The notes below the pieces were generated by a model that was not told where the DNA came from, ran no database searches, and worked only from the letters and a program-made list of their open reading frames with translations. Made by a program: the position numbers and the translations under genes. This document shows positions 1-64,000 of a stretch of DNA of 64,000 bases, piece by piece. The DNA is from Candidatus Hydrogenedentota bacterium. GTDB lineage: Bacteria > Hydrogenedentota > Hydrogenedentia > Hydrogenedentales > CAILVY01. The stretch covers positions 802 to 64,801 of the forward strand of contig CAILVY010000207.1 of NCBI GenBank assembly GCA_903837785.1. Direction: 5' to 3'. Numbering within the stretch: the first letter of the stretch is position 1; every line of letters begins with the position of its first letter.

Positions 1-39
1 CCGGACAGGGGTATCCCGCGGGTCATTTGGGGGAGAAAA

Positions 40-67
40 GCCGAAAAACCCCCGTAAAATGGGGGTA
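40..67 (-). terminator. Rho-independent terminator immediately downstream of tRNA-Leu (minus-strand reading: ACCCCC-ATTTTAC-GGGGGT hairpin followed by a T-run)
   Basis: Plus-strand run aaaaa at 44-48 followed by the inverted repeat ccccc..ggggg at 49-65, lying just 3' of the tRNA on the minus strand. Confidence 0.5.
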
Positions 68-73
68 AAGAAC

Positions 74-162
74 TGGTGCCGGAGAAGGGACTTGAACCCC
101 CACGCCCTTGCGAGCACATGGACCTGAACCATGCGTGTCTGCCAATTTCACCACTCCGGCAC
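74..162 (-). tRNA. tRNA-Leu (anticodon CAG), type II tRNA with long variable arm, CCA encoded
   Basis: The reverse complement reads GTGCCGGAGTGGTGAAATTGGCAGACACGCATGGTTCAGGTCCATGTG...GGGGGTTCAAGTCCCTTCTCCGGCACCA. This has a 7-bp acceptor stem, a D-loop with GG, an anticodon loop TTCAGGT (anticodon CAG), a long variable arm and a T-arm GGTTCAAGTCC. Confidence 0.85.
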
Positions 163-315
163 GCGGCTAAAGCGAGAGGGATTCTACCTTACGGATGCGG
201 TACGAGTCAACCTCTCGTCAGGATCGCCGTCACCGGACCGACACGGGCACTTCGTGAGGCGCTTTTCTCCCCGAGACACCGTTTTGGACTATACTGCCGG
301 GATGGAGGGTGAAAC

Positions 316-2361
316 ATGCTGAACAGGAACTGGACTCGTACTGGTGGTGCGGGAATGCTGCTCGTGGGCGGCCTCTTGAGTTCTCTTGCCGCGCTGGCCG
401 CGGAACCGGCGGATTGGGATGTGCTCCCGGATGCCATTGAAGGCGTGGCGGCGGGTGACATGATGCGCCATTACCTGCTGCAGCAGGTGAACGCCACCTG
501 GCAGCGCTGGCAGGAAGACTATGAGAAGGTCAAAACGCCGGAAGCGCTGGCCGAGCGCGAACGCATCCTTCGAGAGAAGTTCGTTGCGGCACTGGGAGGA
601 TTCCCCGAACGCACGCCCTTGAACCCGCAGGTGACGGGCGTGTTGAAGCGTGAGGGCTACCGCGTCGAGAAGATCCTGTTCGAGAGCCAGCCGAAGTTCT
701 ATGTGAGCGCCGCGCTCTTCCTTCCGGAATCGGACCGTTTCAAGCCGCCCTATCCCGGCGTGCTCGTGCCGTGCGGACACGCGGAGAAAGCCAAGGCACA
801 CGACGAGTATCAGTCCGTGGGCGCGTTGCTCGCGCTGAACGGCATGGCGGCCCTGGTTTTCGATCCCATCGATCAGGGCGAGCGGATGCAGCTCGTGGAT
901 GCCGGGGGCAAGTACACGATCCACGGCACGAAAGGCCACACGATGGCGGGGATTGGCTGCATGCTGACGGGACGAAACACGGCCCGGATCGAAGTGTGGG
1001 ACGGCATGCGCGCGCTCGATTATCTTACGTCGCGGCCGGAAGTGGACCCGGAGCGCATCGGCTGCACGGGCAACAGCGGCGGCGGCACGCAGACTTCCTA
1101 CTTGATGTCGCTGGATGATCGGATCAAAGCGGCGGCGGTCAGCTGCTACATCCACCGCGAGAGCCGCGAACTCGAACTGTGTTCGGGCGATGCGGAGCAG
1201 AACATCTACGGACAGCTCGCGTTCGGGATGGAGCACGGCGACTATCTGATGATGCGCGCCCCGATGCCCATCCTGCTCTGCGCGGCCACGGAGGACTTCT
1301 TCGACATCAAGGCCACGTGGGAGACGTTCCGCTATGCCAAGCGCATGTTCACCCGCCTGGGCGTTCCGGAGCGCATCGACATTCTCGAAAACGACGAACG
1401 CCACAACTACAACCGGACGCAGCGCGAAGGAGTGGCGCGATGGATGGCCCGCTGGCTCTGCGGACGCTGCGAGGAGATTGTTGAGCCGGAATTGAAGCTG
1501 TTCACGCCCGAGGAACTGTGGGCGTCGCCCAAGGGCCAGGTCCTGCTGATGGACGGCGCGCGCAACGTCTACGATCTCAATGCGGACTGTGAACAGCAAC
1601 TGGCCGAGGGACGCAAGGCCCTCTGGGCTTCGGAGAAACCCGCCGCGCTGCTGGAGCGGGTGCGCGCCGTCGCGGGCATCCGAAAACTTGCCGAGCTTCC
1701 CCGCTTCGACGTGCCGCCGCCGGCCGAAGTGCGCCTGAATGGATTCCGCGCCGAGAAGATTGTGCTGTCGCCCGAGGCGGGCCTCTGGCTGCCCGGCCTG
1801 TTGGCGCATCCGGAATCAGCCAAGGCAAACGAAGTGGCCCTGCTCGTGAACGGCACTGGCAAGGATCCTGCCCGGATCGAGGCCCTGCTGAAAGAAGGCG
1901 TGACCGTGTTCGCGGTGGACCTGCGCGGCATGGGCGAAACACGGCAAATCAAGCAAAAGGCCATGGGCGAAGACATCGCCCTGGATTGGGAAGACCTCGC
2001 GGCGGCCTATGCGCTGGGCCGGTCCTACGTGGGGATGCGCGCGGAAGACGTGCTCGTGTGCGCGCGCTACGCCGCGGAACGCCTGTCCGCCAGGCAAGTG
2101 CGCCTCATCGCCGTGGGCCAGGCGGGTGTTCCCGCGCTCCACGCCGCCGCGCTCGAACCCGAACTCTTCTCCTCGATCCAGATCGAAAAGACGCTCGTCT
2201 CGTGGTCGAATGTCGTCCGGATGCGCCCCACATACGCCCAGCTCGCGAATGCGGTGCAGGGCGCGCTCGAAGTCTACGATCTGCCGGATCTGGCCGCGAC
2301 GCTGGGAAGCAAGCTGCGTATTGAGGCGCCGGTGGATGCCATGGAGAAACCCGTCCAGTGA
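316..2361 (+). CDS. Secreted alpha/beta-hydrolase fold esterase (acetyl-xylan-esterase / dienelactone-hydrolase-like)
   Basis: The 681-aa ORF has an N-terminal signal-like hydrophobic segment and a GGAGGG RBS upstream. It carries the nucleophile elbow GNSGG and a CGHAEKAKAHDEY motif typical of AXE1/S9-like esterases. Confidence 0.65.
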   Translation: MLNRNWTRTGGAGMLLVGGLLSSLAALAAEPADWDVLPDAIEGVAAGDMMRHYLLQQVNATWQRWQEDYEKVKTPEALAERERILREKFVAALGGFPERTPLNPQVTGVLKREGYRVEKILFESQPKFYVSAALFLPESDRFKPPYPGVLVPCGHAEKAKAHDEYQSVGALLALNGMAALVFDPIDQGERMQLVDAGGKYTIHGTKGHTMAGIGCMLTGRNTARIEVWDGMRALDYLTSRPEVDPERIGCTGNSGGGTQTSYLMSLDDRIKAAAVSCYIHRESRELELCSGDAEQNIYGQLAFGMEHGDYLMMRAPMPILLCAATEDFFDIKATWETFRYAKRMFTRLGVPERIDILENDERHNYNRTQREGVARWMARWLCGRCEEIVEPELKLFTPEELWASPKGQVLLMDGARNVYDLNADCEQQLAEGRKALWASEKPAALLERVRAVAGIRKLAELPRFDVPPPAEVRLNGFRAEKIVLSPEAGLWLPGLLAHPESAKANEVALLVNGTGKDPARIEALLKEGVTVFAVDLRGMGETRQIKQKAMGEDIALDWEDLAAAYALGRSYVGMRAEDVLVCARYAAERLSARQVRLIAVGQAGVPALHAAALEPELFSSIQIEKTLVSWSNVVRMRPTYAQLANAVQGALEVYDLPDLAATLGSKLRIEAPVDAMEKPVQ

Positions 2362-2362
2362 G

Positions 2363-3418
2363 GTGCTGGCGTTGACTTGGGAAGAAGCCTTAGAACGGTC
2401 GAAAGCCCGCGTGGGGCAATTGACCGAGATCTGCCGGCGGCGGGGCCGCGTGCTCGTGCTGATGCAGGACAACCCGGATCCCGACGCCCTGGCGAGTGCC
2501 ATGGCCCTGCGCGAACTCATCCTGCGGCGCTGCGGCAAGCGTGCGACGATCGGCTACGGGGGAATCTGCGGCCGCGCGGAGAATCAGGCCATGATGGAGG
2601 TGCTGCATATCCGCGCACGGCACATGACACCCGCGCAGGTCCGCCAGTTCCGGATCGTCTGCCTCGTGGACACCCAGCCCCGGACCGGCAACAACATTCT
2701 CACGCGGGAGCCGAACATCGTCATCGATCATCACCTGCTGCCGAAGCGCAACGCGTGGTCGGCGGAATTTGCCGATGTGCGCCCGGACTACGGCGCCACC
2801 TCAACCATCCTCTACGAATACCTCACCAGCGCGGGCATCCGGCTTTCGCGCGACCTTGCCACGGCCCTTTTCTACGGCATTCAATCGGACACGCAGGACC
2901 TCGGCCGGGAAGCCGGCCCGCTCAGCCTCCGCGCCTATCAGGAGCTGTTTCTGCGCGCGGACAAGAAGAAGCTGGCCCGCATCCGGCGCGCCCCCGTGCC
3001 CGCCTCGTACTTCAAGATGCTCGCGGACAGCCTCTCGGAATGCGTTGTGGCCGGGAAAACCGTCATCAGCCAGATTCCCGATTGCGAGAACCCCGACATG
3101 GTCGCCGAGGTGGCCGATCTCCTCCTGCGGCTGAAAGGGGCGCACACTACGGTGTGTTACGGCGTGTGCGGCGACAAGATCCACGTCTCGGCCCGGGCGG
3201 TGGATGCCCGGGACAACATGGCGCGGCGCATGAAGCAGGCGGTGCGCCACCTGGGCACCGGCGGCGGCCATCGCACGATGGCGGGCGGGCAAGTCCCCGC
3301 CGAGAACGAGCCGGAGAGACGCCTCGCCCAGGTGCGCGAACGCATCCTGCGCGCCTTTGCCGGGAAACACGAAGCGCGCCCGCTCGTTCCTGCTCCGGAC
3401 GCGGAGCGGATCGCGTAG
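2363..3418 (+). CDS. DHH-family phosphoesterase (NrnA-like oligoribonuclease / pAp phosphatase)
   Basis: The motifs DHH (IVIDHH), a DHHA1-like C-terminus (GGGH) and the Asp-rich N-terminal motif (DPDALAS) are present. The GTG start at 2363 abuts the stop of the upstream esterase. The longer ORF 2009..3418 is judged an N-terminal over-extension. Confidence 0.7.
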   Translation: MLALTWEEALERSKARVGQLTEICRRRGRVLVLMQDNPDPDALASAMALRELILRRCGKRATIGYGGICGRAENQAMMEVLHIRARHMTPAQVRQFRIVCLVDTQPRTGNNILTREPNIVIDHHLLPKRNAWSAEFADVRPDYGATSTILYEYLTSAGIRLSRDLATALFYGIQSDTQDLGREAGPLSLRAYQELFLRADKKKLARIRRAPVPASYFKMLADSLSECVVAGKTVISQIPDCENPDMVAEVADLLLRLKGAHTTVCYGVCGDKIHVSARAVDARDNMARRMKQAVRHLGTGGGHRTMAGGQVPAENEPERRLAQVRERILRAFAGKHEARPLVPAPDAERIA

Positions 3419-3419
3419 C

Positions 3420-4418
3420 CTAGTAGCTGTGCTTGTCCAGGCGCACCTTGCCGCGGAAAAGCCAGTAGACCCACGCGGTGTAGAGCAGCACGAGCGGGAA
3501 ACCCACGCACACGATGCCGAACATGATCCCCAGGGTCTTCTGACTGTTCGCGCCGTTGTAGATCGTGACGTTGTGCTGCGCGCCCAGGCTCGATATCAAG
3601 AGATTGGGGAACATCGAGGCTGCGAAGTTGACCACAAGCAGCAGGACATTCACGCCGCTGGCCACGAAGGCCCAGTGCGGTCGGCCGGTCTTGCTCAGCG
3701 GACGAATGGCGGCAATTGCGCAGATGTTCAGCGGCAGAACCAGCCAGGAACCCCACGAAACGCGCGCGTGCGGGACCGTGATGATCGCCTGCACGGTCAC
3801 GAGGATGAAAAGGATCACAAAGGCCCGGTGCGTAAGGGTGATCCAGCGTTCCGCCTGGATTTCGAGCTCGCCCGAGGCTTTGATCCGGAGGAAGAGCGCG
3901 CCGTGCAGGGCGAACAAGGCCACCGTCATCAGACCGACCAGCACGCTGAACGGATTGAGAAGGCTGAAGAAGGATCCCTTGTAGACGAGGTCCTCGATGG
4001 GCAGGCCGACCAGGACGTTGCCCACGGCCACGCCAAAAAGCAGCGCCGCCAGAAAGCTCGAAAGCGAGAAAACAAAGTCCCAGGTGGCGCGCCAGGCCGG
4101 CGATTCGACCTTGCTTCGGAACTCCAGGGAAGCGGCACGGAAGATCAACGTGCACAGCACGAGCATCAGCGCCGTGTAGAAAGCCGAGAACACCGTGGCA
4201 TACGCGATGCGGAACGCCGCAAAGAGCGCCCCGCCGAAGGTCAGGAGCCAGACTTCGTTTCCGTCCCACACGGGCCCGATCGCGTTCATGATCACGCGGC
4301 GGTGCTCCTCCTTGCGCGAGAAGAGATGCAGAATCCCCACGCCGAGGTCGAATCCATCGAGGATGGCGTAACCGGCCAGCAGCACGGTCAGCAGCACAAA
4401 CCAGATTTCGTTGAGCAT
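3420..4418 (-). CDS. cydB: Cytochrome bd ubiquinol oxidase subunit II
   Basis: The 332-aa polytopic membrane protein has the N-terminus MLNEIWFVLLTVLLAGYAILDGFDLGVGIL characteristic of CydB. It lies 1 nt downstream of the cydA stop. Confidence 0.9.
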   Translation of the reverse strand: MLNEIWFVLLTVLLAGYAILDGFDLGVGILHLFSRKEEHRRVIMNAIGPVWDGNEVWLLTFGGALFAAFRIAYATVFSAFYTALMLVLCTLIFRAASLEFRSKVESPAWRATWDFVFSLSSFLAALLFGVAVGNVLVGLPIEDLVYKGSFFSLLNPFSVLVGLMTVALFALHGALFLRIKASGELEIQAERWITLTHRAFVILFILVTVQAIITVPHARVSWGSWLVLPLNICAIAAIRPLSKTGRPHWAFVASGVNVLLLVVNFAASMFPNLLISSLGAQHNVTIYNGANSQKTLGIMFGIVCVGFPLVLLYTAWVYWLFRGKVRLDKHSY

Positions 4419-4419
4419 G

Positions 4420-5775
4420 TTACTTCACCTCCCCCGCGTCGTGGCCGACCGCCTCCGGTCCCGCCTTGATCTTCCGAATGATAATGAACATGTAGAGGGC
4501 GAACAAGATCGAATAGATGGAGATGAACATCAGCGTCGAACCCAGGATCTGACCGGCCGACACGCTCTCCGAGAGCGCGTCCTTCGTGCGCAGGAAGCCC
4601 TGCACGATCCAGGGCTGCCGTCCCACCTCCGCCGAGATCCACCCCACTTCGTTCGTAATGAACGGAAGCGGCAGCGCGAGAATCAGCAGGCTGAGCAGCC
4701 AGCGCTGCTCGAAGAGCCGGCCGCGGAGCCACATGATCAGGGCGAGGAACAAGAGGCCCCCCATGAGCGTCCCCAGGCCAATCATGGCGTGGAACGAGAA
4801 GAACGAGATGAGAATCGGCGGCCAGTCCTCTTTCGGAAACTGATCCAGCGCCGCCACGGGCTGGGTGAAACTGTTGTAGGCCAGCATGCTCAGGCCGCCC
4901 GGAATCGCCAGGCCGAAACGCACCCGCTGCTCCGCCACGTCGGGATAGCCGATGAGGTACAGCGGCGCGCCGCCTTCGACGGTTTTGAAATGCCCTTCGA
5001 ACGCGGCCAGCTTCGCCGGCTGGTGCTTGGCCACGAGCTGGCCCTGATGATGGCCCGCGCCCGCGGTCAGCACGGTGGCAATCAGCCCCATCGTGATGCC
5101 AATCTTCAGGTTGTGCTTCGCAAGTTCCTGGTTGCGCTTCTTGAGCAGGTACCAGGCAGATACCGCGATCACAACGAAACAGGCCGTCGTCAGTGCCGAG
5201 CCAATCACGTGCGCCTCGCGGGAGAGGCTCGAGGGATTGAAGAACATCTCCCAGAAACTCGTGATCTCCGCGTGCAGGTTCTTACCCTCGCCCACAATCT
5301 TATACCCCGCGGGCGTCTGCTGCCACGAATTCGCCACGATGATCCACAGCGAGGACAGCGTCGCGCCCACCGCAACCATGATCGTTGCGAAGAAATGCAG
5401 CCCCTTCGACACGCGGTCCCAACCGAAGATCACCACGCCCAGGAACGTGGACTCGATAAAGAAGGACAGCAGCGCCTCCGCCGCCAGCGGCGCCCCGAAC
5501 ACGTCCCCCACAAAGCGCGAGTAGGCCGCCCAGTTCGTCCCGAACTCGAACTCCATCACAATCCCCGTCGTGACCCCCATCGCGAAGGTCGCGGCGAAGA
5601 TCTTCGTCCAGAACCGCGCCATGCGATCATAGACCGCATCGCCCGTCCGGACCCACTGCGCCTCCATCACCACCATGAGCCACGCCAGCCCGATCGTGAA
5701 GGGGGGGTAGAGATAGTGGAAGGAAGCCGTCAAGGCAAACTGAATTCTTGCCAGCAGTTCCGCATCAAGGTGCAT
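4420..5775 (-). CDS. cydA: Cytochrome bd ubiquinol oxidase subunit I
   Basis: The 451-aa protein carries CydA hallmark segments (FHYLYPPFTIGLA, a Q-loop region and a GWxxAExGRQPW-like C-terminal motif). Confidence 0.9.
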   Translation of the reverse strand: MHLDAELLARIQFALTASFHYLYPPFTIGLAWLMVVMEAQWVRTGDAVYDRMARFWTKIFAATFAMGVTTGIVMEFEFGTNWAAYSRFVGDVFGAPLAAEALLSFFIESTFLGVVIFGWDRVSKGLHFFATIMVAVGATLSSLWIIVANSWQQTPAGYKIVGEGKNLHAEITSFWEMFFNPSSLSREAHVIGSALTTACFVVIAVSAWYLLKKRNQELAKHNLKIGITMGLIATVLTAGAGHHQGQLVAKHQPAKLAAFEGHFKTVEGGAPLYLIGYPDVAEQRVRFGLAIPGGLSMLAYNSFTQPVAALDQFPKEDWPPILISFFSFHAMIGLGTLMGGLLFLALIMWLRGRLFEQRWLLSLLILALPLPFITNEVGWISAEVGRQPWIVQGFLRTKDALSESVSAGQILGSTLMFISIYSILFALYMFIIIRKIKAGPEAVGHDAGEVK

Positions 5776-5804
5776 GCCTCATGTCCTTTCAGGTCATTTT
5801 CGCG

Positions 5805-5819
5805 AAATAGTAACTATTT
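5805..5819. promoter_or_regulatory. Perfect 15-bp palindrome AAATAGTAACTATTT about 30 bp upstream of the cydA start; candidate operator (Rex/FNR-CRP-class dimer site) for cydAB
   Basis: The inverted repeat AAATAGT-A-ACTATTT is read directly. It sits in the 72-bp rhaM-cydA intergenic region. Confidence 0.3.
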
Positions 5820-5847
5820 GCAATACGGCGTGTCAACTAGCGCCCCC

Positions 5848-6171
5848 TCAGTCCGTGTGGAAGACTTCCTCCATCCCCGCCCACCACTCGCCCTCGGCCC
5901 GGGTCGCCAACGGTTCCTGGCACGGCTTGCAGACCGCCCACCACCGCTGCGTCTCCGGGTCGGCCGCCATCTTCGCCATGTCCCCGTCGAAATCCTGTCC
6001 GTGGTATTCGAAGTAGCTGAAGAGCATGCCATCCTTGAAATAGATCGAGTAGTTTCGGATATTGCATTCGCGTATCTTTTCGAGGACGCCCGGCCAGACG
6101 GCGGCATGAAGCTGCTTGTACTCCTCGAGTTTCTCCGGCTTGACGCCGATCAGCATCCCGTAGCGCTGCAT
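5848..6171 (-). CDS. rhaM: L-rhamnose mutarotase
   Basis: This ~107-aa protein (MQRYGMLIGVKPEKLEEYKQLHAAVWPGVLEKIRECNIRNYSIYF...QRWW) matches the RhaM/YiiL family in length and motifs. The start was chosen at the internal ATG (6171) of the 118-aa ORF. Confidence 0.8.
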   Translation of the reverse strand: MQRYGMLIGVKPEKLEEYKQLHAAVWPGVLEKIRECNIRNYSIYFKDGMLFSYFEYHGQDFDGDMAKMAADPETQRWWAVCKPCQEPLATRAEGEWWAGMEEVFHTD

Positions 6172-6356
6172 GGTTCTCCTTCCTCGGGACATAACGCCCG
6201 GCACAGGGTTTCTCCCCGTATTGTCGCTTTACGCGCCGGTGTGTTCAAGATCCGCCTGAGCGGACGACAACATCACACCGAAGCCGAGAAATTCCACAGC
6301 GCCCGGTGTTCCGCCTTCTCCGGCTCAGGTGTTTCGGCCATCGCCGTTTTCCCTCC

Positions 6357-9155
6357 TCACGTGAAGGCGATGCCCACGGTGAGAATCTTCTTCGGCGCGG
6401 CGGTCACGGCGACGCCATTGCCGGTGATGGGCAAGGGGGATTCCGGAAGCTCTTCCAGCGTGAGCAGATTCGCGCGCTCGGGCGGCGTGGCGAAGTGGAG
6501 GGTGCCGCTGATCGTCTCCGCGGTCGGATTGAAGAGGCGGATGACGATGCCCGTGTCCTTTTCGGCGCGCTTGATCGCCGTCACGATGAGGTTGTTGGGG
6601 CTGACGTTCAGGAAGCTGTGACGCTTGGGGAGCTTGCCCGCGTGCGGGCCGGTCTGGGCGGGATCGAGCGGGACAGAGAGCCCCTCGGCCTGGGCGAAGA
6701 CTTCGGCTTCGGCATAATCGCCGCGATGGGGGTACAACAGGAACGAGAAGGCGTGATCGCCGGGGCACTGCGTGAGGTTCATTTCGGGACGGCATTCCCA
6801 CCGCCAGCTTACGGTGGTGAGATTGAGTTCGTAGGCGCGCATGAGCGTGACGGCGATGGCGCGGTCCGCGTCCTGCGTCACTTCGTATTCACGTAGGCCG
6901 TCGTTGATGACGGCGAGCCCCGCGCCGCCGCCGCTCACGTCGACGAAGCGCTGCATGGGGAACGTGGCCCCTTGGGCGCCATGCCACGGGCTGCCGGGCG
7001 CGAACTCGGTCTCGCGTTCGACGCAGTCAAAGGCGCTCTCGGCATGGCAGAGGTTCCCGGGGCGCCGCGTGGGAAAGACTGCGCGGAGGCGGTGGTCGAG
7101 GGCCGTGTTGTTGAACTGGACGGCGACACGAACGCTCTTCTCGCCGCGGCAGAGGCTGACGCGCGAAACAACGATCAGTTCGCGGGTGTCTTCCGAACGT
7201 TTGGCGGCATTGCCGACGCCGTCAAGCCGCTGCCAGGGGTCGCCGCCGTTCTCTTCGAGGCGGGCGGGGATCGTCATGCGGCATTCGATGCGGTACCGCG
7301 CAAGAAGCGGCCCGTCCTCCTCGAGGGCAATGGACACGGGGAAGCCGCGGCTGTCGATGGCTTGATCGAAGGCCGGGTTATGATGCATCCAGGCGTGGCC
7401 GGCTTCGCCGTTGTCAAGGAAGTGAAGGAGGTCGGGGTATGTGACGCCGCTGTCCTTGTGCGTGACGCAGAGCGTGCCGTCGCGCTGAATCGCGATTCTG
7501 AGGAACTCATTCTCCATCGTGTTCGCCGCCGTGACGAGGCTGCCGCGGTCGAACATCTTGCTGCGATCGAGCTTGAACGTGGCATAGCCGAGTCCGGGCA
7601 AGTCTTTCGCCTCGAAATGGATGTGGAAGCGCTGGGCCTTCATCATTGAGGCGGCGTCGCCGAGGTGTTTTTGGACCGCCCAGAAGGGTTTTCGATCCGC
7701 GCCCTGCACAGTGACCCTTTCGCCACTGCTTGCATCCAGCAGTGCGAACTCACCTTTCGGACCGGCGTACGGAACGTCGATGGCGGCGGAAACTACTTCC
7801 GAGCGCGGATACGGCGAAGCATTGAAGACTGTAATGAGGATGTCGTCCGGGGCGCAGTCGCGGTTGTCGATGCGGAGCTGGATCTCGCCGAGCGAGCGCT
7901 TGAGGAGGCCGTTGCCGATGTTCACGGCCTGGCGCAGGCGATCCATCATGTCGCGCTCGATGTCGTCCACGCCGCTGCCGGAGATGCTGTCGTGGGCGTG
8001 GCATTTGAGGAGCGTCTTCCAGGCGAGATCGAGAAGCGTGGCCGGGTACTCGGCACCGAGCAGGGCCGCGACCACGGCGAAGGGTTCGGCGCGGCGCTGG
8101 AGCAGGAACTCGGCCTTGTTGTTGAGCTGCTTCATGCGCGTCCGGCTCGAAAGGACGTCGCTGTAGAGATGCAGCGTGATCGGCATGGGCTTGGGCGTGC
8201 GCCGTTCGCCCTTGAGCACTGTGAGCGCGTTCCAGTCGAGTTCTGCTTTGATGGCCTCGAGCATCTCGGGGTAGCTGGCGTGCCTGATCTCGTCGTTGGG
8301 CAGGGCCTTTCGCGCTTCGGCAATCATTTCGAGCTCGGCGCGGTCGGGGATGCTGCTGTCGTGCCCCATCATGAACGCGAGGTGCCGCGTGTTCGACACA
8401 TTGATTTCGCTTTGCCTCAGCTTCTTCACTTGTTCCACGAGCTTCTCGCGGTCGAAGCCGTATTTCGGGTCGAGGATCCGGTGATGATCCATCTCGAATT
8501 CCGGACCGCACGGATGGAACTGCGTGCCGGTTTCGCTCCAGCCGTATTCCCGGTCGAAGACGCCCTTGCCGAAGCGGACGGGGCGGTAGACCCCGTGATA
8601 GAAGTTGTAGCGGGCGCCGCTGCTCATCTGGCTGCCGAGGATGCGCGTGCCGTCCGCGCCCTCGAAGATCCATTCGTTCTTCACTTCGTCGTGGCTGACG
8701 CCGTGATAGAAGAGCATCGTGTCGATGCCGAAGCCCATGTAGATCTGCGGCATCTGCGAGTTCTGGCCGTAGGAAAAGGGCGTGTGCCCGACTTTCATCG
8801 CGCCGCCGAATTCGCCCGCGACGCGGTGGCCGTAGAGCAGGTTGCGCACGAGCGATTCGCCGTTGACCTCGAAGCCCTCCGGGCAGGTGTACCACGGGCC
8901 GATCAGGAGGCGGCCGCCGGACACATGTTTCACGACACGATCGCGGTTTTCGGGCCGGACCTCAAGGTAATCCTCGATGGGCACGGCCTGCGAGTCCATC
9001 ACGAACGCGCGATATTCCGGTTCCGTGTCCAGGATCTCGAGCAGCGTGTCGAGCAGTTCGACCAGGAGCATGCGCGTTTCCTGGAAATTGTAAAGCCACT
9101 CGCGGTCCCAGTGGGTGTTCGCGATGACGTGAATGACATAAGGCTTCTCGGACAT
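6357..9155 (-). CDS. Glycoside hydrolase family 38 alpha-mannosidase
   Basis: An N-terminal HWDREW motif with the GH38 catalytic core is followed by the central and C-terminal beta-sandwich domains (~930 aa). The start was taken at MSEKPYVIHV (9155) inside ORF 6357..9233. Confidence 0.85.
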   Translation of the reverse strand: MSEKPYVIHVIANTHWDREWLYNFQETRMLLVELLDTLLEILDTEPEYRAFVMDSQAVPIEDYLEVRPENRDRVVKHVSGGRLLIGPWYTCPEGFEVNGESLVRNLLYGHRVAGEFGGAMKVGHTPFSYGQNSQMPQIYMGFGIDTMLFYHGVSHDEVKNEWIFEGADGTRILGSQMSSGARYNFYHGVYRPVRFGKGVFDREYGWSETGTQFHPCGPEFEMDHHRILDPKYGFDREKLVEQVKKLRQSEINVSNTRHLAFMMGHDSSIPDRAELEMIAEARKALPNDEIRHASYPEMLEAIKAELDWNALTVLKGERRTPKPMPITLHLYSDVLSSRTRMKQLNNKAEFLLQRRAEPFAVVAALLGAEYPATLLDLAWKTLLKCHAHDSISGSGVDDIERDMMDRLRQAVNIGNGLLKRSLGEIQLRIDNRDCAPDDILITVFNASPYPRSEVVSAAIDVPYAGPKGEFALLDASSGERVTVQGADRKPFWAVQKHLGDAASMMKAQRFHIHFEAKDLPGLGYATFKLDRSKMFDRGSLVTAANTMENEFLRIAIQRDGTLCVTHKDSGVTYPDLLHFLDNGEAGHAWMHHNPAFDQAIDSRGFPVSIALEEDGPLLARYRIECRMTIPARLEENGGDPWQRLDGVGNAAKRSEDTRELIVVSRVSLCRGEKSVRVAVQFNNTALDHRLRAVFPTRRPGNLCHAESAFDCVERETEFAPGSPWHGAQGATFPMQRFVDVSGGGAGLAVINDGLREYEVTQDADRAIAVTLMRAYELNLTTVSWRWECRPEMNLTQCPGDHAFSFLLYPHRGDYAEAEVFAQAEGLSVPLDPAQTGPHAGKLPKRHSFLNVSPNNLIVTAIKRAEKDTGIVIRLFNPTAETISGTLHFATPPERANLLTLEELPESPLPITGNGVAVTAAPKKILTVGIAFT

Positions 9156-9368
9156 GGTGTGTTTCCCTTCCTGAATGCGTTGGCGCCTATTGTTTCCGCC
9201 GGCGCGGGGGATGTCAAACAAGCGTGAGTTCATCCCCGGCGAGGACGGGGAGACTTGGCATTCATGGGCGCTTTTCGCCGGAATAACGCCATGCTTCGGA
9301 ACGCGCGCGATATGAGGCGCTCGGTGAAACCGCCATCTTCCCGGAACTTATGCCGTTCAGGAGAGAAA

Positions 9369-10352
9369 TCACCACGACTTTAGTTTGTCGAGGAGCACCG
9401 CGGCGAGGATAACGAGGCCGAGGGTGACTTGCTGCCCGAAGGTTTCGACGCCAATCCAGGTGAGTCCGCTGTTGAGCATGGAGACGACGAGGAGGCCGAC
9501 GAAGGTGCCGCCGATGCTTCCGCGTCCGCCGCTGAGGCTGGTTCCGCCGACGACGACGGCGGCGATGACCCCGAGTTCGTCGCCCATGCCGACTTTGGGG
9601 CTGCCCGCGCCGAGCCGCGAGGAGAGGATGAGCCCCGCGATGATCGTGAGCATGCTGCAGAGGATGTAGACGCGCCACTTGACCCGGGCGATGTTCACGC
9701 CGCTGAGGCGCGCAGATTCCTCGTTGCCGCCGATGGCGCGGACGTGGCGTCCGAACTGGGTGTGGTTCAAGAGCAGCATGCCGCCCGCGAGCACGATGAG
9801 GAACACGGCCACGCTGACGGGAATGTGGGGGACGATCTGCTGGCGGCCGAGCCATTGATAGGCGTCGGGCAGGGGCGAGATGGGCTTGCCGTCCGTGATA
9901 AGGTTGCCGACGCCGCGAAGGCTGCTCATGAGGGCGAGCGTGGCGATGAAGGGCGGAATGTCGAAGCGGGTGATGAGGAGTCCGGAGATGCTTCCGGAGA
10001 GGGCGCCGAGGACGAGCGCGGCCGCCCAGCCGGCCACGATGTAGAGGGCGACGGCGTCGCCGCCGCTGCGCTTGACGAGCATGGCGCACACGACGCCGCC
10101 GCAGGCCATGAGCGAGCCGATGGAGAGGTCGATGCCGCCGGTGATGATGACGAAGGTCATGCCGACGGCCATGACGCCGAATTCGGCGGACTGTCCGAGC
10201 ACCCGGATGAGGTTTGGGATCGAGGCGAAACCGGGGTTGTCCTGGCGGCGTCCGAGCAGCTCGAAGACGGCGATTTCGAGAATGAGCGCCGCGAGCAGGG
10301 GCCCGTAGGCGATCAGGGCGCGCTTGAAGGCCTGTGTGCGGGCTTCAGCCAT
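9369..10352 (-). CDS. Sugar ABC transporter permease (RbsC/AraH-type, BPD_transp_2)
   Basis: The 327-aa polytopic membrane protein shares the conserved ribose/xylose-type permease core. Confidence 0.85.
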   Translation of the reverse strand: MAEARTQAFKRALIAYGPLLAALILEIAVFELLGRRQDNPGFASIPNLIRVLGQSAEFGVMAVGMTFVIITGGIDLSIGSLMACGGVVCAMLVKRSGGDAVALYIVAGWAAALVLGALSGSISGLLITRFDIPPFIATLALMSSLRGVGNLITDGKPISPLPDAYQWLGRQQIVPHIPVSVAVFLIVLAGGMLLLNHTQFGRHVRAIGGNEESARLSGVNIARVKWRVYILCSMLTIIAGLILSSRLGAGSPKVGMGDELGVIAAVVVGGTSLSGGRGSIGGTFVGLLVVSMLNSGLTWIGVETFGQQVTLGLVILAAVLLDKLKSW

Positions 10353-10383
10353 GATCAGCGGCCGGCGGTTGCTGCGGGGCGGA

Positions 10384-11892
10384 TCATGCGGCGCTGCTCA
10401 TGCCGGTGGCGAGGTGCATGATCTTCTCCTGGCTGGCCTCGTTGCGCATGAGCTGGCCCGCGAGGCGCCCTTCGTGCATGACGAGAACGCGGTCGCACAT
10501 GCCGAGGACTTCGGGGAGTTCGCTCGAGATCATGAGAATGGCCACGCCGCGGCTGACGAGCGCGTTCATGAGTTTGAAGATTTCGGCCTTGGCGCCGACG
10601 TCGATGCCGCGGGTGGGCTCGTCGAAAATGAGGACGCGCGACTGGGTGAAGAGCCACTTGGCGAGCACGACTTTCTGCTGATTCCCGCCGCTGAGGTTCT
10701 GGACGACCTGCTCGATGGAAGGCGTCTTGATCTGGAGTTCGTGGACGTATTTCTCGGCGACGCTACGCTCGAACTTGCGGTTGATGAACAGGCCCTTGAC
10801 GAGCGCGGAGAGGTTGGAGAGCGTCGTGTTCTCGCGGACAGTCATGCCGAGCACGAGCCCCTGGTTCTTGCGATCCTCCGTGAGAAGGCCGAGGCCGTTT
10901 TTGATTGCGTCCTGCGGCGAGCGGATTTCGGCGGGCTTTCCGTCGAGATAGACCTGGCCGGCGGTCTTTCGGTCCGCGCCGAAGATGGCGCGGGCGACTT
11001 CGGTCCGGCCCGCGCCGACGAGGCCGGTGAGCGCGACGATTTCGCCGGTGCGCAGGGAGAAACTGACGTCTTTGAACGCGCCCTCGCGCGACAGGCCCTC
11101 GACCCGGAGGCGCTCCTCGCCGAGTTTGAAGAATTCCTTGGGGTATTCCTCGGTAAGTTCGCGGCCAACCATCATGCGGATGATGCTTTCGCGGGTCATG
11201 CTGCTGGCCGGTTTCGTGGCGACGTGCTGGCCGTCGCGCATGACCGTCACCTGGTCGCCAATCTCGAAGACTTCTTCGAGGCGGTGCGAGATGTAGATGA
11301 GGCCGATGCCGGAAGCGCGCAGGGTGCGGATGAGGTCGAAGAGGGCGACCAATTCGTGGTCGGTGAGCGTCGCGGAGGGCTCGTCCATGACGATGATCTT
11401 CGCCTGCACGGAGAGCGCCTTGGCGATTTCAACCATCTGCTGCTGGGCCACGCTGAGTTCGTTGACGGGCCGCCGCACGTCGAGATCGACGCGGATACGC
11501 TTGAGGATTTCCTCCGAATCGCGGTACATGCGTTTCCAGTCGATGAAGGGCGAGCGGCCGATGCGCGGCTCGCGCCCGAGGAAGATGTTTTCGGCCACGC
11601 TGAGATACGGGCTGAGGTTGAACTCCTGATAGATCATGCTGATGCCGAGTTGCTGGGCATGATGCGGCGAGGTGATCACGACGGGTTCGCCGTCAATGAA
11701 GATTTCGCCGGAGTCCATGGGCTGCGCGCCGGCGAGGATTTTCATCATGGTCGATTTTCCGGCGCCGTTCTCGCCGAGCAGGCAATGCACTTCGCCGGGG
11801 CGTAGCGCGAGGTTTGCCTTGTCAAGCGCGAGCACGCCGGGGAAGCGCTTGGTGATTTGGAGCATTTCCAGGATGAATTCACTGTTCGCCAT
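10384..11892 (-). CDS. Sugar ABC transporter ATP-binding protein (RbsA/MglA-type, tandem ATPase domains)
   Basis: Two Walker A motifs (GENGAGKST; GLVGAGRTE), an LSGGNQQK signature and a D-loop are present. Length is 502 aa. Confidence 0.9.
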   Translation of the reverse strand: MANSEFILEMLQITKRFPGVLALDKANLALRPGEVHCLLGENGAGKSTMMKILAGAQPMDSGEIFIDGEPVVITSPHHAQQLGISMIYQEFNLSPYLSVAENIFLGREPRIGRSPFIDWKRMYRDSEEILKRIRVDLDVRRPVNELSVAQQQMVEIAKALSVQAKIIVMDEPSATLTDHELVALFDLIRTLRASGIGLIYISHRLEEVFEIGDQVTVMRDGQHVATKPASSMTRESIIRMMVGRELTEEYPKEFFKLGEERLRVEGLSREGAFKDVSFSLRTGEIVALTGLVGAGRTEVARAIFGADRKTAGQVYLDGKPAEIRSPQDAIKNGLGLLTEDRKNQGLVLGMTVRENTTLSNLSALVKGLFINRKFERSVAEKYVHELQIKTPSIEQVVQNLSGGNQQKVVLAKWLFTQSRVLIFDEPTRGIDVGAKAEIFKLMNALVSRGVAILMISSELPEVLGMCDRVLVMHEGRLAGQLMRNEASQEKIMHLATGMSSAA

Positions 11893-11903
11893 GGGAGCAC
11901 CTT

Positions 11904-12827
11904 CTATTTCTGCTTCAGGCTTTCCGCGTCCATGAGTCCGACTTCGACGGGGGCCAGGGACGGCACGGTTTCGCCGCGAAAATGGGCCGCGATCACGTCG
12001 ATGGTCTTCTGTCCAATCTTGTCCGGATACTGCACGGCATCGGCCTTGAGCGCCTTGCCCGCGGCGATGGCCGCCTTGGCCTCGGGCGTTCCGTCGAACC
12101 CGACAATCTTCACTTTGTCCTGGAGTCCCGCGGCCTCGACGGCGGCCAGCGCGCCGAGCGCGGAATCATCATTGATGCCGAAGATGCCGTTGAGATCGGC
12201 GTGCGCCTGGAGAATGTCCTGGGCGGCGCGCATGGCCTTGTCGCGCTGTCCTTCGCCCGGCACCTTGCCAACGATCTGGATTTCGGGGAACTTTGCCATG
12301 GTTTGCTCGAAGCCGCGGACTCGGTCCTGGGCCGAGGCGACGGTCGGGTGGTCGATGATGGCCACTTTGCCCTTGCCGTTGAGGAGTTTGGCGAGGTACT
12401 CGGCGATGATAACGCCGCCATGTTCGTTGTCGGAAGCGATATGCGAAACGACCTGCGCGCCGTGCGCCGCGATATCGGCGGTGAAGACGGGAATGTTCTT
12501 GGCGCGCGCCTCGGCGATAACCGGGTTCAGCCCGCTGGAGTCGGCCGGCGACACGATAATGGCATCGACGCCCTGGGCGATAAAGGTCTCCATCTGGTCA
12601 ATCTGCTTTCGGCTGTCGAATTCCGCATACTGGACGCGCAATTTGAAACCCTGCTTTTCGGCCTCGGACTTCATGGCCGCAACCATATCCTGAAAGAAGA
12701 CATGGGTTTGAGTGAGGAGTGCGGCGCCAATGACCTTCTCCTTGGCGGCCGGGCTCTGGGACGGGCCGCAGCCCGCCGCAATCACGGCGCAACACAGCAC
12801 ACACACCGCCACGCGGATGGCGCTCAT
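11904..12827 (-). CDS. Periplasmic monosaccharide-binding protein (RbsB-like, Peripla_BP_4), lipoprotein-type signal peptide
   Basis: The signal peptide carries a lipobox-like CGPS. The body resembles type-I periplasmic sugar-binding proteins. Confidence 0.85.
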   Translation of the reverse strand: MSAIRVAVCVLCCAVIAAGCGPSQSPAAKEKVIGAALLTQTHVFFQDMVAAMKSEAEKQGFKLRVQYAEFDSRKQIDQMETFIAQGVDAIIVSPADSSGLNPVIAEARAKNIPVFTADIAAHGAQVVSHIASDNEHGGVIIAEYLAKLLNGKGKVAIIDHPTVASAQDRVRGFEQTMAKFPEIQIVGKVPGEGQRDKAMRAAQDILQAHADLNGIFGINDDSALGALAAVEAAGLQDKVKIVGFDGTPEAKAAIAAGKALKADAVQYPDKIGQKTIDVIAAHFRGETVPSLAPVEVGLMDAESLKQK

Positions 12828-12951
12828 AGAAGAACCTCCCTGATGGAATCAATCTACTCTACTGATTCCTGCTCCCGCTTCGCAAGTGCCTCCCGCGTCG
12901 CGGGCCGAGGCGGAACTCCGTCCGGGGGCGCCCGGTTGCAGGCGGAGCATC

Positions 12952-15900
12952 CTACTTGAGCACCTCGAGTTCGGCAATGGCAACGAAGCGGTCCCCGCCG
13001 TGGCCGGAGCGCGCTTCAAAGCGGAGGTACTGGCCCTGGCGCGGCGCGCCGAAAATGATCTCCTTCGGACCGGACCCCTTGTCGAGCGTGTCTTTGGCCG
13101 CGGGCTTGCCCCAGTCTTTGCCGTCTTCGCTCACGTACACCGCGAAGGAGGAGACAAAGCCGTTGGCCACATCCTGCCGCGGCACGTAGCGCACGCCGCG
13201 GATCATCGTGGACTGCTTGAGCCTGAACTGAATCTCGTGCGGGAAGCCCGGCGCCTTGTCGCCCTCCCAGGGGGTGTGCCAGAGCGTTGCGGGATCGCCG
13301 TCGGCCGCGTTCGTCCCTTCGTAGCCGCGCGCCTCGCTGTCGACATGCACCACCTCGATTTCCGGCCGCTGAAAGAGCGGCTTCACGGCATCCATCGTCA
13401 CCTCGTCCTTCGGCGCGAAGTCCGGTGAGGCCGCATATCGGCGGAGGCTCTCCCGGAACCACGCGGCCGCGAGGCTGTCCTTCGGCCCGTTCAACGAGCA
13501 GACGAGCAGCCTGCCTTTTCCCACTTTCGCCTCAAAGACCGCCGCGAGCTTCCGGTTCTTGTTCCAGTCGTCGATCACCTGCACGATCGGCCGAAAGTCC
13601 GCGGGAAAGCAGTCAAGGCTCACGGCCGTGGACTGGTTCAGCAGGTCCCACCACTGCCAGTCCGTGTGCCCGTCGTTCGGGAACAGTCGGAGCGCGGGAT
13701 GCGCCGGATCGCAGAGGATGCCCAATTGCCGGTTCTGGCCGGGGAACCACTGCATGTTCCAGAAGATGGGTTCGAACGCGCTTCTCACGCGCACCGGCGT
13801 GGCGATGTACTGGGGAAAGAGCAACACGGCGCCCCCGTCTTCGAGCGCCTTCTCGGCCTTCGCGTCGAACTCATCGGACACGATCACCTGAGCGTCAAGG
13901 GCCGTTTCCGCGGCCGGCGCGTACACCCAGATATCCCAATGATTGCGGAAGGGCGTGTCCTTGATGGACACCGTGATCGTCAGTTTCGCCGGGGCCTTCA
14001 CTTCGGCGAGCCTCAAGTCGATCGCACCCAGTGGGATGCCGGTGCCGAAGGGAATGTCGCGCGCCTCCCAGGCGCCGGAAGCCGCTTCGCTGCCGTCGGC
14101 ATTCGTGACGGACCACTGCGGCACGGCCCCCGTGAGCGGCGCCCTGCCGAAGTGCGCGATCTGCGCCTCGGCATGGAAGGCCTCGTCCATGCTCCAGGTG
14201 TTGCGTTCCATTCGGAGCAGCGGCACGGTTTCGTTGCAGAACTCGCGGAATTGTTCCGGGGTGGCGTAGCCCTTCGAGTCCCAATAGGCGTCGAGGAAAC
14301 CCACCAGCGCCGAGCCCTGGCCGGGGAAATCCTGGAGGGACAACAACTGATACCCGGCCGTGCCGGGCGTTCGCAGGATCGTCTCGATGTCGGCCTTGTA
14401 CATCAGGAACTGGAGCGCGCCGGATGCTTTCGAGAAGGCTGCTGCCTGATCGAGCATGTGGTGCGCATCGAGCGATTCGCGAAATGTCTCGAGGTTGCGC
14501 GCGCGTAGCGTGCCCGTGTACTTCGGAATCTCGGCGTAGCTCGGATACACGCACCACTGCCCGAGTTCATGCGATACCACCGGCGCGTCGGCGTTCTTCA
14601 TGCACTCTGTGTAGTCCGCCGCCGTGCCCGGGCCGAGCGGCCCGCCGCCGTGGAGCCGGAACGGCTTGCCGAAGCGCTGATGCACCACGTGATAATCGCT
14701 GCCCGGCAGTTCCGGCCAGCCCGCGCAGGTCGTGTACAGCCGCCGTGGATCCTTCTGCTGCCAATACTTCACGATCTTCTCGAGAAACGCCCGTTTGTTC
14801 GGGCCGCTCGGCTCGTTGCCCACGGCCAGCATGCAGAAGGACGGGTGGTTGCCGTACGCCGCGAGGATGCGGTCGCTCTCATCGTAAATGAACTGATCGA
14901 GCTTCGCATCGCTGCCCAGCTCTGTCCATACGGGGGTTTCGATGTGGAACAGGATGCCGGCCCGATCCGCTGCTTCGAACGCGGCCTCGGGCGGGCACCA
15001 GGAATGAAAGCGGACGTGGTTGAGTCCATATGACTTCGCGATCGTCAGGATCCGGAGCCAGCCGTCGACGTCCATCGCCGGATAGCCGGTGTTTGGAAAG
15101 ATGCAGCACTCGAGATTGCCGCGCAGGAACGTGGGGCGTCCGTTCACGGCGATATAGCTTCCGGAACGGCCCATTTCGCGCAAGCCGAAGCGGACCTGTT
15201 TCGTGTCGGCGTACGGCTTCCCGCCGGCCGAGGCCGAAATGCTCACCGCAAGCTCATAGGTCTGGGGCGAAAACTCGTCCCACGGCCGGGCCGCGTCGCC
15301 GAGCGGAAGCTCCTGTTGAACGGCCAGACTGCTGCCCGGAGGGGCATTCAGGGGGCTCTCGGCGGGCGAATCGGCGCCGTTCACGGAGAGGGAGCAGGTG
15401 CCTGCCGCGCCGCCCGGGGTGCGGTTCCCGACGTAAACCTCGACGCGCGCCGTCCTGGCCGCCACGTTGGGGAATACGCGCACCGCGTCAATCCAGACCG
15501 GGTCCGTGGCCTGCAGCTCGATGCGCCCGACAATGCCGTTCCAGTTGCTTTGGGTGTGGCCGGTGATCGAATGCGCGTCCTTGCCCACTTTGTACTTGAT
15601 GTTGTTGTCGATGCGCAGTGTGATGCGATGCGGACCCGGCGCAAGCGCGTCGCTCAGATCGTACGTGTGCGGCGCGCAGAGGCTGTCCTGCATTCCCGCC
15701 GCCTTGCCGTCCACCCATGCCTGCGATTCCCAGTGGCAGCGTTCGAGAAAGAGCGTGATCCGCTTGCCTGCCCAGGACTCGGGAATGGCGACTTCGTGTT
15801 GAAACCACGCCGCCCCGACGTATTCGTAGACCCGGCTGAGCATATCCACCCGCCGCTCGCTCGTCTTCTGGCCATAGCCCCCCTGATCCGTCGAGCCCGG

Positions 15901-16071
15901 CAGCGCGATCGTGTCGGGCAATGCCGTGTCGAACCATTTTCCGTCCAGGCCTTCGTTCGCCGGGTCCAGTTTGAACTTCCAGTCGCCGGCCAGCGGGATT
16001 GCGGGGGGCTCTCCGGCATAGGCGCAGAGCGCGAGCGGCGCCAACAGGCAAAGCGCGATCAGGCGAGACAT
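12952..16071 (-). CDS. Glycoside hydrolase family 2 (beta-galactosidase/beta-mannosidase-like) with C-terminal F5/8 type C (discoidin) carbohydrate-binding domain
   Basis: A signal peptide (MSRLIALCLLAPLALCA) is followed by a GH2 sugar-binding domain and TIM barrel (NHVRFHSWCPPE, GNEPSG). The C-terminal ~150 aa are discoidin-like (GTNAADGDPATLWHT...). The start was chosen at the internal ATG 16071. Confidence 0.75.
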   Translation of the reverse strand: MSRLIALCLLAPLALCAYAGEPPAIPLAGDWKFKLDPANEGLDGKWFDTALPDTIALPGSTDQGGYGQKTSERRVDMLSRVYEYVGAAWFQHEVAIPESWAGKRITLFLERCHWESQAWVDGKAAGMQDSLCAPHTYDLSDALAPGPHRITLRIDNNIKYKVGKDAHSITGHTQSNWNGIVGRIELQATDPVWIDAVRVFPNVAARTARVEVYVGNRTPGGAAGTCSLSVNGADSPAESPLNAPPGSSLAVQQELPLGDAARPWDEFSPQTYELAVSISASAGGKPYADTKQVRFGLREMGRSGSYIAVNGRPTFLRGNLECCIFPNTGYPAMDVDGWLRILTIAKSYGLNHVRFHSWCPPEAAFEAADRAGILFHIETPVWTELGSDAKLDQFIYDESDRILAAYGNHPSFCMLAVGNEPSGPNKRAFLEKIVKYWQQKDPRRLYTTCAGWPELPGSDYHVVHQRFGKPFRLHGGGPLGPGTAADYTECMKNADAPVVSHELGQWCVYPSYAEIPKYTGTLRARNLETFRESLDAHHMLDQAAAFSKASGALQFLMYKADIETILRTPGTAGYQLLSLQDFPGQGSALVGFLDAYWDSKGYATPEQFREFCNETVPLLRMERNTWSMDEAFHAEAQIAHFGRAPLTGAVPQWSVTNADGSEAASGAWEARDIPFGTGIPLGAIDLRLAEVKAPAKLTITVSIKDTPFRNHWDIWVYAPAAETALDAQVIVSDEFDAKAEKALEDGGAVLLFPQYIATPVRVRSAFEPIFWNMQWFPGQNRQLGILCDPAHPALRLFPNDGHTDWQWWDLLNQSTAVSLDCFPADFRPIVQVIDDWNKNRKLAAVFEAKVGKGRLLVCSLNGPKDSLAAAWFRESLRRYAASPDFAPKDEVTMDAVKPLFQRPEIEVVHVDSEARGYEGTNAADGDPATLWHTPWEGDKAPGFPHEIQFRLKQSTMIRGVRYVPRQDVANGFVSSFAVYVSEDGKDWGKPAAKDTLDKGSGPKEIIFGAPRQGQYLRFEARSGHGGDRFVAIAELEVLK

Positions 16072-16146
16072 AAGGCGTCCTCCGGGTGGTTTTCGACGAA
16101 GGGCATTCTGGGGCAGAGGCCGCCGCGGCGTCAAGGCGCGCTCCAC

Positions 16147-16656
16147 TCAGGACGCGGGCGTCTCCGAGGCACATACGCCGCCCAGCCGCCCCAGCGACAG
16201 CGTGTAGAGGAAGCAGTCGAGGGTGTTGCCGGTGAAGTTCCCGGTCCGGATGACGCGCAGGGCGATATGCATCTGTTCGGCGAGTTCCTTGCCGTACGTG
16301 CTTTCGAGCCGCTCGACCGCCGCGGCCTCCGGCCGCCCCTCCGTCTCCGCCCAATGCTGCGCATAGAGGACGGCGGTGCGTTCCTCTTCGGGCACGCCGT
16401 CAAGCGAACCGCTCAAGATGGCCTCGATGTCCTCGCGGCTCACGCCCGCATCGAGCGCCATGCGCGTATGCGCCCGGGAACAGTAACGGCACTCGTTCAC
16501 TTCCGTCACCGCGAGCATAATCCGCTCGCGAAACTTCGGATCGAGCCCGTCGCCCCGCATCACTCTTCGCACGGCGCGCCGGTTGCCAAACAGGAATGCC
16601 AAGTCTCCGAGGAATTGGCCCAGGCTCTGATACGTGCGTTTGGGGAAGCGTTTCAT
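16147..16656 (-). CDS. Carboxymuconolactone decarboxylase (AhpD-like) family protein
   Basis: The 169-aa protein carries a CxxC-like ECRYCSRAH motif typical of the AhpD/CMD fold. Confidence 0.6.
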   Translation of the reverse strand: MKRFPKRTYQSLGQFLGDLAFLFGNRRAVRRVMRGDGLDPKFRERIMLAVTEVNECRYCSRAHTRMALDAGVSREDIEAILSGSLDGVPEEERTAVLYAQHWAETEGRPEAAAVERLESTYGKELAEQMHIALRVIRTGNFTGNTLDCFLYTLSLGRLGGVCASETPAS

Positions 16657-16774
16657 GATCCGAATCTCCCTATGGACGAGATAACCCTATTCTACGCTAT
16701 TCCTACCGCAACAACCATATCCTGTGCGCGCCCCGATTTCGCCGTTGTCATCGGCGCGCGGAGACGAAGCCACA

Positions 16775-18637
16775 CTACGAATTGCGTCGAAGCTTCTCCA
16801 AATGGATGTGCAGGATGGCGATATCGCTGGGGCGGATGCCGGGGATGCGCGCGGCCTGGCCGAAATTGACGGGCCGCACTTCTTTCAGCCGCTGGCGGCT
16901 CTCGCGCGGCAGACCGGACATGGCGTCATAATCGAGATCCTCCGGCAAGGCGAGCCGCTCGGATTTCCGGAACTTCTCGACATCTTTCGCCTGGCGTTCG
17001 AAATAGCCGTGGTACTTGATGCGAATCTCGATTTGCTCGGCGGTTTCCACGTCACACGCCTCCGGCGGCGGGGTGATCCGCCAGACGTCCTGGATGCCCA
17101 TGCCCGGCCGCCGCAGCAACTGCGCGGCGGACACCGCCATGGACAGCGGCGTTTCCCCGCGTTCATTGAGCAGTGCATCGAGGTCTTCCGAGGGGAGTAT
17201 TGTGGTCTCTTCCAGCCGCTGCATTTCGTGCGCGGCCCGGAGTTCCCGCGCCTGAATGCGCTCGCGCAGGGCGTCGTTGCCAAAACCATGGGCCGCGAGC
17301 CGCGCGTCGGCATTGTCCTGCCGCAGATGGAGCCGGTACTCCGCGCGCGAGGTGAAGAGCCGGTACGGCTCCATCACGCCGCGCGTTACGAGGTCGTCCA
17401 CCATCACGCCGAGATAGGCCTCGTGCCGGCCGATGTACAGCGGCGCGGCCCCGTCCAGATAGCGCACCGCATTGAGCGCGGCATAGAGCCCCTGGCCGGC
17501 CGCTTCTTCGTAGCCGGACGTGCCGTTGATCTGTCCGGCGTGGAAGAGGCCGCGCACGTCCTTGGTTTCGAGGTTGGGTTTGAGCTGCGTCGGCAGCACG
17601 AAATCGTATTCCACCGCGTAGCCCGGCCGGATGATCTCCGCGTTTTCGAGGCCGATCACTGTGTGGAGCATGGCGAGCTGCACGTCTTCCGGCAGGCTTG
17701 TGGACATGCCGTTCACGTAAACTTCACTCGTGTTCAGGCCTTCAGGTTCGAGGAAGATGTGATGCCGGTTCCGCTCCGGGAACTTCACGACCTTGTCCTC
17801 GATGCTTGGGCAGTAGCGCGTGCCGATGCCGTGAATCCGGCCCGAGTACAGGGGCGACCGGTCGAGATTCCGTTGTATGACTTCCTGGGTCGCCTCGCTC
17901 GTGTACGTAATCCAGCACGAAACCTGCCGGGGCCGGAACGTCTCGATGGGCGTGCTGTACGAGAAGGGGCGCGGTTCCACGTCGCCCGGCTGTTCCGTCA
18001 TGAGGGACGTGTCCAGGCTCCTGCGGTGGATGCGCGCGCAGGTCCCGGTCTTGAGCCGGCCCAGTTCGAAACCCAGCCGCCGGTAGGCCGCGCTCAGGCC
18101 GCGCGCCGGCGGATCGCCGCTGCGCCCGCCGTCCACCGTATCCATGCCGAAATGCAGCAGGCCCTGGAGGAAGGTCCCGGTGCACACGATCACCGCGTAC
18201 GCGGTGATCTCCGTTCCCAACGCCGTGACCACGCCCGCGATTGCGTCCTCGCGCACGATCAGGTCCACGGCCTCCGCCTGCCGGAGCGTCAGATTGGGTT
18301 CTTCTTCGCAGACCCGTTTCATGTCGTATTGATACGCCACCCGGTCCGCCTGGGCCCGCGGCGAATGCACGGCCGGCCCCTTCGACCGGTTCAGCATGCG
18401 GAACTGGATGCCGGTGCGGTCCGTGCAGCGTCCCATCTCCCCGCCCAGCGCATCGATCTCGCGCACGAGCTGGCCTTTCGCAATCCCGCCGATGGCCGGA
18501 TTGCACGACATCTTCCCGATGTTCTCGATCTGCATCGTGAGCAGCAGGGTACGGCGGCCCAGGCGCGCGCCGCACAACGCCGCCTCGATGCCGGCATGGC
18601 CGCCGCCCACCACAATGATGTCAAAATCGCGTTGCAT
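16775..18637 (-). CDS. mnmG: tRNA uridine-5-carboxymethylaminomethyl(34) synthesis enzyme MnmG (GidA)
   Basis: The N-terminal FAD motif [15 protein letters not shown] is present. The 620-aa protein matches MnmG throughout. Confidence 0.9.
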
Positions 18638-18791
18638 ACTGAATCCTGAACACGAAAGGAACTGTCATTATAGAAGTTGGATTCATGAGAAGTCATTCAT
18701 CGTGAAACGGACTCTGGTCCCTCTCCGAAGCAGGGTGCCTGGCTTGAGCTTCGGTTGCCGGCCCGTATAATGGGTGCAGGAAAAGCAGAAA

Positions 18792-19322
18792 ATGACCGCA
18801 AGACAACCAGTCATCCTCGGCGTGATGAGCGATACCCACGGGAACCGTGCGCTGATGTTCCGCGTGGCGGACGCCTTGATCCACACCCATCACGCGGAGG
18901 CCATCTTCCACCTGGGCGACGACTACGCCGATGTCGAAGAGCTGCGGAACGCCGGATATCCGGTTCATGGCGTGCCGGGATTGTGGTGTCGCGAATATCA
19001 CAATCCCCGCGTTCCCAACACGTTGATTGAGAACCTCAACGGATGGGTGGTGGCCGGCGCCCATGCCGCCCAGGATATCCGGGGCGCGGCCGCACGCGCG
19101 CAGATCATCCTGACCGGGCACACCCACGAGGCAGAGCTCCGCGTCGTCCGCAGGAGCCTCCGGGTGAATCCCGGGCACCTGAAAGACGCGGTCAACCGGG
19201 GCCAGCCCGCCTCGTACGCCGTGCTTGTCTTGGACGGCGATGCGGTCCGCGCGAGCGTACACGAATTGAGCGGGGCGGTCCGGCAGGAGCTGCTCGTTCA
19301 ACGGGAGGATTTGCAGGCCTAG
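18792..19322 (+). CDS. Metallophosphoesterase (YfcE-like phosphodiesterase)
   Basis: The motifs GDxHG (SDTHGN), GDD (HLGDDY) and GHTH are present. An AGGAAA RBS lies 8 nt upstream of ATG 18792. Confidence 0.7.
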   Translation: MTARQPVILGVMSDTHGNRALMFRVADALIHTHHAEAIFHLGDDYADVEELRNAGYPVHGVPGLWCREYHNPRVPNTLIENLNGWVVAGAHAAQDIRGAAARAQIILTGHTHEAELRVVRRSLRVNPGHLKDAVNRGQPASYAVLVLDGDAVRASVHELSGAVRQELLVQREDLQA

Positions 19323-19371
19323 TGCCGGCCTGGAAGGCGTGATACAATAAGGGCGAAGAAGGCGTCAAGCC

Positions 19372-20244
19372 ATGCCACACATACAGAAACTAACCTATCT
19401 CCTCCAACTCCTGGACGATGAGTCAGAGGTGGTTCGCGACGCCCTGATGAAAGAACTGGCCGCTTATGGCCCCTCCCTTGAAGAAGCGCTTGAACGCCTG
19501 CCCGTGCCGCCCGATGCCGCCCAGCGCGCAGCGATGCGCGCCCTCTTCTCCGATGCCGAGCGCTGGCATCGCGCCAAGCGGGTCTGGCTCCGGGGCGCCT
19601 GGTCCTCCTGGTACCGCATATCCGGCGAAATGGAACGTCTGGAAGCCGCCCTCGCCTTGCTGGCGGAATTCCAGGAAGGCCCCAACTTCCCGAAGACCCG
19701 GGAGCCGGTCGTGCTGAAAGCGCTGCTGGACACCCTGGCGGGCGAATTCCGTAGCCGGGAAGGCCCCAAAGGCGCCCTCGACCTCGCCCGATTCCTGTTC
19801 GAGGCCAAGGGGCTCCGCGGGGCGCGCTCGGACTATCACAACCCGCTCAACAGCAGCCTGCCCCACGTGCTGCGGAACAAACAAGGCATCCCCATCAGCC
19901 TGGCCTGCATTTACATGCTCGTGGGCTGGCGCGTGGGCCTCGAAATCCACGGATGCAACTGGCCCGGCCATTTCATGACACGGACGCGCGTGGACGGCAC
20001 GTGGATGCTCGTGGACTGTTACAACGAAGGCCACAGCCTCGATCAGGAGTCTTTCCTGAAGATGCAGGGACCATCGCGCGAGGCGGCCCAACTGATGCTC
20101 GAAGACGAGCCGACCACCCAGATCGTGGTGGCGCGCGTGCTCCACAACCTCGTCCGCGCCTACCGCCAGTTCGAGGAATGGCAGAATGCCGAATTGATGG
20201 TTGACCTGCTGAAGGACATGAAGCAGCACCTGCACGGGGCATGA
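19372..20244 (+). CDS. Transglutaminase-like superfamily protein (SirB1/YchA-type, Transglut_core2)
   Basis: Cys (SLACIYM), His (WPGHFM) and Asp (MLVDCY) lie in transglutaminase-core order. Confidence 0.5.
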   Translation: MPHIQKLTYLLQLLDDESEVVRDALMKELAAYGPSLEEALERLPVPPDAAQRAAMRALFSDAERWHRAKRVWLRGAWSSWYRISGEMERLEAALALLAEFQEGPNFPKTREPVVLKALLDTLAGEFRSREGPKGALDLARFLFEAKGLRGARSDYHNPLNSSLPHVLRNKQGIPISLACIYMLVGWRVGLEIHGCNWPGHFMTRTRVDGTWMLVDCYNEGHSLDQESFLKMQGPSREAAQLMLEDEPTTQIVVARVLHNLVRAYRQFEEWQNAELMVDLLKDMKQHLHGA

Positions 20245-20340
20245 GGCACGCTGTCCGGGCTGGATTGATGCAGCGAAGGGCGCGTATGATGCCGTTTCCG
20301 GACGTGGCCGGCAGTCATTCAAGACGAGAGGAGTCATGCG

Positions 20341-21714
20341 ATGCCCGACAAAGACCTGCTTCTCACCGCACTGAAAGGGGGCCGTACCGCGCGTCCCGCC
20401 TGGCTGCCGTTTGTGGGGGTGCACGGCGGCAAGCTGCTCGGCGTGACGGCCACGGAGTATCTTCGCTCCAAGGATTTGATTGTCGAAGGGCTGAAGAAGG
20501 CCTATGACCTGTACCGGCCCGATGGACTGCCGGTGGTCTTTGACCTCCAGATGGAAGCGGAACTCCTGAACTGCAAGCTTGCGTGGGCGGATGAAGTGCC
20601 GCCGTCGGTGGTTTCGCATCCGCTCGCAGGCGAAGGCCGGCTGGAGGACTTGCCGCCCTTCGATTTGAGCCAAGGCCGTTTCCCCCTGGTCGGCGAGGCC
20701 ACGCGCACGCTGGCGACGGATTTGGGGAGCCAGATCGCACTCTACGGGCTGATTACAGGGCCGTTTACGCTCACGTCGCATCTGCGCGGGAGCGAGCTGT
20801 TTCTTGATCTGCTGACGAATCCCGCGAAGACGAAGGAGATCATGGCGTTTGCCACGGAGGTGGGAAAGCGCACCGCGGATTTCTATCTCGAGAACGGATG
20901 CGATGTCATTGCGGTGGTCGACCCGATGACGAGCCAGATTTCGTCGGAGCATTTCAAGGAGTTCGTGACGCCGTATTTGAACGATCTCTTCTCGCACATT
21001 CGGATCAAGGGGGGCCTGTCCTCGCTGTTCGTGTGCGGCGACGCCACCCGCAACCTCGAGGTCATGTGCCGGACCGCCTGCGACAACGTTTCCGTGGACG
21101 AGAACATCCCACTCGAGCTGCTCTGCGCGCTGGCGCGCAAGAACGGAAAGTCGGCGGGCGGCAACCTGCGCCTGACGACCGTGCTGCTGCTCGGCAAGCC
21201 GGCCGACGCCATGCTCGATGCCATCCGCTGCATCGATACGGGCGGCAATGAGGGATTCATTCTGGCGCCGGGTTGCGACCTGCCGTACGGAACGCCCGAA
21301 GTCAATCTCCAATCCGTGGCGAACATGGTGCACAACGACTACGCCCGGCAGGTGGCGCGCATGACGGTGACGGTGACGGACATGGGGCCGTTTGACGACA
21401 TCAGGATTCCGGATTTCCGCGCGGAGAAAGAGGTCATCCTGGATGTCATCACGCTCGATTCCTCGGGCTGCGCGCCGTGCCTCTACATGCTCGATGCGGC
21501 CATCAAGGCGGCGGACCGCTCGGCGGTGCCGGTCCAGGTGCGGGAGCACAAGATCAAGAGCCGGGAAGGCATCGGCTACATGGTCCGCATGGGCGTGAAG
21601 AACATCCCGACCGTCTGCATCGACGGCGAAGTCACGTTCATTTCGCAGATTCCCGACGGCGACACGTTTGTGAAAGCCATCGAACGCAGGGCCAAAGAAC
21701 AAGGAAAGGCATGA
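20341..21714 (+). CDS. Uroporphyrinogen-decarboxylase (URO-D/MtaA-like) family enzyme fused to a C-terminal CxxC thioredoxin/glutaredoxin-like domain
   Basis: The N-terminal ~340 aa are URO-D-fold (a zinc methyltransferase-like family). The C-terminal ~100 aa are Trx-fold with an SGCAPC motif. ATGA overlap with the downstream gene. Confidence 0.6.
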   Translation: MPDKDLLLTALKGGRTARPAWLPFVGVHGGKLLGVTATEYLRSKDLIVEGLKKAYDLYRPDGLPVVFDLQMEAELLNCKLAWADEVPPSVVSHPLAGEGRLEDLPPFDLSQGRFPLVGEATRTLATDLGSQIALYGLITGPFTLTSHLRGSELFLDLLTNPAKTKEIMAFATEVGKRTADFYLENGCDVIAVVDPMTSQISSEHFKEFVTPYLNDLFSHIRIKGGLSSLFVCGDATRNLEVMCRTACDNVSVDENIPLELLCALARKNGKSAGGNLRLTTVLLLGKPADAMLDAIRCIDTGGNEGFILAPGCDLPYGTPEVNLQSVANMVHNDYARQVARMTVTVTDMGPFDDIRIPDFRAEKEVILDVITLDSSGCAPCLYMLDAAIKAADRSAVPVQVREHKIKSREGIGYMVRMGVKNIPTVCIDGEVTFISQIPDGDTFVKAIERRAKEQGKA

Positions 21715-22637
21715 TTCCGGTCTGCCTCGTCACCGGCTTCCTGGGCAGTGGCAAGACAACGCTGCTCCGGCAAATGGCTGAACGCCACCGGGGGCGGAAA
21801 CTTGTATTCGTCGTAAATGAGTTCTCCGCCGCCGACGTGGACGGCGAGGCCATGCGCCAGGTTGCGCCGGACGTGGTCGCGATCCCGGGCGGCAGTATCT
21901 TCTGCACGTGCCTTGTGGGGGAGTTCATCCGGGTGCTGACAGGGCTGCCGGAACGGTTCCACTCGAACGCATCGCCGATGGACGGGGTGGTCATCGAGGC
22001 GAGCGGAATCGCGAATCCAAAAGTGGTCGAGCAGATGTTGCGTGAAACCGGTTTGGACGAAATGTATGCCCTCACGTCAATCCTCGCCGTAGCCGACCCG
22101 GGCACCTTCCCGGTGCTGCTGCAAACCCTGCCGAATATCACGGCGCAAATCGAATGCAGCGACGTGGTCGTCTTGAACAAGACCGACTTGTTCGGGGAAT
22201 CTGAAATCGCGCGCGCGGAAGAGGCGATACGGGGCATCCGTCCCGGCGTATCCATTGTCCGAAGCCGCTTCTGTGACGTCGACCTTCCGCTCTTCGATGC
22301 GCACACGCCGCGGGGCCTGCGCGGCCTTTATGCCGCTTGTGCCGATTCGCACTATGCCGCGCTTTGCGTTCGGACGGAGCGAAAGGTCGATATCGAGGCA
22401 TTATGCGGCCGGCTTCGCAGGTTGCCGGGACTCTATCGCGCCAAGGGCTTCGTGCGCACGCGCGGCGGCGCGCATTATGTCGACGCCACAATGAGCAACA
22501 TCTCCGTGCAGCCAGTGCCGGGACATGCCGGCGCCTTTGAAATGGCGCTGATCGTCGGACGGGAACATGCAGCGGCCGCGGAAACCCTCGCGAAGGATAT
22601 TGAATTCGGGCATGTTGAGCGGGAGGACGGGATGTGA
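21711..22637 (+). CDS. COG0523 G3E-family GTPase (CobW/ZigA/YjiA-like metallochaperone)
   Basis: Walker A (GFLGSGKTT), a CxC metal motif (FCTCL), an NKTD G4 motif and a C-terminal CobW_C-like domain are present. The start ATG at 21711 overlaps the upstream stop (ATGA). Confidence 0.8.
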   Translation: MIPVCLVTGFLGSGKTTLLRQMAERHRGRKLVFVVNEFSAADVDGEAMRQVAPDVVAIPGGSIFCTCLVGEFIRVLTGLPERFHSNASPMDGVVIEASGIANPKVVEQMLRETGLDEMYALTSILAVADPGTFPVLLQTLPNITAQIECSDVVVLNKTDLFGESEIARAEEAIRGIRPGVSIVRSRFCDVDLPLFDAHTPRGLRGLYAACADSHYAALCVRTERKVDIEALCGRLRRLPGLYRAKGFVRTRGGAHYVDATMSNISVQPVPGHAGAFEMALIVGREHAAAAETLAKDIEFGHVEREDGM

Positions 22638-23788
22638 TGAGACATTCCTGGCGGAGGCGTTGCACAGCCGTGGGCGTGGCGGCCGTTTTGTTGCTCGGCA
22701 TGGCCGGGATTGCAGGCGCGGCGAAGATCCCTCTGATCGACGTTACGGATTTGTATCATCCGCCGCAGGATCCCGGGGACAATGTGGATCTGATCGCCGC
22801 GTACGCCCTGCCCGAGATCGCCTTGAAGGCGGTTATACTCGACGTGACGCAACGTTATCGCCGCGCCTACGTAAACGAAGCCAATCATTCCTATGACGAT
22901 CCGTCGGGCGGCCGCGATCCCGGCTTCATTCCCGTGACGCAGCTCAACGCAATCTTCGGGCGGAACGTGCCCTGTGCCGTGGCGCCTTTCGAGGCCATGC
23001 GCAGCCCGGAGGATGCGATGCAGGACGCCCCCGCATTCCAGCAGGCCGGCATCGACTTGATGCTTCGCGTGCTGCGGGAAAGCCCGGAACCGGTGGAAAT
23101 CTGTTCTTTCGGATCGGCGCGTCCGGTGGCCGTGGCCTATAACCGCGCGCCGGAATTGATGCTGGAAAAAGTGCGCCGGGTGCATTTGTGCGCGGGCGCC
23201 GCGCCGGCCGGATTCCTTGAATGGAACGTGCAGCTGGATGTGCATGCATTCGTTCGCGTGCTTCGCTCGGACTTGCCCGTCGCCCTCTATCCCTGCGGCA
23301 CGCAGAAAGACGCGTTCGACCTGGGGCAGTACAACACGTTCTTTCGGCTGCCGGACTTCTCGCTGATCCGCGAGGTTGCGCCGCCGCTGCGCCGCTATCT
23401 TGCCTTCGCGTTCGGCCGCGTGAACCGCACGGATTTCCTCGCGGCCATCGAAGACGAGCCGAGCCCGGAAGCCATCGGCCGAATCGCCGCACTGCCGCAT
23501 AACGTGTGGGAGACGGCGGTCTGGATGCAGGCCGCGCGCCGAAAGCTTGTGCGAAACGCAGCAGGTCAGTATCGCATCGTTCCGGAGGGGAAAGTTGCCG
23601 CGACGGATCAGGTGCTGGTCAACACGTTGCGCCCATGCACGATAGCGGTCCGGGATGACGGCCAATTCGACTTCGAGCTTACGCAGCAACCCACGAATTT
23701 CTCCATCTATTTTCGCGATGACCCGCAGGAGAACCAGCGCGCGCTGCAGGAGGCGATGCCCGCGCTATACTGCACGTTCAAGCCTTAG
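22634..23788 (+). CDS. Secreted hypothetical protein, possibly nucleoside-hydrolase-like (DUF1593-like) fold
   Basis: A signal peptide is present. The N-terminal segment IPLIDVTDLYHPPQDPGDNVDLIAAYALPEIALKAVILD resembles the Asp-rich start of IU-nucleoside-hydrolase-like folds. ATGA overlap with the upstream COG0523 gene. Confidence 0.4.
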   Translation: MMRHSWRRRCTAVGVAAVLLLGMAGIAGAAKIPLIDVTDLYHPPQDPGDNVDLIAAYALPEIALKAVILDVTQRYRRAYVNEANHSYDDPSGGRDPGFIPVTQLNAIFGRNVPCAVAPFEAMRSPEDAMQDAPAFQQAGIDLMLRVLRESPEPVEICSFGSARPVAVAYNRAPELMLEKVRRVHLCAGAAPAGFLEWNVQLDVHAFVRVLRSDLPVALYPCGTQKDAFDLGQYNTFFRLPDFSLIREVAPPLRRYLAFAFGRVNRTDFLAAIEDEPSPEAIGRIAALPHNVWETAVWMQAARRKLVRNAAGQYRIVPEGKVAATDQVLVNTLRPCTIAVRDDGQFDFELTQQPTNFSIYFRDDPQENQRALQEAMPALYCTFKP

Positions 23789-23809
23789 TGCCGGGAAATC
23801 TCACTGGAA

Positions 23810-24688
23810 TCACGCCTTTTCACGACGCTCCGCCAGGTAGTCCCGAAGCGCGTCGCGCCAGTAGGGCATGACGTCGAGAGCCTGATCGCGGGCGTGCCTG
23901 TTGTCCAGTGCGGAATAGGCCGGGCGTTTGACAAGGCTCTGAAACTCCGCAGCCATTGCGGGCACGACGTTCACCGCGGTGCCGGTCTCCTCGAAGATGG
24001 CGCGGGCAAAATCGAACCAGGAGCACGCGCCCTGGCATGTGGCATGATATAGCCCGGGTTCGGCGCGCTCCGCGAGGAGCCGCATTTGCCGGGCGAGCGC
24101 GCGGGTATACGTCGGCGTGCTGATCTCGTCCGTGACAACCTTCACTTCCGGGCGCGTGGCCGCGAGATGCAGCATCGTGTCCACGAAGTTGCGCCCGCCC
24201 TTGGCGCGGCACGGCGCCATCCCGTAGAGTGCGGCCGTTCGGATAATGAGGTGGTTGGGGCATTCCGCGGCCACGAGATGTTCGCCGGCGAGCTTGCTCG
24301 CGGCGTAGACGTTCAGCGGCGCGGGCAAATCCGTCTCGACAAAGGGGCGCGTTCCGCCCGAGCCGAAAACGTAGTCGGTGCTCACTTGGATCAAACGGCT
24401 CCCCGCGGCGTGGCAGGCGATGGCCACATTTCGGGCGCCGGCCGCGTTGACGGAGAACGCCATCTCCGGCTCTTCTTCGCACCGCGGGACATTGTGGGCG
24501 GCCGCGCAATTGAATACCCAGTCCGGCTTCACGGCGTCCGCGATGAGCTGCCGGACGGTCTCGGCGCCGCGGATGTCGAGCAGGTGTCCGTCCCCATCGA
24601 GGTCCGCGCGGTGAACTTCGGCATCGGCCAGTTCGCGGCAGAGGTCCGCGCCGAGCTGGCCTTGCGCGCCGATGACGAGAACGCGCAT
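23810..24688 (-). CDS. rfbD: dTDP-4-dehydrorhamnose reductase
   Basis: The protein starts MRVLVIGAQGQLGADL, carries the SDR extended YxxxK and has the RmlD-typical C-terminus. The long 429-aa ORF is an upstream over-extension. TGATG overlap with the upstream epimerase gene. Confidence 0.8.
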   Translation of the reverse strand: MRVLVIGAQGQLGADLCRELADAEVHRADLDGDGHLLDIRGAETVRQLIADAVKPDWVFNCAAAHNVPRCEEEPEMAFSVNAAGARNVAIACHAAGSRLIQVSTDYVFGSGGTRPFVETDLPAPLNVYAASKLAGEHLVAAECPNHLIIRTAALYGMAPCRAKGGRNFVDTMLHLAATRPEVKVVTDEISTPTYTRALARQMRLLAERAEPGLYHATCQGACSWFDFARAIFEETGTAVNVVPAMAAEFQSLVKRPAYSALDNRHARDQALDVMPYWRDALRDYLAERREKA

Positions 24689-25710
24689 CAAAAGATGCTG
24701 CCCAGGCGCTTGAGGTGCGCCTCCATTTCGACGAGCAATTCGAGCCACTTGATGTTGTAGTAACGCGGGTTGTGGAAGTCCGCGTGGATGCCGGCCTGCA
24801 CTTTTGCCGCCATCACGCGCGCGGATTCCTCCACGGAGACGCGGGTGCGGAATCCGAGCACGCGCTCGATCTTCCGGGTGCTCACCCGGTAATCCCGGGC
24901 GGTCTGGCTCCCGTATTCGACGTGGATCTCCGCGTCCACAATGCCTTCGAGCGCCCGTTTCACCCAATGCGCGAGTTCGAGAATGCGGTAGTTCTTGTGC
25001 GAGAGATTGAAGATCTGGCCGCCGACCACATCGAGGTCGGCCTGCATGCAGGCGACGTAGCAGCGCGCCACGTCCGTGACGTCCACGAGCGGGCGCCACA
25101 TTTCGCCGCCGCAGTGCACAGTGAGCACGCCCTGTTCGAAGGCGCTGCGCACGAACGTGTTCACCACGAGATCGTAGCGCATACGCGGGCTCCAGCCGTG
25201 CACGGTCCCCTGGCGCAGGATGGTTGGCTGAAAGTCCTTGCCCGCGAGTTCGAGCAGGGCGCGTTCCGCCGCGTACTTGCTCGTGGCATAGGCGGCGCGC
25301 GGGGTAACGGGCGAATCCTCGTCCTGAATGATGTCCTCGGCCATCATGCCGCGATCATAGATGGAACAGCTCGAGGCAAAGATGAAACGCTTGATGCCCT
25401 TGCGCTTGCAGGCTTCGGCCAGGGTGCGCGTGGCGAAAGTGTTCATCCGCTTGTTGGCTTCCGGATTGAACTCGGCCGTGGGATCGTTGCTCAGCCCGGC
25501 GAGGTGCACCACGACATCGACGCCGTCCAGAATGGCTTCATCCAGCGTGCAGATGTCGCCTTCGACGCAATCGATCCGCGTGCGGACCTCCTCGAGGGGG
25601 GCGTCGCCGTAGAGGAACTTGTCGAGCACGCGGACGGCGAAGCCTTTGTCGAGCAATTCGCGCACAGTCACTGCGCCGATATATCCCGCACCGCCCGTTA
25701 CAAGAATCAT
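24688..25710 (-). CDS. NAD-dependent epimerase/dehydratase (extended SDR, nucleotide-sugar 4-epimerase/4,6-dehydratase-like)
   Basis: TGGAGYIG Rossmann and YATSK catalytic motifs. Length is 340 aa. Confidence 0.8.
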   Translation of the reverse strand: MILVTGGAGYIGAVTVRELLDKGFAVRVLDKFLYGDAPLEEVRTRIDCVEGDICTLDEAILDGVDVVVHLAGLSNDPTAEFNPEANKRMNTFATRTLAEACKRKGIKRFIFASSCSIYDRGMMAEDIIQDEDSPVTPRAAYATSKYAAERALLELAGKDFQPTILRQGTVHGWSPRMRYDLVVNTFVRSAFEQGVLTVHCGGEMWRPLVDVTDVARCYVACMQADLDVVGGQIFNLSHKNYRILELAHWVKRALEGIVDAEIHVEYGSQTARDYRVSTRKIERVLGFRTRVSVEESARVMAAKVQAGIHADFHNPRYYNIKWLELLVEMEAHLKRLGSIF

Positions 25711-25826
25711 CTATTCGTCTCCCATGCGTGAATCGTCCGAGGTCCGCAGATCCTCGTCGAGTATGGCACAGGCAGCGCGTTTCCGGCAATGGGCCGAAGA
25801 CGGCCGCGGACGGCGGGGCAGGCGTC

Positions 25827-26783
25827 TTAGACGGCGTGGGTTTCGCGGTACCACGCAACGAAACGGCGGATGCCCTCGTCCATGCTGAAGCTGGGGTTGT
25901 ATCCGAGCAATTCCCGGGCGTGGTCGATGTCGGCGTAAGTAATCTCGACGTCGCCCGGCTGAAGGGGTTTTCGGTCGATCTTGGCGGGGCGGCCGGTGTG
26001 CTTCGCGATGAGGTCAATGAGTTCGCGGAGGGTGGTGGTGTGATGCTCGCCCAGATTGAAGACCTCATAGCGGAAAGGCCGGTCCACGCAGCGGACGACG
26101 CCGTCGATGATGTCGTCGATATACGTGTAGTCCCGGCGCGTGCTGCCGTCGCCGAACATCGGCACGGAATCGCCGTTCAGGAGCGCCTTCGTAAACATGT
26201 GGATGGCCATGTCCGGTCGCTGCCGCGGGCCGTAAACCGTGAAGAAGCGGAGCATGGAGACATGAACGCCGTAGACGTGGCTGTACACATGCGCCTGAAG
26301 CTCGTTCATGCGCTTCGTGGCGGCGTAGGGGCTGATGGGCCGCATGACCGGATCCTTCTCCGTAAACGGCACAGCGGTGCTGCCGCCATAAACGGAGGAA
26401 CTCGATGCGAACACGAGATGGGACGGTTTGAAGTCGCGGCAGGCATCAAGGATGTGCTGGGAACCGATGACGTTTACGCGATGATAGAGGTTCGGGTCCT
26501 TGAGCGAGGGGCGCACCCCGGCGCGGGCCGCCAGGTGCACCACAACATCGGGCGCAGCCTCTTCGAAGACACGCCGGACGAGCGCTTCATCGCAGATATC
26601 GCCCTCGATCAGCGAGAACGCTTCATGCGTCCGTGCCTTCTCGAGGTTGCGGCGCTTGATGGCCGGATCGTAGTAGTCGTTGAATTCGTCGAGGCCGGCC
26701 ACCGTATCGCCGCGCGCCAGGAGCGCCTCCGCCAGATGGGAGCCGATGAATCCGGCCGCGCCGGTGATGAGAACGCGTTTCAT
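25827..26783 (-). CDS. NAD-dependent nucleotide-sugar epimerase (UDP-glucuronate/UDP-glucose 4-epimerase-like)
   Basis: TGAAGFIGSH and YAATK motifs. Length is 318 aa. Confidence 0.8.
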   Translation of the reverse strand: MKRVLITGAAGFIGSHLAEALLARGDTVAGLDEFNDYYDPAIKRRNLEKARTHEAFSLIEGDICDEALVRRVFEEAAPDVVVHLAARAGVRPSLKDPNLYHRVNVIGSQHILDACRDFKPSHLVFASSSSVYGGSTAVPFTEKDPVMRPISPYAATKRMNELQAHVYSHVYGVHVSMLRFFTVYGPRQRPDMAIHMFTKALLNGDSVPMFGDGSTRRDYTYIDDIIDGVVRCVDRPFRYEVFNLGEHHTTTLRELIDLIAKHTGRPAKIDRKPLQPGDVEITYADIDHARELLGYNPSFSMDEGIRRFVAWYRETHAV

Positions 26784-26861
26784 GAGGCAGACCTCGCTAC
26801 TGTTTCCAGGAGTTTCCCCCGCCGATCGTATCTGTGCTGACGGCCGATGTCAATGATTCGA

Positions 26862-27689
26862 TCAAACCCCGCATGCGTGAAAGAAAGACTCGGGATCGAG
26901 GTCGTTTCGTATGCCAAGGCGCGTGAGGGCGAAGTCGTAACGCACAGGGTCGTCGGGAGCGATCGTCCGAAAGGCCGCCGTGACTTCAAGCGCGGCACGC
27001 AAGTCCGCGCTGCGCCGGCGGGTGAGGCCGAGACGCAACGCCATGCGGTGCATATGTGTATCCATCGGCACGATCAACAGGCGCGGGGCGATGCCGCGCC
27101 ACGGGCCGGGATCAACAGCGTCCCGCCGCGCCATCCAGCGGAGATAGAGCATGAGCCGCTTGCAGGCGCTGCCCCGCCGCGGGTCCGGAAGCAGGTAATT
27201 GTTCTCCGGCGCATCGCCCCTGAGTTCCTCGACAAAGGACGTGAGCGCAGGGAGGACCGTGGCATCTCCGGGCTTGGATTTCGCCGTGAACGCGTTCTGC
27301 AGCGAGCCGTGCGCCCGGATCGTCCGGCGCATTCCCAGGAGCAAGGCGATCAGGTCGGCGCCATCGGAATAGCGGTGCCGGAAACCGCCGAAGCACTCGT
27401 TGAGACGGGCGGGGGTGGCGCGCAGGAGCGCCTCGCGGGGCTGCGGAAGGCATTCCAGCACCGCGTCCACGCTTCGGAGTATCTGTTTCACATTGCCGAA
27501 CGCGAGGGCGGCCGCAATCAGGCCCGCGACCTCCTGATCCGGGGCCTTGCGGTAGCGCAGCACCGCCGCCAGGGGATCCGGATAGATGAATTCGGGGCGA
27601 TTACAGCGCGCATAGAGCGCTTCGAGGTGTTCTTTCAGGCGCGCATCGCTCATGAAATTGCCTTTGACTGGACTTGGGGGCAAGTGCAA
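26862..27689 (-). CDS. Conserved hypothetical protein (TIGR02757/DUF2400-like)
   Basis: The conserved segments LRYRKAPDQEVAGLIAAALAFGNVKQI and IVPMDTHMHRMALRLGL resemble this uncharacterised family. An alternative start lies at MSDARL (27653). Confidence 0.4.
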   Translation of the reverse strand: MHLPPSPVKGNFMSDARLKEHLEALYARCNRPEFIYPDPLAAVLRYRKAPDQEVAGLIAAALAFGNVKQILRSVDAVLECLPQPREALLRATPARLNECFGGFRHRYSDGADLIALLLGMRRTIRAHGSLQNAFTAKSKPGDATVLPALTSFVEELRGDAPENNYLLPDPRRGSACKRLMLYLRWMARRDAVDPGPWRGIAPRLLIVPMDTHMHRMALRLGLTRRRSADLRAALEVTAAFRTIAPDDPVRYDFALTRLGIRNDLDPESFFHACGV

Positions 27690-27758
27690 TACTGGCTATC
27701 AAGATAGCATGCAGGCGAGTGGGCGGGCCAATGAAAGGCCGGATGAGGAGAACGGAAG

Positions 27759-28334
27759 ATGTCCGAGAGAAAACGCGTGGGCGAGAAGATCCGCAAGCTC
27801 CGTGAAGTCCGGGAATTGTCCATCGGCGAACTGGCGGACCTGTGCCAATGCAACCCGGAGCTCATCGAGCAGCTCGAGGCGGGGCAGTTGATGCCGTCGC
27901 TGGCGCCGATGCTCAAGATCGCGCGCGGGCTCGGCGTTCGCCTGGGCACGTTCCTGGACGACGATCCGCACGCGGGCGCGGTGATCACGCGTTCGGATCA
28001 TCTCGAGAACGTAGTGCGCTTCTCCGGATTGCGCATGGCGAACCTGGGCACGCTCGAATTCCACGCCCTGGCCTCGAACAAGAAAGATCGCCACATGGAG
28101 CCGTTCCTGATTGACGTGCATCCCACGATCTCCGAGGACTGCATGCTGTCTTCGCACGAGGGCGAAGAATTCATCTACGTGCTGGAAGGCGGCATCGAAG
28201 TGACGTACGGCAAGGACAGCCATACGCTGAAGTCGGGCGACAGCATCTATTATGATTCCATCGTGCCGCATGAAGTGCGCGCCGCGGGCGAGACGCTGGC
28301 CAAGATTCTTGCGGTGATTTACACGCCGGTCTAA
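27759..28334 (+). CDS. XRE-family HTH transcriptional regulator with C-terminal cupin domain
   Basis: An N-terminal HTH_XRE ([22 protein letters not shown]) is followed by a cupin beta-barrel ([10 protein letters not shown]...[12 protein letters not shown]). Confidence 0.8.
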
Positions 28335-28390
28335 GCGCCCAAGCGCCGCCGGCACCGGACTCTCCATCTCACAATTTCGGAAAAACACGC

Positions 28391-30055
28391 ATGCGTTTTC
28401 TCACGGAGACCCTGTCGGATGTCCTGGAGGCCCAGGCGCAACAGCATCCGGACCACGAGTTCATCGTGTATCCGGATCGGGACTTGCGCTTCACGTACCG
28501 GCAGTTTGACGAGCGCGTGAACCGGCTCGCCAAAGGGATGCTTGCGATCGGCCTGGGCCCCGGTGATCACATCGGCATCTGGGCGCGCAATGTGCCGGAC
28601 TGGCTCACGTTTTTCTTCGCCACGGCCAAGATCGGCGGAGTGCTGGTTACCGTCAACCCGGTGTACAAGCGGCACGAGCTGGCGTACATCCTCAAGCAGG
28701 CGGATCTGCGCGCCCTCGCCATCATCGACGAGTTTCGCGACGTGGATTACGTCAGCACGCTCTACGAACTCGTTCCGGAGCTTCGGACCCAGCCGCGCGG
28801 CGCGCTCCGCAGCGAGACGTTTCCCGAACTCAAGAACGTGATCTACATCGGGCAGCGGAAGCACCGGGGCATGTACAACAGCGCCGAGTTGCTGCTGCTT
28901 GGCGGCCATTGCGACGATCTGGAATTGCGCCGCATCCGGGCGGGCGCCGCAAGCGATGACGTCGTCAACATGCAGTACACATCGGGAACCACCGGCTTCC
29001 CCAAGGGCGTGATGCTCACCCATAAGAACATCCTGAACAACGGGTTCTACATCGGCGAACGCCAGCGCTTCACGGAAGCGGATCGCGTGTGCCTGCCGGT
29101 GCCGCTCTTCCACTGTTTCGGCATTGTGCTCGGGGTGATGGCCGCCCTGACGCATGGCTCCACGCTGGTGATCATCGAGCAATTTGAGGCGCTGCTGGCC
29201 CTTGCCGCGGTGCAGAAGGAGCGGTGCACCGCGCTCTATGGCGTGCCGACGATGTTCATCGCCGAGCTGGCGCACCCCATGTTCAAGATGTTCGACCTGT
29301 CGACCCTGCGCACGGGCATTATGGCGGGCGCGCCATGTCCCATCGAGACGATGCGGCGGGTCACCTCCGAGATGCATTGCTCGGAGATCACTATCGCCTA
29401 CGGCCTCACGGAAGCCTCGCCGGTCATCACGCAGACAAGCACGGATGACACGCTCGAACGCCGGGTCGGCACGGTCGGGCGGCGCCTGCCAGACATCGAG
29501 GTGAAGATTGTCGATCCGGACACCGGCGAAACCAAGGGCCCCAACGAGCCCGGCGAACTCTGCTGCCGCGGCTACAACGTCATGCGCGGCTACTACAACA
29601 TGGCGGAGGCCACGGCCGCGGTCATCGATGCGGACGGCTGGCTCCACAGCGGCGACCTGGCCACGTACGACGAAGACGGCTATTTTCGGATCACGGGCCG
29701 CATCAAGGACATGATTATACGGGGCGGCGAAAACATCTATCCGCGCGAGATCGAGGAACTGCTGCACACGATGCCCGGGGTGAAGGACGTACAGGTAGTG
29801 GGCGTGCCGGACAGGCGTTTTGGCGAGGTCGTGGGTGCGTTCATCATTCCGCATGAGGGCGCCGACCTCACGGAAGCCGATGTCCAGGACTTCTGCCAGA
29901 CCCGGATTGCCCGCTATAAGCTGCCCAAGTACGTCTTCTTCGTACAGGAGTTCCCGCTGACCGCCAACGCGAAGATCCAGAAGTACAAACTGCGCGAGAC
30001 GGCCAAGGATCTCCTCGGCATCACGGCAGAGGTCTTCGAACCGGCCGAGGAATAG
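28391..30055 (+). CDS. AMP-dependent synthetase/ligase (long/medium-chain acyl-CoA synthetase)
   Basis: An AMP-binding signature ([12 protein letters not shown]), YGLTE and a C-terminal lid with GRxKD (ITGRIKD) are present. Confidence 0.85.
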
Positions 30056-30308
30056 CGGCTGGCCTGGGCGCGACGCATTTCTGCGCGCAGTCCGTGCCCG
30101 GACGGCCCATCTCGCCGGGACTTTGCCGGAATGAATCCGCTATAATCCGTATCTTCGCCATGGACCACGACGAACTCCTCCGATGAACCCGGGAATACAG
30201 GGGCGAATGGGCCGTTCGGCACGCGGCACGGGTCGAGGAAACAAACCATCTGCTTCGCATGTTTGAGGAAGAGAGCTTCGGACTATTCTGAAGCAAAGAA
30301 GTTGCGGT

Positions 30309-33161
<2,853 letters not shown>

Positions 33162-33229
33162 GGGGTCACGGCTGGTGCCCGGTGGGAGTGATCGATAAGA
33201 TGGTCTCCGAAACGCAAGAGGAAACATCG

Positions 33230-34705
33230 ATGTCAGGAAAGAAGATTCTCGTTGTTGGGGCCGGGCCCGGTGGACTTACGTCGGCGATGATCCTGGCCAA
33301 ACGGGGCTTTGACGTTACGGTTCTTGAGCGGGCGCCGGAGGTGGGCGGGCGCAACCGGACCCTGCAGATAAACGGATTCGTGTTCGATGTCGGCCCGACC
33401 TTCCTGATGATGAAGTACATTCTGGACGAGGTCTTCGAACTGGCGGGGAAGCGCATCGACGATTACCTGGAATCGTATCCGCTGGACCCGATGTACGTCC
33501 TGAACTTCGGGAAGGACCGGCTGGAGGTCACCCCCGATCACGCGCTGCTGAAGCAACGGATTGCAGAACTGTTCCCGGGTGAGGAGAAGGGGCTGGATGA
33601 GTTCATGCGCGTGGAACGGCGCCGCTTCGAGAAGATGAAGCCCTGTCTGCAAAAGGACTATTCGAATTTCTCGGCGATGTACTCAAGGGAAATGCGCAAC
33701 GCCCTGCCGCACCTGTCCATCGGAAAGTCGCTCTACACGAACCTTGGGCGTTACTTCACGAGCGAGCGCCTGCGCGTCTGCTTCACCTTTCAGGCGAAGT
33801 ACCTCGGCATGTCGCCGTGGCAGTGCCCGGCCGCCTTCACGATTATTCCCTATGTGGAACATGCCTTTGGCGTCTTCCACGTTCGGGGCGGCCTCAGCAG
33901 AATCTCCGAAGCCATGGCGCGTGTAGTGGAAGAGAATGGCGGCAGGATACGCACCGGGACGCCCGTGAAGCGGGTGTTGGTGCGGAACGGCCGTGCGGTG
34001 GGCGTGGTGCTGGAGGATGGCGAGCAGGTGAATGCGGACGGCGTCGTGATCAATGCGGACTTTGGGCATGCCATGTCCACGCTGTTCGAGCCGGGACTGC
34101 TCCGGAAGTATACGCCGAGCCGCCTTGAACGGATGAAGTACTCGTGTTCCACATTCATGCTGTATCTGGGCCTGGACAAGCTGTATCAAGAGCCGCATCA
34201 TCAGATTCTCTTTGCGGCAGACTACCGCAGGAACATCGAGGATATTGCGGTGCATGGACGGGTGTCGGACGACTTGTCCGTCTACGTGCGCAATGCGAGC
34301 GTCACGGATGCAACGCTGGCGCCCGAAGGGAAGTCCGCGTTGTACGTGCTGGTGCCGGTGCCGAACAATACCCATGGAGTGGCCTGGCCGGACATTCAGG
34401 AGCGCGTGCGCGCCCGGGTGCTTCACACGATCAAGACGCGCACCTCGATGACGGACATTGAAGACCATATCGAAGTGGAGCACATGATCACCCCGGACGA
34501 TTGGGCGCGGGAAGGCGTCCATTACGGCGCGACGTTCAACCTTGCGCACAGCCTTGATCAGATGCTGTACTTCCGTCCGCACAACCAGTTTCAGGAAGTC
34601 GGGCACTGCTACCTGGTCGGCGGCGGAACCCACCCCGGCAGCGGCCTGCCCACGATTTATGAGTCGGGCAGGATCACCGCGGACTTGATCACGCAGGCCG
34701 GGTAA
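33230..34705 (+). CDS. Phytoene-desaturase-family FAD-dependent oxidoreductase (CrtI-like)
   Basis: An N-terminal FAD motif (ILVVGAGPGGLTSA) sits in a CrtI-like body. An alternative start lies at 33200. The long ORF from 33116 overlaps the uvrA 3' end. Confidence 0.7.
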   Translation: MSGKKILVVGAGPGGLTSAMILAKRGFDVTVLERAPEVGGRNRTLQINGFVFDVGPTFLMMKYILDEVFELAGKRIDDYLESYPLDPMYVLNFGKDRLEVTPDHALLKQRIAELFPGEEKGLDEFMRVERRRFEKMKPCLQKDYSNFSAMYSREMRNALPHLSIGKSLYTNLGRYFTSERLRVCFTFQAKYLGMSPWQCPAAFTIIPYVEHAFGVFHVRGGLSRISEAMARVVEENGGRIRTGTPVKRVLVRNGRAVGVVLEDGEQVNADGVVINADFGHAMSTLFEPGLLRKYTPSRLERMKYSCSTFMLYLGLDKLYQEPHHQILFAADYRRNIEDIAVHGRVSDDLSVYVRNASVTDATLAPEGKSALYVLVPVPNNTHGVAWPDIQERVRARVLHTIKTRTSMTDIEDHIEVEHMITPDDWAREGVHYGATFNLAHSLDQMLYFRPHNQFQEVGHCYLVGGGTHPGSGLPTIYESGRITADLITQAG

Positions 34706-34742
34706 CTGGAAAGCCGCCGGATAATCGGGCCAGGCACCCTCG

Positions 34743-35582
34743 TCACCGCACCGTGACGAAAGGACGGACGGCATCCAGCTTCTTGGGGCCGATGCCGGGC
34801 ACCTTTTCCAAGTCGTCGACGGCCTGGAAGGGGGTCTTGGCGCGGTACTCAATGATCTTGGCCGCGGTCTTTGGGCCGAATCCCGGCAGCGATTCGAGTT
34901 GATCCTGGCTGGCGGAATTCAGATCGATCATGTCGCCCGCGGCGGCCGGCGCTTCCGGTGTGGCGGGTTCCGCAGCCGGAGCGCGTTCGGGGGGGCCGGG
35001 ACTTTCGGCGGGCGGCACGGCCTGCATGGCACGCCAGCCGGAGCGCGTGTACGTGGGCGGGTTCAGTTCGGCGGCGGCACGGGCCTTTCGAAGAACGAGC
35101 CGGCCGTCGCCCTGCTCGTGTTTGGTGCGCATCGGCACAGTCAGCGTGGTCCCGTCGATCAGCTTTGCCGCGATGTTGATATCGTTCATCTCAGCGTCGT
35201 CGCTCGCGCCGTGGGCGGCGCGCAGCAGGTCCTCCACGCGGCTTCCCTCGGACAAGCGATACAAGCCCGGCGCGTTCACCGCGCCGGCGGCGGCCACCGC
35301 GATCTCCTCCGGGGGATCGGCCTCCGGTTCCGGGGGCAACGGCGCCGCGGCCGGCGCCGATTCGGGCGCGGCCGGAGGTTCGGGCGCCGGGGAAGGCGAC
35401 TCAAACGGTTGGGGCGTTTCCGGCGGCGGGGCACCGGCCGGGGGCAGCGCCAGCGTGGGTTCGGGCCGGTACCTGGCCAGGTGCGTCAGCTTGATGCCGC
35501 CCGTCGCGACAATGGCGAGGAGCAGCGCCGCAAAGATCGCGGCCAACACCCGCCCTTTGAACGGAATGGAGACCATGCCCAC
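34743..35582 (-). CDS. comEA: ComEA-like helix-hairpin-helix DNA-binding protein with Pro/Ala-rich linkers
   Basis: An N-terminal TM anchor and a SLBB-like middle domain are followed by C-terminal tandem HhH (DLNSASQDQLESLPGFGPKTAAKIIEYR...LEKVPGIGPKKL). Confidence 0.7.
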   Translation of the reverse strand: MGMVSIPFKGRVLAAIFAALLLAIVATGGIKLTHLARYRPEPTLALPPAGAPPPETPQPFESPSPAPEPPAAPESAPAAAPLPPEPEADPPEEIAVAAAGAVNAPGLYRLSEGSRVEDLLRAAHGASDDAEMNDINIAAKLIDGTTLTVPMRTKHEQGDGRLVLRKARAAAELNPPTYTRSGWRAMQAVPPAESPGPPERAPAAEPATPEAPAAAGDMIDLNSASQDQLESLPGFGPKTAAKIIEYRAKTPFQAVDDLEKVPGIGPKKLDAVRPFVTVR

Positions 35583-35706
35583 ACCTCTGCTGTTTGCAGG
35601 ACTACTCTAGCGCAAAATCGCGCTTCATGCAATAGGCCTGTGCCCGTTCCGGTCCCCTCTGACGCTGCGGCAAAGGGGGGGAGTGCCGCAGTTTGTGGCC
35701 TTCGGC

Positions 35707-36270
35707 TTAGAAGACGAACGGCACCAGCTTCCGGACCCGGGAGCAGTATTCCGGATAGGCTTCCGGAAACTGCCGGTTCATGACGCGTTCCTCGTCGTAC
35801 ATCTTCCGGGTGAAGGAGGCCGCCATGATCCCAAAGGCCAGCGCGCCGCGGAGTTCGCCCAGGGCGACCGCCGTGCCGAACATGCCCAGGAGAAACCCCG
35901 CATAGATGGGGTGGCGGACGATCGCATAGGGCCCCGTCTGTATCAGTTCGTGGCCTTCTTTGAGGGTGATTGCCCCGCTCCAGTTCCTCCCGAGGGTATG
36001 CCGCGCCCAGAGGGCGAAACTGAGTCCGGCGAGACAACACGCCACGCCTGCCGTTTCCAGCATGATCTCCCGCGGCATCAGGCGCAGTGCCAGCCATCCC
36101 CCGTGGATGGGCGCCATGACGAGCCCGAGGCTTAGAAACGCCGAGGCCCGCGTGTACGCCCGCAGCAGCAGACCCTGCTGAAACGCCACGGTCTTCTTGG
36201 TTCCCCTGGACGAAAACATCCAGTAGATCCATACAGTGAGCCAGCAAAGCAACGTCAACCGATAAGGCAT
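35707..36270 (-). CDS. Isoprenylcysteine carboxyl methyltransferase (ICMT/PEMT-like) family membrane protein
   Basis: The C-terminal motif RHPIYAGFLLGMFG...EE is typical of the ICMT family. The start was chosen at MPYRL (36270) inside the 257-aa ORF. Confidence 0.7.
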   Translation of the reverse strand: MPYRLTLLCWLTVWIYWMFSSRGTKKTVAFQQGLLLRAYTRASAFLSLGLVMAPIHGGWLALRLMPREIMLETAGVACCLAGLSFALWARHTLGRNWSGAITLKEGHELIQTGPYAIVRHPIYAGFLLGMFGTAVALGELRGALAFGIMAASFTRKMYDEERVMNRQFPEAYPEYCSRVRKLVPFVF

Positions 36271-36607
36271 TTGGGCATCCACCTCCCTGATGTGAAACAA
36301 GATCCTGGCGCCATTATAGCTCATCTGTTTTCCCGTTCCCGGCGGCGCCCGCCCGCCGATCCCGGTGTGCAATGCCCGCCTTTCAGTCGAGTCGATAGGG
36401 CCCTCTGCGCCGTGGACGGCGTCTTCCCGTTCCTGCTCTCCTGCGAAACAGTCCGGGGCCGGACGCCCTGCCGTCTCCAACCCGGCAACTTGCCTATTGT
36501 GTTCTCAGCGTATGTGTGCTAGAAATAGACTGTCTCGGATCCTCTGCAACGGGAAGGGCGAAGGCATTTGAGACCCCGTGAGGCGGGGAGGAAAGGCGGG
36601 TGCGGTC

Positions 36608-39600
36608 ATGAAGCGCTTTCATTTGCGACGTGCCGTGGGGTGTGCTGTCTTCTGGGCTGTTGTTATGCTGGTTTCGGGCCTATCCGCCGAAGCACAAACC
36701 CACTCCGCGGATCAGAACGGAGACTACCGCATCGACTTGAGCGAACTCCTGCGGGTGATCCAGTTCTTCAACAGCGGGGGGTATCACTGCGAGGCGGGCT
36801 CCGAGGACGGCTATGCCGCCGCCGCGGGCAGCCAGGCTTGCACCACGCACAGCAGCGACTACGACGGCGGGCCAGACTGGGCCATCAATCTTTCGGAACT
36901 CCTCCGGCTCGTGCAGTTCTATAACACCTGCGGCTACGCCCTCGACGCCGCGGGCGAGGACGGCTTCGCCCCTGTCATCTGCGTCTGGCACGTCAAGCCG
37001 GGCGGCACGGGGACCGGTGGCACGACCTGGGATGACGCGTTCGGTTCCATCCAACAGGCGGTGGACGCAGCCGCCGCCCACCACGGCGGCGAGGTCTGGG
37101 TGGGCGTGGGAACGTACACCGGCACGTCGGACAACGTCGTGGTCATGCGAGAGCAGGTCCAACTCTACGGCGGCTTCGCCGGAACGGAGTCGGATCGGGA
37201 CATGCGGGACTGGAGCGCGCACCCGACGATTATCGATGGCGAAGGCGCCCGGCGCTGCGTTGTCGGTGCGAATGACGCGACCTTGGACGGGTTTGTCGTG
37301 CAAGACGGCTATGTGCTTGGGGAAAGAGGCGGGGGGATGTACAACGCCGGAGGTTCCCCGGTAGTCCGAAACTGTAGGTTCGTCAGGAATGGCGCGCTGG
37401 GTGAGGGATACTGTGATTGCGGGGTGAAACGTGGTTGTTACTTAAACGAGGGCTATGGCGGCGGCATGTATAACAGCTTTTCGTCGCCCATAATTGAGAA
37501 CTGCGTCTTCACCGAAAATGTGGCGGACGGATTCGGCGGGGGGATGTATAACGAGGGCGGCGCTTCCCCTGCCGTGACCAATTGCACGTTTTCCGGGAAT
37601 GAGGCCAAGGTCCTGGGGGCATGTGAGTTCTACTGTTCACTCTGTGATCAATCCGGGGGCTTCGGCGGCGGGATGTACACGACCTCGGGCTCGCCTGTAA
37701 TCACGGGATGTGTCTTCTCGGACAACCGGGCCGAATATGCTGGCGGAGGCCTGTACAGCAACGACACGGTAGCCTTGACAGTGACAGGATGCACCTTCGC
37801 CAACAACTCGGCCGGCGGTGGAGCCGGCCTTCTCAACAATTCGAATTCCGCGGTCATCTCCAACTGCACGTTTACGGGTAACGCGGCAAGCGACTCTGGT
37901 GGCGGGCTGAACTGTGCCTGCAAGTTGAACATGACTGCATGCACCTTCTCAAACAATATGGCAGGCCGTGGTGGCGGGCTGAAATTCTCCGGTCAAACAC
38001 CCAGCACGATCTCGGATTGCGTGTTTACGGACAACTCAGTTAGTCGTCAAGGGGGAGGCATGTTTTTGTCCGGCGGATTGGCCCTATTGAATTGCCGCGT
38101 CTCCCAGAATGCCTCCCTGGAAAACGGCGCAGGCATATACTTGGATCGCTCATCTGTTGCCGTAAGGAATACCGAAATCCTGGGAAATCGAGCGGTTTGC
38201 GGGGGTGGTTTGTACGTGGATTCCGGTTCGAATGCGTTCGAGAATTGTGTGCTGTACGCAAACGCGGCCACATACGGCGGTGGGCTGTACATTTACGGAG
38301 CAACAACGCTTACGGCAATGAACTGTACGCTGGTCCGCAATTCTGCCCAATCTGGAAGGGCATTTTATGCGGATGACAAATCCACCCCATTGTTGACAAA
38401 CTGTATCCTCTGGAACGATCCCGGCGGCGAGATAGGCTTGGGCGGCACGGCAATCGCCACGATAACCTACTCGTGTGTTCAGGGCGGATACGATGGCGTC
38501 GGCAATGTTACCGAAGAACCGCTGTTCCTGGACTCGGATAGCGGAAGTCTCAAACTTCGAACAGGTTCCCCCTGCATTGATACCGGAACAGACTCCGGCG
38601 CGCCGGATACGGACTTCAGCGGAGCGCCGCGCCCGCAAGGCGCCGGACATGACATGGGTGCGTATGAGGGAGCCGTGTCCGAAAGCGATATTGTGCACCT
38701 GAACATCGCCGCATCGCCGGCGGATGCGGGTCGAACCGTTCCCTCCGCAGGGACTCACGCCTGTACCCGGGGATCAATCGCAACAGTCGCCGCTACCGGA
38801 GCAGGGATGCGTTTCGTCCGTTGGGAAGGGGATCTGCCGGCCACTTCTTCCACGATTTCTGTTCCAATGGATAGCGACAAGTCAGTCACCGCCGTCTTCG
38901 AAGGAAATATCAGGTACGTGAACGCGGCGAACGACTCGGGCGTGGAAGATGGGTTTTCGTGGGCGACTGCCTTCCGGGAGATCCAGGCGGCTGTGGATGC
39001 CGCGGCCGCCGACAGAGGAGGCGAAGTCTGGGTCGCGGCCGGAACTTACACAGGCGTATCAGGTCAGGTGCTGACCATGCTGCCCACTGTCTCACTGTAC
39101 GGCGGCTTTGCGGGAATAGAGCTTGTTCGGGCGCAGCGAAACTGGGCTGTACATCGGACCATCATAGACGGTGAAAAGACGCGCCGTTGCCTTGAAGGCT
39201 CAGACGAAGCACGCCTCGACGGGTTCGTTTTGCTGGACGGATATGCCAACCAAGGCGGGGGGATGCGCAATCAACTCTCGTCGCCGGTCGTGGCAAACTG
39301 CACCTTCGACAACAACGTTGCGAGTGATGGCGGCGGCATGTTTAACAATGCTTCAGCGCCGGAAATCGTGGATTGCGTATTTGTCGGCAACAGAGCCGGG
39401 CATAGCGATAGCTCTGATGGGGGGGCTATGTACAACCTGAATTCGAGCCCATCCGTGATCAGGTGCGATTTTTCTGGAAACACAGCCGGTAATGCTGGAG
39501 GTGTGTACAATCTTAAGTCGGCACCCACAGTCATCGACAGCGTGTTCAGTACCAACAGCGCTGTCTACGAGGGCGGCGGCATCTGCAACGGTCGGGAAGC

Positions 39601-41359
39601 CTCGCCTACAGTCACCGGGTGCACATTCTCCGGGAACTCTGCGGAGATTGGGGGTGGTATCCGCAATGATACGAAGTCGTCAGCTATAGTCGCCAATTGC
39701 GAGTTCACCGACAACGCTGCCCTTGGCGGCGCCGGGATCGCGAATTCCGAATCCACGCTCACGCTGATCAATTGTACGTTTTCCAGTGGCAGGTCCGTCT
39801 TCGGCGGCGGGATGTACCTCCAAGATTGTTCTACAGTCCTCTGGAACTGTAGTTTCTCCGGCAATAGGGCGGCCATCGGAGGGGGAGTCTACGGCAGCAG
39901 TGCCGCCCTTTCAGCGTCAAACTGCATTCTGTGGGACAACGGAGAAGGGGAAATCGTCCTCAGATACTCAGTCGACATCAATATCACCTACTCCTGCGTT
40001 CAAGGCGGTTACTCAGGCGCGGGCAATATCGACGCCGACCCGCAGTTGCTGGCCGCAGAGAATGGGCGTGTTCGTGTCCGTGCGGAATCGCCCTGCATCG
40101 ATTCGGGCACGGCCTTGGGAGCACCGTCCACGGATATTCTGGGCGCGCCACGGCCGCAGGGGGCGGGAGTAGATATGGGGGCGTACGAAGGCGGGGTGGC
40201 GGCGTGCGACATCGTTTATCTGGTACTGGCGGCCTCTCCCGAGGCAGGTGGACGAACGATCCCGGCAGCCGGGCTGCACCCCTGTGTACGCGGTTCATCC
40301 ATAGCTGCGTCCGCAGTGGGCCTGGGCATGCGATTTGCCCGCTGGGAAGGGGATGTCTCCTCCCCGGCAAGGGATACGATGATTCTCATGGAAGGCGACA
40401 AGGCCGCCACAGCCGTCTTTGAAACGAATATCCTGCGGGTGGATGCCGCCAACACGGGCTGGGAAGATGGGCTGACCTGGGCGACCGCCTTCCGGACCAT
40501 CCAACCGGCGGTCGATATTGCCGCAAACAATGGCGGCGGCGAGATCTGGGTCGCTCAAAGTGTCTACACGAGCACCTCGGACCCTGTCCTCACGATGAAG
40601 TCATCTGTTGCCCTCTATGGAGGATTTGCGGGAATGGAGAGCAGCCGAATGGAACGGAATTGGGTCGAGCATCCGGTGATAATTGATGGCGCCGGCTATC
40701 GAAGGTGCGTCCACGGGGCGGACGACGCCATTCTCGATGGTTTCTCCGCCAGAAATGGCTTCGGGTCCCGCTCAGATAATCGATATATTTCGAACATGGG
40801 CGGCGCAATGCTCAACTATTGTGTCTCTCCAGTCATTGCGAATTGCGAGTTCTTGGGAAACCGTGCAACTTTTGGCGGCGGATTATGCAACTTGGCAGCG
40901 TTTCCCCTTCTGACTAATTGCGTCTTCTTTGACAACTCCGCAACGGCTCAGGGGGGCGGCATGGACAACTCAGCTTCCATGCCGGTTCTGATTAACTGTA
41001 CGTTCTCGGGAAATGTTGCGACGCGAGGCGGAGGCATGTTCAGTGGGAGTTCTTCTCCTACTGTGACAAACTCCATCTTCTGGAACGACATTGGCGGAGA
41101 CTTCGTCAACGAGTCAGGATCCGGTCCGATCGTCACGTTCTCCTGCATCCAGGGCGGCTACGCGGGCGAGGGCAACATTGAAGCGGATCCGCTGTTTGCC
41201 GATGCGGTGAATGGCGACTTGCGGCTGCAAGCGGGTTCGCCGTGCATTGACACGGGGACGGGAGTGGGCGCGCCGGAAACGGACCTCCTGGGCGTGTTGC
41301 GGCCGCAGGGCGCGGGCTATGACATGGGCGCGTATGAATTTGTGCCTCCGAAGCGCTGA
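36608..41359 (+). CDS. Giant secreted surface protein: N-terminal tandem dockerin-like repeats plus three tandem modules of right-handed parallel beta-helix (PbH1 / choice-of-anchor-Q-like, ending ...DxGAYE), the first two each followed by an InlB-B-repeat-like Ig domain
   Basis: A signal peptide is present. Two 22-aa dockerin-like repeats are seen (DQNGDYRIDLSELLRVIQFFN; DYDGGPDWAINLSELLRLVQFYN). There are many NCTF(S/T)xNxA beta-helix rungs. Each module ends SPCIDTGTxxGAPxTDxxGxxRPQGAGxDMGAYE. Confidence 0.8.
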   Translation: MKRFHLRRAVGCAVFWAVVMLVSGLSAEAQTHSADQNGDYRIDLSELLRVIQFFNSGGYHCEAGSEDGYAAAAGSQACTTHSSDYDGGPDWAINLSELLRLVQFYNTCGYALDAAGEDGFAPVICVWHVKPGGTGTGGTTWDDAFGSIQQAVDAAAAHHGGEVWVGVGTYTGTSDNVVVMREQVQLYGGFAGTESDRDMRDWSAHPTIIDGEGARRCVVGANDATLDGFVVQDGYVLGERGGGMYNAGGSPVVRNCRFVRNGALGEGYCDCGVKRGCYLNEGYGGGMYNSFSSPIIENCVFTENVADGFGGGMYNEGGASPAVTNCTFSGNEAKVLGACEFYCSLCDQSGGFGGGMYTTSGSPVITGCVFSDNRAEYAGGGLYSNDTVALTVTGCTFANNSAGGGAGLLNNSNSAVISNCTFTGNAASDSGGGLNCACKLNMTACTFSNNMAGRGGGLKFSGQTPSTISDCVFTDNSVSRQGGGMFLSGGLALLNCRVSQNASLENGAGIYLDRSSVAVRNTEILGNRAVCGGGLYVDSGSNAFENCVLYANAATYGGGLYIYGATTLTAMNCTLVRNSAQSGRAFYADDKSTPLLTNCILWNDPGGEIGLGGTAIATITYSCVQGGYDGVGNVTEEPLFLDSDSGSLKLRTGSPCIDTGTDSGAPDTDFSGAPRPQGAGHDMGAYEGAVSESDIVHLNIAASPADAGRTVPSAGTHACTRGSIATVAATGAGMRFVRWEGDLPATSSTISVPMDSDKSVTAVFEGNIRYVNAANDSGVEDGFSWATAFREIQAAVDAAAADRGGEVWVAAGTYTGVSGQVLTMLPTVSLYGGFAGIELVRAQRNWAVHRTIIDGEKTRRCLEGSDEARLDGFVLLDGYANQGGGMRNQLSSPVVANCTFDNNVASDGGGMFNNASAPEIVDCVFVGNRAGHSDSSDGGAMYNLNSSPSVIRCDFSGNTAGNAGGVYNLKSAPTVIDSVFSTNSAVYEGGGICNGREASPTVTGCTFSGNSAEIGGGIRNDTKSSAIVANCEFTDNAALGGAGIANSESTLTLINCTFSSGRSVFGGGMYLQDCSTVLWNCSFSGNRAAIGGGVYGSSAALSASNCILWDNGEGEIVLRYSVDINITYSCVQGGYSGAGNIDADPQLLAAENGRVRVRAESPCIDSGTALGAPSTDILGAPRPQGAGVDMGAYEGGVAACDIVYLVLAASPEAGGRTIPAAGLHPCVRGSSIAASAVGLGMRFARWEGDVSSPARDTMILMEGDKAATAVFETNILRVDAANTGWEDGLTWATAFRTIQPAVDIAANNGGGEIWVAQSVYTSTSDPVLTMKSSVALYGGFAGMESSRMERNWVEHPVIIDGAGYRRCVHGADDAILDGFSARNGFGSRSDNRYISNMGGAMLNYCVSPVIANCEFLGNRATFGGGLCNLAAFPLLTNCVFFDNSATAQGGGMDNSASMPVLINCTFSGNVATRGGGMFSGSSSPTVTNSIFWNDIGGDFVNESGSGPIVTFSCIQGGYAGEGNIEADPLFADAVNGDLRLQAGSPCIDTGTGVGAPETDLLGVLRPQGAGYDMGAYEFVPPKR
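36974..38903 (+). repeat. Intragenic tandem module 1 (beta-helix + InlB-B-repeat-like), ~643 aa
   Basis: Starts VICVWHVKPGGTGTGGTTWDDAFGSIQQAVDAAAAHHGGEVWVGVGTYTG. Ends ...MDSDKSVTAVFEGN. Confidence 0.7.
38904..40426 (+). repeat. Intragenic tandem module 2, ~507 aa
   Basis: Starts NIRYVNAANDSGVEDGFSWATAFREIQAAVDAAAADRGGEVWVAAGTYTG. Ends ...MEGDKAATAVFETN. Confidence 0.7.
40427..41356 (+). repeat. Intragenic tandem module 3 (truncated, no Ig domain), ~310 aa
   Basis: Starts NILRVDAANTGWEDGLTWATAFRTIQPAVDIAANNGGGEIWVAQSVYT. Ends ...DMGAYEFVPPKR. Confidence 0.7.
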
Positions 41360-41425
41360 GACGTTCGGGCGCGGCGTGTGCTAGAATCAGTCCCGGTTTT
41401 GCCACAGGCGGGAAAGGAACGGGAT

Positions 41426-42187
41426 ATGATCACGCGCAGGTTCGCTTTAGCAGGGTTCGTTGTGGGCATGGGGCTGATTGCGGCGGGCATGCCGGCGCAG
41501 GCGGCGGACGAGGCCGCGCCGGCGGTGAAGAAGATTCTTGTGGTCACGGGCCAGGACTATCCCGGACACAAGTGGCAGGAGACGGCGCCGGTGCTCGCGA
41601 AGGATATTGCGGCGGATGCGCGGATGAACGTGACTGTGACGGAGGACCCGAAGACGCTGGCCTCGCCGGATCTCAAGCAGTACGACGCGATTGTGCTGCA
41701 TTTCATGAATTGGGAGCAGCCCGATCCCGGCCCGGCGGCGCGGGAGAACCTGAAGCAGTTCGTTGAAGGGGGCAAGGGCCTCGTGGTGGTGCATTTTGCG
41801 TGCGGCGCGTTCCAGGCGTGGCCGGAGTTTCGCGCCCTGGCAGGCCGCTCCTACGATCCGAAGCTTCGCCCGCACGACCCCTTCGGGAAGTTCCGCGTCG
41901 CCATCGTGAACAAGGACCACCCGATCACGAAGGGCATGGAAACGTTCGACACGACGGACGAGTTGTACACGTGTCTCGCGGGCGACCGCCCAATCGAGGT
42001 CCTGGCCACGGCGAAATCGAAAGTGGACAGCAAGGATTATCCGATGGCGTTTGTGCTGGCCTATGGCGCCGGGCGCGTGTTTCACAGTCCGCTGGGCCAT
42101 GACGCGCCGTCGCTGTCGAACCCCGCGGTGTCGGAACTGTTCCGGCGGGGCTGCGCGTGGGCGGCGGGCCTCGACCCGGTGAAGTAA
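41426..42187 (+). CDS. ThuA-family (trehalose-utilisation / class-I glutamine-amidotransferase-like) protein, Tat-type signal
   Basis: A twin-arginine-like signal (MITRRFALAGFVVG) precedes a ThuA-fold body. Confidence 0.7.
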   Translation: MITRRFALAGFVVGMGLIAAGMPAQAADEAAPAVKKILVVTGQDYPGHKWQETAPVLAKDIAADARMNVTVTEDPKTLASPDLKQYDAIVLHFMNWEQPDPGPAARENLKQFVEGGKGLVVVHFACGAFQAWPEFRALAGRSYDPKLRPHDPFGKFRVAIVNKDHPITKGMETFDTTDELYTCLAGDRPIEVLATAKSKVDSKDYPMAFVLAYGAGRVFHSPLGHDAPSLSNPAVSELFRRGCAWAAGLDPVK

Positions 42188-42224
42188 GGGCATTTCCCAA
42201 CGGCAACAGAATAAGGAGCGGATC

Positions 42225-43070
42225 ATGATCGAGCTGGGCATGCACACGGACAACTGGCGGCCATTGAGCGGGAGCTTCAAGCAGGCGGCGGAGACAGCGA
42301 TCAAGTACGGCCTGAAACACCTCGAGTTTGCGGCGATCCACGGTCAGTACTTTATCCAGGCCATGGGCTATGAGCCGGGCATTTCGCTCCAGTCGAACCC
42401 GCGCGCGCTCAAGCGGTATTGCGACGCCAACGGCCTGAAGATCTCGCAGATCGACGGGTCCTATCCGTTCATGGGCCCGGACGGCTCGGCGTACGGCGTG
42501 GCGTACGTGCAGCAGTCGATCCGCTTCGCGGCGGAGCTGGATTGCCCGATGGTTGACACAGTGGATGGCGCGTTCGAGATCGAAGGCTTCACCCGCGACG
42601 AGATTTTCCGGATCACCTGCGACAACTATCGCCAGGTGCTTTCGTGGGCCGAGGATTATGGGGTGGTGATCAACGTCGAGCCGCACGGCCCGTACACGAA
42701 TGATCCCGAGTTCATGCTGAAGCTCTTCAAGCACTTCGATTCCGAATGGCTCCGCTGCAATTTCGACACGGGCAACAGCTTCATCGCCGGCCACGACCCG
42801 CTCGAGTATCTCAAGACGCTGCGGCCCTACGTTTCGCACTGCCATATCAAGGACGTCAGCGCCGGGCTGGCCGCGGCGGTGCGCGGCGAGGAAACGGGCA
42901 TCGCGTGCAGCGAGGTGCCCATCGGCGGCGGTGTCAACGCGGAGAACATCAAGCGCTGCCTCGCCTACCTGAAGGAGACGAAGTGGGAGGGCGTGGTCTC
43001 GCTCGAGTGCTACGGCGCGGACGATAACATCCGTCAGAGCGTCGAGTTCCTCCGTCCGCTGGTCCAGTAG
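42225..43070 (+). CDS. Sugar phosphate isomerase/epimerase (xylose-isomerase-like TIM barrel)
   Basis: AP_endonuc_2-type motifs are present (LEFAAIHG, INVEPHGPYT, HCHIKDV). Confidence 0.8.
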   Translation: MIELGMHTDNWRPLSGSFKQAAETAIKYGLKHLEFAAIHGQYFIQAMGYEPGISLQSNPRALKRYCDANGLKISQIDGSYPFMGPDGSAYGVAYVQQSIRFAAELDCPMVDTVDGAFEIEGFTRDEIFRITCDNYRQVLSWAEDYGVVINVEPHGPYTNDPEFMLKLFKHFDSEWLRCNFDTGNSFIAGHDPLEYLKTLRPYVSHCHIKDVSAGLAAAVRGEETGIACSEVPIGGGVNAENIKRCLAYLKETKWEGVVSLECYGADDNIRQSVEFLRPLVQ

Positions 43071-43222
43071 TTTTCACACATGGCGCCCCGCCAGCAACCG
43101 GGTTTTCCCGGCGTCTGCCGGGAACCTTCCGGCCGGACCGGTGTTTAACACCACGTACGGCCGGGATACCGGCCGGTGACGGGCAGGAGCAGGTTCCGAA
43201 CGGAGCAGAAGGACCGGGCGAA

Positions 43223-44818
43223 ATGCGGAACGGCGGGACGACGCGGCATGCGGTGACGGCTGGCCTGGTGGCAGCAGGTGTTCTTCTGACTATCCTCTGC
43301 GCGCATGCGGCGGAGCCGGGCGCCGTGTCTCCCTTTGAAAGCGCGGCGGCGGGGCCTTCCGCGGACCCGATTGACGTGCTCGTGGCGGCCAAGTTGAGCG
43401 AAAAGGGCCTCGCGCCGGCCAATCCGTGTTCCGACGCGGTGTTTGTCCGGCGCGTGTTCCTGGACGTGATCGGCACCCTCCCTGAACCGCAGGAAGTGCG
43501 CGGCTTCCTGGAAGACCCGCTTCCGGACAAGCGCGCCGCGCTCATCGACGATCTGCTGCTCCGGGACGAGTTCGCCGATTATTGGGCGATGAAGTGGTGC
43601 GACCTGCTGCGGGTGAAATCCGAATTCCCGATCAATCTCTGGCCGAACGCGGTGCAGGCCTATCACCACTGGATTCGCGAGAGCATTCGCCAAAACAAGC
43701 CGTACGATCAGTTTGTCCGCGAGCTGCTGACCTCGAGCGGGAGCAATTTCCGCGTGGCGCCGGTCAATTTCTACCGTGCCATCCAGGGCCGCCAGCCGTC
43801 CGCCATCGCCGAGGCCGTGGCCTTGACGCTCATGGGCACGCGGCTCGCCTCGTGGCCGGAAGCGCAGCGCGCGAACCTGGCCGTGTTCTTCTCCCGCATC
43901 GCCTTCAAAGGGACCGCGGAGTGGAAGGAGGAGATCGTCTGTGTGAATCCGGCGCCGGCCGAGGCGCTCGATGCGGTGCTTCCCGACGGCGCCGCGGTGC
44001 ATATCGGCGCGGAGGAAGACCCCCGGGTGAAGTTCGCGGACTGGCTGATCACGCCGGAGAATCCGTGGTTCGCGCGCAACGCCGCCAATCGCGTGTGGTC
44101 CTGGCTGATGGGCCGGGGCATCATCCACGAGCCGGACGATATCCGGCCCGACAATCCCCCCGCGAACCCGGAGCTGTTGGCCCATCTCGAAAAGGAACTC
44201 GCCGCCAGCCGCTATGATCTGCGGCACCTGTACCGCGTGATCCTCAATTCGCGGACGTATCAGCAGTCCTCGATTGCGCGGAGCAGCGGCGAAGACGCCG
44301 AGCGGCTTTTCGCGCACTACCTTGTGCGCCGCCTGGACGCGGAAGTGCTGATTGATGCGTTTGACTGGCTCTCGGGCACGCGCGAGAGTTACTCGAGCCT
44401 GATTCCCGAGCCCTTCACGTTCATTCCCGAGCAGCAGCGCACGATTGCGCTGGCGGACGGCAGCATTTCGAGCGCGTTTCTCGAGATGTTCGGCCGGCCC
44501 GCCCGCGACACCGGCCTCGAATCCGAACGCAACAACCAGCCCACGGACGCGCAGCGCCTGCACCTCCTCAACTCGTCGCAAGTGCAGCGCAAGATCGAGG
44601 CGGGCGGGCGTCTGGCAGCGCTGGCCAAAAACGCGAAGGCCGATCCGCCGGCGGCGGGCCGGGCGTGGTCGCTGAACGTCTTGTCCCGCTATCCGACCGA
44701 GCCGGAAGTCGCGGCCGCGCTGCAGTATGCGCAAAGCGGCAGCGTGACGCCAGGCGAGGCCGTATGCGACGTTGCCTGGGCGCTGATCAACAGCAAGGAA
44801 TTCCTGTACCGGCACTAG
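43223..44818 (+). CDS. DUF1549/DUF1553 domain protein (PVC-typical, no cytochrome domain)
   Basis: A signal peptide is present. The N-terminus is DUF1549-like (DAVFVRRVFLDVIGTLP) and the C-terminus DUF1553-like (LNSRTYQQSS...VAWALINSKEFLYRH). Confidence 0.75.
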   Translation: MRNGGTTRHAVTAGLVAAGVLLTILCAHAAEPGAVSPFESAAAGPSADPIDVLVAAKLSEKGLAPANPCSDAVFVRRVFLDVIGTLPEPQEVRGFLEDPLPDKRAALIDDLLLRDEFADYWAMKWCDLLRVKSEFPINLWPNAVQAYHHWIRESIRQNKPYDQFVRELLTSSGSNFRVAPVNFYRAIQGRQPSAIAEAVALTLMGTRLASWPEAQRANLAVFFSRIAFKGTAEWKEEIVCVNPAPAEALDAVLPDGAAVHIGAEEDPRVKFADWLITPENPWFARNAANRVWSWLMGRGIIHEPDDIRPDNPPANPELLAHLEKELAASRYDLRHLYRVILNSRTYQQSSIARSSGEDAERLFAHYLVRRLDAEVLIDAFDWLSGTRESYSSLIPEPFTFIPEQQRTIALADGSISSAFLEMFGRPARDTGLESERNNQPTDAQRLHLLNSSQVQRKIEAGGRLAALAKNAKADPPAAGRAWSLNVLSRYPTEPEVAAALQYAQSGSVTPGEAVCDVAWALINSKEFLYRH

Positions 44819-44839
44819 CGTGCGCGCGTGCGGAAACCG

Positions 44840-46543
44840 CTATGGCGCCGCCACGTTGTGCCGCATCGCGCTCAACGACAGGAGGAGGTCCATGGCTTCC
44901 TTGTTCATGGGGAATTGTGCCTGAGCGGCGTAGCGCCGGAATTCCACGTGTCCGTCCATGCACAGGATGTTCCCGCCCTCCGGATCGTGATGGGGCGCTT
45001 CAATGAGGACAAGAATCTCGGACTGGAGCTTGGCCGACGCGGCCGGGTTATTCCAGTCCGTGATGAAGAAGCGTTCGACCCCTTCCCTCAGGCGATACAG
45101 CGTGCCGCGCGGAGTCTCGATATCGTTCTCCATGGCGAGGCCCTTGCTCATGTGATCCCGGTACGCCTCCGCGAACATTTCGAGTTCTTCGATGCTGTGC
45201 ACGGCATAGCCCAGATAGAAGTAGCTGCCGTTCTCCAGCAATTGCGGACCGCCGGTCTTCAACAGCGGCGCGTTCATCGTGTCGTCCTGACAAATCAGCG
45301 CGCGTGTGTCGCCCAAATACGTGGGAAACACGGGCTTCATGCCCGGATTCTCATTGGCGAACATCAGGTGTCCGGCGCGCGGATCCAGTGCAGGCCAGTA
45401 ATTCCCGGGCGCGTCATTGGCGAACATCTTGAAGGTCAAACCGAGCTGTTTCAGATCGGTCTGGCAGGCCGTCCGCCGCTGATTCTCCCCGTTGAGTGTG
45501 CGCCGGATATTACCCCAGGTGTAGGCCACGCTATTGCCCACATCGCTCAGGAGGGAAAGACCGCCGCGCGCGAGGTCGGGGGTTGCGTCCCTGATCGGGG
45601 CGGGCTGCCTGTCCTGCGTTGGCCCAGAAGCAGAAATCCGGTTCAGGTCCCGGCGCGTGAGGGTTTCGGGAACCGCGTTTTCCGCCGCTTCCGGACGCTT
45701 CGCGGGTGCTGCGGCCGGCGTCTCGGAGGGGGCGTTCGCGGGGGCGGGCTGCTGTATCCGTTGCGCTTCTACCGCATGGGGTTCCGCCCGGTGCGGTGCG
45801 CGGTTGAACTCCCAGCCCGCGAACAGGAGCACGGCCACGCCGGCCGCCGCGGCCACGAGCGTCTTGGCGCTCCATACGCCTGCCGCGGCTGCGGCGGGCA
45901 AGGTTACATGCCCGGCTCCGCTCAGGGCGAGTTTCCCCAAGTTCGCGAGCACCGCGGACGGCATCGCCACGGCCGAGTCGGCTGTCATAGCGGCCGTCAG
46001 TGCCGCCGCCGTGACGGCGACCCCTTTCCCTTTGAGGGACTTGCGCAGGCATTCGACGCCTCTGTCCACGCGATACGTGACAGTCGAGCGCGGGATGCCC
46101 AGCGTCTGCGCGGCGGCCTCATGGGTCTTGCCGTCGAGGAAACAGGCCACGACCGGGATACGCAGTTTCTCGGGCAGTTCGGCGATGGCTTCATCGACCA
46201 GGCCGCCGACCTCGTCCCAGGGCCGGTCGTGGGTGGCTTGCTGTTCGGAGGCGAAACGAAGTTCGCGGTCCTTGCGGCGATGTTCGGAGCGCAATCGCGC
46301 GATGGAACGGTTGTACGCCACGCGGTGGAGCCACGGCGCCAGGTAGCCGCCGACCGGCTTGCGCGTGGCGGCCAGGATCACGAAGCACTCCTGGGTCACG
46401 TCTTCCGCTTCTGAAGGGTTGTTGAGTATCCGGCAACAGGTCTGATAGACCATTGCGGCATAGCGTCCCGCCAGCACCTTAAAGGCGTCCGCGTCGCGCT
46501 TCCGCAGCCAGTTCTCGAAGAGGTTGGCATCCGTTGGGCTCAT
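44840..46543 (-). CDS. ECF (sigma-70 family) RNA polymerase sigma factor fused through a single TM helix to a C-terminal DUF1559 domain
   Basis: The N-terminal ~190 aa carry sigma region 2 (LAPWLHRVAYNRS) and region 4 (HEAAAQTLGIPRSTVTYRV). A TM helix (VAAAAGVAVLLFAGW) follows. The C-terminal ~230 aa are paralogous to the downstream DUF1559 gene ([13 protein letters not shown]..., TLYRLREGVERFFITDWNNPAASAKLQSEI, GGNILCMDGHVEF). Confidence 0.7.
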   Translation of the reverse strand: MSPTDANLFENWLRKRDADAFKVLAGRYAAMVYQTCCRILNNPSEAEDVTQECFVILAATRKPVGGYLAPWLHRVAYNRSIARLRSEHRRKDRELRFASEQQATHDRPWDEVGGLVDEAIAELPEKLRIPVVACFLDGKTHEAAAQTLGIPRSTVTYRVDRGVECLRKSLKGKGVAVTAAALTAAMTADSAVAMPSAVLANLGKLALSGAGHVTLPAAAAAGVWSAKTLVAAAAGVAVLLFAGWEFNRAPHRAEPHAVEAQRIQQPAPANAPSETPAAAPAKRPEAAENAVPETLTRRDLNRISASGPTQDRQPAPIRDATPDLARGGLSLLSDVGNSVAYTWGNIRRTLNGENQRRTACQTDLKQLGLTFKMFANDAPGNYWPALDPRAGHLMFANENPGMKPVFPTYLGDTRALICQDDTMNAPLLKTGGPQLLENGSYFYLGYAVHSIEELEMFAEAYRDHMSKGLAMENDIETPRGTLYRLREGVERFFITDWNNPAASAKLQSEILVLIEAPHHDPEGGNILCMDGHVEFRRYAAQAQFPMNKEAMDLLLSLSAMRHNVAAP

Positions 46544-46822
46544 GGCACGTTCCTTTGCTCAGATTAGCGCCTCGTTCGCTTCCGTACAAGTAATACCGCT
46601 GACGGGCAATCTGGCCAAAGACGGGTCTGGAATGTCTTGCGCTTAATGAATGCGGTGCTTCCGGGCAAGAGCGGGGGCTTCAAGCGCTGCCTGGATGGAG
46701 GGTACTGACCCGTAACGGGCGGGTCGCGGCCGGCCCGATGGACCATGGAGAGGGCGCAGGGGCATTTCCTGGCTCCTGTATCGCTGCGCCACGGAGGGCA
46801 TCGCCTGTTTGAAATGCACCCG

Positions 46823-47743
46823 CTAGAGGGATTGCACGATCCCGATCAGGGTGGCAAATGCTCTCGTAACAGGATGCGTTGAGGGATACTTCAGGAATGC
46901 GACGTGTCCATCCATGAACAGGATGTTCGACCCTCCGGGAATGTGATTCATCGTGTCGAGCTCGTTCGTGGTCAGGTTGTCGCCCATGATGAAGATCTCA
47001 CTCTGGGCTTTGGCGGTGGCGGCGGGGTTGTTGATGTCCGTGATGAAGAAACGTTCGATGCCTTCCCGGAGCCGGTACAGGATTACGGTCTTGCCCAGGG
47101 ACTCATGGAAGAACTCCTGGTCTTCATCCTCGAGGAGTCCCGCGGCGGCGGGCGACTCCGCCGCTTCCACTTTCGTCATCAGGTCCATGAGTTTGACAAT
47201 GAACGACGGCTCGATGTTGGGGCCGACCGCGTCCATGAGACTGGGTATGTGCGGGTCATTGGGATCGGAGCCGGCAGTAATCAGGTGGTCCTGACTCAGG
47301 GTGACCCACAGATAGAAATAGGAGTGGTCCGAGAAGAGACACGGACAGACCGGATTGGACATCCTGTCCGCATTGGGCGTGCTGCAATGGAACTTGCCCT
47401 CCTCGAGCACCCGGGAGCCATCGGCATCGGAGGGGCAGACCGTGACCTTCTCATCCGTCAAGTATTCCGGGAACACGGACGGGCCGTCGAACGACATGGC
47501 CGTCAGGCCCTTCTGCGTGCAAAGCTCGCCTTGCCGGTAGTTGATGTTGGGGTATTTCTGCCCATTGGATTCGTTGGCATACATCTTGAACGTCAGGCCC
47601 AGTTGCTTGAGATTGTTCTGGCAGCTTGCGCGTCGTGCTGACTCGCGCGCCCGCGCCAGAGCGGGAAGGAGAATGGCGGCAAGAATGCCGATGATGGCGA
47701 TGACGACAAGAAGTTCGATCAGTGTGAAGCCGTTCCGTTTCAT
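46823..47743 (-). CDS. DUF1559 protein with prepilin-type N-terminal cleavage/methylation domain (type II secretion pseudopilin-like)
   Basis: [25 protein letters not shown] is followed by the DUF1559 core ([13 protein letters not shown]...; ...[16 protein letters not shown]...[13 protein letters not shown]). The start was chosen at [11 protein letters not shown] (47743). Confidence 0.8.
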
Positions 47744-48212
47744 TGCAGGTCCCCTCCCTTTGGTCGATGTTGCCCCAGTCCAACGGAAGTTGATTCGCAG
47801 CCGTCCGCCCGAGCCTACCCCCGCGAAATTCAGTCTGCCATGCCGCTCCGAAGGATGCAAGTCATTCCGGCGTGCCCGGCCCGGCCCACAACTCGAAGCG
47901 GAACCGGGCATTCTCCCGCTCCGCCGGAAGCGGATCACGTCTGTCCTTCGCAGACGGGATGAATCGGCGCCCGGGTCTCGCCGGGGAACGTGTTATGTTA
48001 TTGTTGCATGAGCTACGGACGAAGGAGCATGCCGGCCAGCGCATCCTGAGCGCCGGCAGCGTCGATGCCTGCCCGGGTACCGGCCGCGGCGCTGCCGGTA
48101 CCCGCGCGAACACGAACGCACGGAGTCTCTGAAGGAGATTGGCCCGCACGTTGAGAATGCCTGAGGTCTGCGTTCAAACTCATTGCACGTATGCGCACCG
48201 GAAGGACAAAAC

Positions 48213-49415
48213 ATGACACATCACATTTCACGCCGGGGGTTCATGGCAAGTGCGGCGGCAGGCGCCGGACTCTTGGGCATGGCCGGCGCCGCCCCTGCGG
48301 CGGACAAGGCGCCGATTCAGGGCTTTGACGACACGGGTGGCGGCGCGCCCAAGGGCAAGCCCTGGACCCCCGTCTCCGAACGCAGGATCCGCGTGGGGAT
48401 CGCCGGCTATGGGCTGTGCAAGTTCGGCGCCGCCTTCGGGTTTCAGGATCATCCCAATGTGGAGGTGGCCGCGGTCTCGGACCTCATTCCGGAACGCTGC
48501 CAGGAATTGGCGCGCGCATGCCGCTGCAACACGACGTATCCCTCGCTCGAAGAACTCGTGAAGGATCCGAAGATAGAAGCGGTCTTCATCGCGACGGACG
48601 CCCCCAGCCATTGCCGCCTCGCCATCGATGCGCTCCAGCACGGGAAACATGTCGCCTCGGCGGTGCCCGCGGTCTGGGGTTCCCTGGAGGATGCCGACCG
48701 GCTGTTCGCGGCGGTGAAGGCGTCCGGCTTGAACTACATGATGTTTGAGACGAGCGCATTCCACGAAGATTGTTACGCGATGCGGACGATATTTCAGGCC
48801 GGCGGCTTCGGCAAGTTGGTCTACACGGAAGGCGAGTACTACCACTATCTTCCGGCCCCGCTCGATTCATACAAGGGTTGGCGAATGGGCTCGCCGCCCC
48901 AGTGGTACCCCACGCACTCAAACGCCTACTACGTCTGCGTTACCGGCGGCAGCTTCACGGAAGTGTCCTGTCTCGGCATGCCAAGCCATCTCGAGTATCT
49001 GCATCCGGAGCAGAACCCGTACAAGAATCCTTTCGGCACGGAAATCGCCCTGCTCCGCACGGGCGAAGGCGGCATGGCCCGCATGCTCGTCAGCAAAGAC
49101 ACGCCCGGACATGGCGGCGAAACGGGACGCGTGCGGGGGCAGAAAGGCTCGATGCTGGGCATGAAATTCGACGGCACGTCCGACATTGCCGCGCTCGACT
49201 TGGCGCGGACGCAGCTCCCGCCGAACGTCGCGCCCGGGGGACATGGCGGCAGCCACGGCCATCTCTGCGACGAATTTGTAACCTCGATCCTGAAAGAACG
49301 AACGCCGCTCGTGAACATTGCCTGGGCGCTCAACATGACCGCCGCCGGCATCGTCGCGCATCAGTCCGCGTTAAACGGCGGAGAATGGCGCAAGATCCCG
49401 CAATACGCGATGTGA
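48213..49415 (+). CDS. Gfo/Idh/MocA-family NAD(P)-dependent oxidoreductase with Tat signal
   Basis: A twin-arginine signal (HISRRGFMASAAAGAGLL) precedes the Rossmann motif GIAGYGL and a GFO_IDH_MocA C-terminal domain. Confidence 0.8.
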   Translation: MTHHISRRGFMASAAAGAGLLGMAGAAPAADKAPIQGFDDTGGGAPKGKPWTPVSERRIRVGIAGYGLCKFGAAFGFQDHPNVEVAAVSDLIPERCQELARACRCNTTYPSLEELVKDPKIEAVFIATDAPSHCRLAIDALQHGKHVASAVPAVWGSLEDADRLFAAVKASGLNYMMFETSAFHEDCYAMRTIFQAGGFGKLVYTEGEYYHYLPAPLDSYKGWRMGSPPQWYPTHSNAYYVCVTGGSFTEVSCLGMPSHLEYLHPEQNPYKNPFGTEIALLRTGEGGMARMLVSKDTPGHGGETGRVRGQKGSMLGMKFDGTSDIAALDLARTQLPPNVAPGGHGGSHGHLCDEFVTSILKERTPLVNIAWALNMTAAGIVAHQSALNGGEWRKIPQYAM

Positions 49416-49532
49416 TGGACATTCCCATCCGCCTTGTCGCGCGGATCGTGGACGTGCTTCAATGTGCTTCCCGGCCTCGGGCGGCCTGGGATTCAGAAAT
49501 GTCCGGTGACGACAACGGGAGGGCAGACAAAC

Positions 49533-51800
49533 ATGGCGCGTAGCGTGCAGGCGGGAATCATTCAGTCGGACGGCGCTTCAGCGCACGGCACCGCCCTGTT
49601 CCCAGCCTTGGCCTGTTTGCTCCGGAAAACGTCTGGGGCGCTGGCCTTGTTGCTCGGGCTGGCCGCGCACGGCTGGACGGAAGCGGACGCCACGTATACA
49701 GTCGATCCCGTGACGCGCTATATCCATGTCACGTATTCCGTGCCGAAGGAAGCGCCGGACGCGGTGGCCATCCAATGCGAGTGGTCGCCCGCGGACAAGA
49801 ACGAATGGCATCCCGCCCGGGTGATGCCCTTGCTCTCGGAAACGGCGATGAACCTGCTCCCGAAAGAGATGTGGGACCAGGGCCGCAAAGGCCGCATCGT
49901 GGAGCGGCGCGCCGCAGGACTGACGCGTACCGCGGTCTTCAATCCATATCCCGACGCGGAGACGGGCGGCGCCGTCGAGGTGGATTTCCGCATCGCGATT
50001 GAGGCGCCGGACGGCGCCGTGCTGACCACGCGGCAAATCCGGCTCCACGCGGACCGGAAGGACATCGCATACATCGAGGACTGGTCGAACGTGCTTCAGC
50101 AGGACGCGCTCGGCACGCTGAAATACGATCGCGCCTGGACGTATCGCACGGGCCTCGGGGAATCGGAAGAGGTTACGTTCGGCAATGACCTCTATGGCAC
50201 CTCGCCGGGTGATCTTGCCTTGCCGCCGCTGTCCTATCCCCTGGACTTGCATGGGACCTACGCCATCTTCGTGTGCACCTCAGCGGCCAAAGGCGGGATG
50301 CGCCTGCGCCTGAGCGGCGACGAGCGGACGAACATGCTGGCCTCGCGTTTTCCCGGCCAGGAGATCCTCTGGCGCTGGGCGGCGATGGATCGGCAGCATC
50401 TCGTGCTCAAGCAGCCGCACGGCTACAAGGGCTGCTCTCCCGCGCATATCGACTACGTGAAGTTCGTGCCGCTCTCGCCCGAGACCGCGAAACAACTTGA
50501 CGACGCCTTCGGCGTGCCGGACCGCTTCATCGCGGGGTATTGGGAGCCCTATTCCTGGGCGTTCTACGACGACGTTCAGAACAGCCTGCAGCACCGCGAG
50601 CAGATCACGGCCTTCCGCGAGGCGCGGTTCAGCCTGCTCGATACGCAGATCGGGCGCTTCGGAATGAAAGTCGTCTACGAGTCCCGGAAGACCGATCCGC
50701 TTTATTATCGGACGATAGGCGACCCGGAACCGGGCGACAACAGTCCGCTCACGGATAACGTGGGCAAGATGCAGCAGTTCACGAACACGCTCGATGCCAC
50801 GATTCGCTACGCGCGTGAACTCGGCCTGCAGCCGCACGCCAATTTCGGCGCAAGCAACTGCTATCCCGGCAGCCCGCTCCAGGGCGACTTCTCGAAGGCG
50901 CATCCGGACTGGATGCGCGGATCGGCCCTGCGCTTCGAGGTGCCGGAGGTGCGCAACTATGCCCTGACACTGTACCGCGAGTCGCTCGAGATCGGGGCCC
51001 CGGGCATCTCGATCGATTTCTGCCGCTATCCCGAAACCGTCGATAGCGTCGAGACGGGCAATACGTTCATGCAGGCCATGAGCGCGCTCGCGGGGGAATT
51101 CGCGCAACAGCGCGGCCAGGCCGTGCCCGTGCTCGTGCGCTTTCCGGGCACCGGCGTGCGCCGCGCGGAATTCTTCGATTACAGCACGTGGGCGCGCGAG
51201 GGCTGGGTGGACTATCTTTGCCCCAGCAACATCCAGGGTTGGCCGCTGTACATCGACATCGCGCCGTACCTCGCCGCAGTCCAAGGCACGGCCTGCAAGC
51301 TGCTGCCCGAGATCGACGCCCTCGGGTGGGGGCTGCCCCTGCCGGGCCCATTCCTGTGGTGGGCCAATCGCCTCTATGACCTCGGCGTGCCCGGCCTTTA
51401 TATCTATCAGGCGGACGGGCGCGTGCTGGGGACGCCGGGCGATCGCCGCTGCATGCGGCTCCTTGCGAGCCGCGAGGGCGTGCGCCGCTGGTGGGAGGAG
51501 GATGCGCGGCTGCGCTCCGCCAGGAGCAAGGGCATCTATCTCTCCCGGCCCGAGCATCCCGACGGCGCCTATCACAGTTACGAGCGCGTCCGCGTCTGGC
51601 TGGAAGGCCTCCCGATGGCCGAAGTCGAGATGTTCGTGGATGGCAAACTCATCACCCAGGCTCCGGGGCCGCCCTATACCCTTGGCACGGAGGAGGCCTC
51701 GGCCGACAAGCTGCTTTCCGCGGGGGAACACGTCCTGCACATCCGCGCCCGCGACGGCGACGGGTGGCTTGAACAGGACTTTGCCATCCGGGGGGGCTGA
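49533..51800 (+). CDS. Large secreted hypothetical protein (possible glycoside-hydrolase-like TIM barrel plus C-terminal beta-sandwich)
   Basis: A hydrophobic signal-like segment follows MARSV. No motif I can assign with confidence. The start is uncertain; an in-frame ATG also lies at 49434. Confidence 0.45.
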   Translation: MARSVQAGIIQSDGASAHGTALFPALACLLRKTSGALALLLGLAAHGWTEADATYTVDPVTRYIHVTYSVPKEAPDAVAIQCEWSPADKNEWHPARVMPLLSETAMNLLPKEMWDQGRKGRIVERRAAGLTRTAVFNPYPDAETGGAVEVDFRIAIEAPDGAVLTTRQIRLHADRKDIAYIEDWSNVLQQDALGTLKYDRAWTYRTGLGESEEVTFGNDLYGTSPGDLALPPLSYPLDLHGTYAIFVCTSAAKGGMRLRLSGDERTNMLASRFPGQEILWRWAAMDRQHLVLKQPHGYKGCSPAHIDYVKFVPLSPETAKQLDDAFGVPDRFIAGYWEPYSWAFYDDVQNSLQHREQITAFREARFSLLDTQIGRFGMKVVYESRKTDPLYYRTIGDPEPGDNSPLTDNVGKMQQFTNTLDATIRYARELGLQPHANFGASNCYPGSPLQGDFSKAHPDWMRGSALRFEVPEVRNYALTLYRESLEIGAPGISIDFCRYPETVDSVETGNTFMQAMSALAGEFAQQRGQAVPVLVRFPGTGVRRAEFFDYSTWAREGWVDYLCPSNIQGWPLYIDIAPYLAAVQGTACKLLPEIDALGWGLPLPGPFLWWANRLYDLGVPGLYIYQADGRVLGTPGDRRCMRLLASREGVRRWWEEDARLRSARSKGIYLSRPEHPDGAYHSYERVRVWLEGLPMAEVEMFVDGKLITQAPGPPYTLGTEEASADKLLSAGEHVLHIRARDGDGWLEQDFAIRGG

Positions 51801-51853
51801 CGGCGGCGAACGGCTCTGTTCCGGCGCCTTTGGCCGGGAAGCTCGGGTGTCGC

Positions 51854-51870
51854 GGTCCCCGAAGTGACAA
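51854..51870. promoter_or_regulatory. Palindrome GTGACA-N5-TGTCAC, candidate upstream activator sequence (bEBP site) ~130 bp upstream of the sigma-54 promoter
   Basis: Perfect 6-bp inverted repeat with a 5-bp spacer. A second TGTCA half-site lies ~30 bp downstream. Confidence 0.3.
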
Positions 51871-51986
51871 GAAATGTCACCAGGAGCCGTGATTCGGGGA
51901 CGAGAATTGTCATTTGGGGCCGGAGTGAGCGCTTTGGCCGGCCCATAACCCGTGATTTCCCCTGAAAAATGGGGGATTTGGCATCT

Positions 51987-52002
51987 TGGCACGGCGGTTG
52001 CT
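51987..52002 (+). promoter_or_regulatory. Sigma-54 (RpoN) -24/-12 promoter TGGCACG-N4-TTGCT driving the pilin gene
   Basis: Reads cTTGGCACGGCGGTTGCTc, an exact match to the RpoN consensus YTGGCACG-N4-TTGCW. Sits ~90 nt upstream of ATG 52094. Confidence 0.55.
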
Positions 52003-52093
52003 CAAATGCTACCTGAAAGTTGAGAACACGCTGGCGGGCCGGGATTTCCCCGGAGCGCGCCAAACCACCACACCAACCTGGGAGGATAGGGTT

Positions 52094-52549
52094 ATGAAGA
52101 AATCAGGGTTCACATTGATTGAGTTGATGATTGTCGTGGCCATTATCGCAATCATCGCGGCTATCGCCATCCCGAACCTGCTCCGTTCCCGGATGCAGTC
52201 CAATGAATCGGCGGCCATCGGCAACCTGCGGACGATCTGCGGCGCGGAAGTCGCCTATCACTCGGCCAACTATCAGTATGCGGCCACCTTTGACGCGTTG
52301 ACCACGCCGCCGGCGGCGGGCGCTCCGGCCTATCTCGATGGCGCGTGGAACGTCACGAAGAGCGGCTACACGTACACGCTGGGTGCGGGCGCGGGCGCGG
52401 CCGGTTCGAGCTTCGCGGCCAACGCGGATCCCGAAGTGATGAACACGACGGGCAGCAAGGGCTTCTTCGTGGATGCGAGCGGCGTCATCCGCTATGCGGT
52501 AGGCGCGGCTGCCGATGCGAACAGCGCCCCGATCGGACAGACGAGCTGA
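52094..52549 (+). CDS. Type IV pilin / pseudopilin (prepilin-type N-terminal methylation domain)
   Basis: MKKSGFTLIELMIVVAIIAIIAAIAIPNL has the G-1/F+1/E+5 prepilin signature. A GGAGGA RBS lies upstream. Length is 151 aa. Confidence 0.8.
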   Translation: MKKSGFTLIELMIVVAIIAIIAAIAIPNLLRSRMQSNESAAIGNLRTICGAEVAYHSANYQYAATFDALTTPPAAGAPAYLDGAWNVTKSGYTYTLGAGAGAAGSSFAANADPEVMNTTGSKGFFVDASGVIRYAVGAAADANSAPIGQTS

Positions 52550-52666
52550 ACATAGCCTAGGCCAGTGGGCAAGACTGGCGTAGATTCCGGCGGCGAGGCC
52601 AAAAGCCTCGCCGCCGCGCTTTTGTTCCGGCTTCTGCTATAGTCCCGGGAGAACGGAGGATCCATT

Positions 52667-54271
52667 ATGAATCGGCGTGCATTCATGCAGGGTGTCGCGG
52701 GTACCTTGGCGGCCACAGCGCTCGGAACCCGGGGAAGCGCCGGTGCGGAACCGGCCAAACCCGCGGGCAGGCGGCCCAACATCGTGGTCATTCTCGCCGA
52801 TGACATGGGTTTCTCCGACCTCGGCTGCTATGGCTCGGAGATTCAGACGCCAAACCTCGACGGCCTTGCGGCACAGGGACTCCGCTTCACGCAGGCGTAC
52901 TCCGCCGCGCGCTGCTGTCCCTCGCGCGCCGCGCTGCTCACGGGCCTTTACCCGCATCAGGCGGGCATGGGCGACATGGTCGGCACGGCGAAGAAGCCCC
53001 GGCCGGCCGGACCCTATCAAGGCTACCTCAACCGCCAGTGCGTGACGATTGCGGAAATGCTGCGCACGGCGGGTTACCGGACGTACATGTCGGGGAAATG
53101 GCACGTGGGCGAAGCACCCGAGTATTGGCCGCGCAAACGAGGGTTTGACCGCTACTTCGGCCTGATCAGCGGGGCCAGCTCCTACTTTGGGATTCGCGAG
53201 GAAGAGCGCAAGACCCGCATCATGGCCTGCGACGATACCCGCTTCGTGCCGGAGGGCGATCATTTCTACATGACCGACGCGTTCACGGATCATGCGGTCC
53301 AGTATCTTGAGGAGCATGGCCGTTCCGAGACGCCGTTCTTCCTCTATCTCGCGTACACCGCGCCGCACTGGCCGCTGCATGCATGGCCGGAAGACATCGA
53401 GCGGTACAAGGGTTCTTACCGCATCGGGTGGGACGCCCTCCGGGAGCAGCGCTACCGGCGCCAGCTCGACTTGGGCATCATCAACCCGAAATGGCCCTTG
53501 TCACCGCGCGATGAAGAGGTTCCGCCCTGGGACAGCGTCGAGAACAAGGACGACTGGGATCTGCGGATGGCGGTCTATGCGGCCATGATCAGCCGGATGG
53601 ATCGCGGCATTGGCCGGGTCTTGGAGACGCTGCACAAGCTCGGCGCGGACGAGAACACGCTCGTCCTCTTCATGTCCGACAACGGCGGGTGCCACGAGCG
53701 GATCGACCAGCGGAACCTCAACAAACCGGGCGCCAAGCCGGGCGAGCGGGACTCCTTCGTCGCGTACGAACGGCCGTGGGCCACGGCCAGCAACACTCCC
53801 TTCCGCCTTTTCAAGCATTGGGTGCACGAGGGGGGCATCGCATCGCCGCTCATCGCCCGCTGGCCAGGGCGTATTCGCGAGACCGGCGCGTTGACCCATC
53901 AGGTCAGCCACATCACCGACATCCTGCCCACCTGCCTCGACCTGGCCGGCATCGAGTATCCCGCCTCGTTTGAGGGCAATGCCATCACGCCACTGGCCGG
54001 AAAGAGCCTGCTTCCGGTTCTCGAAGGCAAGACCCGCGAGGCACATCAACGCCTGTTCTGGGAACATGAGAAGAACAAGGCCGTTCGCGAGGGACAATGG
54101 AAACTTGTGGCAACGGCCCGGGGCCAATGGGAGCTCTACGATCTCGAGGCCGACCGCACGGAACTCCACGACCTGGCGAAGCAACAGCCCGAGAAGGCCG
54201 CGGCGTTGCTGCAGGCTTGGGAGGATTGGGCGCGCCGCATCGGTGTTCAGATGGCGGGACAGGAGACTTGA
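52667..54271 (+). CDS. Arylsulfatase (formylglycine-dependent sulfatase, Tat signal)
   Basis: Tat motif (NRRAFMQG). The sulfatase signature CCPSRAALLTG (C-x-P-x-R) and GKWH are present. Length is 534 aa. Confidence 0.9.
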   Translation: MNRRAFMQGVAGTLAATALGTRGSAGAEPAKPAGRRPNIVVILADDMGFSDLGCYGSEIQTPNLDGLAAQGLRFTQAYSAARCCPSRAALLTGLYPHQAGMGDMVGTAKKPRPAGPYQGYLNRQCVTIAEMLRTAGYRTYMSGKWHVGEAPEYWPRKRGFDRYFGLISGASSYFGIREEERKTRIMACDDTRFVPEGDHFYMTDAFTDHAVQYLEEHGRSETPFFLYLAYTAPHWPLHAWPEDIERYKGSYRIGWDALREQRYRRQLDLGIINPKWPLSPRDEEVPPWDSVENKDDWDLRMAVYAAMISRMDRGIGRVLETLHKLGADENTLVLFMSDNGGCHERIDQRNLNKPGAKPGERDSFVAYERPWATASNTPFRLFKHWVHEGGIASPLIARWPGRIRETGALTHQVSHITDILPTCLDLAGIEYPASFEGNAITPLAGKSLLPVLEGKTREAHQRLFWEHEKNKAVREGQWKLVATARGQWELYDLEADRTELHDLAKQQPEKAAALLQAWEDWARRIGVQMAGQET

Positions 54272-54340
54272 CAGGTCCGCAATTCTCACAAACCGTTGGC
54301 TGATCACGCCTCCAGTTCGCTGCTCTTCCGCCCGAGCGGA

Positions 54341-54366
54341 CGCTTAAGGCGCACTCTTGCGCCTTA
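54341..54366. terminator. Perfect 11-bp-stem hairpin CTTAAGGCGCA-CTCT-TGCGCCTTAAG downstream of the sulfatase gene (intrinsic terminator-like, no T-tract)
   Basis: The inverted repeat is read directly. A second hairpin AGTAGAC-GCATGA-GTCTACT lies at ~54445-54464. Confidence 0.35.
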
Positions 54367-54673
54367 AGCTCACTTGCCCCGAGGCGACCCTGGTGTCTTC
54401 TGACCGGACTGGGGACGCCCGCGGCCTGCACCCGCAGGCCCAAAGTAGACGCATGAGTCTACTTTCAGCACCACTGCTTTCCACGGGCCTCCCCGCATCA
54501 CGAAGCGTTCCCGGGACCGGTCCGTAAGTCGCGGCACTCCGGCGAGTTATGCCGGAGAAGGCCGCTTTCTCAAGGTGCCATGGAGAGGCCGTCCCCGCCG
54601 CCCAAATGCCTGTCGCTGTGCAATGCCCGAAACGGAGGTGTGAAGCCGATGAGGCAAAAGCGAGGGCATCACA

Positions 54674-55936
54674 ATGGCAAGATGGCGGACATGGTTACCG
54701 GGCGGGCCGGGCAAGGGGCGCGCGCAACGCGCGGCGGGAAACACGTCTTCACCGGCGGGCGTGTTTCGGACGGCGTCGCGGGCGGAGGACATGACGGGGT
54801 TCGGCACGATGCTGGACGCGTTCGTGCCACTTCCGAACGCGACGCCGTTTGGCATGTTGCAGGTGTACCGGTTTCTGCGGGATGCGATTCCGGACATTTC
54901 AGACGCGGTGTGGACGTGGAAGCGGCTGTGCCAGACGGGCTTTGACGTCGAGGTGACGGAAGCGAGTTCGGAGGCCGCGTCGCGGCGTGCGGAGCGGCTG
55001 CTGACGGGCCTGAACGAGCGGGTGAACAGCGGCGACCGCGGGATGGACGGACTCCTCGACATCTTCTACACGTCTTTGTTCACGTATGGCGCCGCGGCGC
55101 TCGAGATCGTGCTCACTCAGAGCCGGGAATCGATTTGGGACGTGGTGCCGGTGGACGTGTGGACGGTGCGTTTCAAGCGGGAGTCGGGGCGGCTCCAAGC
55201 CTATCAGGTGCATGACGGGGAAACGATTCCATTGCCGATGGACCGGTTCATCTACGTGGGAATGGACCGGGACGGGACGAACCCCTATGGGCGGTCGATG
55301 CTGCGAAGCATTCCGTTCGTAGTGAAGATCCAGCAGCGGCTGATCGAGGACATGGCAAAGGCGACGCACAATGCCGGGTGGTCCAAGCTGCACGTGCAAT
55401 ACGTACCCGATGCGCGGGCGCGGGGAGAGTCGCAGGAACACTATCAGGCGCGGTTGGCCGGGAACTTCGAGTCGCTTCGCTCGAAGCTGACCGGACTGGA
55501 GACGGACCAGAACCTGGTGACGTACGACAACGTGAAGGTTTCGTTGTTGCGCGGGGACCAGCAGTCGCAGGTGTTTTACGGGAACCACAAGGCGATCGAG
55601 GAACAGGTGATCACGGGGATGCACCTGATGCCGATTCTCCTGGGCCGGAATTACGGGACGACGGAGACGTATGGCACGGCGCAATTCGAGATCGTGAACC
55701 GGCAGGTGGAGGCGGTAAACCGGAGTGTCCAGCGTATTCTGGAGCGCCTCTACAACTTCGAACTGGCGCTGATGTGGGGCGAAGCGAAGGCGCAGGTTCA
55801 CTTTCGCCACAACCGGACGGTGGACGTGTTGAAGGAGGCCCAGGCGCGATCAAAGGAAATCGAGAGCGCACTGCTCCTAAAGGACCGCGGCCTCATCGAC
55901 GCCAAGGAAGCCGCGAAGCGGCTGGGAGCGGTGTGA
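54674..55936 (+). CDS. Phage portal-like protein (call made from position and size; start uncertain, alternative ATG at 54791)
   Basis: A ~380-420-aa protein with a charged helical C-terminus lies immediately upstream of the scaffold/decoration/capsid genes. This is a synteny- and size-based call, not a motif-based one. Confidence 0.45.
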   Translation: MARWRTWLPGGPGKGRAQRAAGNTSSPAGVFRTASRAEDMTGFGTMLDAFVPLPNATPFGMLQVYRFLRDAIPDISDAVWTWKRLCQTGFDVEVTEASSEAASRRAERLLTGLNERVNSGDRGMDGLLDIFYTSLFTYGAAALEIVLTQSRESIWDVVPVDVWTVRFKRESGRLQAYQVHDGETIPLPMDRFIYVGMDRDGTNPYGRSMLRSIPFVVKIQQRLIEDMAKATHNAGWSKLHVQYVPDARARGESQEHYQARLAGNFESLRSKLTGLETDQNLVTYDNVKVSLLRGDQQSQVFYGNHKAIEEQVITGMHLMPILLGRNYGTTETYGTAQFEIVNRQVEAVNRSVQRILERLYNFELALMWGEAKAQVHFRHNRTVDVLKEAQARSKEIESALLLKDRGLIDAKEAAKRLGAV

Positions 55937-56286
55937 TGTTGCCTGCGGCGGCGATTACGGGAACCGGCAGCGTGCTACAGGAAATGCACGATGAGCCAGA
56001 ATGCGATCTCGCCCAGCGTGAGCACACTGAAGATCGTCAGCAGCTTCTTGTCCAGAGGCGAGCCACCCTCGAGCGCACGGGACCACAGCCAGCCAAAGGG
56101 GCGCGGCGCGTTGCAGCAGGGGGAGGATCTCTCCGAGTCGGGGACCGGCTGCATGCAGTCCGGGCGCAAGGGAGTTTCAAGCTCCCGGGTGACTTTCTCA
56201 ATGCCGTCGTTTCCCAGCATGTGTCGCGCCTTTGCCGTGCCGGCTCTGCCGTGCCTGAACGTGTCAACGACTCGATCTACACCTGA
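55936..56286 (+). CDS. Possible small ORF (116 aa) translationally coupled to the portal-like gene (gtgATGa overlap)
   Basis: ATG overlaps the portal-like stop. It fills the otherwise 390-nt gap. Composition is low-complexity and Arg/Ala-rich, so it may be spurious. Confidence 0.25.
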   Translation: MLPAAAITGTGSVLQEMHDEPECDLAQREHTEDRQQLLVQRRATLERTGPQPAKGARRVAAGGGSLRVGDRLHAVRAQGSFKLPGDFLNAVVSQHVSRLCRAGSAVPERVNDSIYT

Positions 56287-56326
56287 AACCGCGTGCGCAT
56301 TCGCACGCCAAGAAGAGGAGCGGAGT

Positions 56327-57367
56327 ATGAGCATGGAGCTTGAACCCTTTGTCTTCCGGCACGAGGGAACCGTAATCGGAATGCGGACGAATCCGGAGGC
56401 GGGGCCGGCGTCGGACGAGGAGGTGTTGCTGGCGGCGGTGAACCGTTTTGCGCTGCGGCCGCTGCGCCGGGATGAGTTCGCGGTGTTTTCGCTCGATTTG
56501 TGCCACAACCAGATCGACAAGCACTTCAGCCGATTCCCTGATGAGGAGCTGGAGAAGATTGACCGGATGACGCCGGGACGGCCGCTGATGGAACGGCATG
56601 ACCTGCGCGGTTCGCTGCCGCGCGGAACCTTCTTCCGCTCGCAGTTGCACCGGGACGAGGCACGGTTGGCGGTGCGGCCCGACGTCTATGTGCTGCGGAC
56701 GGCGGAGAACACGGATTTCATATTGAACATCGAGGGCGGCGTGTACCGGGAGACGTCGATCGGCTTTTCCTTCCGGCTGCCGGAATGCTCGATCTGCGGG
56801 AAGGACATCCGGACCTGCGATCACGTCCCCGGGCGGTCGTACGGGCAGCAACTCTGCTACTTCACGATGCGGGATGTGCTCGACGTCATCGAAGGCTCGG
56901 TGGTGCCTTCGGGATCGCAGGGCACGGGGTTTGTCACGCAGGAGCGCGCGCTGGCGTTGCCGGCGGCGCTCGAAGCGGCGCGCAAGGCGTATCACATGCC
57001 GATCGAAGTGCACGGCGGGGTGGAAGACGCACCGGAAGCGCGCGCGCTGCTCGAGGCGATGGAGGCGCACCGCCTGGCGCCGGGCCAGGTGGCGCAGGCG
57101 GTGGACGACGGCCTGGAAGCGCGGCGGCGGGCGGTGGAACGGTTTTGCGGGCTGGGACGGGAACTGGATGGGCTCGCGTTCGATGAGACGGTTTGGCGGC
57201 GGACACTTGAGCCGCTCACCCTTCGGGAAATTCACCGGCACTTGTCGGCGTATGAGATCCGCTTCGATCAGAAGTACCCGCCCCAGCCCGTATCGCGTCC
57301 GGAACCCCTTCCGGACAGCGGGCCAAAGGGGGTTTCGGAGAGAGCGATGGCGATTCTGCGGGCGTAG
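56327..57367 (+). CDS. Putative prohead scaffold/protease-like protein (lambda gpC/Nu3 position) with a Cys4-type zinc-ribbon-like cluster
   Basis: AAGAGGAG RBS. The C-terminus is helical and Ala/Glu/Arg-rich, so scaffold-like. A CSICGKDIRTCDH cluster is present. Assignment is by position only. Confidence 0.35.
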   Translation: MSMELEPFVFRHEGTVIGMRTNPEAGPASDEEVLLAAVNRFALRPLRRDEFAVFSLDLCHNQIDKHFSRFPDEELEKIDRMTPGRPLMERHDLRGSLPRGTFFRSQLHRDEARLAVRPDVYVLRTAENTDFILNIEGGVYRETSIGFSFRLPECSICGKDIRTCDHVPGRSYGQQLCYFTMRDVLDVIEGSVVPSGSQGTGFVTQERALALPAALEAARKAYHMPIEVHGGVEDAPEARALLEAMEAHRLAPGQVAQAVDDGLEARRRAVERFCGLGRELDGLAFDETVWRRTLEPLTLREIHRHLSAYEIRFDQKYPPQPVSRPEPLPDSGPKGVSERAMAILRA

Positions 57368-57431
57368 CGGCCGGCCACAAGGCCGGCACTCCGCGGAACC
57401 AGGCAGCAACAGCAACAAGAGGAGACACACG

Positions 57432-57812
57432 ATGGCATTCGGAGACGTGGGCGGAGCCGTGACGGAGTTGATCGTCACGTGCATGACGCCGGAACAGGGA
57501 TCGGTGAACATTCGCAAGGGCGACGCCCTCAAGCTCACCGGCGGGTACGAAATCAGCAATGTGACCGACGCGGAGGACGCGGTGTTCGGCCAGGCGATGG
57601 CGGACAGCGCGCTGAACGGCGCGGCCATTCCGGTGAAGGTGCGGGGGATCTGCATCTTCGCCTACACGGGCGATGCGCCCGTGGTGGACGGCGTGAAGGG
57701 CATCCTCGCGTCGGCAACCGACGGGAAGGTGAAGGCGCCCGCGGCGGGGAACGGCGCGGGCATCAATCTGATGGTGGACACGACGGCGGGCACGGTGAAC
57801 GTGCTGCTGTAA
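57432..57812 (+). CDS. DUF2190-like head decoration protein (lambda gpD position)
   Basis: A 126-aa Gly/Ala/Val-rich beta protein sits immediately upstream of the capsid gene. AGAGGAGAC RBS. Confidence 0.5.
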   Translation: MAFGDVGGAVTELIVTCMTPEQGSVNIRKGDALKLTGGYEISNVTDAEDAVFGQAMADSALNGAAIPVKVRGICIFAYTGDAPVVDGVKGILASATDGKVKAPAAGNGAGINLMVDTTAGTVNVLL

Positions 57813-57826
57813 GAAAGGAACGAACG

Positions 57827-58879
57827 ATGGTGTATGACAGCAGTCTGATGAAGGATCAGGCGCGCTTCCTGACGCAGCCGCAGGAGACGCTGCGCGCGAT
57901 GCGGGGGCGCGAACTGTACGAGACGCTCGGGTCGCTCGGGCTGAACCACACGCACTATTTCCGCGCGCTCGGCACGAACGTGCAGGATTACTGCGCGCAG
58001 GAGTTCGGGATCGACCTGGGTCGGATCACCGTGGAGCGCTTCTTCCAGTCGGACCCGGGCGCGAAATGGCTCTTTCCGGACGTGGTGCGGGAGGCGGTGG
58101 TCGCGGGAATGACCCGCAAGCCCGCGTATCCCAGGCTCATCATCCGGGACGAGCACATCTCGAGCGTGGCCTATGACGTGCCGTACGTGGAAGAGAACGA
58201 CGCGAACGAGGAACTGCGGCACGTGGCCGAGGGCGCGGCGATCCCGGAATCGGAGATCACGTATGGGGACCGCGTGGTGAAGCTGGAGAAACTGGGGCGG
58301 GGCGTCATCGCGTCCTACGAGGTGATCCGGCGGATGTCGGTGGACATGCTGCGCGTGCATCTGCAGCGCATCGGGGAGAATCTCGGCCGGAACCTGGACG
58401 CGCGGCTGGCCGCCGTGCTGGTGAACGGGGACAATTCCGGGGCCGGAACCGCCGCGGCGGTGCTGAACACGCACACGGCGAACACGTGGGCGTACCGCGA
58501 TCTCGTGGCGGGCTTCAACAAGCTCACGCTCGAGCATTACTTCACGCCGACGCACATGCTGGCGAACGCGGAGACGCTCGAAGCGATCCTCGACCTCGAC
58601 GAGATCAAGGACAGCGCGCTCTTTGATTTCGCCAAGACGGGCAACCTGCCGACGCCCCTCGGCGTGAATCTGGTGCCGATGGCGGATCAGCCGGCAAACC
58701 AGATCACGATTCTGGATGCGCAGTACGCGGTGCAGAAGCTGACCGAACAGGATCTGCTGGTGGAAAGCGACAAGCTCATCAACCAGCAGTGGGATCGCAC
58801 CTACCTGACGGTCGTCACGGACTTCGCGATTATCTACGCGAAGGCCCGAATCGTTCTGAACAGCGCCTGGCAGGCGTAG
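57827..58879 (+). CDS. Phage major capsid protein (lambda gpE-like / HK97-fold)
   Basis: The 350-aa protein sits at the gpE position after a decoration-like gene. The segment ...AIPESEITYGDRVVKLEKLGRGVIASYEVIRRMSVDMLRVHLQRIGENLGRNLDARLAAVLVNG... resembles capsid protein E-like families. Confidence 0.55.
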   Translation: MVYDSSLMKDQARFLTQPQETLRAMRGRELYETLGSLGLNHTHYFRALGTNVQDYCAQEFGIDLGRITVERFFQSDPGAKWLFPDVVREAVVAGMTRKPAYPRLIIRDEHISSVAYDVPYVEENDANEELRHVAEGAAIPESEITYGDRVVKLEKLGRGVIASYEVIRRMSVDMLRVHLQRIGENLGRNLDARLAAVLVNGDNSGAGTAAAVLNTHTANTWAYRDLVAGFNKLTLEHYFTPTHMLANAETLEAILDLDEIKDSALFDFAKTGNLPTPLGVNLVPMADQPANQITILDAQYAVQKLTEQDLLVESDKLINQQWDRTYLTVVTDFAIIYAKARIVLNSAWQA

Positions 58880-58952
58880 ACAGAAAGCGGGCGGGGGCGC
58901 GGGAACGCGCTCCCGCCGCAGCGCGGGAAACGCAATTAGGGAGGAGACAACG

Positions 58953-59372
58953 ATGGCTGCATTTACGACGGAGGATGCGGTTCGACTCGCGTTTCAGGTG
59001 AATGACAGCGGCTGGACGCCGACGGCACTCGTCCTGTCGAGCATCGATGAGGCCCATGAGGCCATTTTGCGCCGGCTGGACCCTGCGGCAGACACGCAGT
59101 CGCCCGCCGCAGGGCTGGTGCGCGGGGAAACGTTGTTGGCGGGAGCATGCCTGTTGCGCTCGCTGGCCTCCAAGGACGCGGTCCTTCAGAAGGACATCGT
59201 GATCGGCGGACAGCGCATCGAAACGGGACAACGCTTTGCCGCATTGATGGCGCTGAGCGCGAAGGTCGAGGAAGATGCATGGCAGACGCTCGAGCCCTTT
59301 CTCCTGGGTCCCGCCGGGCGCTGTCCTGCGTCGGTCACCGGCACAGTGCCGGTGTTGGGCGAGGGAGGATGA
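58953..59372 (+). CDS. Small phage-associated hypothetical protein (head completion/connector position)
   Basis: A 139-aa protein downstream of the capsid gene. ATGA overlap with the next gene. Confidence 0.35.
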   Translation: MAAFTTEDAVRLAFQVNDSGWTPTALVLSSIDEAHEAILRRLDPAADTQSPAAGLVRGETLLAGACLLRSLASKDAVLQKDIVIGGQRIETGQRFAALMALSAKVEEDAWQTLEPFLLGPAGRCPASVTGTVPVLGEGG

Positions 59373-60064
59373 CGGCCGTGGGGATCATGCTGGGCACCTA
59401 TGCGTTTGATGACGCGCGCACGACGGTCACGGAGAAATACGAGGAGGTGGGCGGACGCGACGCGCGGGTAGTGCAGATCAAGGGACTCCTGGACGGCCTC
59501 GCGTCGGTCGCGGAGCTGGAAGCGGCCCTGGACCAGATCCTCGCCCTGGCTTCTGAACAGGCGGAATGGACGCCGTTGTCCCTGCGGGAAGGGCGTTGGC
59601 TGCAGGTCCGCCGTACGGCGTTCGTCCGCGAGGTAAACCGCGGAGCGCTGGTGGGGAGCTTCACGCTGACTTTCGAGGCGTGCGATCCCTGTGAGACCGG
59701 CGAAGACGAGCGGGAGATTCCGTGGGCCATTACGGCCTCCGGGCAGAGCGTGGCATTGCCTGCGGCAGGAACGGCCGAGGCGCCGCTCCGCATCACCTTG
59801 CAGGCCAACGGCAACCTGCTCGAACCGGTGTTCAGCGACGGCGTGCGGCAGCTTCTGTATTGGGGCACGGTCCAGACGGGTCAAGTCCTGGTGCTGGACG
59901 GGGCCGCCGGATGTGCCTTGCTGAATGGCCAGGACGTAACGCCGTATACGCAAGGTCTGTTTCCGCGCGTGCGGCCCGGCGGGTCGGTGCTTCGGTACAC
60001 CGGCAGCGTGGGCAGCACCCATGCCGCGAGCGCCACCGTGGCCTACCGGGACAGGTGGTGGTAA
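59369..60064 (+). CDS. Phage-associated hypothetical protein, possibly distal-tail (Dit)-like
   Basis: A 231-aa protein. A weak resemblance to siphovirus Dit/Rcc01695-type proteins is seen (ELEAALDQILALASEQAEWTPLSLREGRWLQVRRTAF). Confidence 0.3.
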   Translation: MTAVGIMLGTYAFDDARTTVTEKYEEVGGRDARVVQIKGLLDGLASVAELEAALDQILALASEQAEWTPLSLREGRWLQVRRTAFVREVNRGALVGSFTLTFEACDPCETGEDEREIPWAITASGQSVALPAAGTAEAPLRITLQANGNLLEPVFSDGVRQLLYWGTVQTGQVLVLDGAAGCALLNGQDVTPYTQGLFPRVRPGGSVLRYTGSVGSTHAASATVAYRDRWW

Positions 60065-60066
60065 GC

Positions 60067-61806
60067 ATGGAATACACCATCGAGATCTACGACACCTGCG
60101 GGCGGCGCATGCGTGCCTATGCGCAGGCGCCCTTGCTGGATGTGGTGCGCGGGGGGCCGGACGCGCCGGATGTGGTGCGGGGCCTCCTGCCCAAGGAGAT
60201 CGCACAACTGGGCCACGCGTTTCGCGTGCGGGTGCTCGTAAACGGCGTGGCGCTGTGCGATGCCCGCGTTGACTTGACGAGCCCCTGGTGGAGCGACTCG
60301 GTCAAGCTTATTCTGGACAAGTACGTGCCGTTTCATGAGGTCGTCGAATTCGAGGCACACTGCTGCAAGGACGAACTGAACGGCTGGGTGTCCCAGGCGT
60401 ACGCGAACAAGGAAGTCAGCGCCATCGTGAAGGATGTGATCAACCGGGCGCCCGGTCCGGTCCATTACGGGGTGGCGCATACGGGATACCCGGAAGGGGC
60501 CTGGCGGGAGCACCTGAAATTCCTGGCACGGAAGACCGGGGACAATGAACTGGAGGTGGGGGGCAACTCGCGCGGGCAGTGGGTTGGCGCAGATCGCATC
60601 GATGCGAGCGGGGCGTATGCCAAGGATGGCGACACGATCGCGGGCATCAAGGTGGATGGGCAGCCGTGGCCGGATATCCGTTTGATGATGATTGACTCGG
60701 AAGAGTTGGAGCGAAACAGCCATGCCATCGCGCGGCATCCGGAGGTGGCCGGCTGGACCGACGCGCAATATGCCGCGAGCGGATACCGGCGGCTGGCGGA
60801 GGCCGCACGGGATCGGCTTCTTTACGAGATGGTCGTGCGCGGGATCGACTACATCGAACTCAACCCGCACAAGAATGCAGCCGGTGAATACGATGATCGC
60901 GTGGACCAATACGGCCGCTATCTTGCCCTCGTCTTCGGAGGTTCCGTGTGCTTCAACGCGGCCATGGTCGAACGCGGGCTGGCGGACGTGTACTTGTGGG
61001 AAGAGGGGCGCTACCACGCGCCGGAACTGGCGCTGAAGGAGTTCTACTCCTACGCCGGCGCAACAAAGGAGTCTATCGTGCCCACCGGGACGGCCCTGGG
61101 GAGCTTCGACGTGCGCAGCGGCGCGCTGGAAGTGATCACCGCCCTGGCCTACGCGGCCGGCGGCTACATCTTCTCCGTGGATGCGGACAGGACGGTGCAT
61201 TTTCGCCCTGCGGCCGCCGTGGATCGCGTCGTGTGCTTCGACCCGCTGCGGCACGGTGTGCAACTCGGCGCGCGCTCAGGCGCCCTCTGCAACGAAGTCT
61301 GGTTCCAGGGCAATCCGATGAGCTTCGTGGCAGGCGAACTATTCGCGCGGGAGGACAGCATCCGCGAATACGGCGTGCAGCGCCGGCAGCTTTCCTTCTT
61401 CTCGGTGTCGCGTTCGGACGACGCCGGGCGGATCCTGGACGGCCTGCTGGCGGACCTGGCGTATCCGGAGCCTTCGGGGTCCATCACGTTCTTCGGGGGA
61501 AAGCCCGAGCTACGCGTGGGCGAGATTGTGGAAGTGCGGGGCGCGCCGCTGCGCCGCCTGGAACCGGAGCTGGCCGGGGAATGGGACGGCCGCTTCACGG
61601 GAAAACTGGTGGGGCGCATCCGCTCGCTGCGGCACCGCTTCACCGGCGCACACCTGGAGACGGTGGCGTACCTGGGATCGCCCCTGCGATCGGTGGCAGA
61701 TCCGCTGGCCTTTCTGGTGCGGAGCCAGGAGCCCGCGGGCAATCTCTATGCGTTTCGGCTCGATGACGCGACTGTGGGACTGGATATGGGATTTCATCTG
61801 GACTAG
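60067..61806 (+). CDS. Phage-cluster protein carrying a complete staphylococcal-nuclease (SNase/thermonuclease)-like domain
   Basis: The central ~150 aa carry the SNase motifs DGDTIAGIKVDG...IRLMMIDSEELE...GRYLALVF...NAAMVERGLADVY. These follow the canonical order DGDT ... RL.GIDxPE ... YGR ... N..LV..GLA.VY. Unrelated N- and C-terminal domains flank the nuclease domain. Confidence 0.6.
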   Translation: MEYTIEIYDTCGRRMRAYAQAPLLDVVRGGPDAPDVVRGLLPKEIAQLGHAFRVRVLVNGVALCDARVDLTSPWWSDSVKLILDKYVPFHEVVEFEAHCCKDELNGWVSQAYANKEVSAIVKDVINRAPGPVHYGVAHTGYPEGAWREHLKFLARKTGDNELEVGGNSRGQWVGADRIDASGAYAKDGDTIAGIKVDGQPWPDIRLMMIDSEELERNSHAIARHPEVAGWTDAQYAASGYRRLAEAARDRLLYEMVVRGIDYIELNPHKNAAGEYDDRVDQYGRYLALVFGGSVCFNAAMVERGLADVYLWEEGRYHAPELALKEFYSYAGATKESIVPTGTALGSFDVRSGALEVITALAYAAGGYIFSVDADRTVHFRPAAAVDRVVCFDPLRHGVQLGARSGALCNEVWFQGNPMSFVAGELFAREDSIREYGVQRRQLSFFSVSRSDDAGRILDGLLADLAYPEPSGSITFFGGKPELRVGEIVEVRGAPLRRLEPELAGEWDGRFTGKLVGRIRSLRHRFTGAHLETVAYLGSPLRSVADPLAFLVRSQEPAGNLYAFRLDDATVGLDMGFHLD

Positions 61807-61853
61807 GCGCATGACGCGGCGTGCCGCAAGGGAACTACGAAGGAGACTGAGGC

Positions 61854-62375
61854 ATGGCAATCAAGGGACCGGGCTATCTGAAGACGACGTGGGCGTTTGA
61901 GGAACGCCCCGTGGCTTCGACGAAACTGAACACGTGGGACGACCGGATTGAAGCCGCGCTCGAAGCGGCCTTCTTCCTGCTCAATCTCGCCTGGGGCGGC
62001 GGGAACGGCGTCTTGCGCGGCGCGACCACGGACAACTTGCGGGTGGTCGCACTGCCGGCGCCCGGGCTGTCCGTGCAGGTGCAGCCGGGCTACGCGTTCA
62101 TCAGCAAGTTTCCCTACAAGCTGGCGCAAACGACGGACACGGTGGCAGTGACGCCGCCGGCCGCCCTTCCCCGCCTCGATCTCGTCCAGGCCTGTCTTGA
62201 CACCTGGAGCGTGAGCGTCAAGCCGGGCGCGGAAGCGGAGAGTCCGAATCCTCCGGGCGCCGACAATCACTGCATCCCGCTGGCGCACCTTTACCTGCGG
62301 CCCGGGATGACCAGCGTCAAGAATACGAATGATGATGTCAATGGCTACATCATCGATGCGCGGATCTACGTGTAA
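61854..62375 (+). CDS. Phage-associated hypothetical protein (173 aa)
   Basis: Last co-directional gene of the module. No recognisable motif. Confidence 0.35.
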   Translation: MAIKGPGYLKTTWAFEERPVASTKLNTWDDRIEAALEAAFFLLNLAWGGGNGVLRGATTDNLRVVALPAPGLSVQVQPGYAFISKFPYKLAQTTDTVAVTPPAALPRLDLVQACLDTWSVSVKPGAEAESPNPPGADNHCIPLAHLYLRPGMTSVKNTNDDVNGYIIDARIYV

Positions 62376-62448
62376 ATGTCGTATCATGGCGGCGGCGCCG
62401 GATGCCCGGGGGTGTCGGGCGCAACCTTCAACGAGAAAGGCCGCGCGC

Positions 62449-64000
62449 ATGGGTATGTTGTTGTTCCTGTCGTCCCTGCTGGCCGCTCCGCCTGAGCCGC
62501 TGGTTTACTTCGACCTGAAGCAGTGCCTCGCCGACGCCCCGGACGATTCCGTGTTTCGTTATGACCTGGTGAAACTGGTGGCCTCGGTGCAGGGCCTGGT
62601 GAACCGGGAACGGCCGCGGCTGGCCATCCGCTTTCTGGACGGATCGAAGCAGGGGCAGGCCATCAACCTCGACGACTACTGGCTGGATGTTTTGCAGCAA
62701 GGCTGGCTGAAGGACCGGACGATCCGGCGGGAGTCAGCGCTGGAGCGGCTCTGGGAACTGTTCCCGGAGGTGTTCACGGGGGCGGTCGTGTGGGACCCGG
62801 CGGTCCTCGCCACGGCAAACGTGGCCGCGACGATCTGCGCCGTGGACGGTTGGCTGCCGGTGCGCGCGGACAGCGCCCTGTACGAACGGGTCGTGAACCA
62901 GGGCCCGAAGCTGCCGGTGAAAGTCTCGCTGGTCGGGAAATTCACCGGGGCCGAATCCGGCAGCGCAAAGTGCGATGCGTACCTCTGGGCGAAGCGCGAG
63001 TATCTCGATGCGGGGAAGTGCCATCCCGCGTTGATGGCCTACTACATCGACGCCTACACGCAGGCGCCCGGCACGCCGGGATTCCACTACCACGACTTGG
63101 CGAATGCCACGCTGGCCAATCAGGACTATTACATCGCGAAGAAGGCCTTCTTCTTTGATCTCGGCGTATGGGCGGACGAGGCGCCGGTGGACGATCCCAA
63201 ACAGGCGGAAGGCACGGATCGAAAGACGCTCATCGCACTGCTCCAGTCGCAATACGCGCAGAACCAGGGGAAGCAATTCACCTCGGTGGGCGGGTTTGTG
63301 CCGTGGAACCTCAAGTACACGAACGACGGCCCGGCCGGCGGGAAACACGAGCCCGTGCCGTCGGAGTGGGAATACGCCGCGCTCTTGTCCGCGCACAACG
63401 CCATCATGGACGCGGACGCGCTCGGCCTGTCCTGCCTGACGAACGCATCCGCCTACATGCACTACCCGCTGCAGGCGCAGTACGCGCAGAATCCGCGGCC
63501 CGCGCCGCGCGCGCTCGAAGCGAAGACGTACGTGCTCATTTACATGGGCGACTATGATTCCGCGGCCTGGCTCTCGCGCATGATCCCGGAAGTGTGGGAC
63601 GATCCCGTGCGCGGCGCGCTGCCGTGCGCGTGGGCGTTCAATCCGAATCTGGCCGATCGCGTGCCCTACGTGTTCGACCGCGTGTACGCGACACGCACGC
63701 CGAACGACTGGTTCATCGCGGGCGATTCCGGCGCGGGGTATCTGAACCCGAATCTCCTGACAGGGAAACGCCTGGACAGCGGGCTCCCCGACGCGCTCGG
63801 GCTCTGGGTCGAACACAACCAGGCGTGGTATCAGCGCTTTGGCTATTCGATCACCGGATTTGCCATCAACGGGTTCCACGGCAAGATGCCGCAGCCGGTC
63901 CAGGAAGCGTATGCAAAGTTCTCGCCGGACGGCGTGGGCATGCAACTCGGCTATGATGCGCCCCTCGTGAACGGCACGCCCTTTCTGCGCCACGTCAGCG
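62449..64000 (+). CDS. Secreted GxGYxYP-family-like putative glycoside hydrolase, 3'-partial (runs off window end)
   Basis: The open frame is not in the ORF track because no stop lies within the window. It has a signal peptide (MGMLLFLSSLLAAPPEP). GDSGAGYLNPN matches the GxGYxYP signature and YYIAKKAFFFDLGVW is family-like. Confidence 0.4.
   Translation, partial: MGMLLFLSSLLAAPPEPLVYFDLKQCLADAPDDSVFRYDLVKLVASVQGLVNRERPRLAIRFLDGSKQGQAINLDDYWLDVLQQGWLKDRTIRRESALERLWELFPEVFTGAVVWDPAVLATANVAATICAVDGWLPVRADSALYERVVNQGPKLPVKVSLVGKFTGAESGSAKCDAYLWAKREYLDAGKCHPALMAYYIDAYTQAPGTPGFHYHDLANATLANQDYYIAKKAFFFDLGVWADEAPVDDPKQAEGTDRKTLIALLQSQYAQNQGKQFTSVGGFVPWNLKYTNDGPAGGKHEPVPSEWEYAALLSAHNAIMDADALGLSCLTNASAYMHYPLQAQYAQNPRPAPRALEAKTYVLIYMGDYDSAAWLSRMIPEVWDDPVRGALPCAWAFNPNLADRVPYVFDRVYATRTPNDWFIAGDSGAGYLNPNLLTGKRLDSGLPDALGLWVEHNQAWYQRFGYSITGFAINGFHGKMPQPVQEAYAKFSPDGVGMQLGYDAPLVNGTPFLRHVS

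Follow-up and report, generated by a model that had tools for sequence, protein, structure and literature searches.

Introduction

What might a sigma factor do whose own polypeptide continues through a hydrophobic helix into a domain related to pilins? The question is raised by a gene on the minus strand (44840..46543) of a 64,000-nucleotide stretch of DNA, here called the window. An earlier note had described its product as an ECF sigma factor fused to a DUF1559 domain, beside a prepilin-type paralogue. In several environmental phyla, few protein families are as expanded or as poorly understood as DUF1559/H-X9-DG, whose members number in the dozens or hundreds in Planctomycetota, Hydrogenedentota and their relatives. 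ECF sigma factors that are anchored in the membrane and extend beyond the cytoplasm are already known, namely IutY, ECF52/53 and ECF57 (PMC8999054, PMC7671368).

The fusion gene and its family

The gene is a continuous open reading frame encoding 567 amino acids, the coordinates including the stop codon. The protein runs from ECF sigma regions 2 and 4 through one hydrophobic helix and a Pro/Ala-rich spacer to a 230-aa domain. Pfam, hydropathy and BLASTP (E 2e-33) uphold the architecture proposed in the earlier note, that of an ECF sigma factor, a single transmembrane (TM) helix and a domain homologous to the prepilin-type neighbour.

That two separate genes have been joined by an assembly or sequencing error, or that this is a pseudogene, is extremely improbable. 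The identical 567-aa protein occurs on nine contigs, including those of two independent samples for which the DNA was read (L001 and L002), and 14 full-length orthologues of 565–595 aa, with 52–60% identity, have the same architecture with the parts in the same order. Moreover, GC3 in the annotated frame lies between 0.74 and 0.96 in every segment of 44840..46543. Together these observations rule out a frameshift artefact, in agreement with the note's reading of a genuine fusion. What speaks for an artefact is that split versions exist. In one lineage, that of L167, on at least five contigs, a premature in-frame TAG before the module divides the protein into P0016 and P0069. P0017 runs out of frame past the TM helix, and a contig of equal length has the corresponding module as a protein of its own, P0068.

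The fusion is thus a real and conserved gene, and a rare one. The family forms one cluster at 50% identity in a search of 1.84 billion representatives. Further fusions were sought, as the note had proposed; in a scan of GTDB species representatives, the matches listed comprised only partial (sigma-TM) relatives. A scan of JGI metagenomes added at least one further full-length fusion, with an upstream sequence identical to that of the L086 locus. Tandem paralogues are found in two genomes, the module being duplicated together with the sigma part, and P0318 is a second, independent ECF-TM protein that ends in a reduced module. The named relatives are Candidatus Hydrogenedentes and the host itself looks like a member of Hydrogenedentota, which does not bear out the PVC host assumed in the note.

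The sigma factor and the juxtamembrane segment

Sigma-70 region 2 lies at aa 26–89 (46277..46468, minus strand; Pfam PF04542 Sigma70_r2, 36.2 bits against a cutoff of 24). It is modelled by AF2 with pLDDT >90 and is 0.85 identical among the fusions, family figures here being mean pairwise identities among 15 fusions (the window protein and its 14 orthologues). Region 4 follows at aa 116–168 (46040..46198, minus strand), matching PF08281 Sigma70_r4_2 over aa 116–166 with 39 bits (cutoff 25.7) as well as PF04545. The NCBIfam model TIGR02937 (sigma70-ECF) is likewise passed, its cutoff being 42.9 bits and the score 53.5, and neither Pfam nor NCBIfam gave a match to sigma region 1 or 3 in the 567-aa protein. 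The nearest solved relatives are SigW (5wuq, E 7e-16) and SigE. The N-terminal part is therefore a bona fide ECF (group 4) sigma-70 factor. NCBIfam equivalog and subfamily models all match far below their cutoffs, the best being PRK12519 with 84 bits against 222.

Between region 4 and the TM helix is a juxtamembrane segment of about 50 residues (aa 173–222; 45878..46027, minus strand) with the motif G174 ... P195 ... LGKLALSG ... P216. The motif residues are invariant in the fusions, and the consensus of the wider sigma-TM family shows the segment to be conserved there too. The AF2 model places helices at 179–192 (pLDDT ~80) and 196–207 (~50), with low confidence over aa 196–225. No anti-sigma domain was matched by Pfam in this segment, and the 567-aa protein gave no Pfam match to zf-HC2, RskA or FecR. 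The ZAS motif HxxxCxxC is absent, and the stretch from aa 166 to 359 is free of cysteine.

Membrane topology and the spacer

A single TM helix is predicted at aa ~223–247 (45803..45877, minus strand) from hydropathy together with AF2. The Ala/Gly-rich segment has a Kyte-Doolittle value of 1.85 and is the sole hydropathy peak above 1.6; it is found in 15/15 family members, where it is moderately hydrophobic (1.4–2.2), and AF2 builds a helix at 227–247 with pLDDT ~83. No hydropathy peak occurs between aa 250 and 567. A second TM helix at aa 175–193, which if real would make the module cytoplasmic, is unlikely: its hydropathy is 1.48, it is inconsistent across homologues and it contains K/D. The predicted topology is likely to be that of the earlier note, with the sigma factor inside and the module outside.

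The predicted extracytoplasmic spacer (aa 248–339; 45527..45802, minus strand) is rich in Pro, Ala and Arg (18 A, 13 P and 10 R in 92 residues) and varies among the 15 fusions in both length (80–99 aa) and sequence, with an identity of only 0.28. In contrast, the module (0.59) is conserved as well as the TM (0.57) and juxtamembrane (0.65) parts, so that both ends of the protein are under selection.

The sigma-juxtamembrane-TM cassette is itself not confined to the fusions; it is conserved in over 100 representative clusters whose C-termini are unrelated, among them CarboxypepD_reg, Big_1, WD40, serpin, GDSL and other domains.

The C-terminal module

The module (aa 340–567; 44843..45526, minus strand) is a predicted H-X9-DG/DUF1559-related globular domain comprising helices, C360...C418, YRLREGVERFFITD and H519-X10-D530-G531-H532. 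Its AF2 model has a pLDDT of 94.3 and a pTM of 0.88, and Foldseek returned no fold match to it in the PDB. The cysteines C360 and C418, which might form a disulfide, are present in every fusion and, with few exceptions, throughout the module family, for which 1352 homologues were collected.

The neighbouring gene (46823..47743, minus strand; 306 aa, P0183) encodes a distant paralogue of the module. Composition-adjusted BLASTP aligns fusion aa 360–538 with neighbour aa 41–286 at 35% identity (E 2e-33), and the three sequence blocks that the earlier note had quoted are shared, indicating homology rather than compositional similarity. The label 'DUF1559 domain' is another matter. For the C-terminal 233 aa, PF07596 (DUF1559/SBP_bac_10) scores 13.2 bits (E 0.095), below the gathering threshold of 23.3, in a match spanning only profile positions 5–27 of 268, and the TIGR04294 H-X9-DG model (cutoff 19 bits) does not match the fusion. 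The neighbour passes PF07596 with 43.4 bits, but over profile positions 2–37 only, and TIGR04294 with 25.8 bits; its H267-X10-DGH has the same spacing as the corresponding motif of the fusion. Two orthologues carry 'faint' precomputed DUF1559 matches. Judged by sequence, then, the module probably belongs to a divergent H-X9-DG subfamily, and its kinship with DUF1559 is real, although traced through the neighbour and profile A2 and not by a direct match.

The neighbour has all three prepilin/pseudopilin features, a short leader, the G/F(T/S)LIE site of cleavage and methylation and a hydrophobic alpha1-N helix, its own motif reading MKRNG/FTLIE (N_methyl, 36 bits). The fusion has no N_methyl match, cleavage motif or hydrophobic alpha1-N helix, and its homology to pilins begins only at aa ~353, about 115 aa downstream of the TM helix. 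When 28 prepilin segments are combined in a profile, only its last eight positions ('E.ARR.SC') align to the fusions. Two possible remnants were considered, 'GGLSLLSDV' (aa ~326–334) as a degenerate G/FTLIE and the helix before C360 as a decayed pilin alpha1-N. Both were rejected, as the prepilin profile matched only 'E.ARR.SC' and MAFFT kept the regions apart. The TM helix, which the note took to be retained from the pilin, thus belongs to the sigma cassette, and no relic of a prepilin leader is detectable.

The closest relatives of the module begin with a Sec signal peptide or have a lipobox (lipoproteins), and others have DUF4190 anchors or prepilin leaders. The Sec-secreted versions are 45–56% identical to the module against 35% for the adjacent gene, which is therefore the more distant. 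A conserved pair of fusion and paralogue was also sought, and the adjacency is absent from all other genomic contexts read; the neighbour accordingly offers little as the functional clue it had been taken for. That the nearest relatives are Sec-secreted, lipoproteins, otherwise anchored or tandem repeats, and that a conserved sigma factor would have a version of the domain as its sole extracytoplasmic part, argues for an autonomous periplasmic module that is not necessarily a pilus subunit.

The ectodomain might nevertheless be no sensor at all. A duplicated sigma-TM cassette could have inserted fortuitously before an H-X9-DG gene, leaving a bulky anchor or stabiliser, or a dock for a pilus or secretion system. 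Many unrelated C-terminal extensions of planctomycetal ECFs were acquired in this manner, according to Pinto et al. 2020 (PMC7671368). The very different C-termini on the same cassette, the narrowness of the fusion family and the in-frame stop before the module in one lineage, by which the ectodomain may be dispensable, point the same way. We consider this unlikely, however, in view of a module that is intact across orthologues of 52–60% identity with the family-wide key residues kept and that has been tandem-duplicated along with the sigma part. Furthermore, P0318, an independent ECF-TM protein, has a module of this kind at its end. Assembly into a pilus in particular is disfavoured, the module lacking the hydrophobic pilin helix that pilus assembly requires.

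Known systems and a proposed signalling device

C-terminal extensions of ECF sigma factors correlate with the absence of an anti-sigma factor (PMC8999054, PMC5411451, PMC7826278). A close parallel in design is IutY of Pseudomonas putida (FecI-like, ECF243), a sigma/anti-sigma hybrid freed by Prc and then RseP (PMC5411451, PMC8999054). Like IutY, the fusion combines in one polypeptide an N-terminal ECF sigma factor, a single TM helix and a C-terminal domain, predicted to face the periplasm, and would need no separate anti-sigma factor. The extension of IutY is a FecR-type anti-sigma domain signalled by a TonB-dependent receptor, whereas the fusion has neither FecR nor a nearby receptor gene and bears an H-X9-DG/DUF1559-like ectodomain. 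The actinobacterial ECF52/ECF53 factors (such as SCO4117), for which proteolytic activation has been proposed, share the order of sigma factor, membrane helix, Pro-rich extracytoplasmic region and globular binding domain (PMC8999054). They differ in having a ZAS zinc finger and one or two TM helices; the fusion has no ZAS, comes from another phylum and carries another ectodomain.

ECF57 (formerly ECF01-Gob) resembles the fusion family in combining a conserved sigma core with varied C-terminal domains, including WD40, and extensions of planctomycetal ECFs arise by duplication and capture of adjoining sequence, with several copies per genome (Pinto et al. 2020, PMC7671368; Casas-Pastor et al. 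2021, PMC7826278). The accessible parts of these descriptions do not mention a DUF1559/SBP_bac_10 extension. A literature search likewise found no DUF1559 as a sigma-factor extension, DUF1559 itself being seldom named. Three elements of the module recur in the prepilin-type DUF1559/SBP_bac_10/H-X9-DG proteins, namely the motif of the alpha1-C helix, the YRLREG..FF.TD block and, near the C-terminus, H-X10-DGH (PMC8567305). The module differs from them in being anchored by a foreign TM helix ~115 aa upstream and in scoring below the Pfam and TIGR04294 thresholds. Versions of such proteins, from Planctomycetes and relatives, in which a Sec signal peptide takes the place of the prepilin leader are known as well (PMC8567305). 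The novelty is thus a new sensor-type ectodomain on a known kind of one-protein signalling device.

We propose, with a probability of about one in two and by analogy with these systems, that the fusion is a one-protein transmembrane signalling device, a membrane-tethered ECF sigma factor released by regulated proteolysis. It would have originated by the joining of two mobile pieces. One would be the sigma-juxtamembrane-TM cassette, combined with many ectodomains in Hydrogenedentota and related phyla, and the other an autonomous extracytoplasmic module that elsewhere occurs as a prepilin, Sec-secreted, as a lipoprotein, DUF4190-anchored or as a tandem repeat. Sigma regions 2 and 4 and the ~50-aa juxtamembrane segment would lie on the cytoplasmic side of the membrane, and the flexible Pro/Ala-rich spacer of ~90 aa would position the 230-aa pilin-derived module in the periplasm. 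Tethering would keep the sigma factor out of productive use until an event at the ectodomain, the binding of a ligand or partner or its loss, gave a periplasmic protease access to the spacer. A site-2 protease could then cleave inside the TM helix, and the freed sigma domain would direct transcription, making a separate anti-sigma factor unnecessary. Proteolytic release is, by pure analogy with IutY or SCO4117, the most likely mode of activation.

The sigma factor might instead work unreleased, either at the membrane in the manner of ToxR/CadC or by a conformational or oligomeric switch relayed through the TM helix to a juxtamembrane anti-sigma element. The juxtamembrane segment (G174, P195, LGKLAL), kept in the fusions and the wider family, has roughly the length of an inhibitory element made of two helices, and AF2 places the helix 179–192 directly after sigma region 4. 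Moreover, ECF41/42-type C-terminal extensions regulate through contact with the core (PMC7826278). Yet a sigma factor has to join the RNA polymerase core and reach promoters, a disordered spacer of 90 aa would be a poor relay for conformational signals, and neither Pfam nor sequence comparison relates the segment to an anti-sigma domain. We know of no membrane-bound sigma factor that acts unreleased, and on balance give this mode a low probability.

For ECF biology, the fusion adds a further ectodomain to the membrane-tethered sigma factors that have no separate anti-sigma factor, and provides them with a likely example from Hydrogenedentota. The fusion also offers an assay, with sigma activity as the read-out of whatever the module recognises. 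If the module is indeed an input domain, it would give a first functional handle on the expanded DUF1559-type family, and many 'pilin-like' DUF1559 proteins would be soluble or anchored binding proteins and not pilus subunits.

Genomic context and the upstream block

No anti-sigma gene was present in any context read, and no TonB-dependent receptor among the neighbours read. The recurrent neighbours of the fusion are genes for a sulfatase, a GDSL esterase, an FGE-sulfatase domain protein and glycoside hydrolases. This company suggests an input related to the use of glycans or sulfated polysaccharides, and not the generic envelope stress to which the fusion had been linked, the sulfatase and GDSL esterase genes standing out in this respect. 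The more specific proposal, that the module is the periplasmic ligand- or partner-binding input domain of a transmembrane sigma factor controlling a sulfated-glycan utilisation regulon, is tentative and, as a whole, doubtful.

The earlier note had further supposed that the fusion might control DUF1559 genes. No promoter motif is shared with the region upstream of the neighbour, and given the rarity of the fusion and the lack of a link to the regulation of DUF1559 genes, this wider claim is not carried by the data.

The fusion gene looks to have its own conserved promoter-like block, TTGGCC-N17-TATTAC (core GCGGTATTAYT; 46586..46618, minus strand), which lies 76 nt ahead of the start codon and is a candidate promoter. 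The block is invariant upstream of fusion orthologues in five lineages (the window, L003, L005, L086 and L167) and unique within the 64-kb window (0 expected, 1 found). Scans with two PWMs, one from the orthologues and one from the wider family, gave no second site, either in the window or at the loci of the orthologues. The block looks more sigma70-like than the classic ECF promoter (AAC/CGT). A related two-block motif lies upstream of wider family members, with a Gibbs score of 145.6 against 135.7 +/- 1.9 for shuffles. The upstream sequence of L087 is the same as that of L086.

An intact sigma factor–membrane helix–module fusion

The open reading frame at 44840..46543 (-) encodes a 567-aa protein (the fusion) without interruption of the frame. 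The identical protein is recorded from nine contigs, its exact translation was obtained from two loci in different samples, and 14 additional proteins of 565–595 aa show 52–60% identity to it in alignments covering 98–100% of the length. GC3 in the annotated frame is 0.74–0.96 in every segment of the gene. The independent identical copies, the 14 full-length relatives and the continuous GC3 rule out a frameshift or assembly artefact.

In the lineage of L167 (an orthologue locus), a spacer codon is reproducibly replaced by an in-frame TAG, in at least five contigs from several samples. At L167:1386-1440, and in two other contigs, the TAG lies within the Pro/Ala spacer (...GLAINP-stop-ALKRFQASS...), which splits the orthologue into P0016, a sigma-TM protein of 326 aa, and P0069, a module ORF of 230 aa that is intact and in frame with it; this is either natural truncation or, possibly, read-through. 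In P0017, the frame is lost after the TM helix. The intact fusion is therefore the common state, and the split forms, which occur in other lineages, are derived. In P0129, a 203-aa protein, the N-terminal 88 aa of the sigma part run straight into the final ~125 aa of the module; an assembly chimera or a deletion inside a fusion gene is the probable cause. Two genomes carry tandem full-length fusion paralogues, on the same strand and ~250 bp apart (586 and 575 aa on the contig of P0012 and P0006; 576 and 577 aa on that of P0008).

Domain anatomy

Pfam places Sigma70_r2 at aa 26–89 and Sigma70_r4_2/r4 at aa 116–168. The fusion passes the general ECF model TIGR02937 of NCBIfam (53.5 bits, cutoff 42.9) and falls far under the cutoff of all NCBIfam equivalog and subfamily models; the closest solved structures to its sigma part are SigW and SigE. 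Mean pairwise identity among 15 fusions is 0.85 for sigma2, 0.79 for sigma4, 0.65 for a juxtamembrane segment (aa 173–222), 0.57 for the TM segment (aa 223–247), 0.28 for a Pro/Ala/Arg-rich spacer of 80–99 residues (aa 248–339) and 0.59 for the C-terminal module (aa 340–567). All 15 sequences display a single hydropathy peak >1.6, at aa ~223–247; a second hydrophobic stretch, aa 175–193 (KD 1.48), is marginal and inconsistent among them.

AF2 modelling of aa 1–260 (112-sequence alignment, mean pLDDT 84) gave pLDDT >90 for sigma2 and sigma4, helices at 179–192 (~80) and 196–207 (~50), low confidence at 202–225 and a helix at 227–247 (~83). The model of aa 335–567 (127-sequence alignment, pLDDT 94.3, pTM 0.88) begins with two helices (model residues 2–17 and 19–43), which lead into an alpha/beta domain, and has a further helix at the C-terminus. 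In this protein an ECF sigma core is followed by a single TM helix, then by a spacer that is disordered and finally by a well-folded module from an otherwise exported family. Both ends are under selection and there is no separate anti-sigma factor; no anti-sigma gene was present in any fusion context read.

A TM helix from the sigma cassette

The gene beside the fusion, 46823..47743 (-), encodes a 306-aa prepilin-type protein (the neighbour, P0183) with the N-terminus MKRNG/FTLIE, an N_methyl match, a DUF1559/SBP_bac_10 match limited to profile positions 2–37 and the TIGR04294 H-X9-DG motif. Pfam, NCBIfam and BLASTP confirmed the juxtaposition of a sigma-DUF1559-type fusion and a prepilin-type paralogue. 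Fusion aa 360–538 align with neighbour aa 41–286 at 35% identity (E 2e-33, composition-based statistics), and the three sequence blocks that the earlier note quoted as shared fall inside this alignment.

That note also took the TM helix to be retained from the pilin, a view which the evidence does not support. Pilin-type homology begins at ~aa 353, some 105 residues past the end of the helix, and a 28-segment prepilin profile (G/FTLIE to the conserved Cys) matches the fusions at its last 8 positions only ('E.ARR.SC'), so that a decayed prepilin site finds no support either. Moreover, when the 15-fusion profile was searched against 1.84 billion representatives clustered at 50% identity, P0003 was the only full-length match, and among the 150 top matches over 100, proteins of 300–1460 aa, covered only positions 1 to ~250–330, that is the sigma, juxtamembrane and TM regions. 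The C-termini of 55 such relatives include CarboxypepD_reg, Big_1, Dioxygenase_C-like, WD40, serpin and GDSL lipase domains, among others. As the helix is shared by proteins with unrelated C-termini, it is part of a sigma-TM cassette and not of the pilin. In local HMM searches, cassette and module occurred together within the narrow fusion family only; the fusion is rare, forming one cluster at 50% identity. P0318 (702 aa), with the same cassette, a long ectodomain and a reduced terminal module (CQNNLKQ...NVLFFDGHV), is an independent case of the combination.

The module is an autonomous extracytoplasmic domain

A search with aa 320–567 returned 1352 homologues. Past fragments of the fusion family, the nearest are 240–275-aa proteins with a classical Sec signal peptide or a lipobox (45–56% identity), followed by proteins with a zinc ribbon and DUF4190 membrane domain (42–49%); canonical prepilin-type members, including the neighbour, are farther (33–39%). 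The module is also found behind DUF3352 or TPR regions, ahead of a redoxin domain, and as two to five tandem copies in large secreted proteins. These varied export, anchor and repeat contexts indicate that it is an autonomous extracytoplasmic domain; of the pilin helix, it keeps the soluble half alone. In P0190 (1239 aa), P0191, P0192, P0195, P0196 and P0198, each of the 2–5 tandem modules begins at a 'C(Q/A)NNLKQ' helix; in these proteins it acts as a repeat domain, a behaviour difficult to square with service as a pilus subunit. Residues C360, C418, H519, D530, G531 and H532 are invariant among fusions and nearly so across the module family. The DUF1559 label is accurate only if taken to mean a divergent relative: the module alone scores 13.2 bits against a Pfam cutoff of 23.3 and gives no TIGR04294 match.

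Named organisms among the module relatives are mostly 'Candidatus Hydrogenedentes', a Hydrogenedentota MAG is among the best sigma-TM matches listed (species representatives), and a housekeeping-type enzyme of the window has its best named match in Hydrogenedentes (79% identity). Judged from the names of relatives and not from a phylogeny, the source is probably Hydrogenedentota and not a PVC bacterium.

Promoter and genomic context

An invariant block, TTGGCs-A-A--G------C-GCGGTATTAyT, lies ~76 nt upstream of the start in all fusion orthologues with available DNA. In the window it occurs once, at 46586-46618 (-), and can be read as a -35 TTGGCC, a 17-nt spacer and a -10 TATTAC. A Gibbs search of the upstream regions of nine wider-family genes and the window yielded a related two-block motif, tTTGssC-N12-13-GCGGTG/GGCGTC, at a consistent distance to start codons (score 145.6; shuffles 135.7 ± 1.9); on these modest statistics it may represent a family-specific, possibly autoregulated promoter. 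Scans with both PWMs found no second site in the window or orthologous loci. Upstream of the neighbour, scores reached 2.6 at most, against 15.3 at the fusion's own site. The fusion has a promoter of its own, with no sign of a tie to the neighbour, contrary to the regulatory link hinted at earlier; none of the other genomes read has this gene beside the fusion, and the window holds only two module-bearing genes. Between the -10-like block and the start, the leader contains a short hairpin (window 46544-46585 (-), L003:7953-8000, L005:3712-3758, L167:366-407), which could be a conserved 5'-UTR element. Three orthologues have a perfect form of it (TGTGTGGAAACACACA or TGTGTGAAAACAC), whereas the copy in the window is imperfect (GTACGGAAGCGAAC).

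In the other genomes read, the genes upstream of the fusion are a divergent sulfatase and a GDSL esterase (P0004, P0008 and P0016 lineages), a GDSL esterase (P0012/P0006), an HZS_alpha/FGE-sulfatase protein (P0007) or a hydrolase (P0003). The window encodes a 534-aa sulfatase 6 kb from the fusion, as well as GH38, GH2, GFO/IDH oxidoreductase, ThuA and PSCyt2/PSD1 proteins. The sulfatases and esterases nearby suggest an input connected with glycans and not the envelope stress initially envisaged, but the PWM scans turned up no target gene.

Possible mode of action

ECF sigma factors anchored in the membrane and bearing an extracytoplasmic extension at the C-terminus have been described (PMC7826278, PMC7671368, PMC8999054). 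In the order of its parts the fusion resembles ECF52/53 factors such as SCO4117, which have a periplasmic Pro-rich region ahead of a binding domain (PMC8999054, PMC5411451), but it lacks their ZAS motif and the FecR domain of IutY. A study of a planctomycete proteome noted SBP_bac_10 proteins with Sec leaders (PMC8567305); the literature search turned up no sigma factor described as carrying an ectodomain of the H-X9-DG/DUF1559 type. An N-in/C-out topology is likely, because the sigma factor has to be cytoplasmic and module relatives bear export signals. By analogy, the fusion would be activated in two steps, a cut in the spacer and then proteolysis within the membrane; such activation has been demonstrated for IutY (Prc, RseP) and has been proposed for ECF52/53 factors, among them SCO4117 (PMC8999054, PMC5411451). 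Alternatively, signalling could proceed without sigma release, through the conserved juxtamembrane segment, whose motif G174...P195...LGKLAL is kept throughout the wider sigma-TM family. The ectodomain might instead have no sensing role, having been gained by 'fortuitous insertion' (PMC7671368). The fusion is chiefly of value as a hint to what the H-X9-DG/DUF1559 module does, and possibly as an assay for that function.

Other features of the window

A second, unrelated prepilin-type gene, 51986-52549 (+) (MKKSG/FTLIELMIVVAIIAIIAAIAIPNLL...; N_methyl only, without the H-X9-DG module), sits immediately upstream of the gene for the 534-aa sulfatase (52667-54271). Just downstream of the latter, 54674-58879 (+) contains a Mu-like portal protein (PF06074, 54674-55936), a phage capsid protein (PF25209, 57479-58879) and ORFs without Pfam match; the region resembles a prophage, a remnant or a cluster of the gene-transfer-agent type. 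The gene at 36578-41359 (+), upstream of the ThuA, xylose-isomerase-like and PSCyt2-PSD1 genes, codes for a protein of 1593 aa that contains Chlamydia PMP repeats, DUF5123 and an InlB B-repeat-like domain. It is probably a large adhesin-like protein, exposed on the surface or secreted.

What the first reader, a model, noticed from the sequence alone, without database searches (positions are those of the whole stretch)
54674..62375. Compact, host-ameliorated lambda-like head-gene module lacking a recognisable large terminase, integrase, tape measure and lysis genes
Eight co-directional, tightly packed genes (several with ATGA/GTGATG start-stop overlaps) run portal-like (420 aa), scaffold/protease-like (347 aa), DUF2190-like decoration (126 aa), major capsid (350 aa), then 139-, 231-, 579- and 173-aa proteins. 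The first four mirror lambda B-C-D-E in order and size. No gene with large-terminase ATPase motifs and no tyrosine/serine recombinase is present anywhere in the 64 kb. No >600-aa coiled-coil tape-measure and no holin/endolysin is present. The module is bounded by an arylsulfatase upstream and a GxGYxYP-like hydrolase downstream. Its GC content and codon style are indistinguishable from the flanking chromosome. That profile fits a long-resident, domesticated capsid system (GTA-like particle, tailless DNA/protein-packaging particle, or a piece of a distributed GTA whose other loci lie elsewhere) better than a recent prophage. PVC bacteria have no described GTA.
Basis: partly seen in the sequence, partly recalled or inferred. 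Interest (0 to 1): 0.85.

Follow-up and report, generated by a model that had tools for sequence, protein, structure and literature searches.

The report
Domesticated phage particle operon of Hydrogenedentota
These eight genes are one copy of a phage-derived head and tail-tip gene cluster that bacteria of the candidate phylum Hydrogenedentota have kept intact in their chromosomes for a very long time, so it is a previously undescribed "tamed virus" particle system, possibly a gene transfer agent, and not a prophage.

Summary
Window 54674-62375 carries eight co-directional genes:
- portal
- HK97-type prohead protease fused to a scaffold-like tail
- cement/decoration protein
- HK97-fold major capsid protein (MCP)
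- adaptor-like protein
- Dit
- baseplate hub with an inserted, apparently active staphylococcal-nuclease domain
- a receptor-binding-protein "shoulder" protein

No terminase, integrase, tail tube, tape measure or lysis gene was found in the 64 kb.

The organism is Hydrogenedentota (FCB group), not PVC. The block is a reduced form of a 10-13-gene cluster found once per genome in at least 107 species-level genomes. It lies in long chromosomal contigs, up to 6.6 Mb, between housekeeping genes.

Evidence for domestication:
- MCPs are 62-100% identical inside the family and at most 37% identical to anything else among 1.8 billion representatives.
- None of 2.9 million viral contigs carries a relative.
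- Module GC tracks host GC (r=0.87).
- dN/dS is 0.02-0.61, mostly below 0.3, for every gene.
- Close relatives share flanks.
- Almost no ORF is broken.

No member has a terminase, tube or tape measure. Most also carry an endolysin, a holin-like gene and a LigD-type 3'-phosphoesterase fused to the scaffold.

Best reading: a domesticated particle-forming operon (a viriform), most likely GTA-like with its terminase encoded elsewhere, as in Brachyspira BhGTA. DNA packaging is untested.

The parts
54618..54645 (+). Conserved promoter-like motif upstream of the portal gene. GTGCAAT lies at 54618-54624, followed by GGTGTGAAG.
   Evidence: GTGCAA(C/T), then about 14-15 nt, then TAnAGnG/GTGAA, sits 40-90 nt upstream of the portal gene in 21 of 59 loci. 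About 2.5 would be expected by chance. The RGTGCAAYR form occurs only once elsewhere in the 64 kb. Sequence read. Function is inferred, not shown.
54674..55936 (+). G1, portal protein (420 aa)
   Evidence: Pfam PF06074 Portal_Mu 3.7e-9, above the cut-off. PHROG 3753 portal 1.9e-45. 72% identical to the reference family member over residues 5-414. dN/dS 0.08-0.17.
55975..56220 (-). Small antisense ORF (about 81 aa, C-terminal membrane helix) in the 390-nt portal-G2 gap. Membership in the system is uncertain.
   Evidence: Called as an 81-aa gene in another assembly. Weakly conserved with a 94-aa zinc-ribbon plus TM ORF at the same place in L087. Absent from most loci, where the gap is 13-80 nt.
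56327..57367 (+). G2, prohead protease (about residues 1-231) fused in frame to a scaffold-like C-terminal domain (346 aa)
   Evidence: The N-terminal part is 69% identical to the stand-alone 240-aa family protein C2. The C-terminal roughly 107 aa match the C-terminal part of the separate 245-aa protein C4. Three collinear motif blocks match HK97 gp4: H of ERHD, S of TSIGF, E of EGSVV. All three are invariant in 35 sequences. Neither Pfam nor hhalign detects the relationship. PHROG 16951 at 6e-35. The same fusion occurs in L007, L008, L010 and L087.
57432..57812 (+). G3, capsid cement/decoration-like protein (126 aa)
   Evidence: PHROG 4588 virion structural protein 1.1e-7. PF09956 Phage_cement_2 (formerly DUF2190) is weak, in 8 of 33 family members, best 0.008. 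It occupies the same position as a 129-aa gene in Bacillus phage CUBc25.
57827..58879 (+). G4, HK97-fold major capsid protein (350 aa)
   Evidence: PF25209 8e-16 and PHROG 3922 3.6e-50. 360 homologues, the top 120 at 69-89% identity and 341-352 aa. dN/dS 0.03-0.15.
58953..59372 (+). G5, probable head-tail adaptor (139 aa, predicted mostly helical)
   Evidence: Sits directly after the MCP. Conserved in 46 of 50 loci with enough downstream sequence. The only sequence evidence is a PHROG 'head-tail adaptor Ad1' hit in 1 of 37 members, at 0.007. hhalign against HK97 gp6 and an HMM search of PDB were both negative. The role is inferred.
59369..60064 (+). G6, distal tail protein Dit (231 aa)
   Evidence: PF22768 SPP1_Dit C-terminal domain 6.2e-6, just above the cut-off. 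PHROG 5577 minor tail 6e-13. PHROG 33 Dit 3e-10.
60067..61806 (+). G7, baseplate hub (gp27/gp44/Tal/VgrG fold) with an inserted staphylococcal-nuclease domain at about residues 180-325 (579 aa)
61854..62375 (+). G8, receptor-binding-protein 'shoulder'/TssK-N-like baseplate protein (173 aa)

Best explanation
The block is the local copy of a caudovirus-derived structural operon. An ancestor of Hydrogenedentota domesticated it, and it has since been inherited as an ordinary chromosomal locus, that is, as a viriform.

Shown:
- Its gene content.
- Its phylum-scale conservation.
- Purifying selection on every gene.
- Amelioration to host GC.

Inferred assembly:
1. The portal nucleates a procapsid of HK97-fold capsid protein around the scaffold-like domain. 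In this window that domain is fused to the protease.
2. The S78-like protease matures the shell, and the cement protein stabilises it.
3. A single adaptor-like protein joins the portal to a very short siphovirus-type tail tip. The tip is a Dit ring closed by a trimeric hub, with a shoulder-only RBP-like protein attached.
4. The hub displays a Ca2+-type non-specific nuclease.

In most other members an M15/LAS-type endolysin and a small holin-like membrane protein would release the particles by lysis. A LigD-type 3'-phosphoesterase fused to the scaffold-like domain would then be carried inside the head. The window lineage has lost these three parts.

No member encodes a terminase, tail tube or tape measure in the cluster. 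My most likely reading is therefore a GTA-like particle that is filled with DNA by a terminase encoded at another locus. There is precedent: Brachyspira BhGTA/VSH-1 keeps terL outside its structural cluster.

Confidence by layer:
- Domesticated, selectively maintained locus: about 0.9.
- It builds a head-plus-tail-tip particle: about 0.7.
- The particle carries and transfers DNA: about 0.35-0.4.
For: Gene identities.

Distribution:
- 360 MCP homologues. The names available are almost all Hydrogenedentes/Hydrogenedentota MAGs.
- 107 GTDB species genomes hit, of which 80 were fetched, each hit from a different assembly.
- The same gene order in 54 of 56 loci upstream of the MCP and about 46 of 50 downstream.

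Chromosomal setting:
- Contigs up to 6.6 Mb.
- Flanking genes include holA, lptE, thioredoxin, asd and RNR.
- The rest of the window is housekeeping genes, including UvrA, cytochrome bd and GidA.

Isolation from phages:
- Among 1.84e9 cluster representatives the family collapses into one full-length representative. The next relatives are at most 37% identical.
- The nearest phages are about 30% identical.
- IMG/VR holds no relative.

Signs of long residence:
- Module GC against flank GC gives r=0.87 over n=59 loci, with flank GC spanning 52-71% and module GC 54-74%.
- Nei-Gojobori dN/dS is 0.02-0.61 (below 0.33 in all but one comparison) for all genes in 13 genome pairs.
- Only 2 internal stops in about 600 ORFs.
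- Flanks are homologous on the same sides in six close pairs.
- Pairwise divergences of the module genes co-vary, r=0.55-0.79.

Absences:
- No conserved flanking gene family in 84 loci.
- No Walker A motif conserved in any module family (1 of 64 Dit sequences matched, none in the others).
- No att repeats or adjacent tRNA.

Lysis genes in relatives: PHROG endolysin 6.6e-7 and holin 3.6e-4.

Precedent for terL outside a GTA structural cluster: PMC9662315, section read.
Against: - No terminase was found in the cluster in any genome or anywhere in the 64 kb. I could not search whole genomes, so DNA packaging is an assumption.
- There is no tail tube, tape measure, terminator or stopper. A portal-adaptor-Dit-hub stack has no solved precedent that I know of.
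- A non-specific nuclease at the DNA exit is awkward for a DNA-delivery device.
- Several lineages, including Candidatus Hydrogenedens, lack the adaptor-Dit-hub-shoulder genes altogether. The window lineage lacks the lysis genes. So neither module is universally required.
- Flanks differ between the window and relatives with 82-89% MCP identity. Some relocation of the cluster therefore cannot be excluded.
- The protease and adaptor calls rest on motifs and position, not on significant profile hits.
- I did not compare a host species tree with the module tree.
Confidence: 0.5

Rival explanations
1. The operon builds a domesticated capsid particle that does not package DNA. It makes a portal-bearing HK97 shell that is loaded with protein cargo. 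In most members that cargo would be the 3'-phosphoesterase fused to the scaffold-like domain. The shell is fitted with a nuclease-bearing baseplate. The particle would serve as a released enzyme carrier, an extracellular-DNA-processing device or a bacteriocin-like particle, not as a gene transfer vehicle.
For: - No terminase or Walker A ATPase was found in the cluster in the 84 loci examined.
- There is no tube or tape measure through which DNA could be conducted.
- An enzyme domain is fused to the scaffold-like domain, which recalls how encapsulins load cargo.
- The hub carries a catalytically intact SNase domain, comparable to effector-bearing VgrG spikes.
- Lineages with only head and lysis genes exist.
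Against: - The portal is as conserved as the capsid protein, with median pairwise identity 0.68 and dN/dS about 0.1. A portal has no known role other than DNA passage and tail attachment.
- No portal-containing, DNA-free capsid system is known.
- The phosphoesterase and the nuclease each occur without the other in some lineages.
- The window variant has lost the cargo domain, yet the rest of the operon stays under selection.
Confidence: 0.25
2. The cluster is a helper-dependent, satellite-like element. It makes its own heads and tail tips but borrows the terminase and the tail tube module from co-resident or infecting phages, in the manner of capsid-forming PICIs.
For: - The cluster holds a complete head assembly set but no packaging genes and an incomplete tail.
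- Its flanks differ between moderately diverged genomes.
Against: - No integrase, replication, regulatory or small-terminase gene lies next to the cluster in any locus.
- It is single-copy with near-universal gene order.
- Its GC is ameliorated to each host.
- Close relatives share the same chromosomal site.
- The clade is tight, with no intermediate relatives and none in IMG/VR. Satellites are normally patchy and mosaic.
Confidence: 0.1
3. The cluster is a decaying, defective prophage remnant with no function, or the edge of an intact prophage that continues beyond the window.
For: Typical phage genes are missing: terminase, tube, tape measure and integrase. The window copy also carries a deletion that fuses two genes and has lost the lysis genes.
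Against: - dN/dS is 0.02-0.61 (below 0.33 in all but one comparison) for every gene in 13 independent pairs, at dS up to saturation.
- There are 2 internal stops in about 600 ORFs.
- The same cluster is present in at least 107 species genomes.
- The fusion is in frame, shared by a clade and under selection: dN/dS is 0.10 for the fused C-terminal part.
- The contig has only 1,349 bases outside the 64,000-base window, and the next gene downstream is a host GxGYxYP gene.
Confidence: 0.03

Closest known systems
Brachyspira BhGTA (VSH-1), family Brachygtaviriformidae
   Same: Both are chromosomal, vertically inherited caudovirus-derived structural clusters that include lysis genes and lack terL. 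In Brachyspira the only terL lies elsewhere, single-copy and highly conserved. Its proteins sit on long branches away from all phages (PMC9662315).
   Different: BhGTA makes a 65-nm flexible tail and is proven to package 7.5 kb of host DNA. Here there are no tube or tape-measure genes and no packaging data. The two share no sequence relationship. BhGTA is confined to one genus, whereas this family spans much of a phylum.
Rhodobacter capsulatus RcGTA and alphaproteobacterial type I GTAs
   Different: RcGTA keeps TerS and TerL at the head of the cluster, together with stopper, terminator, tube and tape measure. This cluster has none of these. It has instead a nuclease-bearing hub and, in most members, a phosphoesterase-scaffold fusion.
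HK97/lambda-type siphovirus morphogenesis module. The closest annotated phage is Bacillus phage vB_BcM_CUBc25.
   Same: The gene order portal, protease/scaffold, small cement-like protein, MCP is the same as in CUBc25. Portal identity is 31% and MCP identity 27.5%. The protease-scaffold fusion in the window resembles lambda C/Nu3 (own knowledge).
   Different: In the phage, TerL directly precedes the portal, and about ten neck and tail genes plus a tape measure follow the MCP. Here those two blocks are cleanly absent.
Siphovirus baseplates: SPP1 (Dit, Tal gp21, gp22), lactococcal p2/1358, and Haloferax tailed virus 1
   Different: The hub carries an SNase insertion that none of the best structural matches shows. 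The RBP-like protein has a shoulder domain only. No tube sits above the Dit.
Capsid-forming PICIs and encapsulins
   Same: Like cf-PICIs, this is a self-sufficient head-gene set without a full tail (own knowledge). Like encapsulins, it is an HK97-fold shell encoded by the cell, with an enzyme fused to a shell-directed domain in most members.
   Different: Unlike cf-PICIs, it has no integrase, replication or packaging genes and no sign of mobility. Unlike encapsulins, it has a portal, a maturation protease and tail-tip genes.

Membership tests
Gene transfer agent / viriform (criteria of Kogay et al. 2022, PMC9662315) | Caudovirus-derived particle genes encoded in the cellular chromosome | tested here: met
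   Portal, MCP, Dit, hub and RBP shoulder are identified. They lie in contigs up to 6.6 Mb between housekeeping genes.
Gene transfer agent / viriform (criteria of Kogay et al. 2022, PMC9662315) | Vertical inheritance and co-diversification with the host lineage; a clade distinct from viruses | tested here: inconclusive
   For vertical inheritance:
- Found in one phylum only, single-copy.
- GC amelioration, r=0.87.
- Shared flanks in close pairs.
- An identity gap from at least 62% down to at most 37%.
- No IMG/VR relative.

Not done: a cophylogeny test against a host tree. Flanks differ at 82-92% MCP identity.
Gene transfer agent / viriform (criteria of Kogay et al. 2022, PMC9662315) | Genes maintained by purifying selection | tested here: met
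   dN/dS is 0.02-0.61 (below 0.33 in all but one comparison) in 13 pairs for all genes. There are 2 internal stops in about 600 ORFs.
Gene transfer agent / viriform (criteria of Kogay et al. 2022, PMC9662315) | DNA-packaging terminase available to the particle | tested here: not met
   - No conserved extra gene family in 84 loci.
- No Walker A motif conserved in any module family (1 of 64 Dit sequences matched, none in the others).
- No terminase listed in the window.

A terL elsewhere in the genome could not be searched for with these tools.
Gene transfer agent / viriform (criteria of Kogay et al. 2022, PMC9662315) | Particles package random host DNA in pieces too small to hold the encoding locus, and transfer it | not testable with these tools
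   This needs particle purification and sequencing, or virome read mapping.
Gene transfer agent / viriform (criteria of Kogay et al. 2022, PMC9662315) | Release by lysis (endolysin and holin) | tested here: not met
   The window lacks both genes; tblastn with C11 and C12 found nothing. In the wider family, C12 is present in 34 of 40 loci and C11 in 18 of 40. PHROG endolysin scores 6.6e-7 and holin 3.6e-4.
Prophage (intact or recently defective) | Integrase, att sites, lysogeny/replication module and terminase; composition or distribution atypical for the host | tested here: not met
   None of these genes was found. There are no att-like repeats and no adjacent tRNA. GC equals that of the host. 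The locus is conserved across species.
Capsid-forming PICI / phage satellite | Integrase, replication (primase/rep) and regulatory genes, own small terminase, patchy mobile distribution | tested here: not met
   No such genes are conserved next to the cluster. The cluster is single-copy and ameliorated, and it is syntenic in close relatives.
Encapsulin nanocompartment | HK97-fold shell protein without portal, protease or tail genes; cargo carrying a targeting peptide | tested here: not met
   Portal, protease-like, Dit and hub genes are present. Only the enzyme-scaffold fusion of other family members is analogous.
Tailocin / extracellular contractile injection system | Tube, with or without sheath, and a baseplate, but no capsid | tested here: not met
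   Capsid and portal genes are present. No tube or sheath gene was found.
HK97-family prohead protease (Peptidase S78), for G2 | His and Ser catalytic motif blocks in conserved order, with a significant family profile match | tested here: inconclusive
   Three collinear blocks with invariant H, S and E match HK97 gp4 by eye. Pfam, NCBIfam, PDB profile search and hhalign against gp4 give no significant hit. No structure was predicted.
Staphylococcal nuclease (SNase/thermonuclease) domain, for G7 | OB-fold with Ca2+ ligands D21/D40 and catalytic R35, E43, R87 | tested here: met

The most novel reading that the evidence does not exclude
Hydrogenedentota maintain a new class of virus-derived particle: a portal-bearing HK97 capsid with no terminase, tail tube or tape measure of its own. 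It is joined directly to a nuclease-armed baseplate and, in most lineages, loaded with a DNA-end-healing 3'-phosphoesterase. Its function would not be RcGTA-style generalised transduction. Possibilities include terminase-independent loading, delivery of enzymes, or processing of extracellular or recipient DNA. SNase leaves 3'-phosphate ends, and the LigD phosphoesterase removes them (own knowledge).
Probability: 0.2. Interest if true: 0.9.

Novelty: new variant of a known kind. Interest (0 to 1): 0.8.

Why it matters
Only a handful of independent phage domestications into particles are established: the alphaproteobacterial, Bartonella and Brachyspira GTAs, plus a few candidates. This would add one that spans much of a whole, almost uncultured phylum.

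Its architecture is unusually stripped: head plus tail tip, with no terminase, tube or tape measure in the operon. It also carries two nucleic-acid enzymes built into structural proteins.

It offers:
- A concrete, sequence-defined target for asking how far a tailed-phage virion can be reduced and still be useful to a cell.
- A marker for Hydrogenedentota in metagenomes. The capsid protein is a single tight cluster among 1.8 billion representatives.
- A possible route of gene exchange in digester, groundwater and sediment communities, where these bacteria are common.

My searches of 8 million papers for Hydrogenedentes/Hydrogenedentota together with 'capsid' or 'gene transfer agent' found nothing that describes it.

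Tried and rejected
- Arylsulfatase as a disguised TerL. The 534-aa gene just upstream of the portal has the size and position of a terminase, but it is a bona fide sulfatase (PF00884 at 3.7e-65).
- The 1593-aa ORF at 36578-41359 as a tape measure. It is a PMP-repeat/beta-helix surface protein.
- Extra genes in the gaps of relatives as TerL. They turned out to be a variable secreted protein, a cement-protein paralogue and an IS transposase.
- Downstream flanks shared by the tail-less lineages as alternative tail genes. They are transporters and sugar enzymes.
- Profile detection of the protease and the adaptor. Pfam, NCBIfam, PDB HMM searches and hhalign against HK97 gp4 and gp6 were all negative.
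- PDB sequence searches for G8, G5 and G3 gave nothing significant.
- The Rfam scan of the region gave no credible RNA.
- The sigma-70 promoter and terminator scan was no better than shuffled sequence.
- No att-like repeats or nearby tRNA.
- The IMG/VR scan found no relative.
- Literature searches for a thermonuclease-bearing baseplate hub and for Hydrogenedentes GTAs found nothing relevant.
- A strict functional coupling of the SNase and phosphoesterase domains. I considered it and set it aside, because each occurs without the other in some lineages.
- A genome-wide search for terL could not be done.

Full report
**1. Observation**

GC3-based gene calling in this 64% GC window gives eight co-directional + strand genes between 54674 and 62375. 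Independent annotations of other assemblies of the same organism give the same series, 346/126/350/139/231/579/173 aa after the portal.

The coordinates are:

| Gene | Coordinates |
|---|---|
| G1 | 54674-55936 |
| G2 | 56327-57367 |
| G3 | 57432-57812 |
| G4 | 57827-58879 |
| G5 | 58953-59372 |
| G6 | 59369-60064 |
| G7 | 60067-61806 |
| G8 | 61854-62375 |

The flanks are a sulfatase (PF00884, 3.7e-65) and a GxGYxYP protein. Module GC is 0.649, against 0.634 for the rest of the window.

**2. What the eight genes are**

- **G1** is a portal: Portal_Mu above Pfam's cut-off and PHROG portal at 1.9e-45.
- **G4** is an HK97-fold major capsid protein: PF25209 at 8e-16 and PHROG major head protein at 3.6e-50.
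- **G6** is a Dit: PF22768 just above its cut-off and PHROG Dit at 3e-10.
- **G3** is a small virion protein (PHROG 4588, 1e-7). Eight of 33 family members weakly hit PF09956, the former DUF2190, now named 'Phage cement protein'.
- **G2** has no significant annotated profile hit. However, three collinear blocks in it match the His, Ser and C-terminal blocks of HK97 gp4, and the key residues are invariant. These blocks are ..ERHD....ETSIGFS.. and ..EGSVVPSGSQ... I call it an S78-type prohead protease on motif evidence only. hhalign against gp4 was negative.
- **G7** was modelled with AlphaFold2 (pLDDT 84, pTM 0.80).
  - The Ca2+ ligands and catalytic Arg and Glu residues of that domain are conserved across the family.
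- **G5** is helical and sits where head-tail adaptors sit. Only one weak PHROG 'adaptor Ad1' hit supports that call.

So the block is a complete head assembly line plus a minimal neck and a siphovirus-type tail tip.

**3. What is missing**

- The 534-aa gene in the terminase position is a sulfatase.
- Pfam and PHROG scans of the other 39 proteins of the window listed only housekeeping families, with no terminase, integrase or tape measure. These included UvrA, cytochrome bd, GidA, the RmlD pathway and ABC transporters. The lists were capped at 25 families.
- No module protein family has a conserved Walker A motif.
- There is no adjacent tRNA and no att-like direct repeat.

**4. The block is one member of a large family**

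The MCP has 360 homologues. The best 120 are 69-89% identical and 341-352 aa long, and the names available are almost all Candidatus Hydrogenedentes/Hydrogenedentota. That phylum belongs to the FCB group, not to PVC.

A scan of one genome per GTDB species found the gene in 107 genomes. I fetched 80 loci, each from a different assembly, plus six contexts from other assemblies.

A few contigs are labelled Nitrospirales, Bathyarchaeia or Planctomycetota but carry the same cluster. I take these for labelling or binning problems.

The canonical cluster, in L004 coordinates, runs as follows:

| Gene | Product |
|---|---|
| C1 | portal |
| C2 | protease, 240 aa |
| C3 | small coiled-coil/membrane protein |
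| C4 | 245-aa protein |
| C5 | cement protein |
| C6 | MCP |
| C7 | adaptor-like protein |
| C8 | Dit |
| C9 | hub, 579 aa |
| C10 | shoulder protein, 173 aa |
| C11 | 167-aa protein |
| C12 | 122-aa membrane protein |

- The N-terminal 100 residues of C4 are a LigD-type 3'-phosphoesterase domain, with the His/Asp/Arg motif invariant (PDB 3p43 at 3.7e-8).
- C11 hits PHROG endolysins at 6.6e-7, and a holin PHROG is hit at 3.6e-4. C11 also has an SxHxxGxAxD...HxH motif typical of M15/LAS peptidases.

Conservation of the order is high:

- It holds in 54 of 56 loci upstream of the MCP. The two exceptions have portal and protease moved 8 kb away.
- It holds in about 46 of 50 loci downstream.
- C12 is present in 34 of 40 loci and C11 in 18 of 40.

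Variants include:

- Lineages with MCP followed directly by C11 and C12 and no tail-tip genes. These include Candidatus Hydrogenedens, and host genes follow the cluster.
- A variable secreted protein inserted between C2 and C3 in 16 loci.
- An IS element inside the cluster in L063.

The window belongs to a clade (with L007, L008, L010 and L087) in which C2 is fused in frame to the C-terminal, scaffold-like half of C4. C3 and the phosphoesterase domain are deleted. The window itself also lacks C11 and C12.

**5. Evidence for domestication**

- **The family is isolated.** Among 1.84 billion 50%-identity representatives it is one full-length cluster plus fragments, and the next relatives are at most 37% identical. 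The nearest phages are about 30% identical. Patterns from the MCP found no relative in 2.9 million IMG/VR contigs.
- **The setting is chromosomal.** Contigs reach 6.6 Mb, with neighbours such as holA, lptE, thioredoxin, asd and ribonucleotide reductase.
- **No flanking gene family recurs.** None appears in more than six of 84 loci, so nothing else belongs to the element.
- **GC is ameliorated.** Module GC follows flank GC, with flank GC spanning 52-71% and module GC 54-74% (r=0.87, n=59).
- **Selection is purifying.** Nei-Gojobori dN/dS is 0.02-0.61 (below 0.33 in all but one comparison) for every gene in 13 genome pairs. It is 0.09-0.29 for window against L087.
- **ORFs are intact.** Only two of about 600 family ORFs carry an internal stop.
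- **Close relatives keep the site.** Six close pairs share homologous flanks on the corresponding sides. More distant pairs, including window against L087, L007 and L010, do not.
- **The genes evolve together.** Pairwise divergences of the module genes co-vary, r=0.55-0.79.
- **A shared upstream motif exists.** A specific motif precedes the portal gene in 21 of 59 loci, including the window at 54618. It has the form GTGCAAY, then about 14-15 nt, then TAnAGnG. This suggests a shared promoter or regulator site.

**6. How it most likely works**

This part is inferred. The operon should assemble a procapsid on the portal. The protease then matures it and the cement protein reinforces it.

A dodecameric adaptor would attach a Dit hexamer. 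A hub trimer closes the Dit, and the shoulder protein decorates it. The result would be a head with a stub of a tail.

In most lineages an endolysin and a holin-like protein would release the particles, and the phosphoesterase fused to the scaffold-like domain would be trapped inside the head.

Filling the head with DNA needs a terminase that is not in the cluster. Brachyspira BhGTA is a precedent. Its structural cluster lacks terL, and a single conserved terL lies elsewhere in the genome (PMC9662315).

I therefore rank 'GTA-like particle with terminase in trans' first. My confidence by layer:

- about 0.9 that the locus is domesticated;
- about 0.7 that it builds particles;
- only about 0.35-0.4 that it transfers DNA.

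**7. Rivals**

- **DNA-free cargo or nuclease particle (0.25).** This fits the missing terminase and tube, the enzyme-scaffold fusion, the nuclease on the hub, and the head-plus-lysis-only lineages. It leaves the strongly conserved portal unexplained.
- **Helper-dependent satellite (0.1).** This fits the gene content. It does not fit the absence of integrase, replication and regulatory genes, the single-copy ameliorated state, or the tight clade.
- **Decaying remnant or edge of a prophage (0.03 together).** This is contradicted by selection, intactness, distribution and the contig end.

**8. Comparison with known systems**

It works like a GTA/viriform and meets the genomic criteria. It fails the terminase criterion within the locus, and it cannot be tested for DNA packaging here.

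It is not related in sequence to RcGTA, BaGTA or BhGTA beyond shared folds. Relative to RcGTA it lacks TerS, TerL, stopper, terminator, tube and tape measure.

I found no described baseplate hub with an SNase insertion and no scaffold fused to a LigD phosphoesterase. I also found no paper linking Hydrogenedentota to capsids or GTAs.

I rate it a new variant of a known kind: an independent, phylum-scale domestication with a distinctive reduced architecture.

**9. Caveats**

- All relatives are MAG or metagenome contigs.
- No host tree was compared with the module tree.
- The share of Hydrogenedentota genomes that carry the cluster is unknown.
- The protease, adaptor, holin and cement calls are weak.
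- The portal-adaptor-Dit stack is hypothetical.
- Whole genomes could not be searched for terL or tail genes.

Noticed in passing
L004:8744-9481 (C4); absent from the window: In most family members the scaffold-like protein carries an N-terminal LigD-type 3'-phosphoesterase domain with its catalytic His/Asp/Arg motif invariant (PDB 3p43 at 3.7e-8). SNase-type nucleases leave 3'-phosphate ends, which this enzyme class removes. The pairing with the nuclease in the hub is therefore suggestive, although each occurs without the other in some lineages.
   Followed up: partly
L034:6822-8501, and 15 other loci between C2 and C3: A 270-620-aa protein with a signal or anchor sequence and a conserved N-terminal PRYLEELRVGGGYGD..DGG motif. 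Its middle is highly variable, and its end is conserved (..APG.VRL.S.NG...LF..DDG.L.I...LP.S.TDG). It has no Pfam hit. It looks like a diversifying surface or fibre protein embedded in the head module. It is not present in the window.
   Followed up: partly
window 54618-54645, and the equivalent position in 20 other loci: A conserved motif, GTGCAA(C/T) then about 14-15 nt then TAnAGnG/GTGAA, lies 40-90 nt upstream of the portal gene. It is found in 21 of 59 loci against about 2.5 expected by chance, and it is rare elsewhere in the window. It may be the operon promoter or a regulator site.
   Followed up: partly
window 54343-54368 and 54442-54465: Two perfect hairpins lie in the 400-nt spacer between the sulfatase gene and the portal gene: CTTAAGGCGCA-CTCT-TGCGCCTTAAG and AAAGTAGAC-GCATGA-GTCTACTTT. 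They are probably terminators that insulate the operon from the upstream gene. I did not fold or compare them.
   Followed up: no
window 55975-56220 (- strand); L087:8109-8393 (- strand): The unusually long portal-G2 spacer (396 nt here, against 13-80 nt in most loci) holds a small antisense ORF with a C-terminal membrane helix. In L087 it has a CxxC...CxxC zinc ribbon. In the window two of the four Cys are replaced. It is specific to this clade.
   Followed up: partly
L075, L077, L078, L084, L085, L060: In these lineages, which include Candidatus Hydrogenedens, the MCP is followed directly by the endolysin-like and holin-like genes. Adaptor, Dit, hub and shoulder genes are all absent, and ordinary host genes follow. 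The tail-tip module is therefore dispensable or was added later.
   Followed up: partly
L002 (GCA_963852985.1, 6.6-Mb contig): 270-2400 against 9567-14922: The cluster is split. Portal and protease lie 8 kb away on the opposite strand, separated from the rest by a dioxygenase, a DUF892 gene and an AI-2E transporter gene. L015 shows the same loss of the upstream half.
   Followed up: no
L063:7183-7920 and L079:6156-6830: An extra gene lies between portal and protease. It encodes a paralogue of the cement protein with a C-terminal extension of about 100 aa.
   Followed up: no
L063:11136-12227: An IS-type transposase gene with lower GC3 is inserted between the MCP and the adaptor-like gene. It does not disrupt either ORF.
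   Followed up: no
L047 (C9, codon 361) and L027 (C7, codon 106): These are the only two internal stop codons seen among about 600 family ORFs. They could be real pseudogenes or assembly errors.
   Followed up: no
L008, L010, L023, L024 and others; L048; L058: Contigs deposited as 'uncultured Nitrospirales/Nitrospiraceae', 'Candidatus Bathyarchaeia archaeon' and 'Planctomycetota bacterium' carry the same cluster at 70-83% MCP identity. This points to mislabelled or contaminated bins, not to presence in those taxa.
   Followed up: no
window 36578-41359 (+): A 1593-aa protein with Chlamydia-PMP and InlB-B repeats lies in the only lower-GC stretch of the window (0.575 at 38-40 kb). It is probably a large beta-helical surface protein and is unrelated to the module.
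   Followed up: partly

What the first reader, a model, noticed from the sequence alone, without database searches (positions are those of the whole stretch)
60067..61806. Staphylococcal-nuclease-like domain embedded in a 579-aa protein of the capsid module
The central region contains the complete ordered SNase motif set (DGDTI ... IRLMMIDSEELE ... YGRYLALVF ... NAAMVERGLADVY), including the Asp/Glu Ca-site-like positions. A nuclease fused to unrelated N- and C-terminal domains inside a head or tail-tip gene cluster is unusual. It could be a virion-associated nuclease, a packaging-associated DNA processor standing in for a missing terminase nuclease, or an ejected effector.
Basis: seen in the sequence. 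Interest (0 to 1): 0.7.

Follow-up and report, generated by a model that had tools for sequence, protein, structure and literature searches.

The report
Nuclease built into a phage-tail hub
The 579-aa protein is the tail-tip "hub" of a small phage-derived gene cluster inherited across the bacterial phylum Hydrogenedentota, and an apparently active staphylococcal-type nuclease domain has been inserted into the middle of the hub fold, a combination I could not find described anywhere.

Summary

The surrounding block has nine genes: portal, protease/scaffold-like, a 126-aa virion protein, capsid, gp6-like adaptor, Dit-like, hub-SNase and p173. It has no terminase, tail tube or tape measure. It is syntenic and single-copy in about 70 Hydrogenedentota species genomes, under purifying selection (dN/dS 0.06-0.15), and co-diverges with neighbouring host genes. 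No relative was detected in IMG/VR.

The best reading is a domesticated, GTA-like, stub-tailed particle with three Ca-dependent nuclease domains at its tip, probably acting outside the cell. That role is inferred, and the insert's strongly acidic charge argues for caution. The packaging-nuclease idea is unlikely.

The parts
60067..61806 (+). 579-aa tail-tip hub (Tal/gp27/gp44/XkdQ-class) carrying an inserted SNase domain
60067..60591 (+). N-terminal hub domain (residues 1-175)
60592..61071 (+). Inserted SNase (thermonuclease) domain, residues ~176-335, catalytic set intact
   Evidence: Catalytic columns across 58 orthologues. Most conserved part of the protein (67% mean pairwise identity, dN/dS 0.05-0.13). 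Net charge -10.
61072..61806 (+). C-terminal hub domains (residues 336-579)
   Evidence: hhalign 99.2% probability: residues 352-579 align to 146-368 of insert-free ~365-aa hubs. Distant relatives give weak hits to Pfam YQBQ-like and Prophage_tail.
59369..60064 (+). Dit-like distal tail protein (231 aa)
   Evidence: Pfam SPP1_Dit 26.8 bits (cut-off 25). PHROG minor tail protein 6e-13 and Dit 3e-10. Syntenic in 60+ loci.
58953..59372 (+). Head-to-tail adaptor (139 aa, gp6 / Mu gpJ-like)
57827..58879 (+). Major capsid protein (350 aa)
   Evidence: Pfam Phage_capsid_4 8e-16; phrog_3922 major head protein 3.6e-50.
57432..57812 (+). 126-aa virion structural protein (head-associated)
   Evidence: phrog_4588 virion structural protein 1.1e-7, full length. 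My earlier scans of 57455-57809 were out of frame and are void.
56333..57367 (+). Protease-like plus scaffold-like ORF, fused in this window and separate in other genomes
   Evidence: phrog_16951 6e-35, function unknown. Orthologues mapped. The functional label rests only on position; the PDB profile search was negative.
54674..55936 (+). Portal protein (Mu-like)
   Evidence: Pfam Portal_Mu 5e-9; phrog_3753 portal 2.4e-45.
61854..62375 (+). p173, a conserved 173-aa protein after the hub, function unknown
   Evidence: Syntenic in about 60 loci with 60% mean identity. Weak PHROG hits to N-terminal parts of large virion/baseplate proteins. No PDB sequence match.

Best explanation
The protein is the trimeric tail-tip hub of a reduced, chromosomally inherited phage-derived particle of Candidatus Hydrogenedentota. 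The particle's genes give capsid, portal, gp6-like adaptor, Dit-like ring, hub and p173, with no tube, tape measure or terminase in the cluster. A thermonuclease domain, related to standalone acidic nucleases that look exported, was inserted between the first hub domain and the rest of the hub fold, and it has kept its full catalytic and Ca2+-binding set. So each particle would carry three nuclease domains at its distal tip. SNase chemistry needs roughly millimolar Ca2+, so the enzyme should be silent in the producer's cytoplasm and become active once the particle is outside. There it most likely cuts nucleic acid met at or around the target cell surface, such as extracellular DNA of biofilm or floc matrix or of lysate. 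That would play the clearing or penetrating role that peptidoglycan hydrolase or depolymerase domains play in other Tal and hub proteins. Shown: the fold, the insertion, residue conservation, purifying selection, synteny and co-divergence with the host. Inferred: trimer geometry, enzymatic activity, Ca2+ gating, the substrate, and that particles are made at all.
For: Hub fold with a separate SNase match. Insertion point: where residues 352-579 align to 146-368 of insert-free hubs. One such insert-free relative sits after the tape measure and Dit in a genuine siphophage. Position directly after Dit with near-abutting genes. Catalytic residues: R205, E213 and R284 in 58/58, D210 in 57/58, D189 in 56/58, mapped. 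The insert is the most conserved region (67% against 48-50%) with dN/dS 0.05-0.13. Standalone relatives P0196 and P0202 share the insert's extra helical segment and have hydrophobic N-termini. Element: nine-gene synteny in about 60 loci, single copy. No terminase, tube or tape measure within 10 kb on either side. Hub identity tracks the identity of adjacent host genes (Pearson 0.85-0.94), and GC3 matches the flanks (r 0.86). No relative detected in IMG/VR. An endolysin-like gene and a small gene with a hydrophobic N-terminus follow the block in many genomes. GTAs typically keep a core head-tail cluster with accessory genes elsewhere (PMC11841831).
Against: No activity data exist. The insert is strongly acidic (net -10 here, family median -13, against +8 for S. 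aureus nuclease), which fits poorly with a non-specific DNA-binding surface. Only local basic residues are conserved (R177, K186, R205, R278, R284, K324). A non-specific nuclease beside the DNA exit channel could damage the particle's own cargo. The orientation of the domain in the trimer was not modelled. A distant lineage (P0148, locus L003) keeps the domain but has lost D189, R205, D210 and E213, so the domain may also have a structural role. No terminase was found, so it is unproven that the capsid is ever filled or that particles are made. A few copies look disrupted (L058, L060, L066, L080).
Confidence: 0.55

Rival explanations
1. Delivered toxin. The hub nuclease is the payload of a killing particle, analogous to evolved VgrG spikes or tailocin/eCIS effectors. 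It would enter a competitor cell and degrade its nucleic acids.
Against: No sheath, tube or tape measure that could drive penetration. The cluster keeps a portal, capsid and adaptor under strong selection, which a pure toxin injector would not need. SNase-type enzymes need Ca2+ well above cytoplasmic levels (established SNase biochemistry). No adjacent immunity-like gene recurs.
Confidence: 0.13
2. Cargo-entry processor. The particle is a GTA that releases DNA into the recipient's periplasm, and the tip nuclease trims or nicks that DNA, or recipient-surface DNA, to feed a competence-type uptake system.
For: The GTA-like features of the element. Absence of a tape measure or ejection proteins that could build a trans-envelope channel. 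RcGTA is reported to rely on recipient uptake functions (background knowledge; the general GTA frame is in PMC11841831).
Against: Entirely inferential. A non-specific nuclease would as easily destroy the cargo. Packaging of host DNA is untested and no terminase was found.
Confidence: 0.1
3. Not a nucleic-acid nuclease. The SNase fold here serves as a binding module, or as a phosphodiesterase for another phosphodiester-containing surface polymer, acting as a receptor-binding or depolymerase domain.
For: Strong net negative charge of the insert and of its standalone relatives. The distant homologue P0148 keeps the domain with a degenerate active site. Tail-tip enzymes that attack surface polymers are common (background knowledge).
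Against: The full nuclease catalytic set, including both arginines, the general-base glutamate and the Ca2+ ligands, is essentially invariant over sequences down to 39% identity. That is hard to explain by binding alone. No SNase-family enzyme with a non-nucleotide substrate is known to me.
Confidence: 0.12
4. Packaging nuclease. It substitutes for the nuclease of a missing terminase and cuts DNA during or after head filling.
For: No terminase in the window or in any of about 45 loci with long flanks.
Against: The protein is a tail-tip hub placed after the adaptor and Dit, and tail components join after packaging (established assembly order; PMC11841831). It has no ATPase. SNase needs Ca2+ and is non-specific. 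GTAs commonly keep accessory genes at other loci, so a terminase may simply lie elsewhere.
Confidence: 0.03
5. Inert remnant. The cluster is a decaying defective prophage, and the nuclease domain is a leftover with no current function.
For: No terminase, integrase, replication or full tail genes are present. A few copies carry stops or frameshifts.
Against: Same nine genes in the same order across a phylum. 57 of 58 full-length hub genes are intact, with length fixed at 578-583 aa. dN/dS is 0.06-0.15 with synonymous sites saturated in most pairs. The block co-diverges with host genes and has ameliorated GC3.
Confidence: 0.05

Closest known systems
Tail-associated lysins and hub-enzyme fusions of siphophages, myophages and tailocins (for example phage 80alpha gp59 Tal, diffocin hub-hydrolase CD1368, phi812 hub with a C51 peptidase domain)
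   Different: The enzyme here is an SNase-type nuclease, not a cell-wall hydrolase. It is inserted between hub domains instead of being appended at the C-terminus. No tape measure or tube gene accompanies it.
HFTV1 baseplate hub gp44 (PDB 9h4p) and other insert-free hubs (Mu gp44 1wru, XkdQ-like 9g8s, pyocin R2 hub 6u5h)
   Different: The HFTV1 paper has no occurrence of 'nuclease' and likens its hub to xylanases and glycosaminidases (PMC12494034). Those hubs cap a tube filled with tape measure protein.
Staphylococcus aureus nuclease / thermonuclease family (PF00565)
   Different: About 30 extra residues between E43 and R87. Net charge is -10 against +8. It is embedded in a structural protein instead of being a free secreted enzyme.
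Gene transfer agents (RcGTA and relatives)
   Different: No terminase, tube or tape measure in the cluster. No experimental evidence of particles or DNA transfer. A different phylum and a different ancestral phage. The review stresses that sequence alone cannot establish GTA status (PMC11841831).
Evolved VgrG spikes of type VI secretion (gp27-like hub plus effector domain)
   Different: No gp5-like needle, no sheath or tube, and here it comes with a capsid and portal.

Membership tests
SNase / thermonuclease (PF00565) | Profile match above the curated threshold | tested here: met
   24.6 bits against a gathering score of 21, E 3.7e-5, but only residues 267-320 are covered. 27 of the 120 listed homologues carry a precomputed PF00565 hit.
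SNase / thermonuclease (PF00565) | SNase OB-fold in three dimensions | tested here: met
SNase / thermonuclease (PF00565) | Catalytic R35, E43, R87 and Ca2+ ligands D21, D40 present | tested here: met
   R205, E213, R284, D189 and D210 in the window protein. Conserved in 56-58 of 58 orthologues.
SNase / thermonuclease (PF00565) | Ca2+-dependent hydrolysis of DNA and RNA | not testable with these tools
   Needs a recombinant enzyme assay. The acidic net charge makes this worth testing and not assuming.
NCBIfam EcnA / NucI equivalogs | Score above the equivalog cut-off | tested here: not met
   25.7 bits against a cut-off of 180, and 16.6 against 250. It is a distant family member, not an orthologue of those enzymes.
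Tail hub / Tal (gp27, Mu gp44, XkdQ/YqbQ, Prophage_tail class) | Hub fold | tested here: met
Tail hub / Tal (gp27, Mu gp44, XkdQ/YqbQ, Prophage_tail class) | Sequence-profile membership (PF06605 or PF24032) | tested here: inconclusive
   The query itself has no direct Pfam hit. It links by hhalign at 99.2% to insert-free hubs. Other distant relatives from the same profile search give sub-threshold YQBQ hits, and one gives a Prophage_tail hit above its cut-off.
Tail hub / Tal (gp27, Mu gp44, XkdQ/YqbQ, Prophage_tail class) | Gene immediately downstream of Dit | tested here: met
   Dit-like gene 59369-60064 and hub ATG at 60067. Same order in all loci and in the siphophage locus L079.
Tail hub / Tal (gp27, Mu gp44, XkdQ/YqbQ, Prophage_tail class) | Trimer that closes the distal end of a tail tube and holds the tape measure C-terminus | not testable with these tools
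   No multimer modelling was available. No tube or tape measure gene is in the cluster, so the canonical partners are missing.
Gene transfer agent | Phage-derived structural cluster fixed in the host chromosome, vertically inherited and under purifying selection | tested here: met
   The correlations are not corrected for phylogenetic non-independence, and no species tree was available.
Gene transfer agent | No replication or integration functions; genes not preferentially self-transferred | tested here: inconclusive
   No recurrent family other than the block and two small downstream genes was found within 10 kb on either side in about 45 loci with flanks. Self-transfer was not testable.
Gene transfer agent | Terminase-driven headful packaging of random host DNA into particles | not testable with these tools
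   No terminase in the window or flanks. The rest of these genomes could not be searched.
Gene transfer agent | Release by lysis and transfer to recipients | not tested
   Only a hint: an endolysin-like family (phrog_894 1.8e-6; sub-threshold M15) and a small protein with a hydrophobic N-terminus follow the block in 25 and 40 loci. Both are absent from this window.
Contractile injection system / tailocin / T6SS spike | Sheath, inner tube and baseplate wedge genes | tested here: not met
   None were found among recurrent flank families. Capsid and portal are present instead.

The most novel reading that the evidence does not exclude
Hydrogenedentota carry a previously undescribed, phylum-wide domesticated phage-derived particle system: a capsid with a stub tail built only from adaptor, Dit and hub. 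Its tip would be armed with three active Ca2+-dependent nucleases. This would be the first nuclease-bearing tail hub and possibly a new, independently evolved GTA-like lineage in which the nuclease has a role in reaching or entering target cells.
Probability: 0.35. Interest if true: 0.85.

Novelty: new variant of a known kind. Interest (0 to 1): 0.68.

Why it matters
Tail hubs and Tal proteins are known to carry cell-wall hydrolases, and T6SS spikes are known to carry toxins. In the searchable literature I found no report of a nuclease inserted into a phage tail hub. The domain is the best-conserved part of a protein kept intact across a whole, largely uncultured phylum, so it is probably doing something important.

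The host element is also of interest. It is a nine-gene head-plus-tail-tip cluster with no terminase, tube or tape measure nearby, and it co-diverges with its hosts. If it makes particles, it would add an independent lineage to the very short list of domesticated phage-derived devices such as GTAs. It would also give a tractable test (a Ca2+-dependent nuclease assay with point mutants) for a new step in how such particles reach or enter cells. Hydrogenedentota are common in sludge, anammox granules and sediments, where extracellular DNA is a matrix component, so a particle-borne DNase could matter ecologically.

Tried and rejected
1. 'Nuclease fused to unrelated domains': rejected. The flanks form one hub fold.
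2. Terminase elsewhere in the window: 19 further ORFs, covering the terminase-sized ones, are housekeeping or other host-type genes or have no match.
3. Terminase, tube or tape measure in the flanks of 73 related loci: none. Recurrent flank families are host polysaccharide genes, a WD40/PD40 protein, or unknowns.
4. Active phage relatives in IMG/VR: none for the hub. The capsid and portal queries found only one 7.9-kb fragment of the same kind of element, plus four marginal portal hits at 21-27% identity.
5. p173 as a homologue of the ~152-aa post-hub proteins of siphophage L079: rejected.
6. Sequence-profile searches of PDB for the adaptor, p173, f160 and the protease-like gene: no useful hits.
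7. My by-eye call of f160 as an M15 peptidase: not supported directly. Later it gained indirect and partial support through the L077 member.
8. SNase-insert-only homologue search: returned only fragments of the same family, with 144 candidates scored, so it was uninformative. P0136 turned out to be a piece of a split hub gene, not a standalone enzyme.
9. The afdb50 fold library was unavailable.
10. Promoter/terminator scan, Rfam and repeat scans of the block: nothing above chance.
11. Literature searches for an SNase or nuclease in a tail hub or Tal, and for phage-like elements in Hydrogenedentota: nothing relevant.
12. My scans of window 57455-57809 were out of frame and are void. They were redone as 57432-57809.
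Full report
**1. The observation**

The reading frame 59722..61806 on the + strand holds an ATG at 60067 that gives 579 codons plus a stop. Homologues all begin at this methionine. The ATG lies 2 nt after the TAA stop of the upstream gene and follows a GGTGGTGG stretch.

Several independent lines identify an SNase domain:
- Pfam SNase (PF00565) scores 24.6 bits against a gathering score of 21 (E 3.7e-5), though it aligns only residues 267-320.
- NCBIfam EcnA aligns residues 187-310 at E 9.4e-6, far below its equivalog cut-off.
- phmmer against PDB aligns both halves of the domain to S. aureus nuclease.
- An explicit pairwise alignment maps D21, R35, D40, T41, E43, R87, Y85, Y113 and Y115 onto D189, R205, D210, S211, E213, R284, Y282, Y309 and W311. 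About 30 extra residues sit between E43 and R87.

**2. What the whole protein is**

An AlphaFold2 model built from 32 family members is confident (mean pLDDT 83, pTM 0.78).

Hubs of about 310 aa align over 260-270 residues, and the query's C-terminal flank is only about 240 residues long. So the N-terminal flank must be part of the same fold.

Foldseek against predicted viral structures returns only hub/Tal proteins. Their alignments span the whole query, but TMq is at most 0.47, so no top-50 viral protein appears to reproduce hub plus SNase.

An exhaustive profile search of 1.84 billion representatives finds only about ten full-length representatives. Otherwise it finds proteins that share only residues ~333-500. 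Some of those carry weak YQBQ-like hits, and one carries a Prophage_tail hit above its cut-off.

Profile-profile alignment to a set of insert-free ~365-aa relatives matches query residues 352-579 to their residues 146-368 at 99.2% probability, including a shared C-terminal FRLD..LD..HLD ending. The query therefore has about 200 extra residues, including the SNase domain, between the first hub domain and the rest.

One insert-free relative (P0185) lies in a genuine siphophage. Its gene order is capsid, connectors, tube, chaperones, an 859-aa tape measure, SPP1-type Dit, then hub.

The protein is a tail hub with an inserted nuclease. It is not a nuclease fused to unrelated domains.

**3. The neighbourhood**

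The window is a bacterial chromosome segment. It carries cytochrome bd, MnmG, HemE, an ABC ATPase, sulfatases, DUF1549/1553, and proteins with N-terminal methylation motifs, one of which also has DUF1559.

The phage-like genes are limited to 54674-62375:
- Mu-like portal
- a protease-like plus scaffold-like ORF
- a 126-aa virion structural protein
- major capsid protein
- a 139-aa protein
- Dit-like protein
- the hub
- a 173-aa protein, p173

The genes abut one another. The only sizeable spacing is an unexplained ~400-bp gap upstream of the capsid, between the portal and the protease-like gene. There is no room for hidden genes between capsid and hub. No terminase, stopper, tube, chaperone or tape measure gene is present here or elsewhere in the window.

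**4. Distribution and evolution**

The hub has more than 300 homologues at the 90% clustering level. Almost all are 578-583 aa and 53-71% identical. Those that carry names are almost all from Candidatus Hydrogenedentes.

In GTDB species representatives it occurs in 73 loci from about 70 genomes. Essentially all are Hydrogenedentota, at one copy per genome. A few carry other labels, which may be placeholder MAG names or binning errors; I did not check.

The nine-gene order holds in every locus with enough sequence. The exceptions are L025 and L027, which lack portal and protease upstream. The host genes on either side differ between distant genomes.

Clustering all flank ORFs from these loci reveals no recurrent terminase, tube or tape measure. 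It does reveal lineage-specific host polysaccharide genes and two small families after p173.

Of 58 full-length hub genes, 57 have no in-frame stop. L058 has one stop, at codon 361. L080 is split into four ORFs. L060 and L066 align only in part.

Pairwise dN/dS is 0.06-0.15 in all three parts of the gene. The SNase insert is the most conserved part: 67% mean pairwise identity against 48-50% for the flanks.

The catalytic columns are R205, E213 and R284 in 58/58, D210 in 57/58 and D189 in 56/58. The T41-equivalent position varies (S, C, A, T). That is tolerable because, from established SNase structures, that ligand is a backbone carbonyl.

In ten loci that share the same downstream host genes, hub identity tracks host-gene identity (Pearson 0.85-0.94). 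GC3 of the block tracks GC3 of the flanks over a range of 0.61-0.89 (r 0.86, mean difference 0.018). The pairs are not independent, so the p-values are inflated, but the pattern is what vertical inheritance predicts.

No hub relative was detected in 2.9 million IMG/VR contigs. That scan seeds on short peptide patterns, so it would find only fairly close relatives. Capsid and portal queries recover one 7.9-kb fragment of a related element.

**5. Variants**

- A low-GC lineage (L003, GC 44%) has the order capsid, p173-like, adaptor, fn3-extended Dit, hub. Its hub is 30% identical to the window's. It keeps the SNase domain but has lost D189, R205, D210 and E213.
- L077 (GC 57%) has the head genes followed directly by the endolysin-like and small downstream genes. 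No adaptor, Dit or hub lies within the remaining 2 kb.
- In 25 main-family loci p173 is followed by a ~160-aa family. One member of that family matches an endolysin PHROG (1.8e-6) and, below threshold, Peptidase_M15_3.
- In 40 loci there is a ~128-aa family with a moderately hydrophobic N-terminal segment.
- Both of these families are absent from this window.

**6. Origin of the insert**

The standalone 180-183-aa nucleases P0196 and P0202 have hydrophobic N-termini. They share the insert's unusual extra helical segment (EET.LN.HA..HPE..QY..Y). So the insert appears to belong to a subfamily that includes nucleases that look exported. That reading of the N-termini is mine, made from the sequences.

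**7. Mechanism**

Shown:
- A tail-tip hub carries an SNase domain with its catalytic set held constant under strong purifying selection.
- It sits within a vertically inherited head-plus-tail-tip cluster.

Inferred from established knowledge:
- Hubs are trimers at the distal end of the tail, so a particle would display three nuclease domains.
- SNase-type enzymes need roughly millimolar Ca2+. The enzyme should therefore be inactive in the cytoplasm where particles assemble and active outside the cell.

My best reading is an extracellular, particle-borne nuclease. It would clear nucleic acid (matrix eDNA or lysate DNA) at or near the target surface, filling the slot that wall hydrolases or depolymerases fill in other Tal proteins.

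Caveats:
- The insert is strongly acidic (net -10 here, family median -13, against +8 for S. aureus nuclease), as are its standalone relatives. That is unexpected for a non-specific DNA binder.
- The orientation of the domain in the trimer is unknown.
- The L003 lineage shows the domain can persist without catalysis.
- Nothing here shows that particles are made.

Rivals are a delivered toxin, a processor of cargo DNA at entry, a non-nuclease binding or phosphodiesterase module, a packaging nuclease, and an inert remnant.

The packaging idea is the weakest. The protein is a distal tail component, and tails join after head filling (PMC11841831).

**8. Comparison with what is known**

- It works like a Tal or hub-enzyme fusion. 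By fold and gene position it is a hub.
- By fold, residues and Pfam threshold it is an SNase-family domain, but not an orthologue of EcnA or NucI.
- The element resembles a GTA in being a domesticated, vertically inherited head-tail cluster. The defining behaviours (terminase-driven packaging of host DNA, lysis, transfer) are untested, and no terminase was found.
- The 2024 GTA review notes that accessory genes are usually scattered around the genome. It also says sequence features cannot prove GTA status.
- The HFTV1 paper has no occurrence of the word 'nuclease' and likens its hub to xylanases and glycosaminidases (PMC12494034).
- Full-text searches found no report of an SNase or other nuclease domain in a tail hub or Tal, nor of this element in Hydrogenedentota. 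The library lacks many subscription papers, so this is absence of evidence only.

**9. Verdict**

In novelty terms it is a new variant of known kinds, namely the enzyme-bearing tail hub and the domesticated phage-derived cluster.

Interest is fairly high, for two reasons. The nuclease-in-hub architecture appears to be undescribed. The host element is a phylum-wide, reduced, terminase-less particle cluster whose biology is open.

Noticed in passing
window 55937-56332: A ~400-bp stretch with no conserved coding potential lies between the portal and the protease-like gene. Other loci have only ~40-100 bp there. Rfam and repeat scans found nothing apart from a trivial 14-nt tandem repeat.
   Followed up: partly
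L012:5156-6373, L014:4236-5885 (and about 9 other loci): An extra ORF of about 400-550 aa sits between the protease-like and scaffold-like segments in a subset of genomes. It has no Pfam or PHROG match and is absent from this window, where the two segments form one ORF.
   Followed up: partly
25 loci, e.g. L048:8678-9181 and L077:5787-6272; 40 loci, e.g. L060:12325-12690: Two small families follow p173 in most genomes. One is ~160 aa with an S.H....GG.A.D ... HVHADNR pattern; its L077 member hits endolysin phrog_894 at 1.8e-6 and Peptidase_M15_3 below threshold. The other is ~128 aa with a borderline hydrophobic N-terminal segment. Together they may form a lysis pair. Both are missing from this window.
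   Followed up: partly
L003 (Logan SRR13394437, GC 44%): A divergent lineage has a different gene order (capsid, p173-like, adaptor, Dit with an fn3 extension, hub, 308-aa ORF). Its hub SNase domain has lost four catalytic or Ca-site residues.
   Followed up: partly
L077 (IMGVR_UViG_3300036961_000458, GC 57%): This is the only IMG/VR relative. The head genes are followed directly by the endolysin-like and 128-aa genes, with no adaptor, Dit or hub in the remaining 2 kb. A TPR protein lies upstream of the portal.
   Followed up: partly
L025, L027: Portal and protease-like genes are not found within ~7 kb upstream of the rest of the block, so the cluster is split or partly lost in these two genomes.
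   Followed up: no
L058:6573-8312, L080:5541-7293, L060, L066: Possibly disrupted hub genes: an in-frame stop at codon 361 (L058), a gene split into four ORFs on a long-read contig (L080), and partial alignments (L060, L066). Sequencing error and real decay were not distinguished.
   Followed up: partly
window 56333-57010: The protease-like gene is very conserved (65% mean column identity). It has an invariant PEC..C..D.R.C.H pattern (C152, C155, C162, H164) that looks like a zinc-binding knuckle. There is no Pfam, NCBIfam or PDB match; the only hit is phrog_16951, of unknown function.
   Followed up: partly
window 49434-51800: A 788-aa ORF with coding-like GC3 has no Pfam, NCBIfam or PHROG match. 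It lies among genes for proteins with N-terminal methylation motifs and an oxidoreductase.
   Followed up: no
loci L007-L009, L011, L012, L035, L044, L076 and others: Some genomes carrying the block are labelled Nitrospirales/Nitrospiraceae (binchicken MAGs), Bathyarchaeia, Rhodothermaeota, Vicinamibacterales or Planctomycetota in their record titles. Their hub proteins nest within the 52-62% identity range of the Hydrogenedentota copies, so placeholder names or mis-binned contigs seem likely.
   Followed up: no
window 60067-61806 and family: The whole hub is acidic (N -3, insert -10, C -4 in the window; family medians -5, -13 and -9.5). The standalone relatives P0196 and P0202 are acidic too, while P0172 is +16.
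   Followed up: partly
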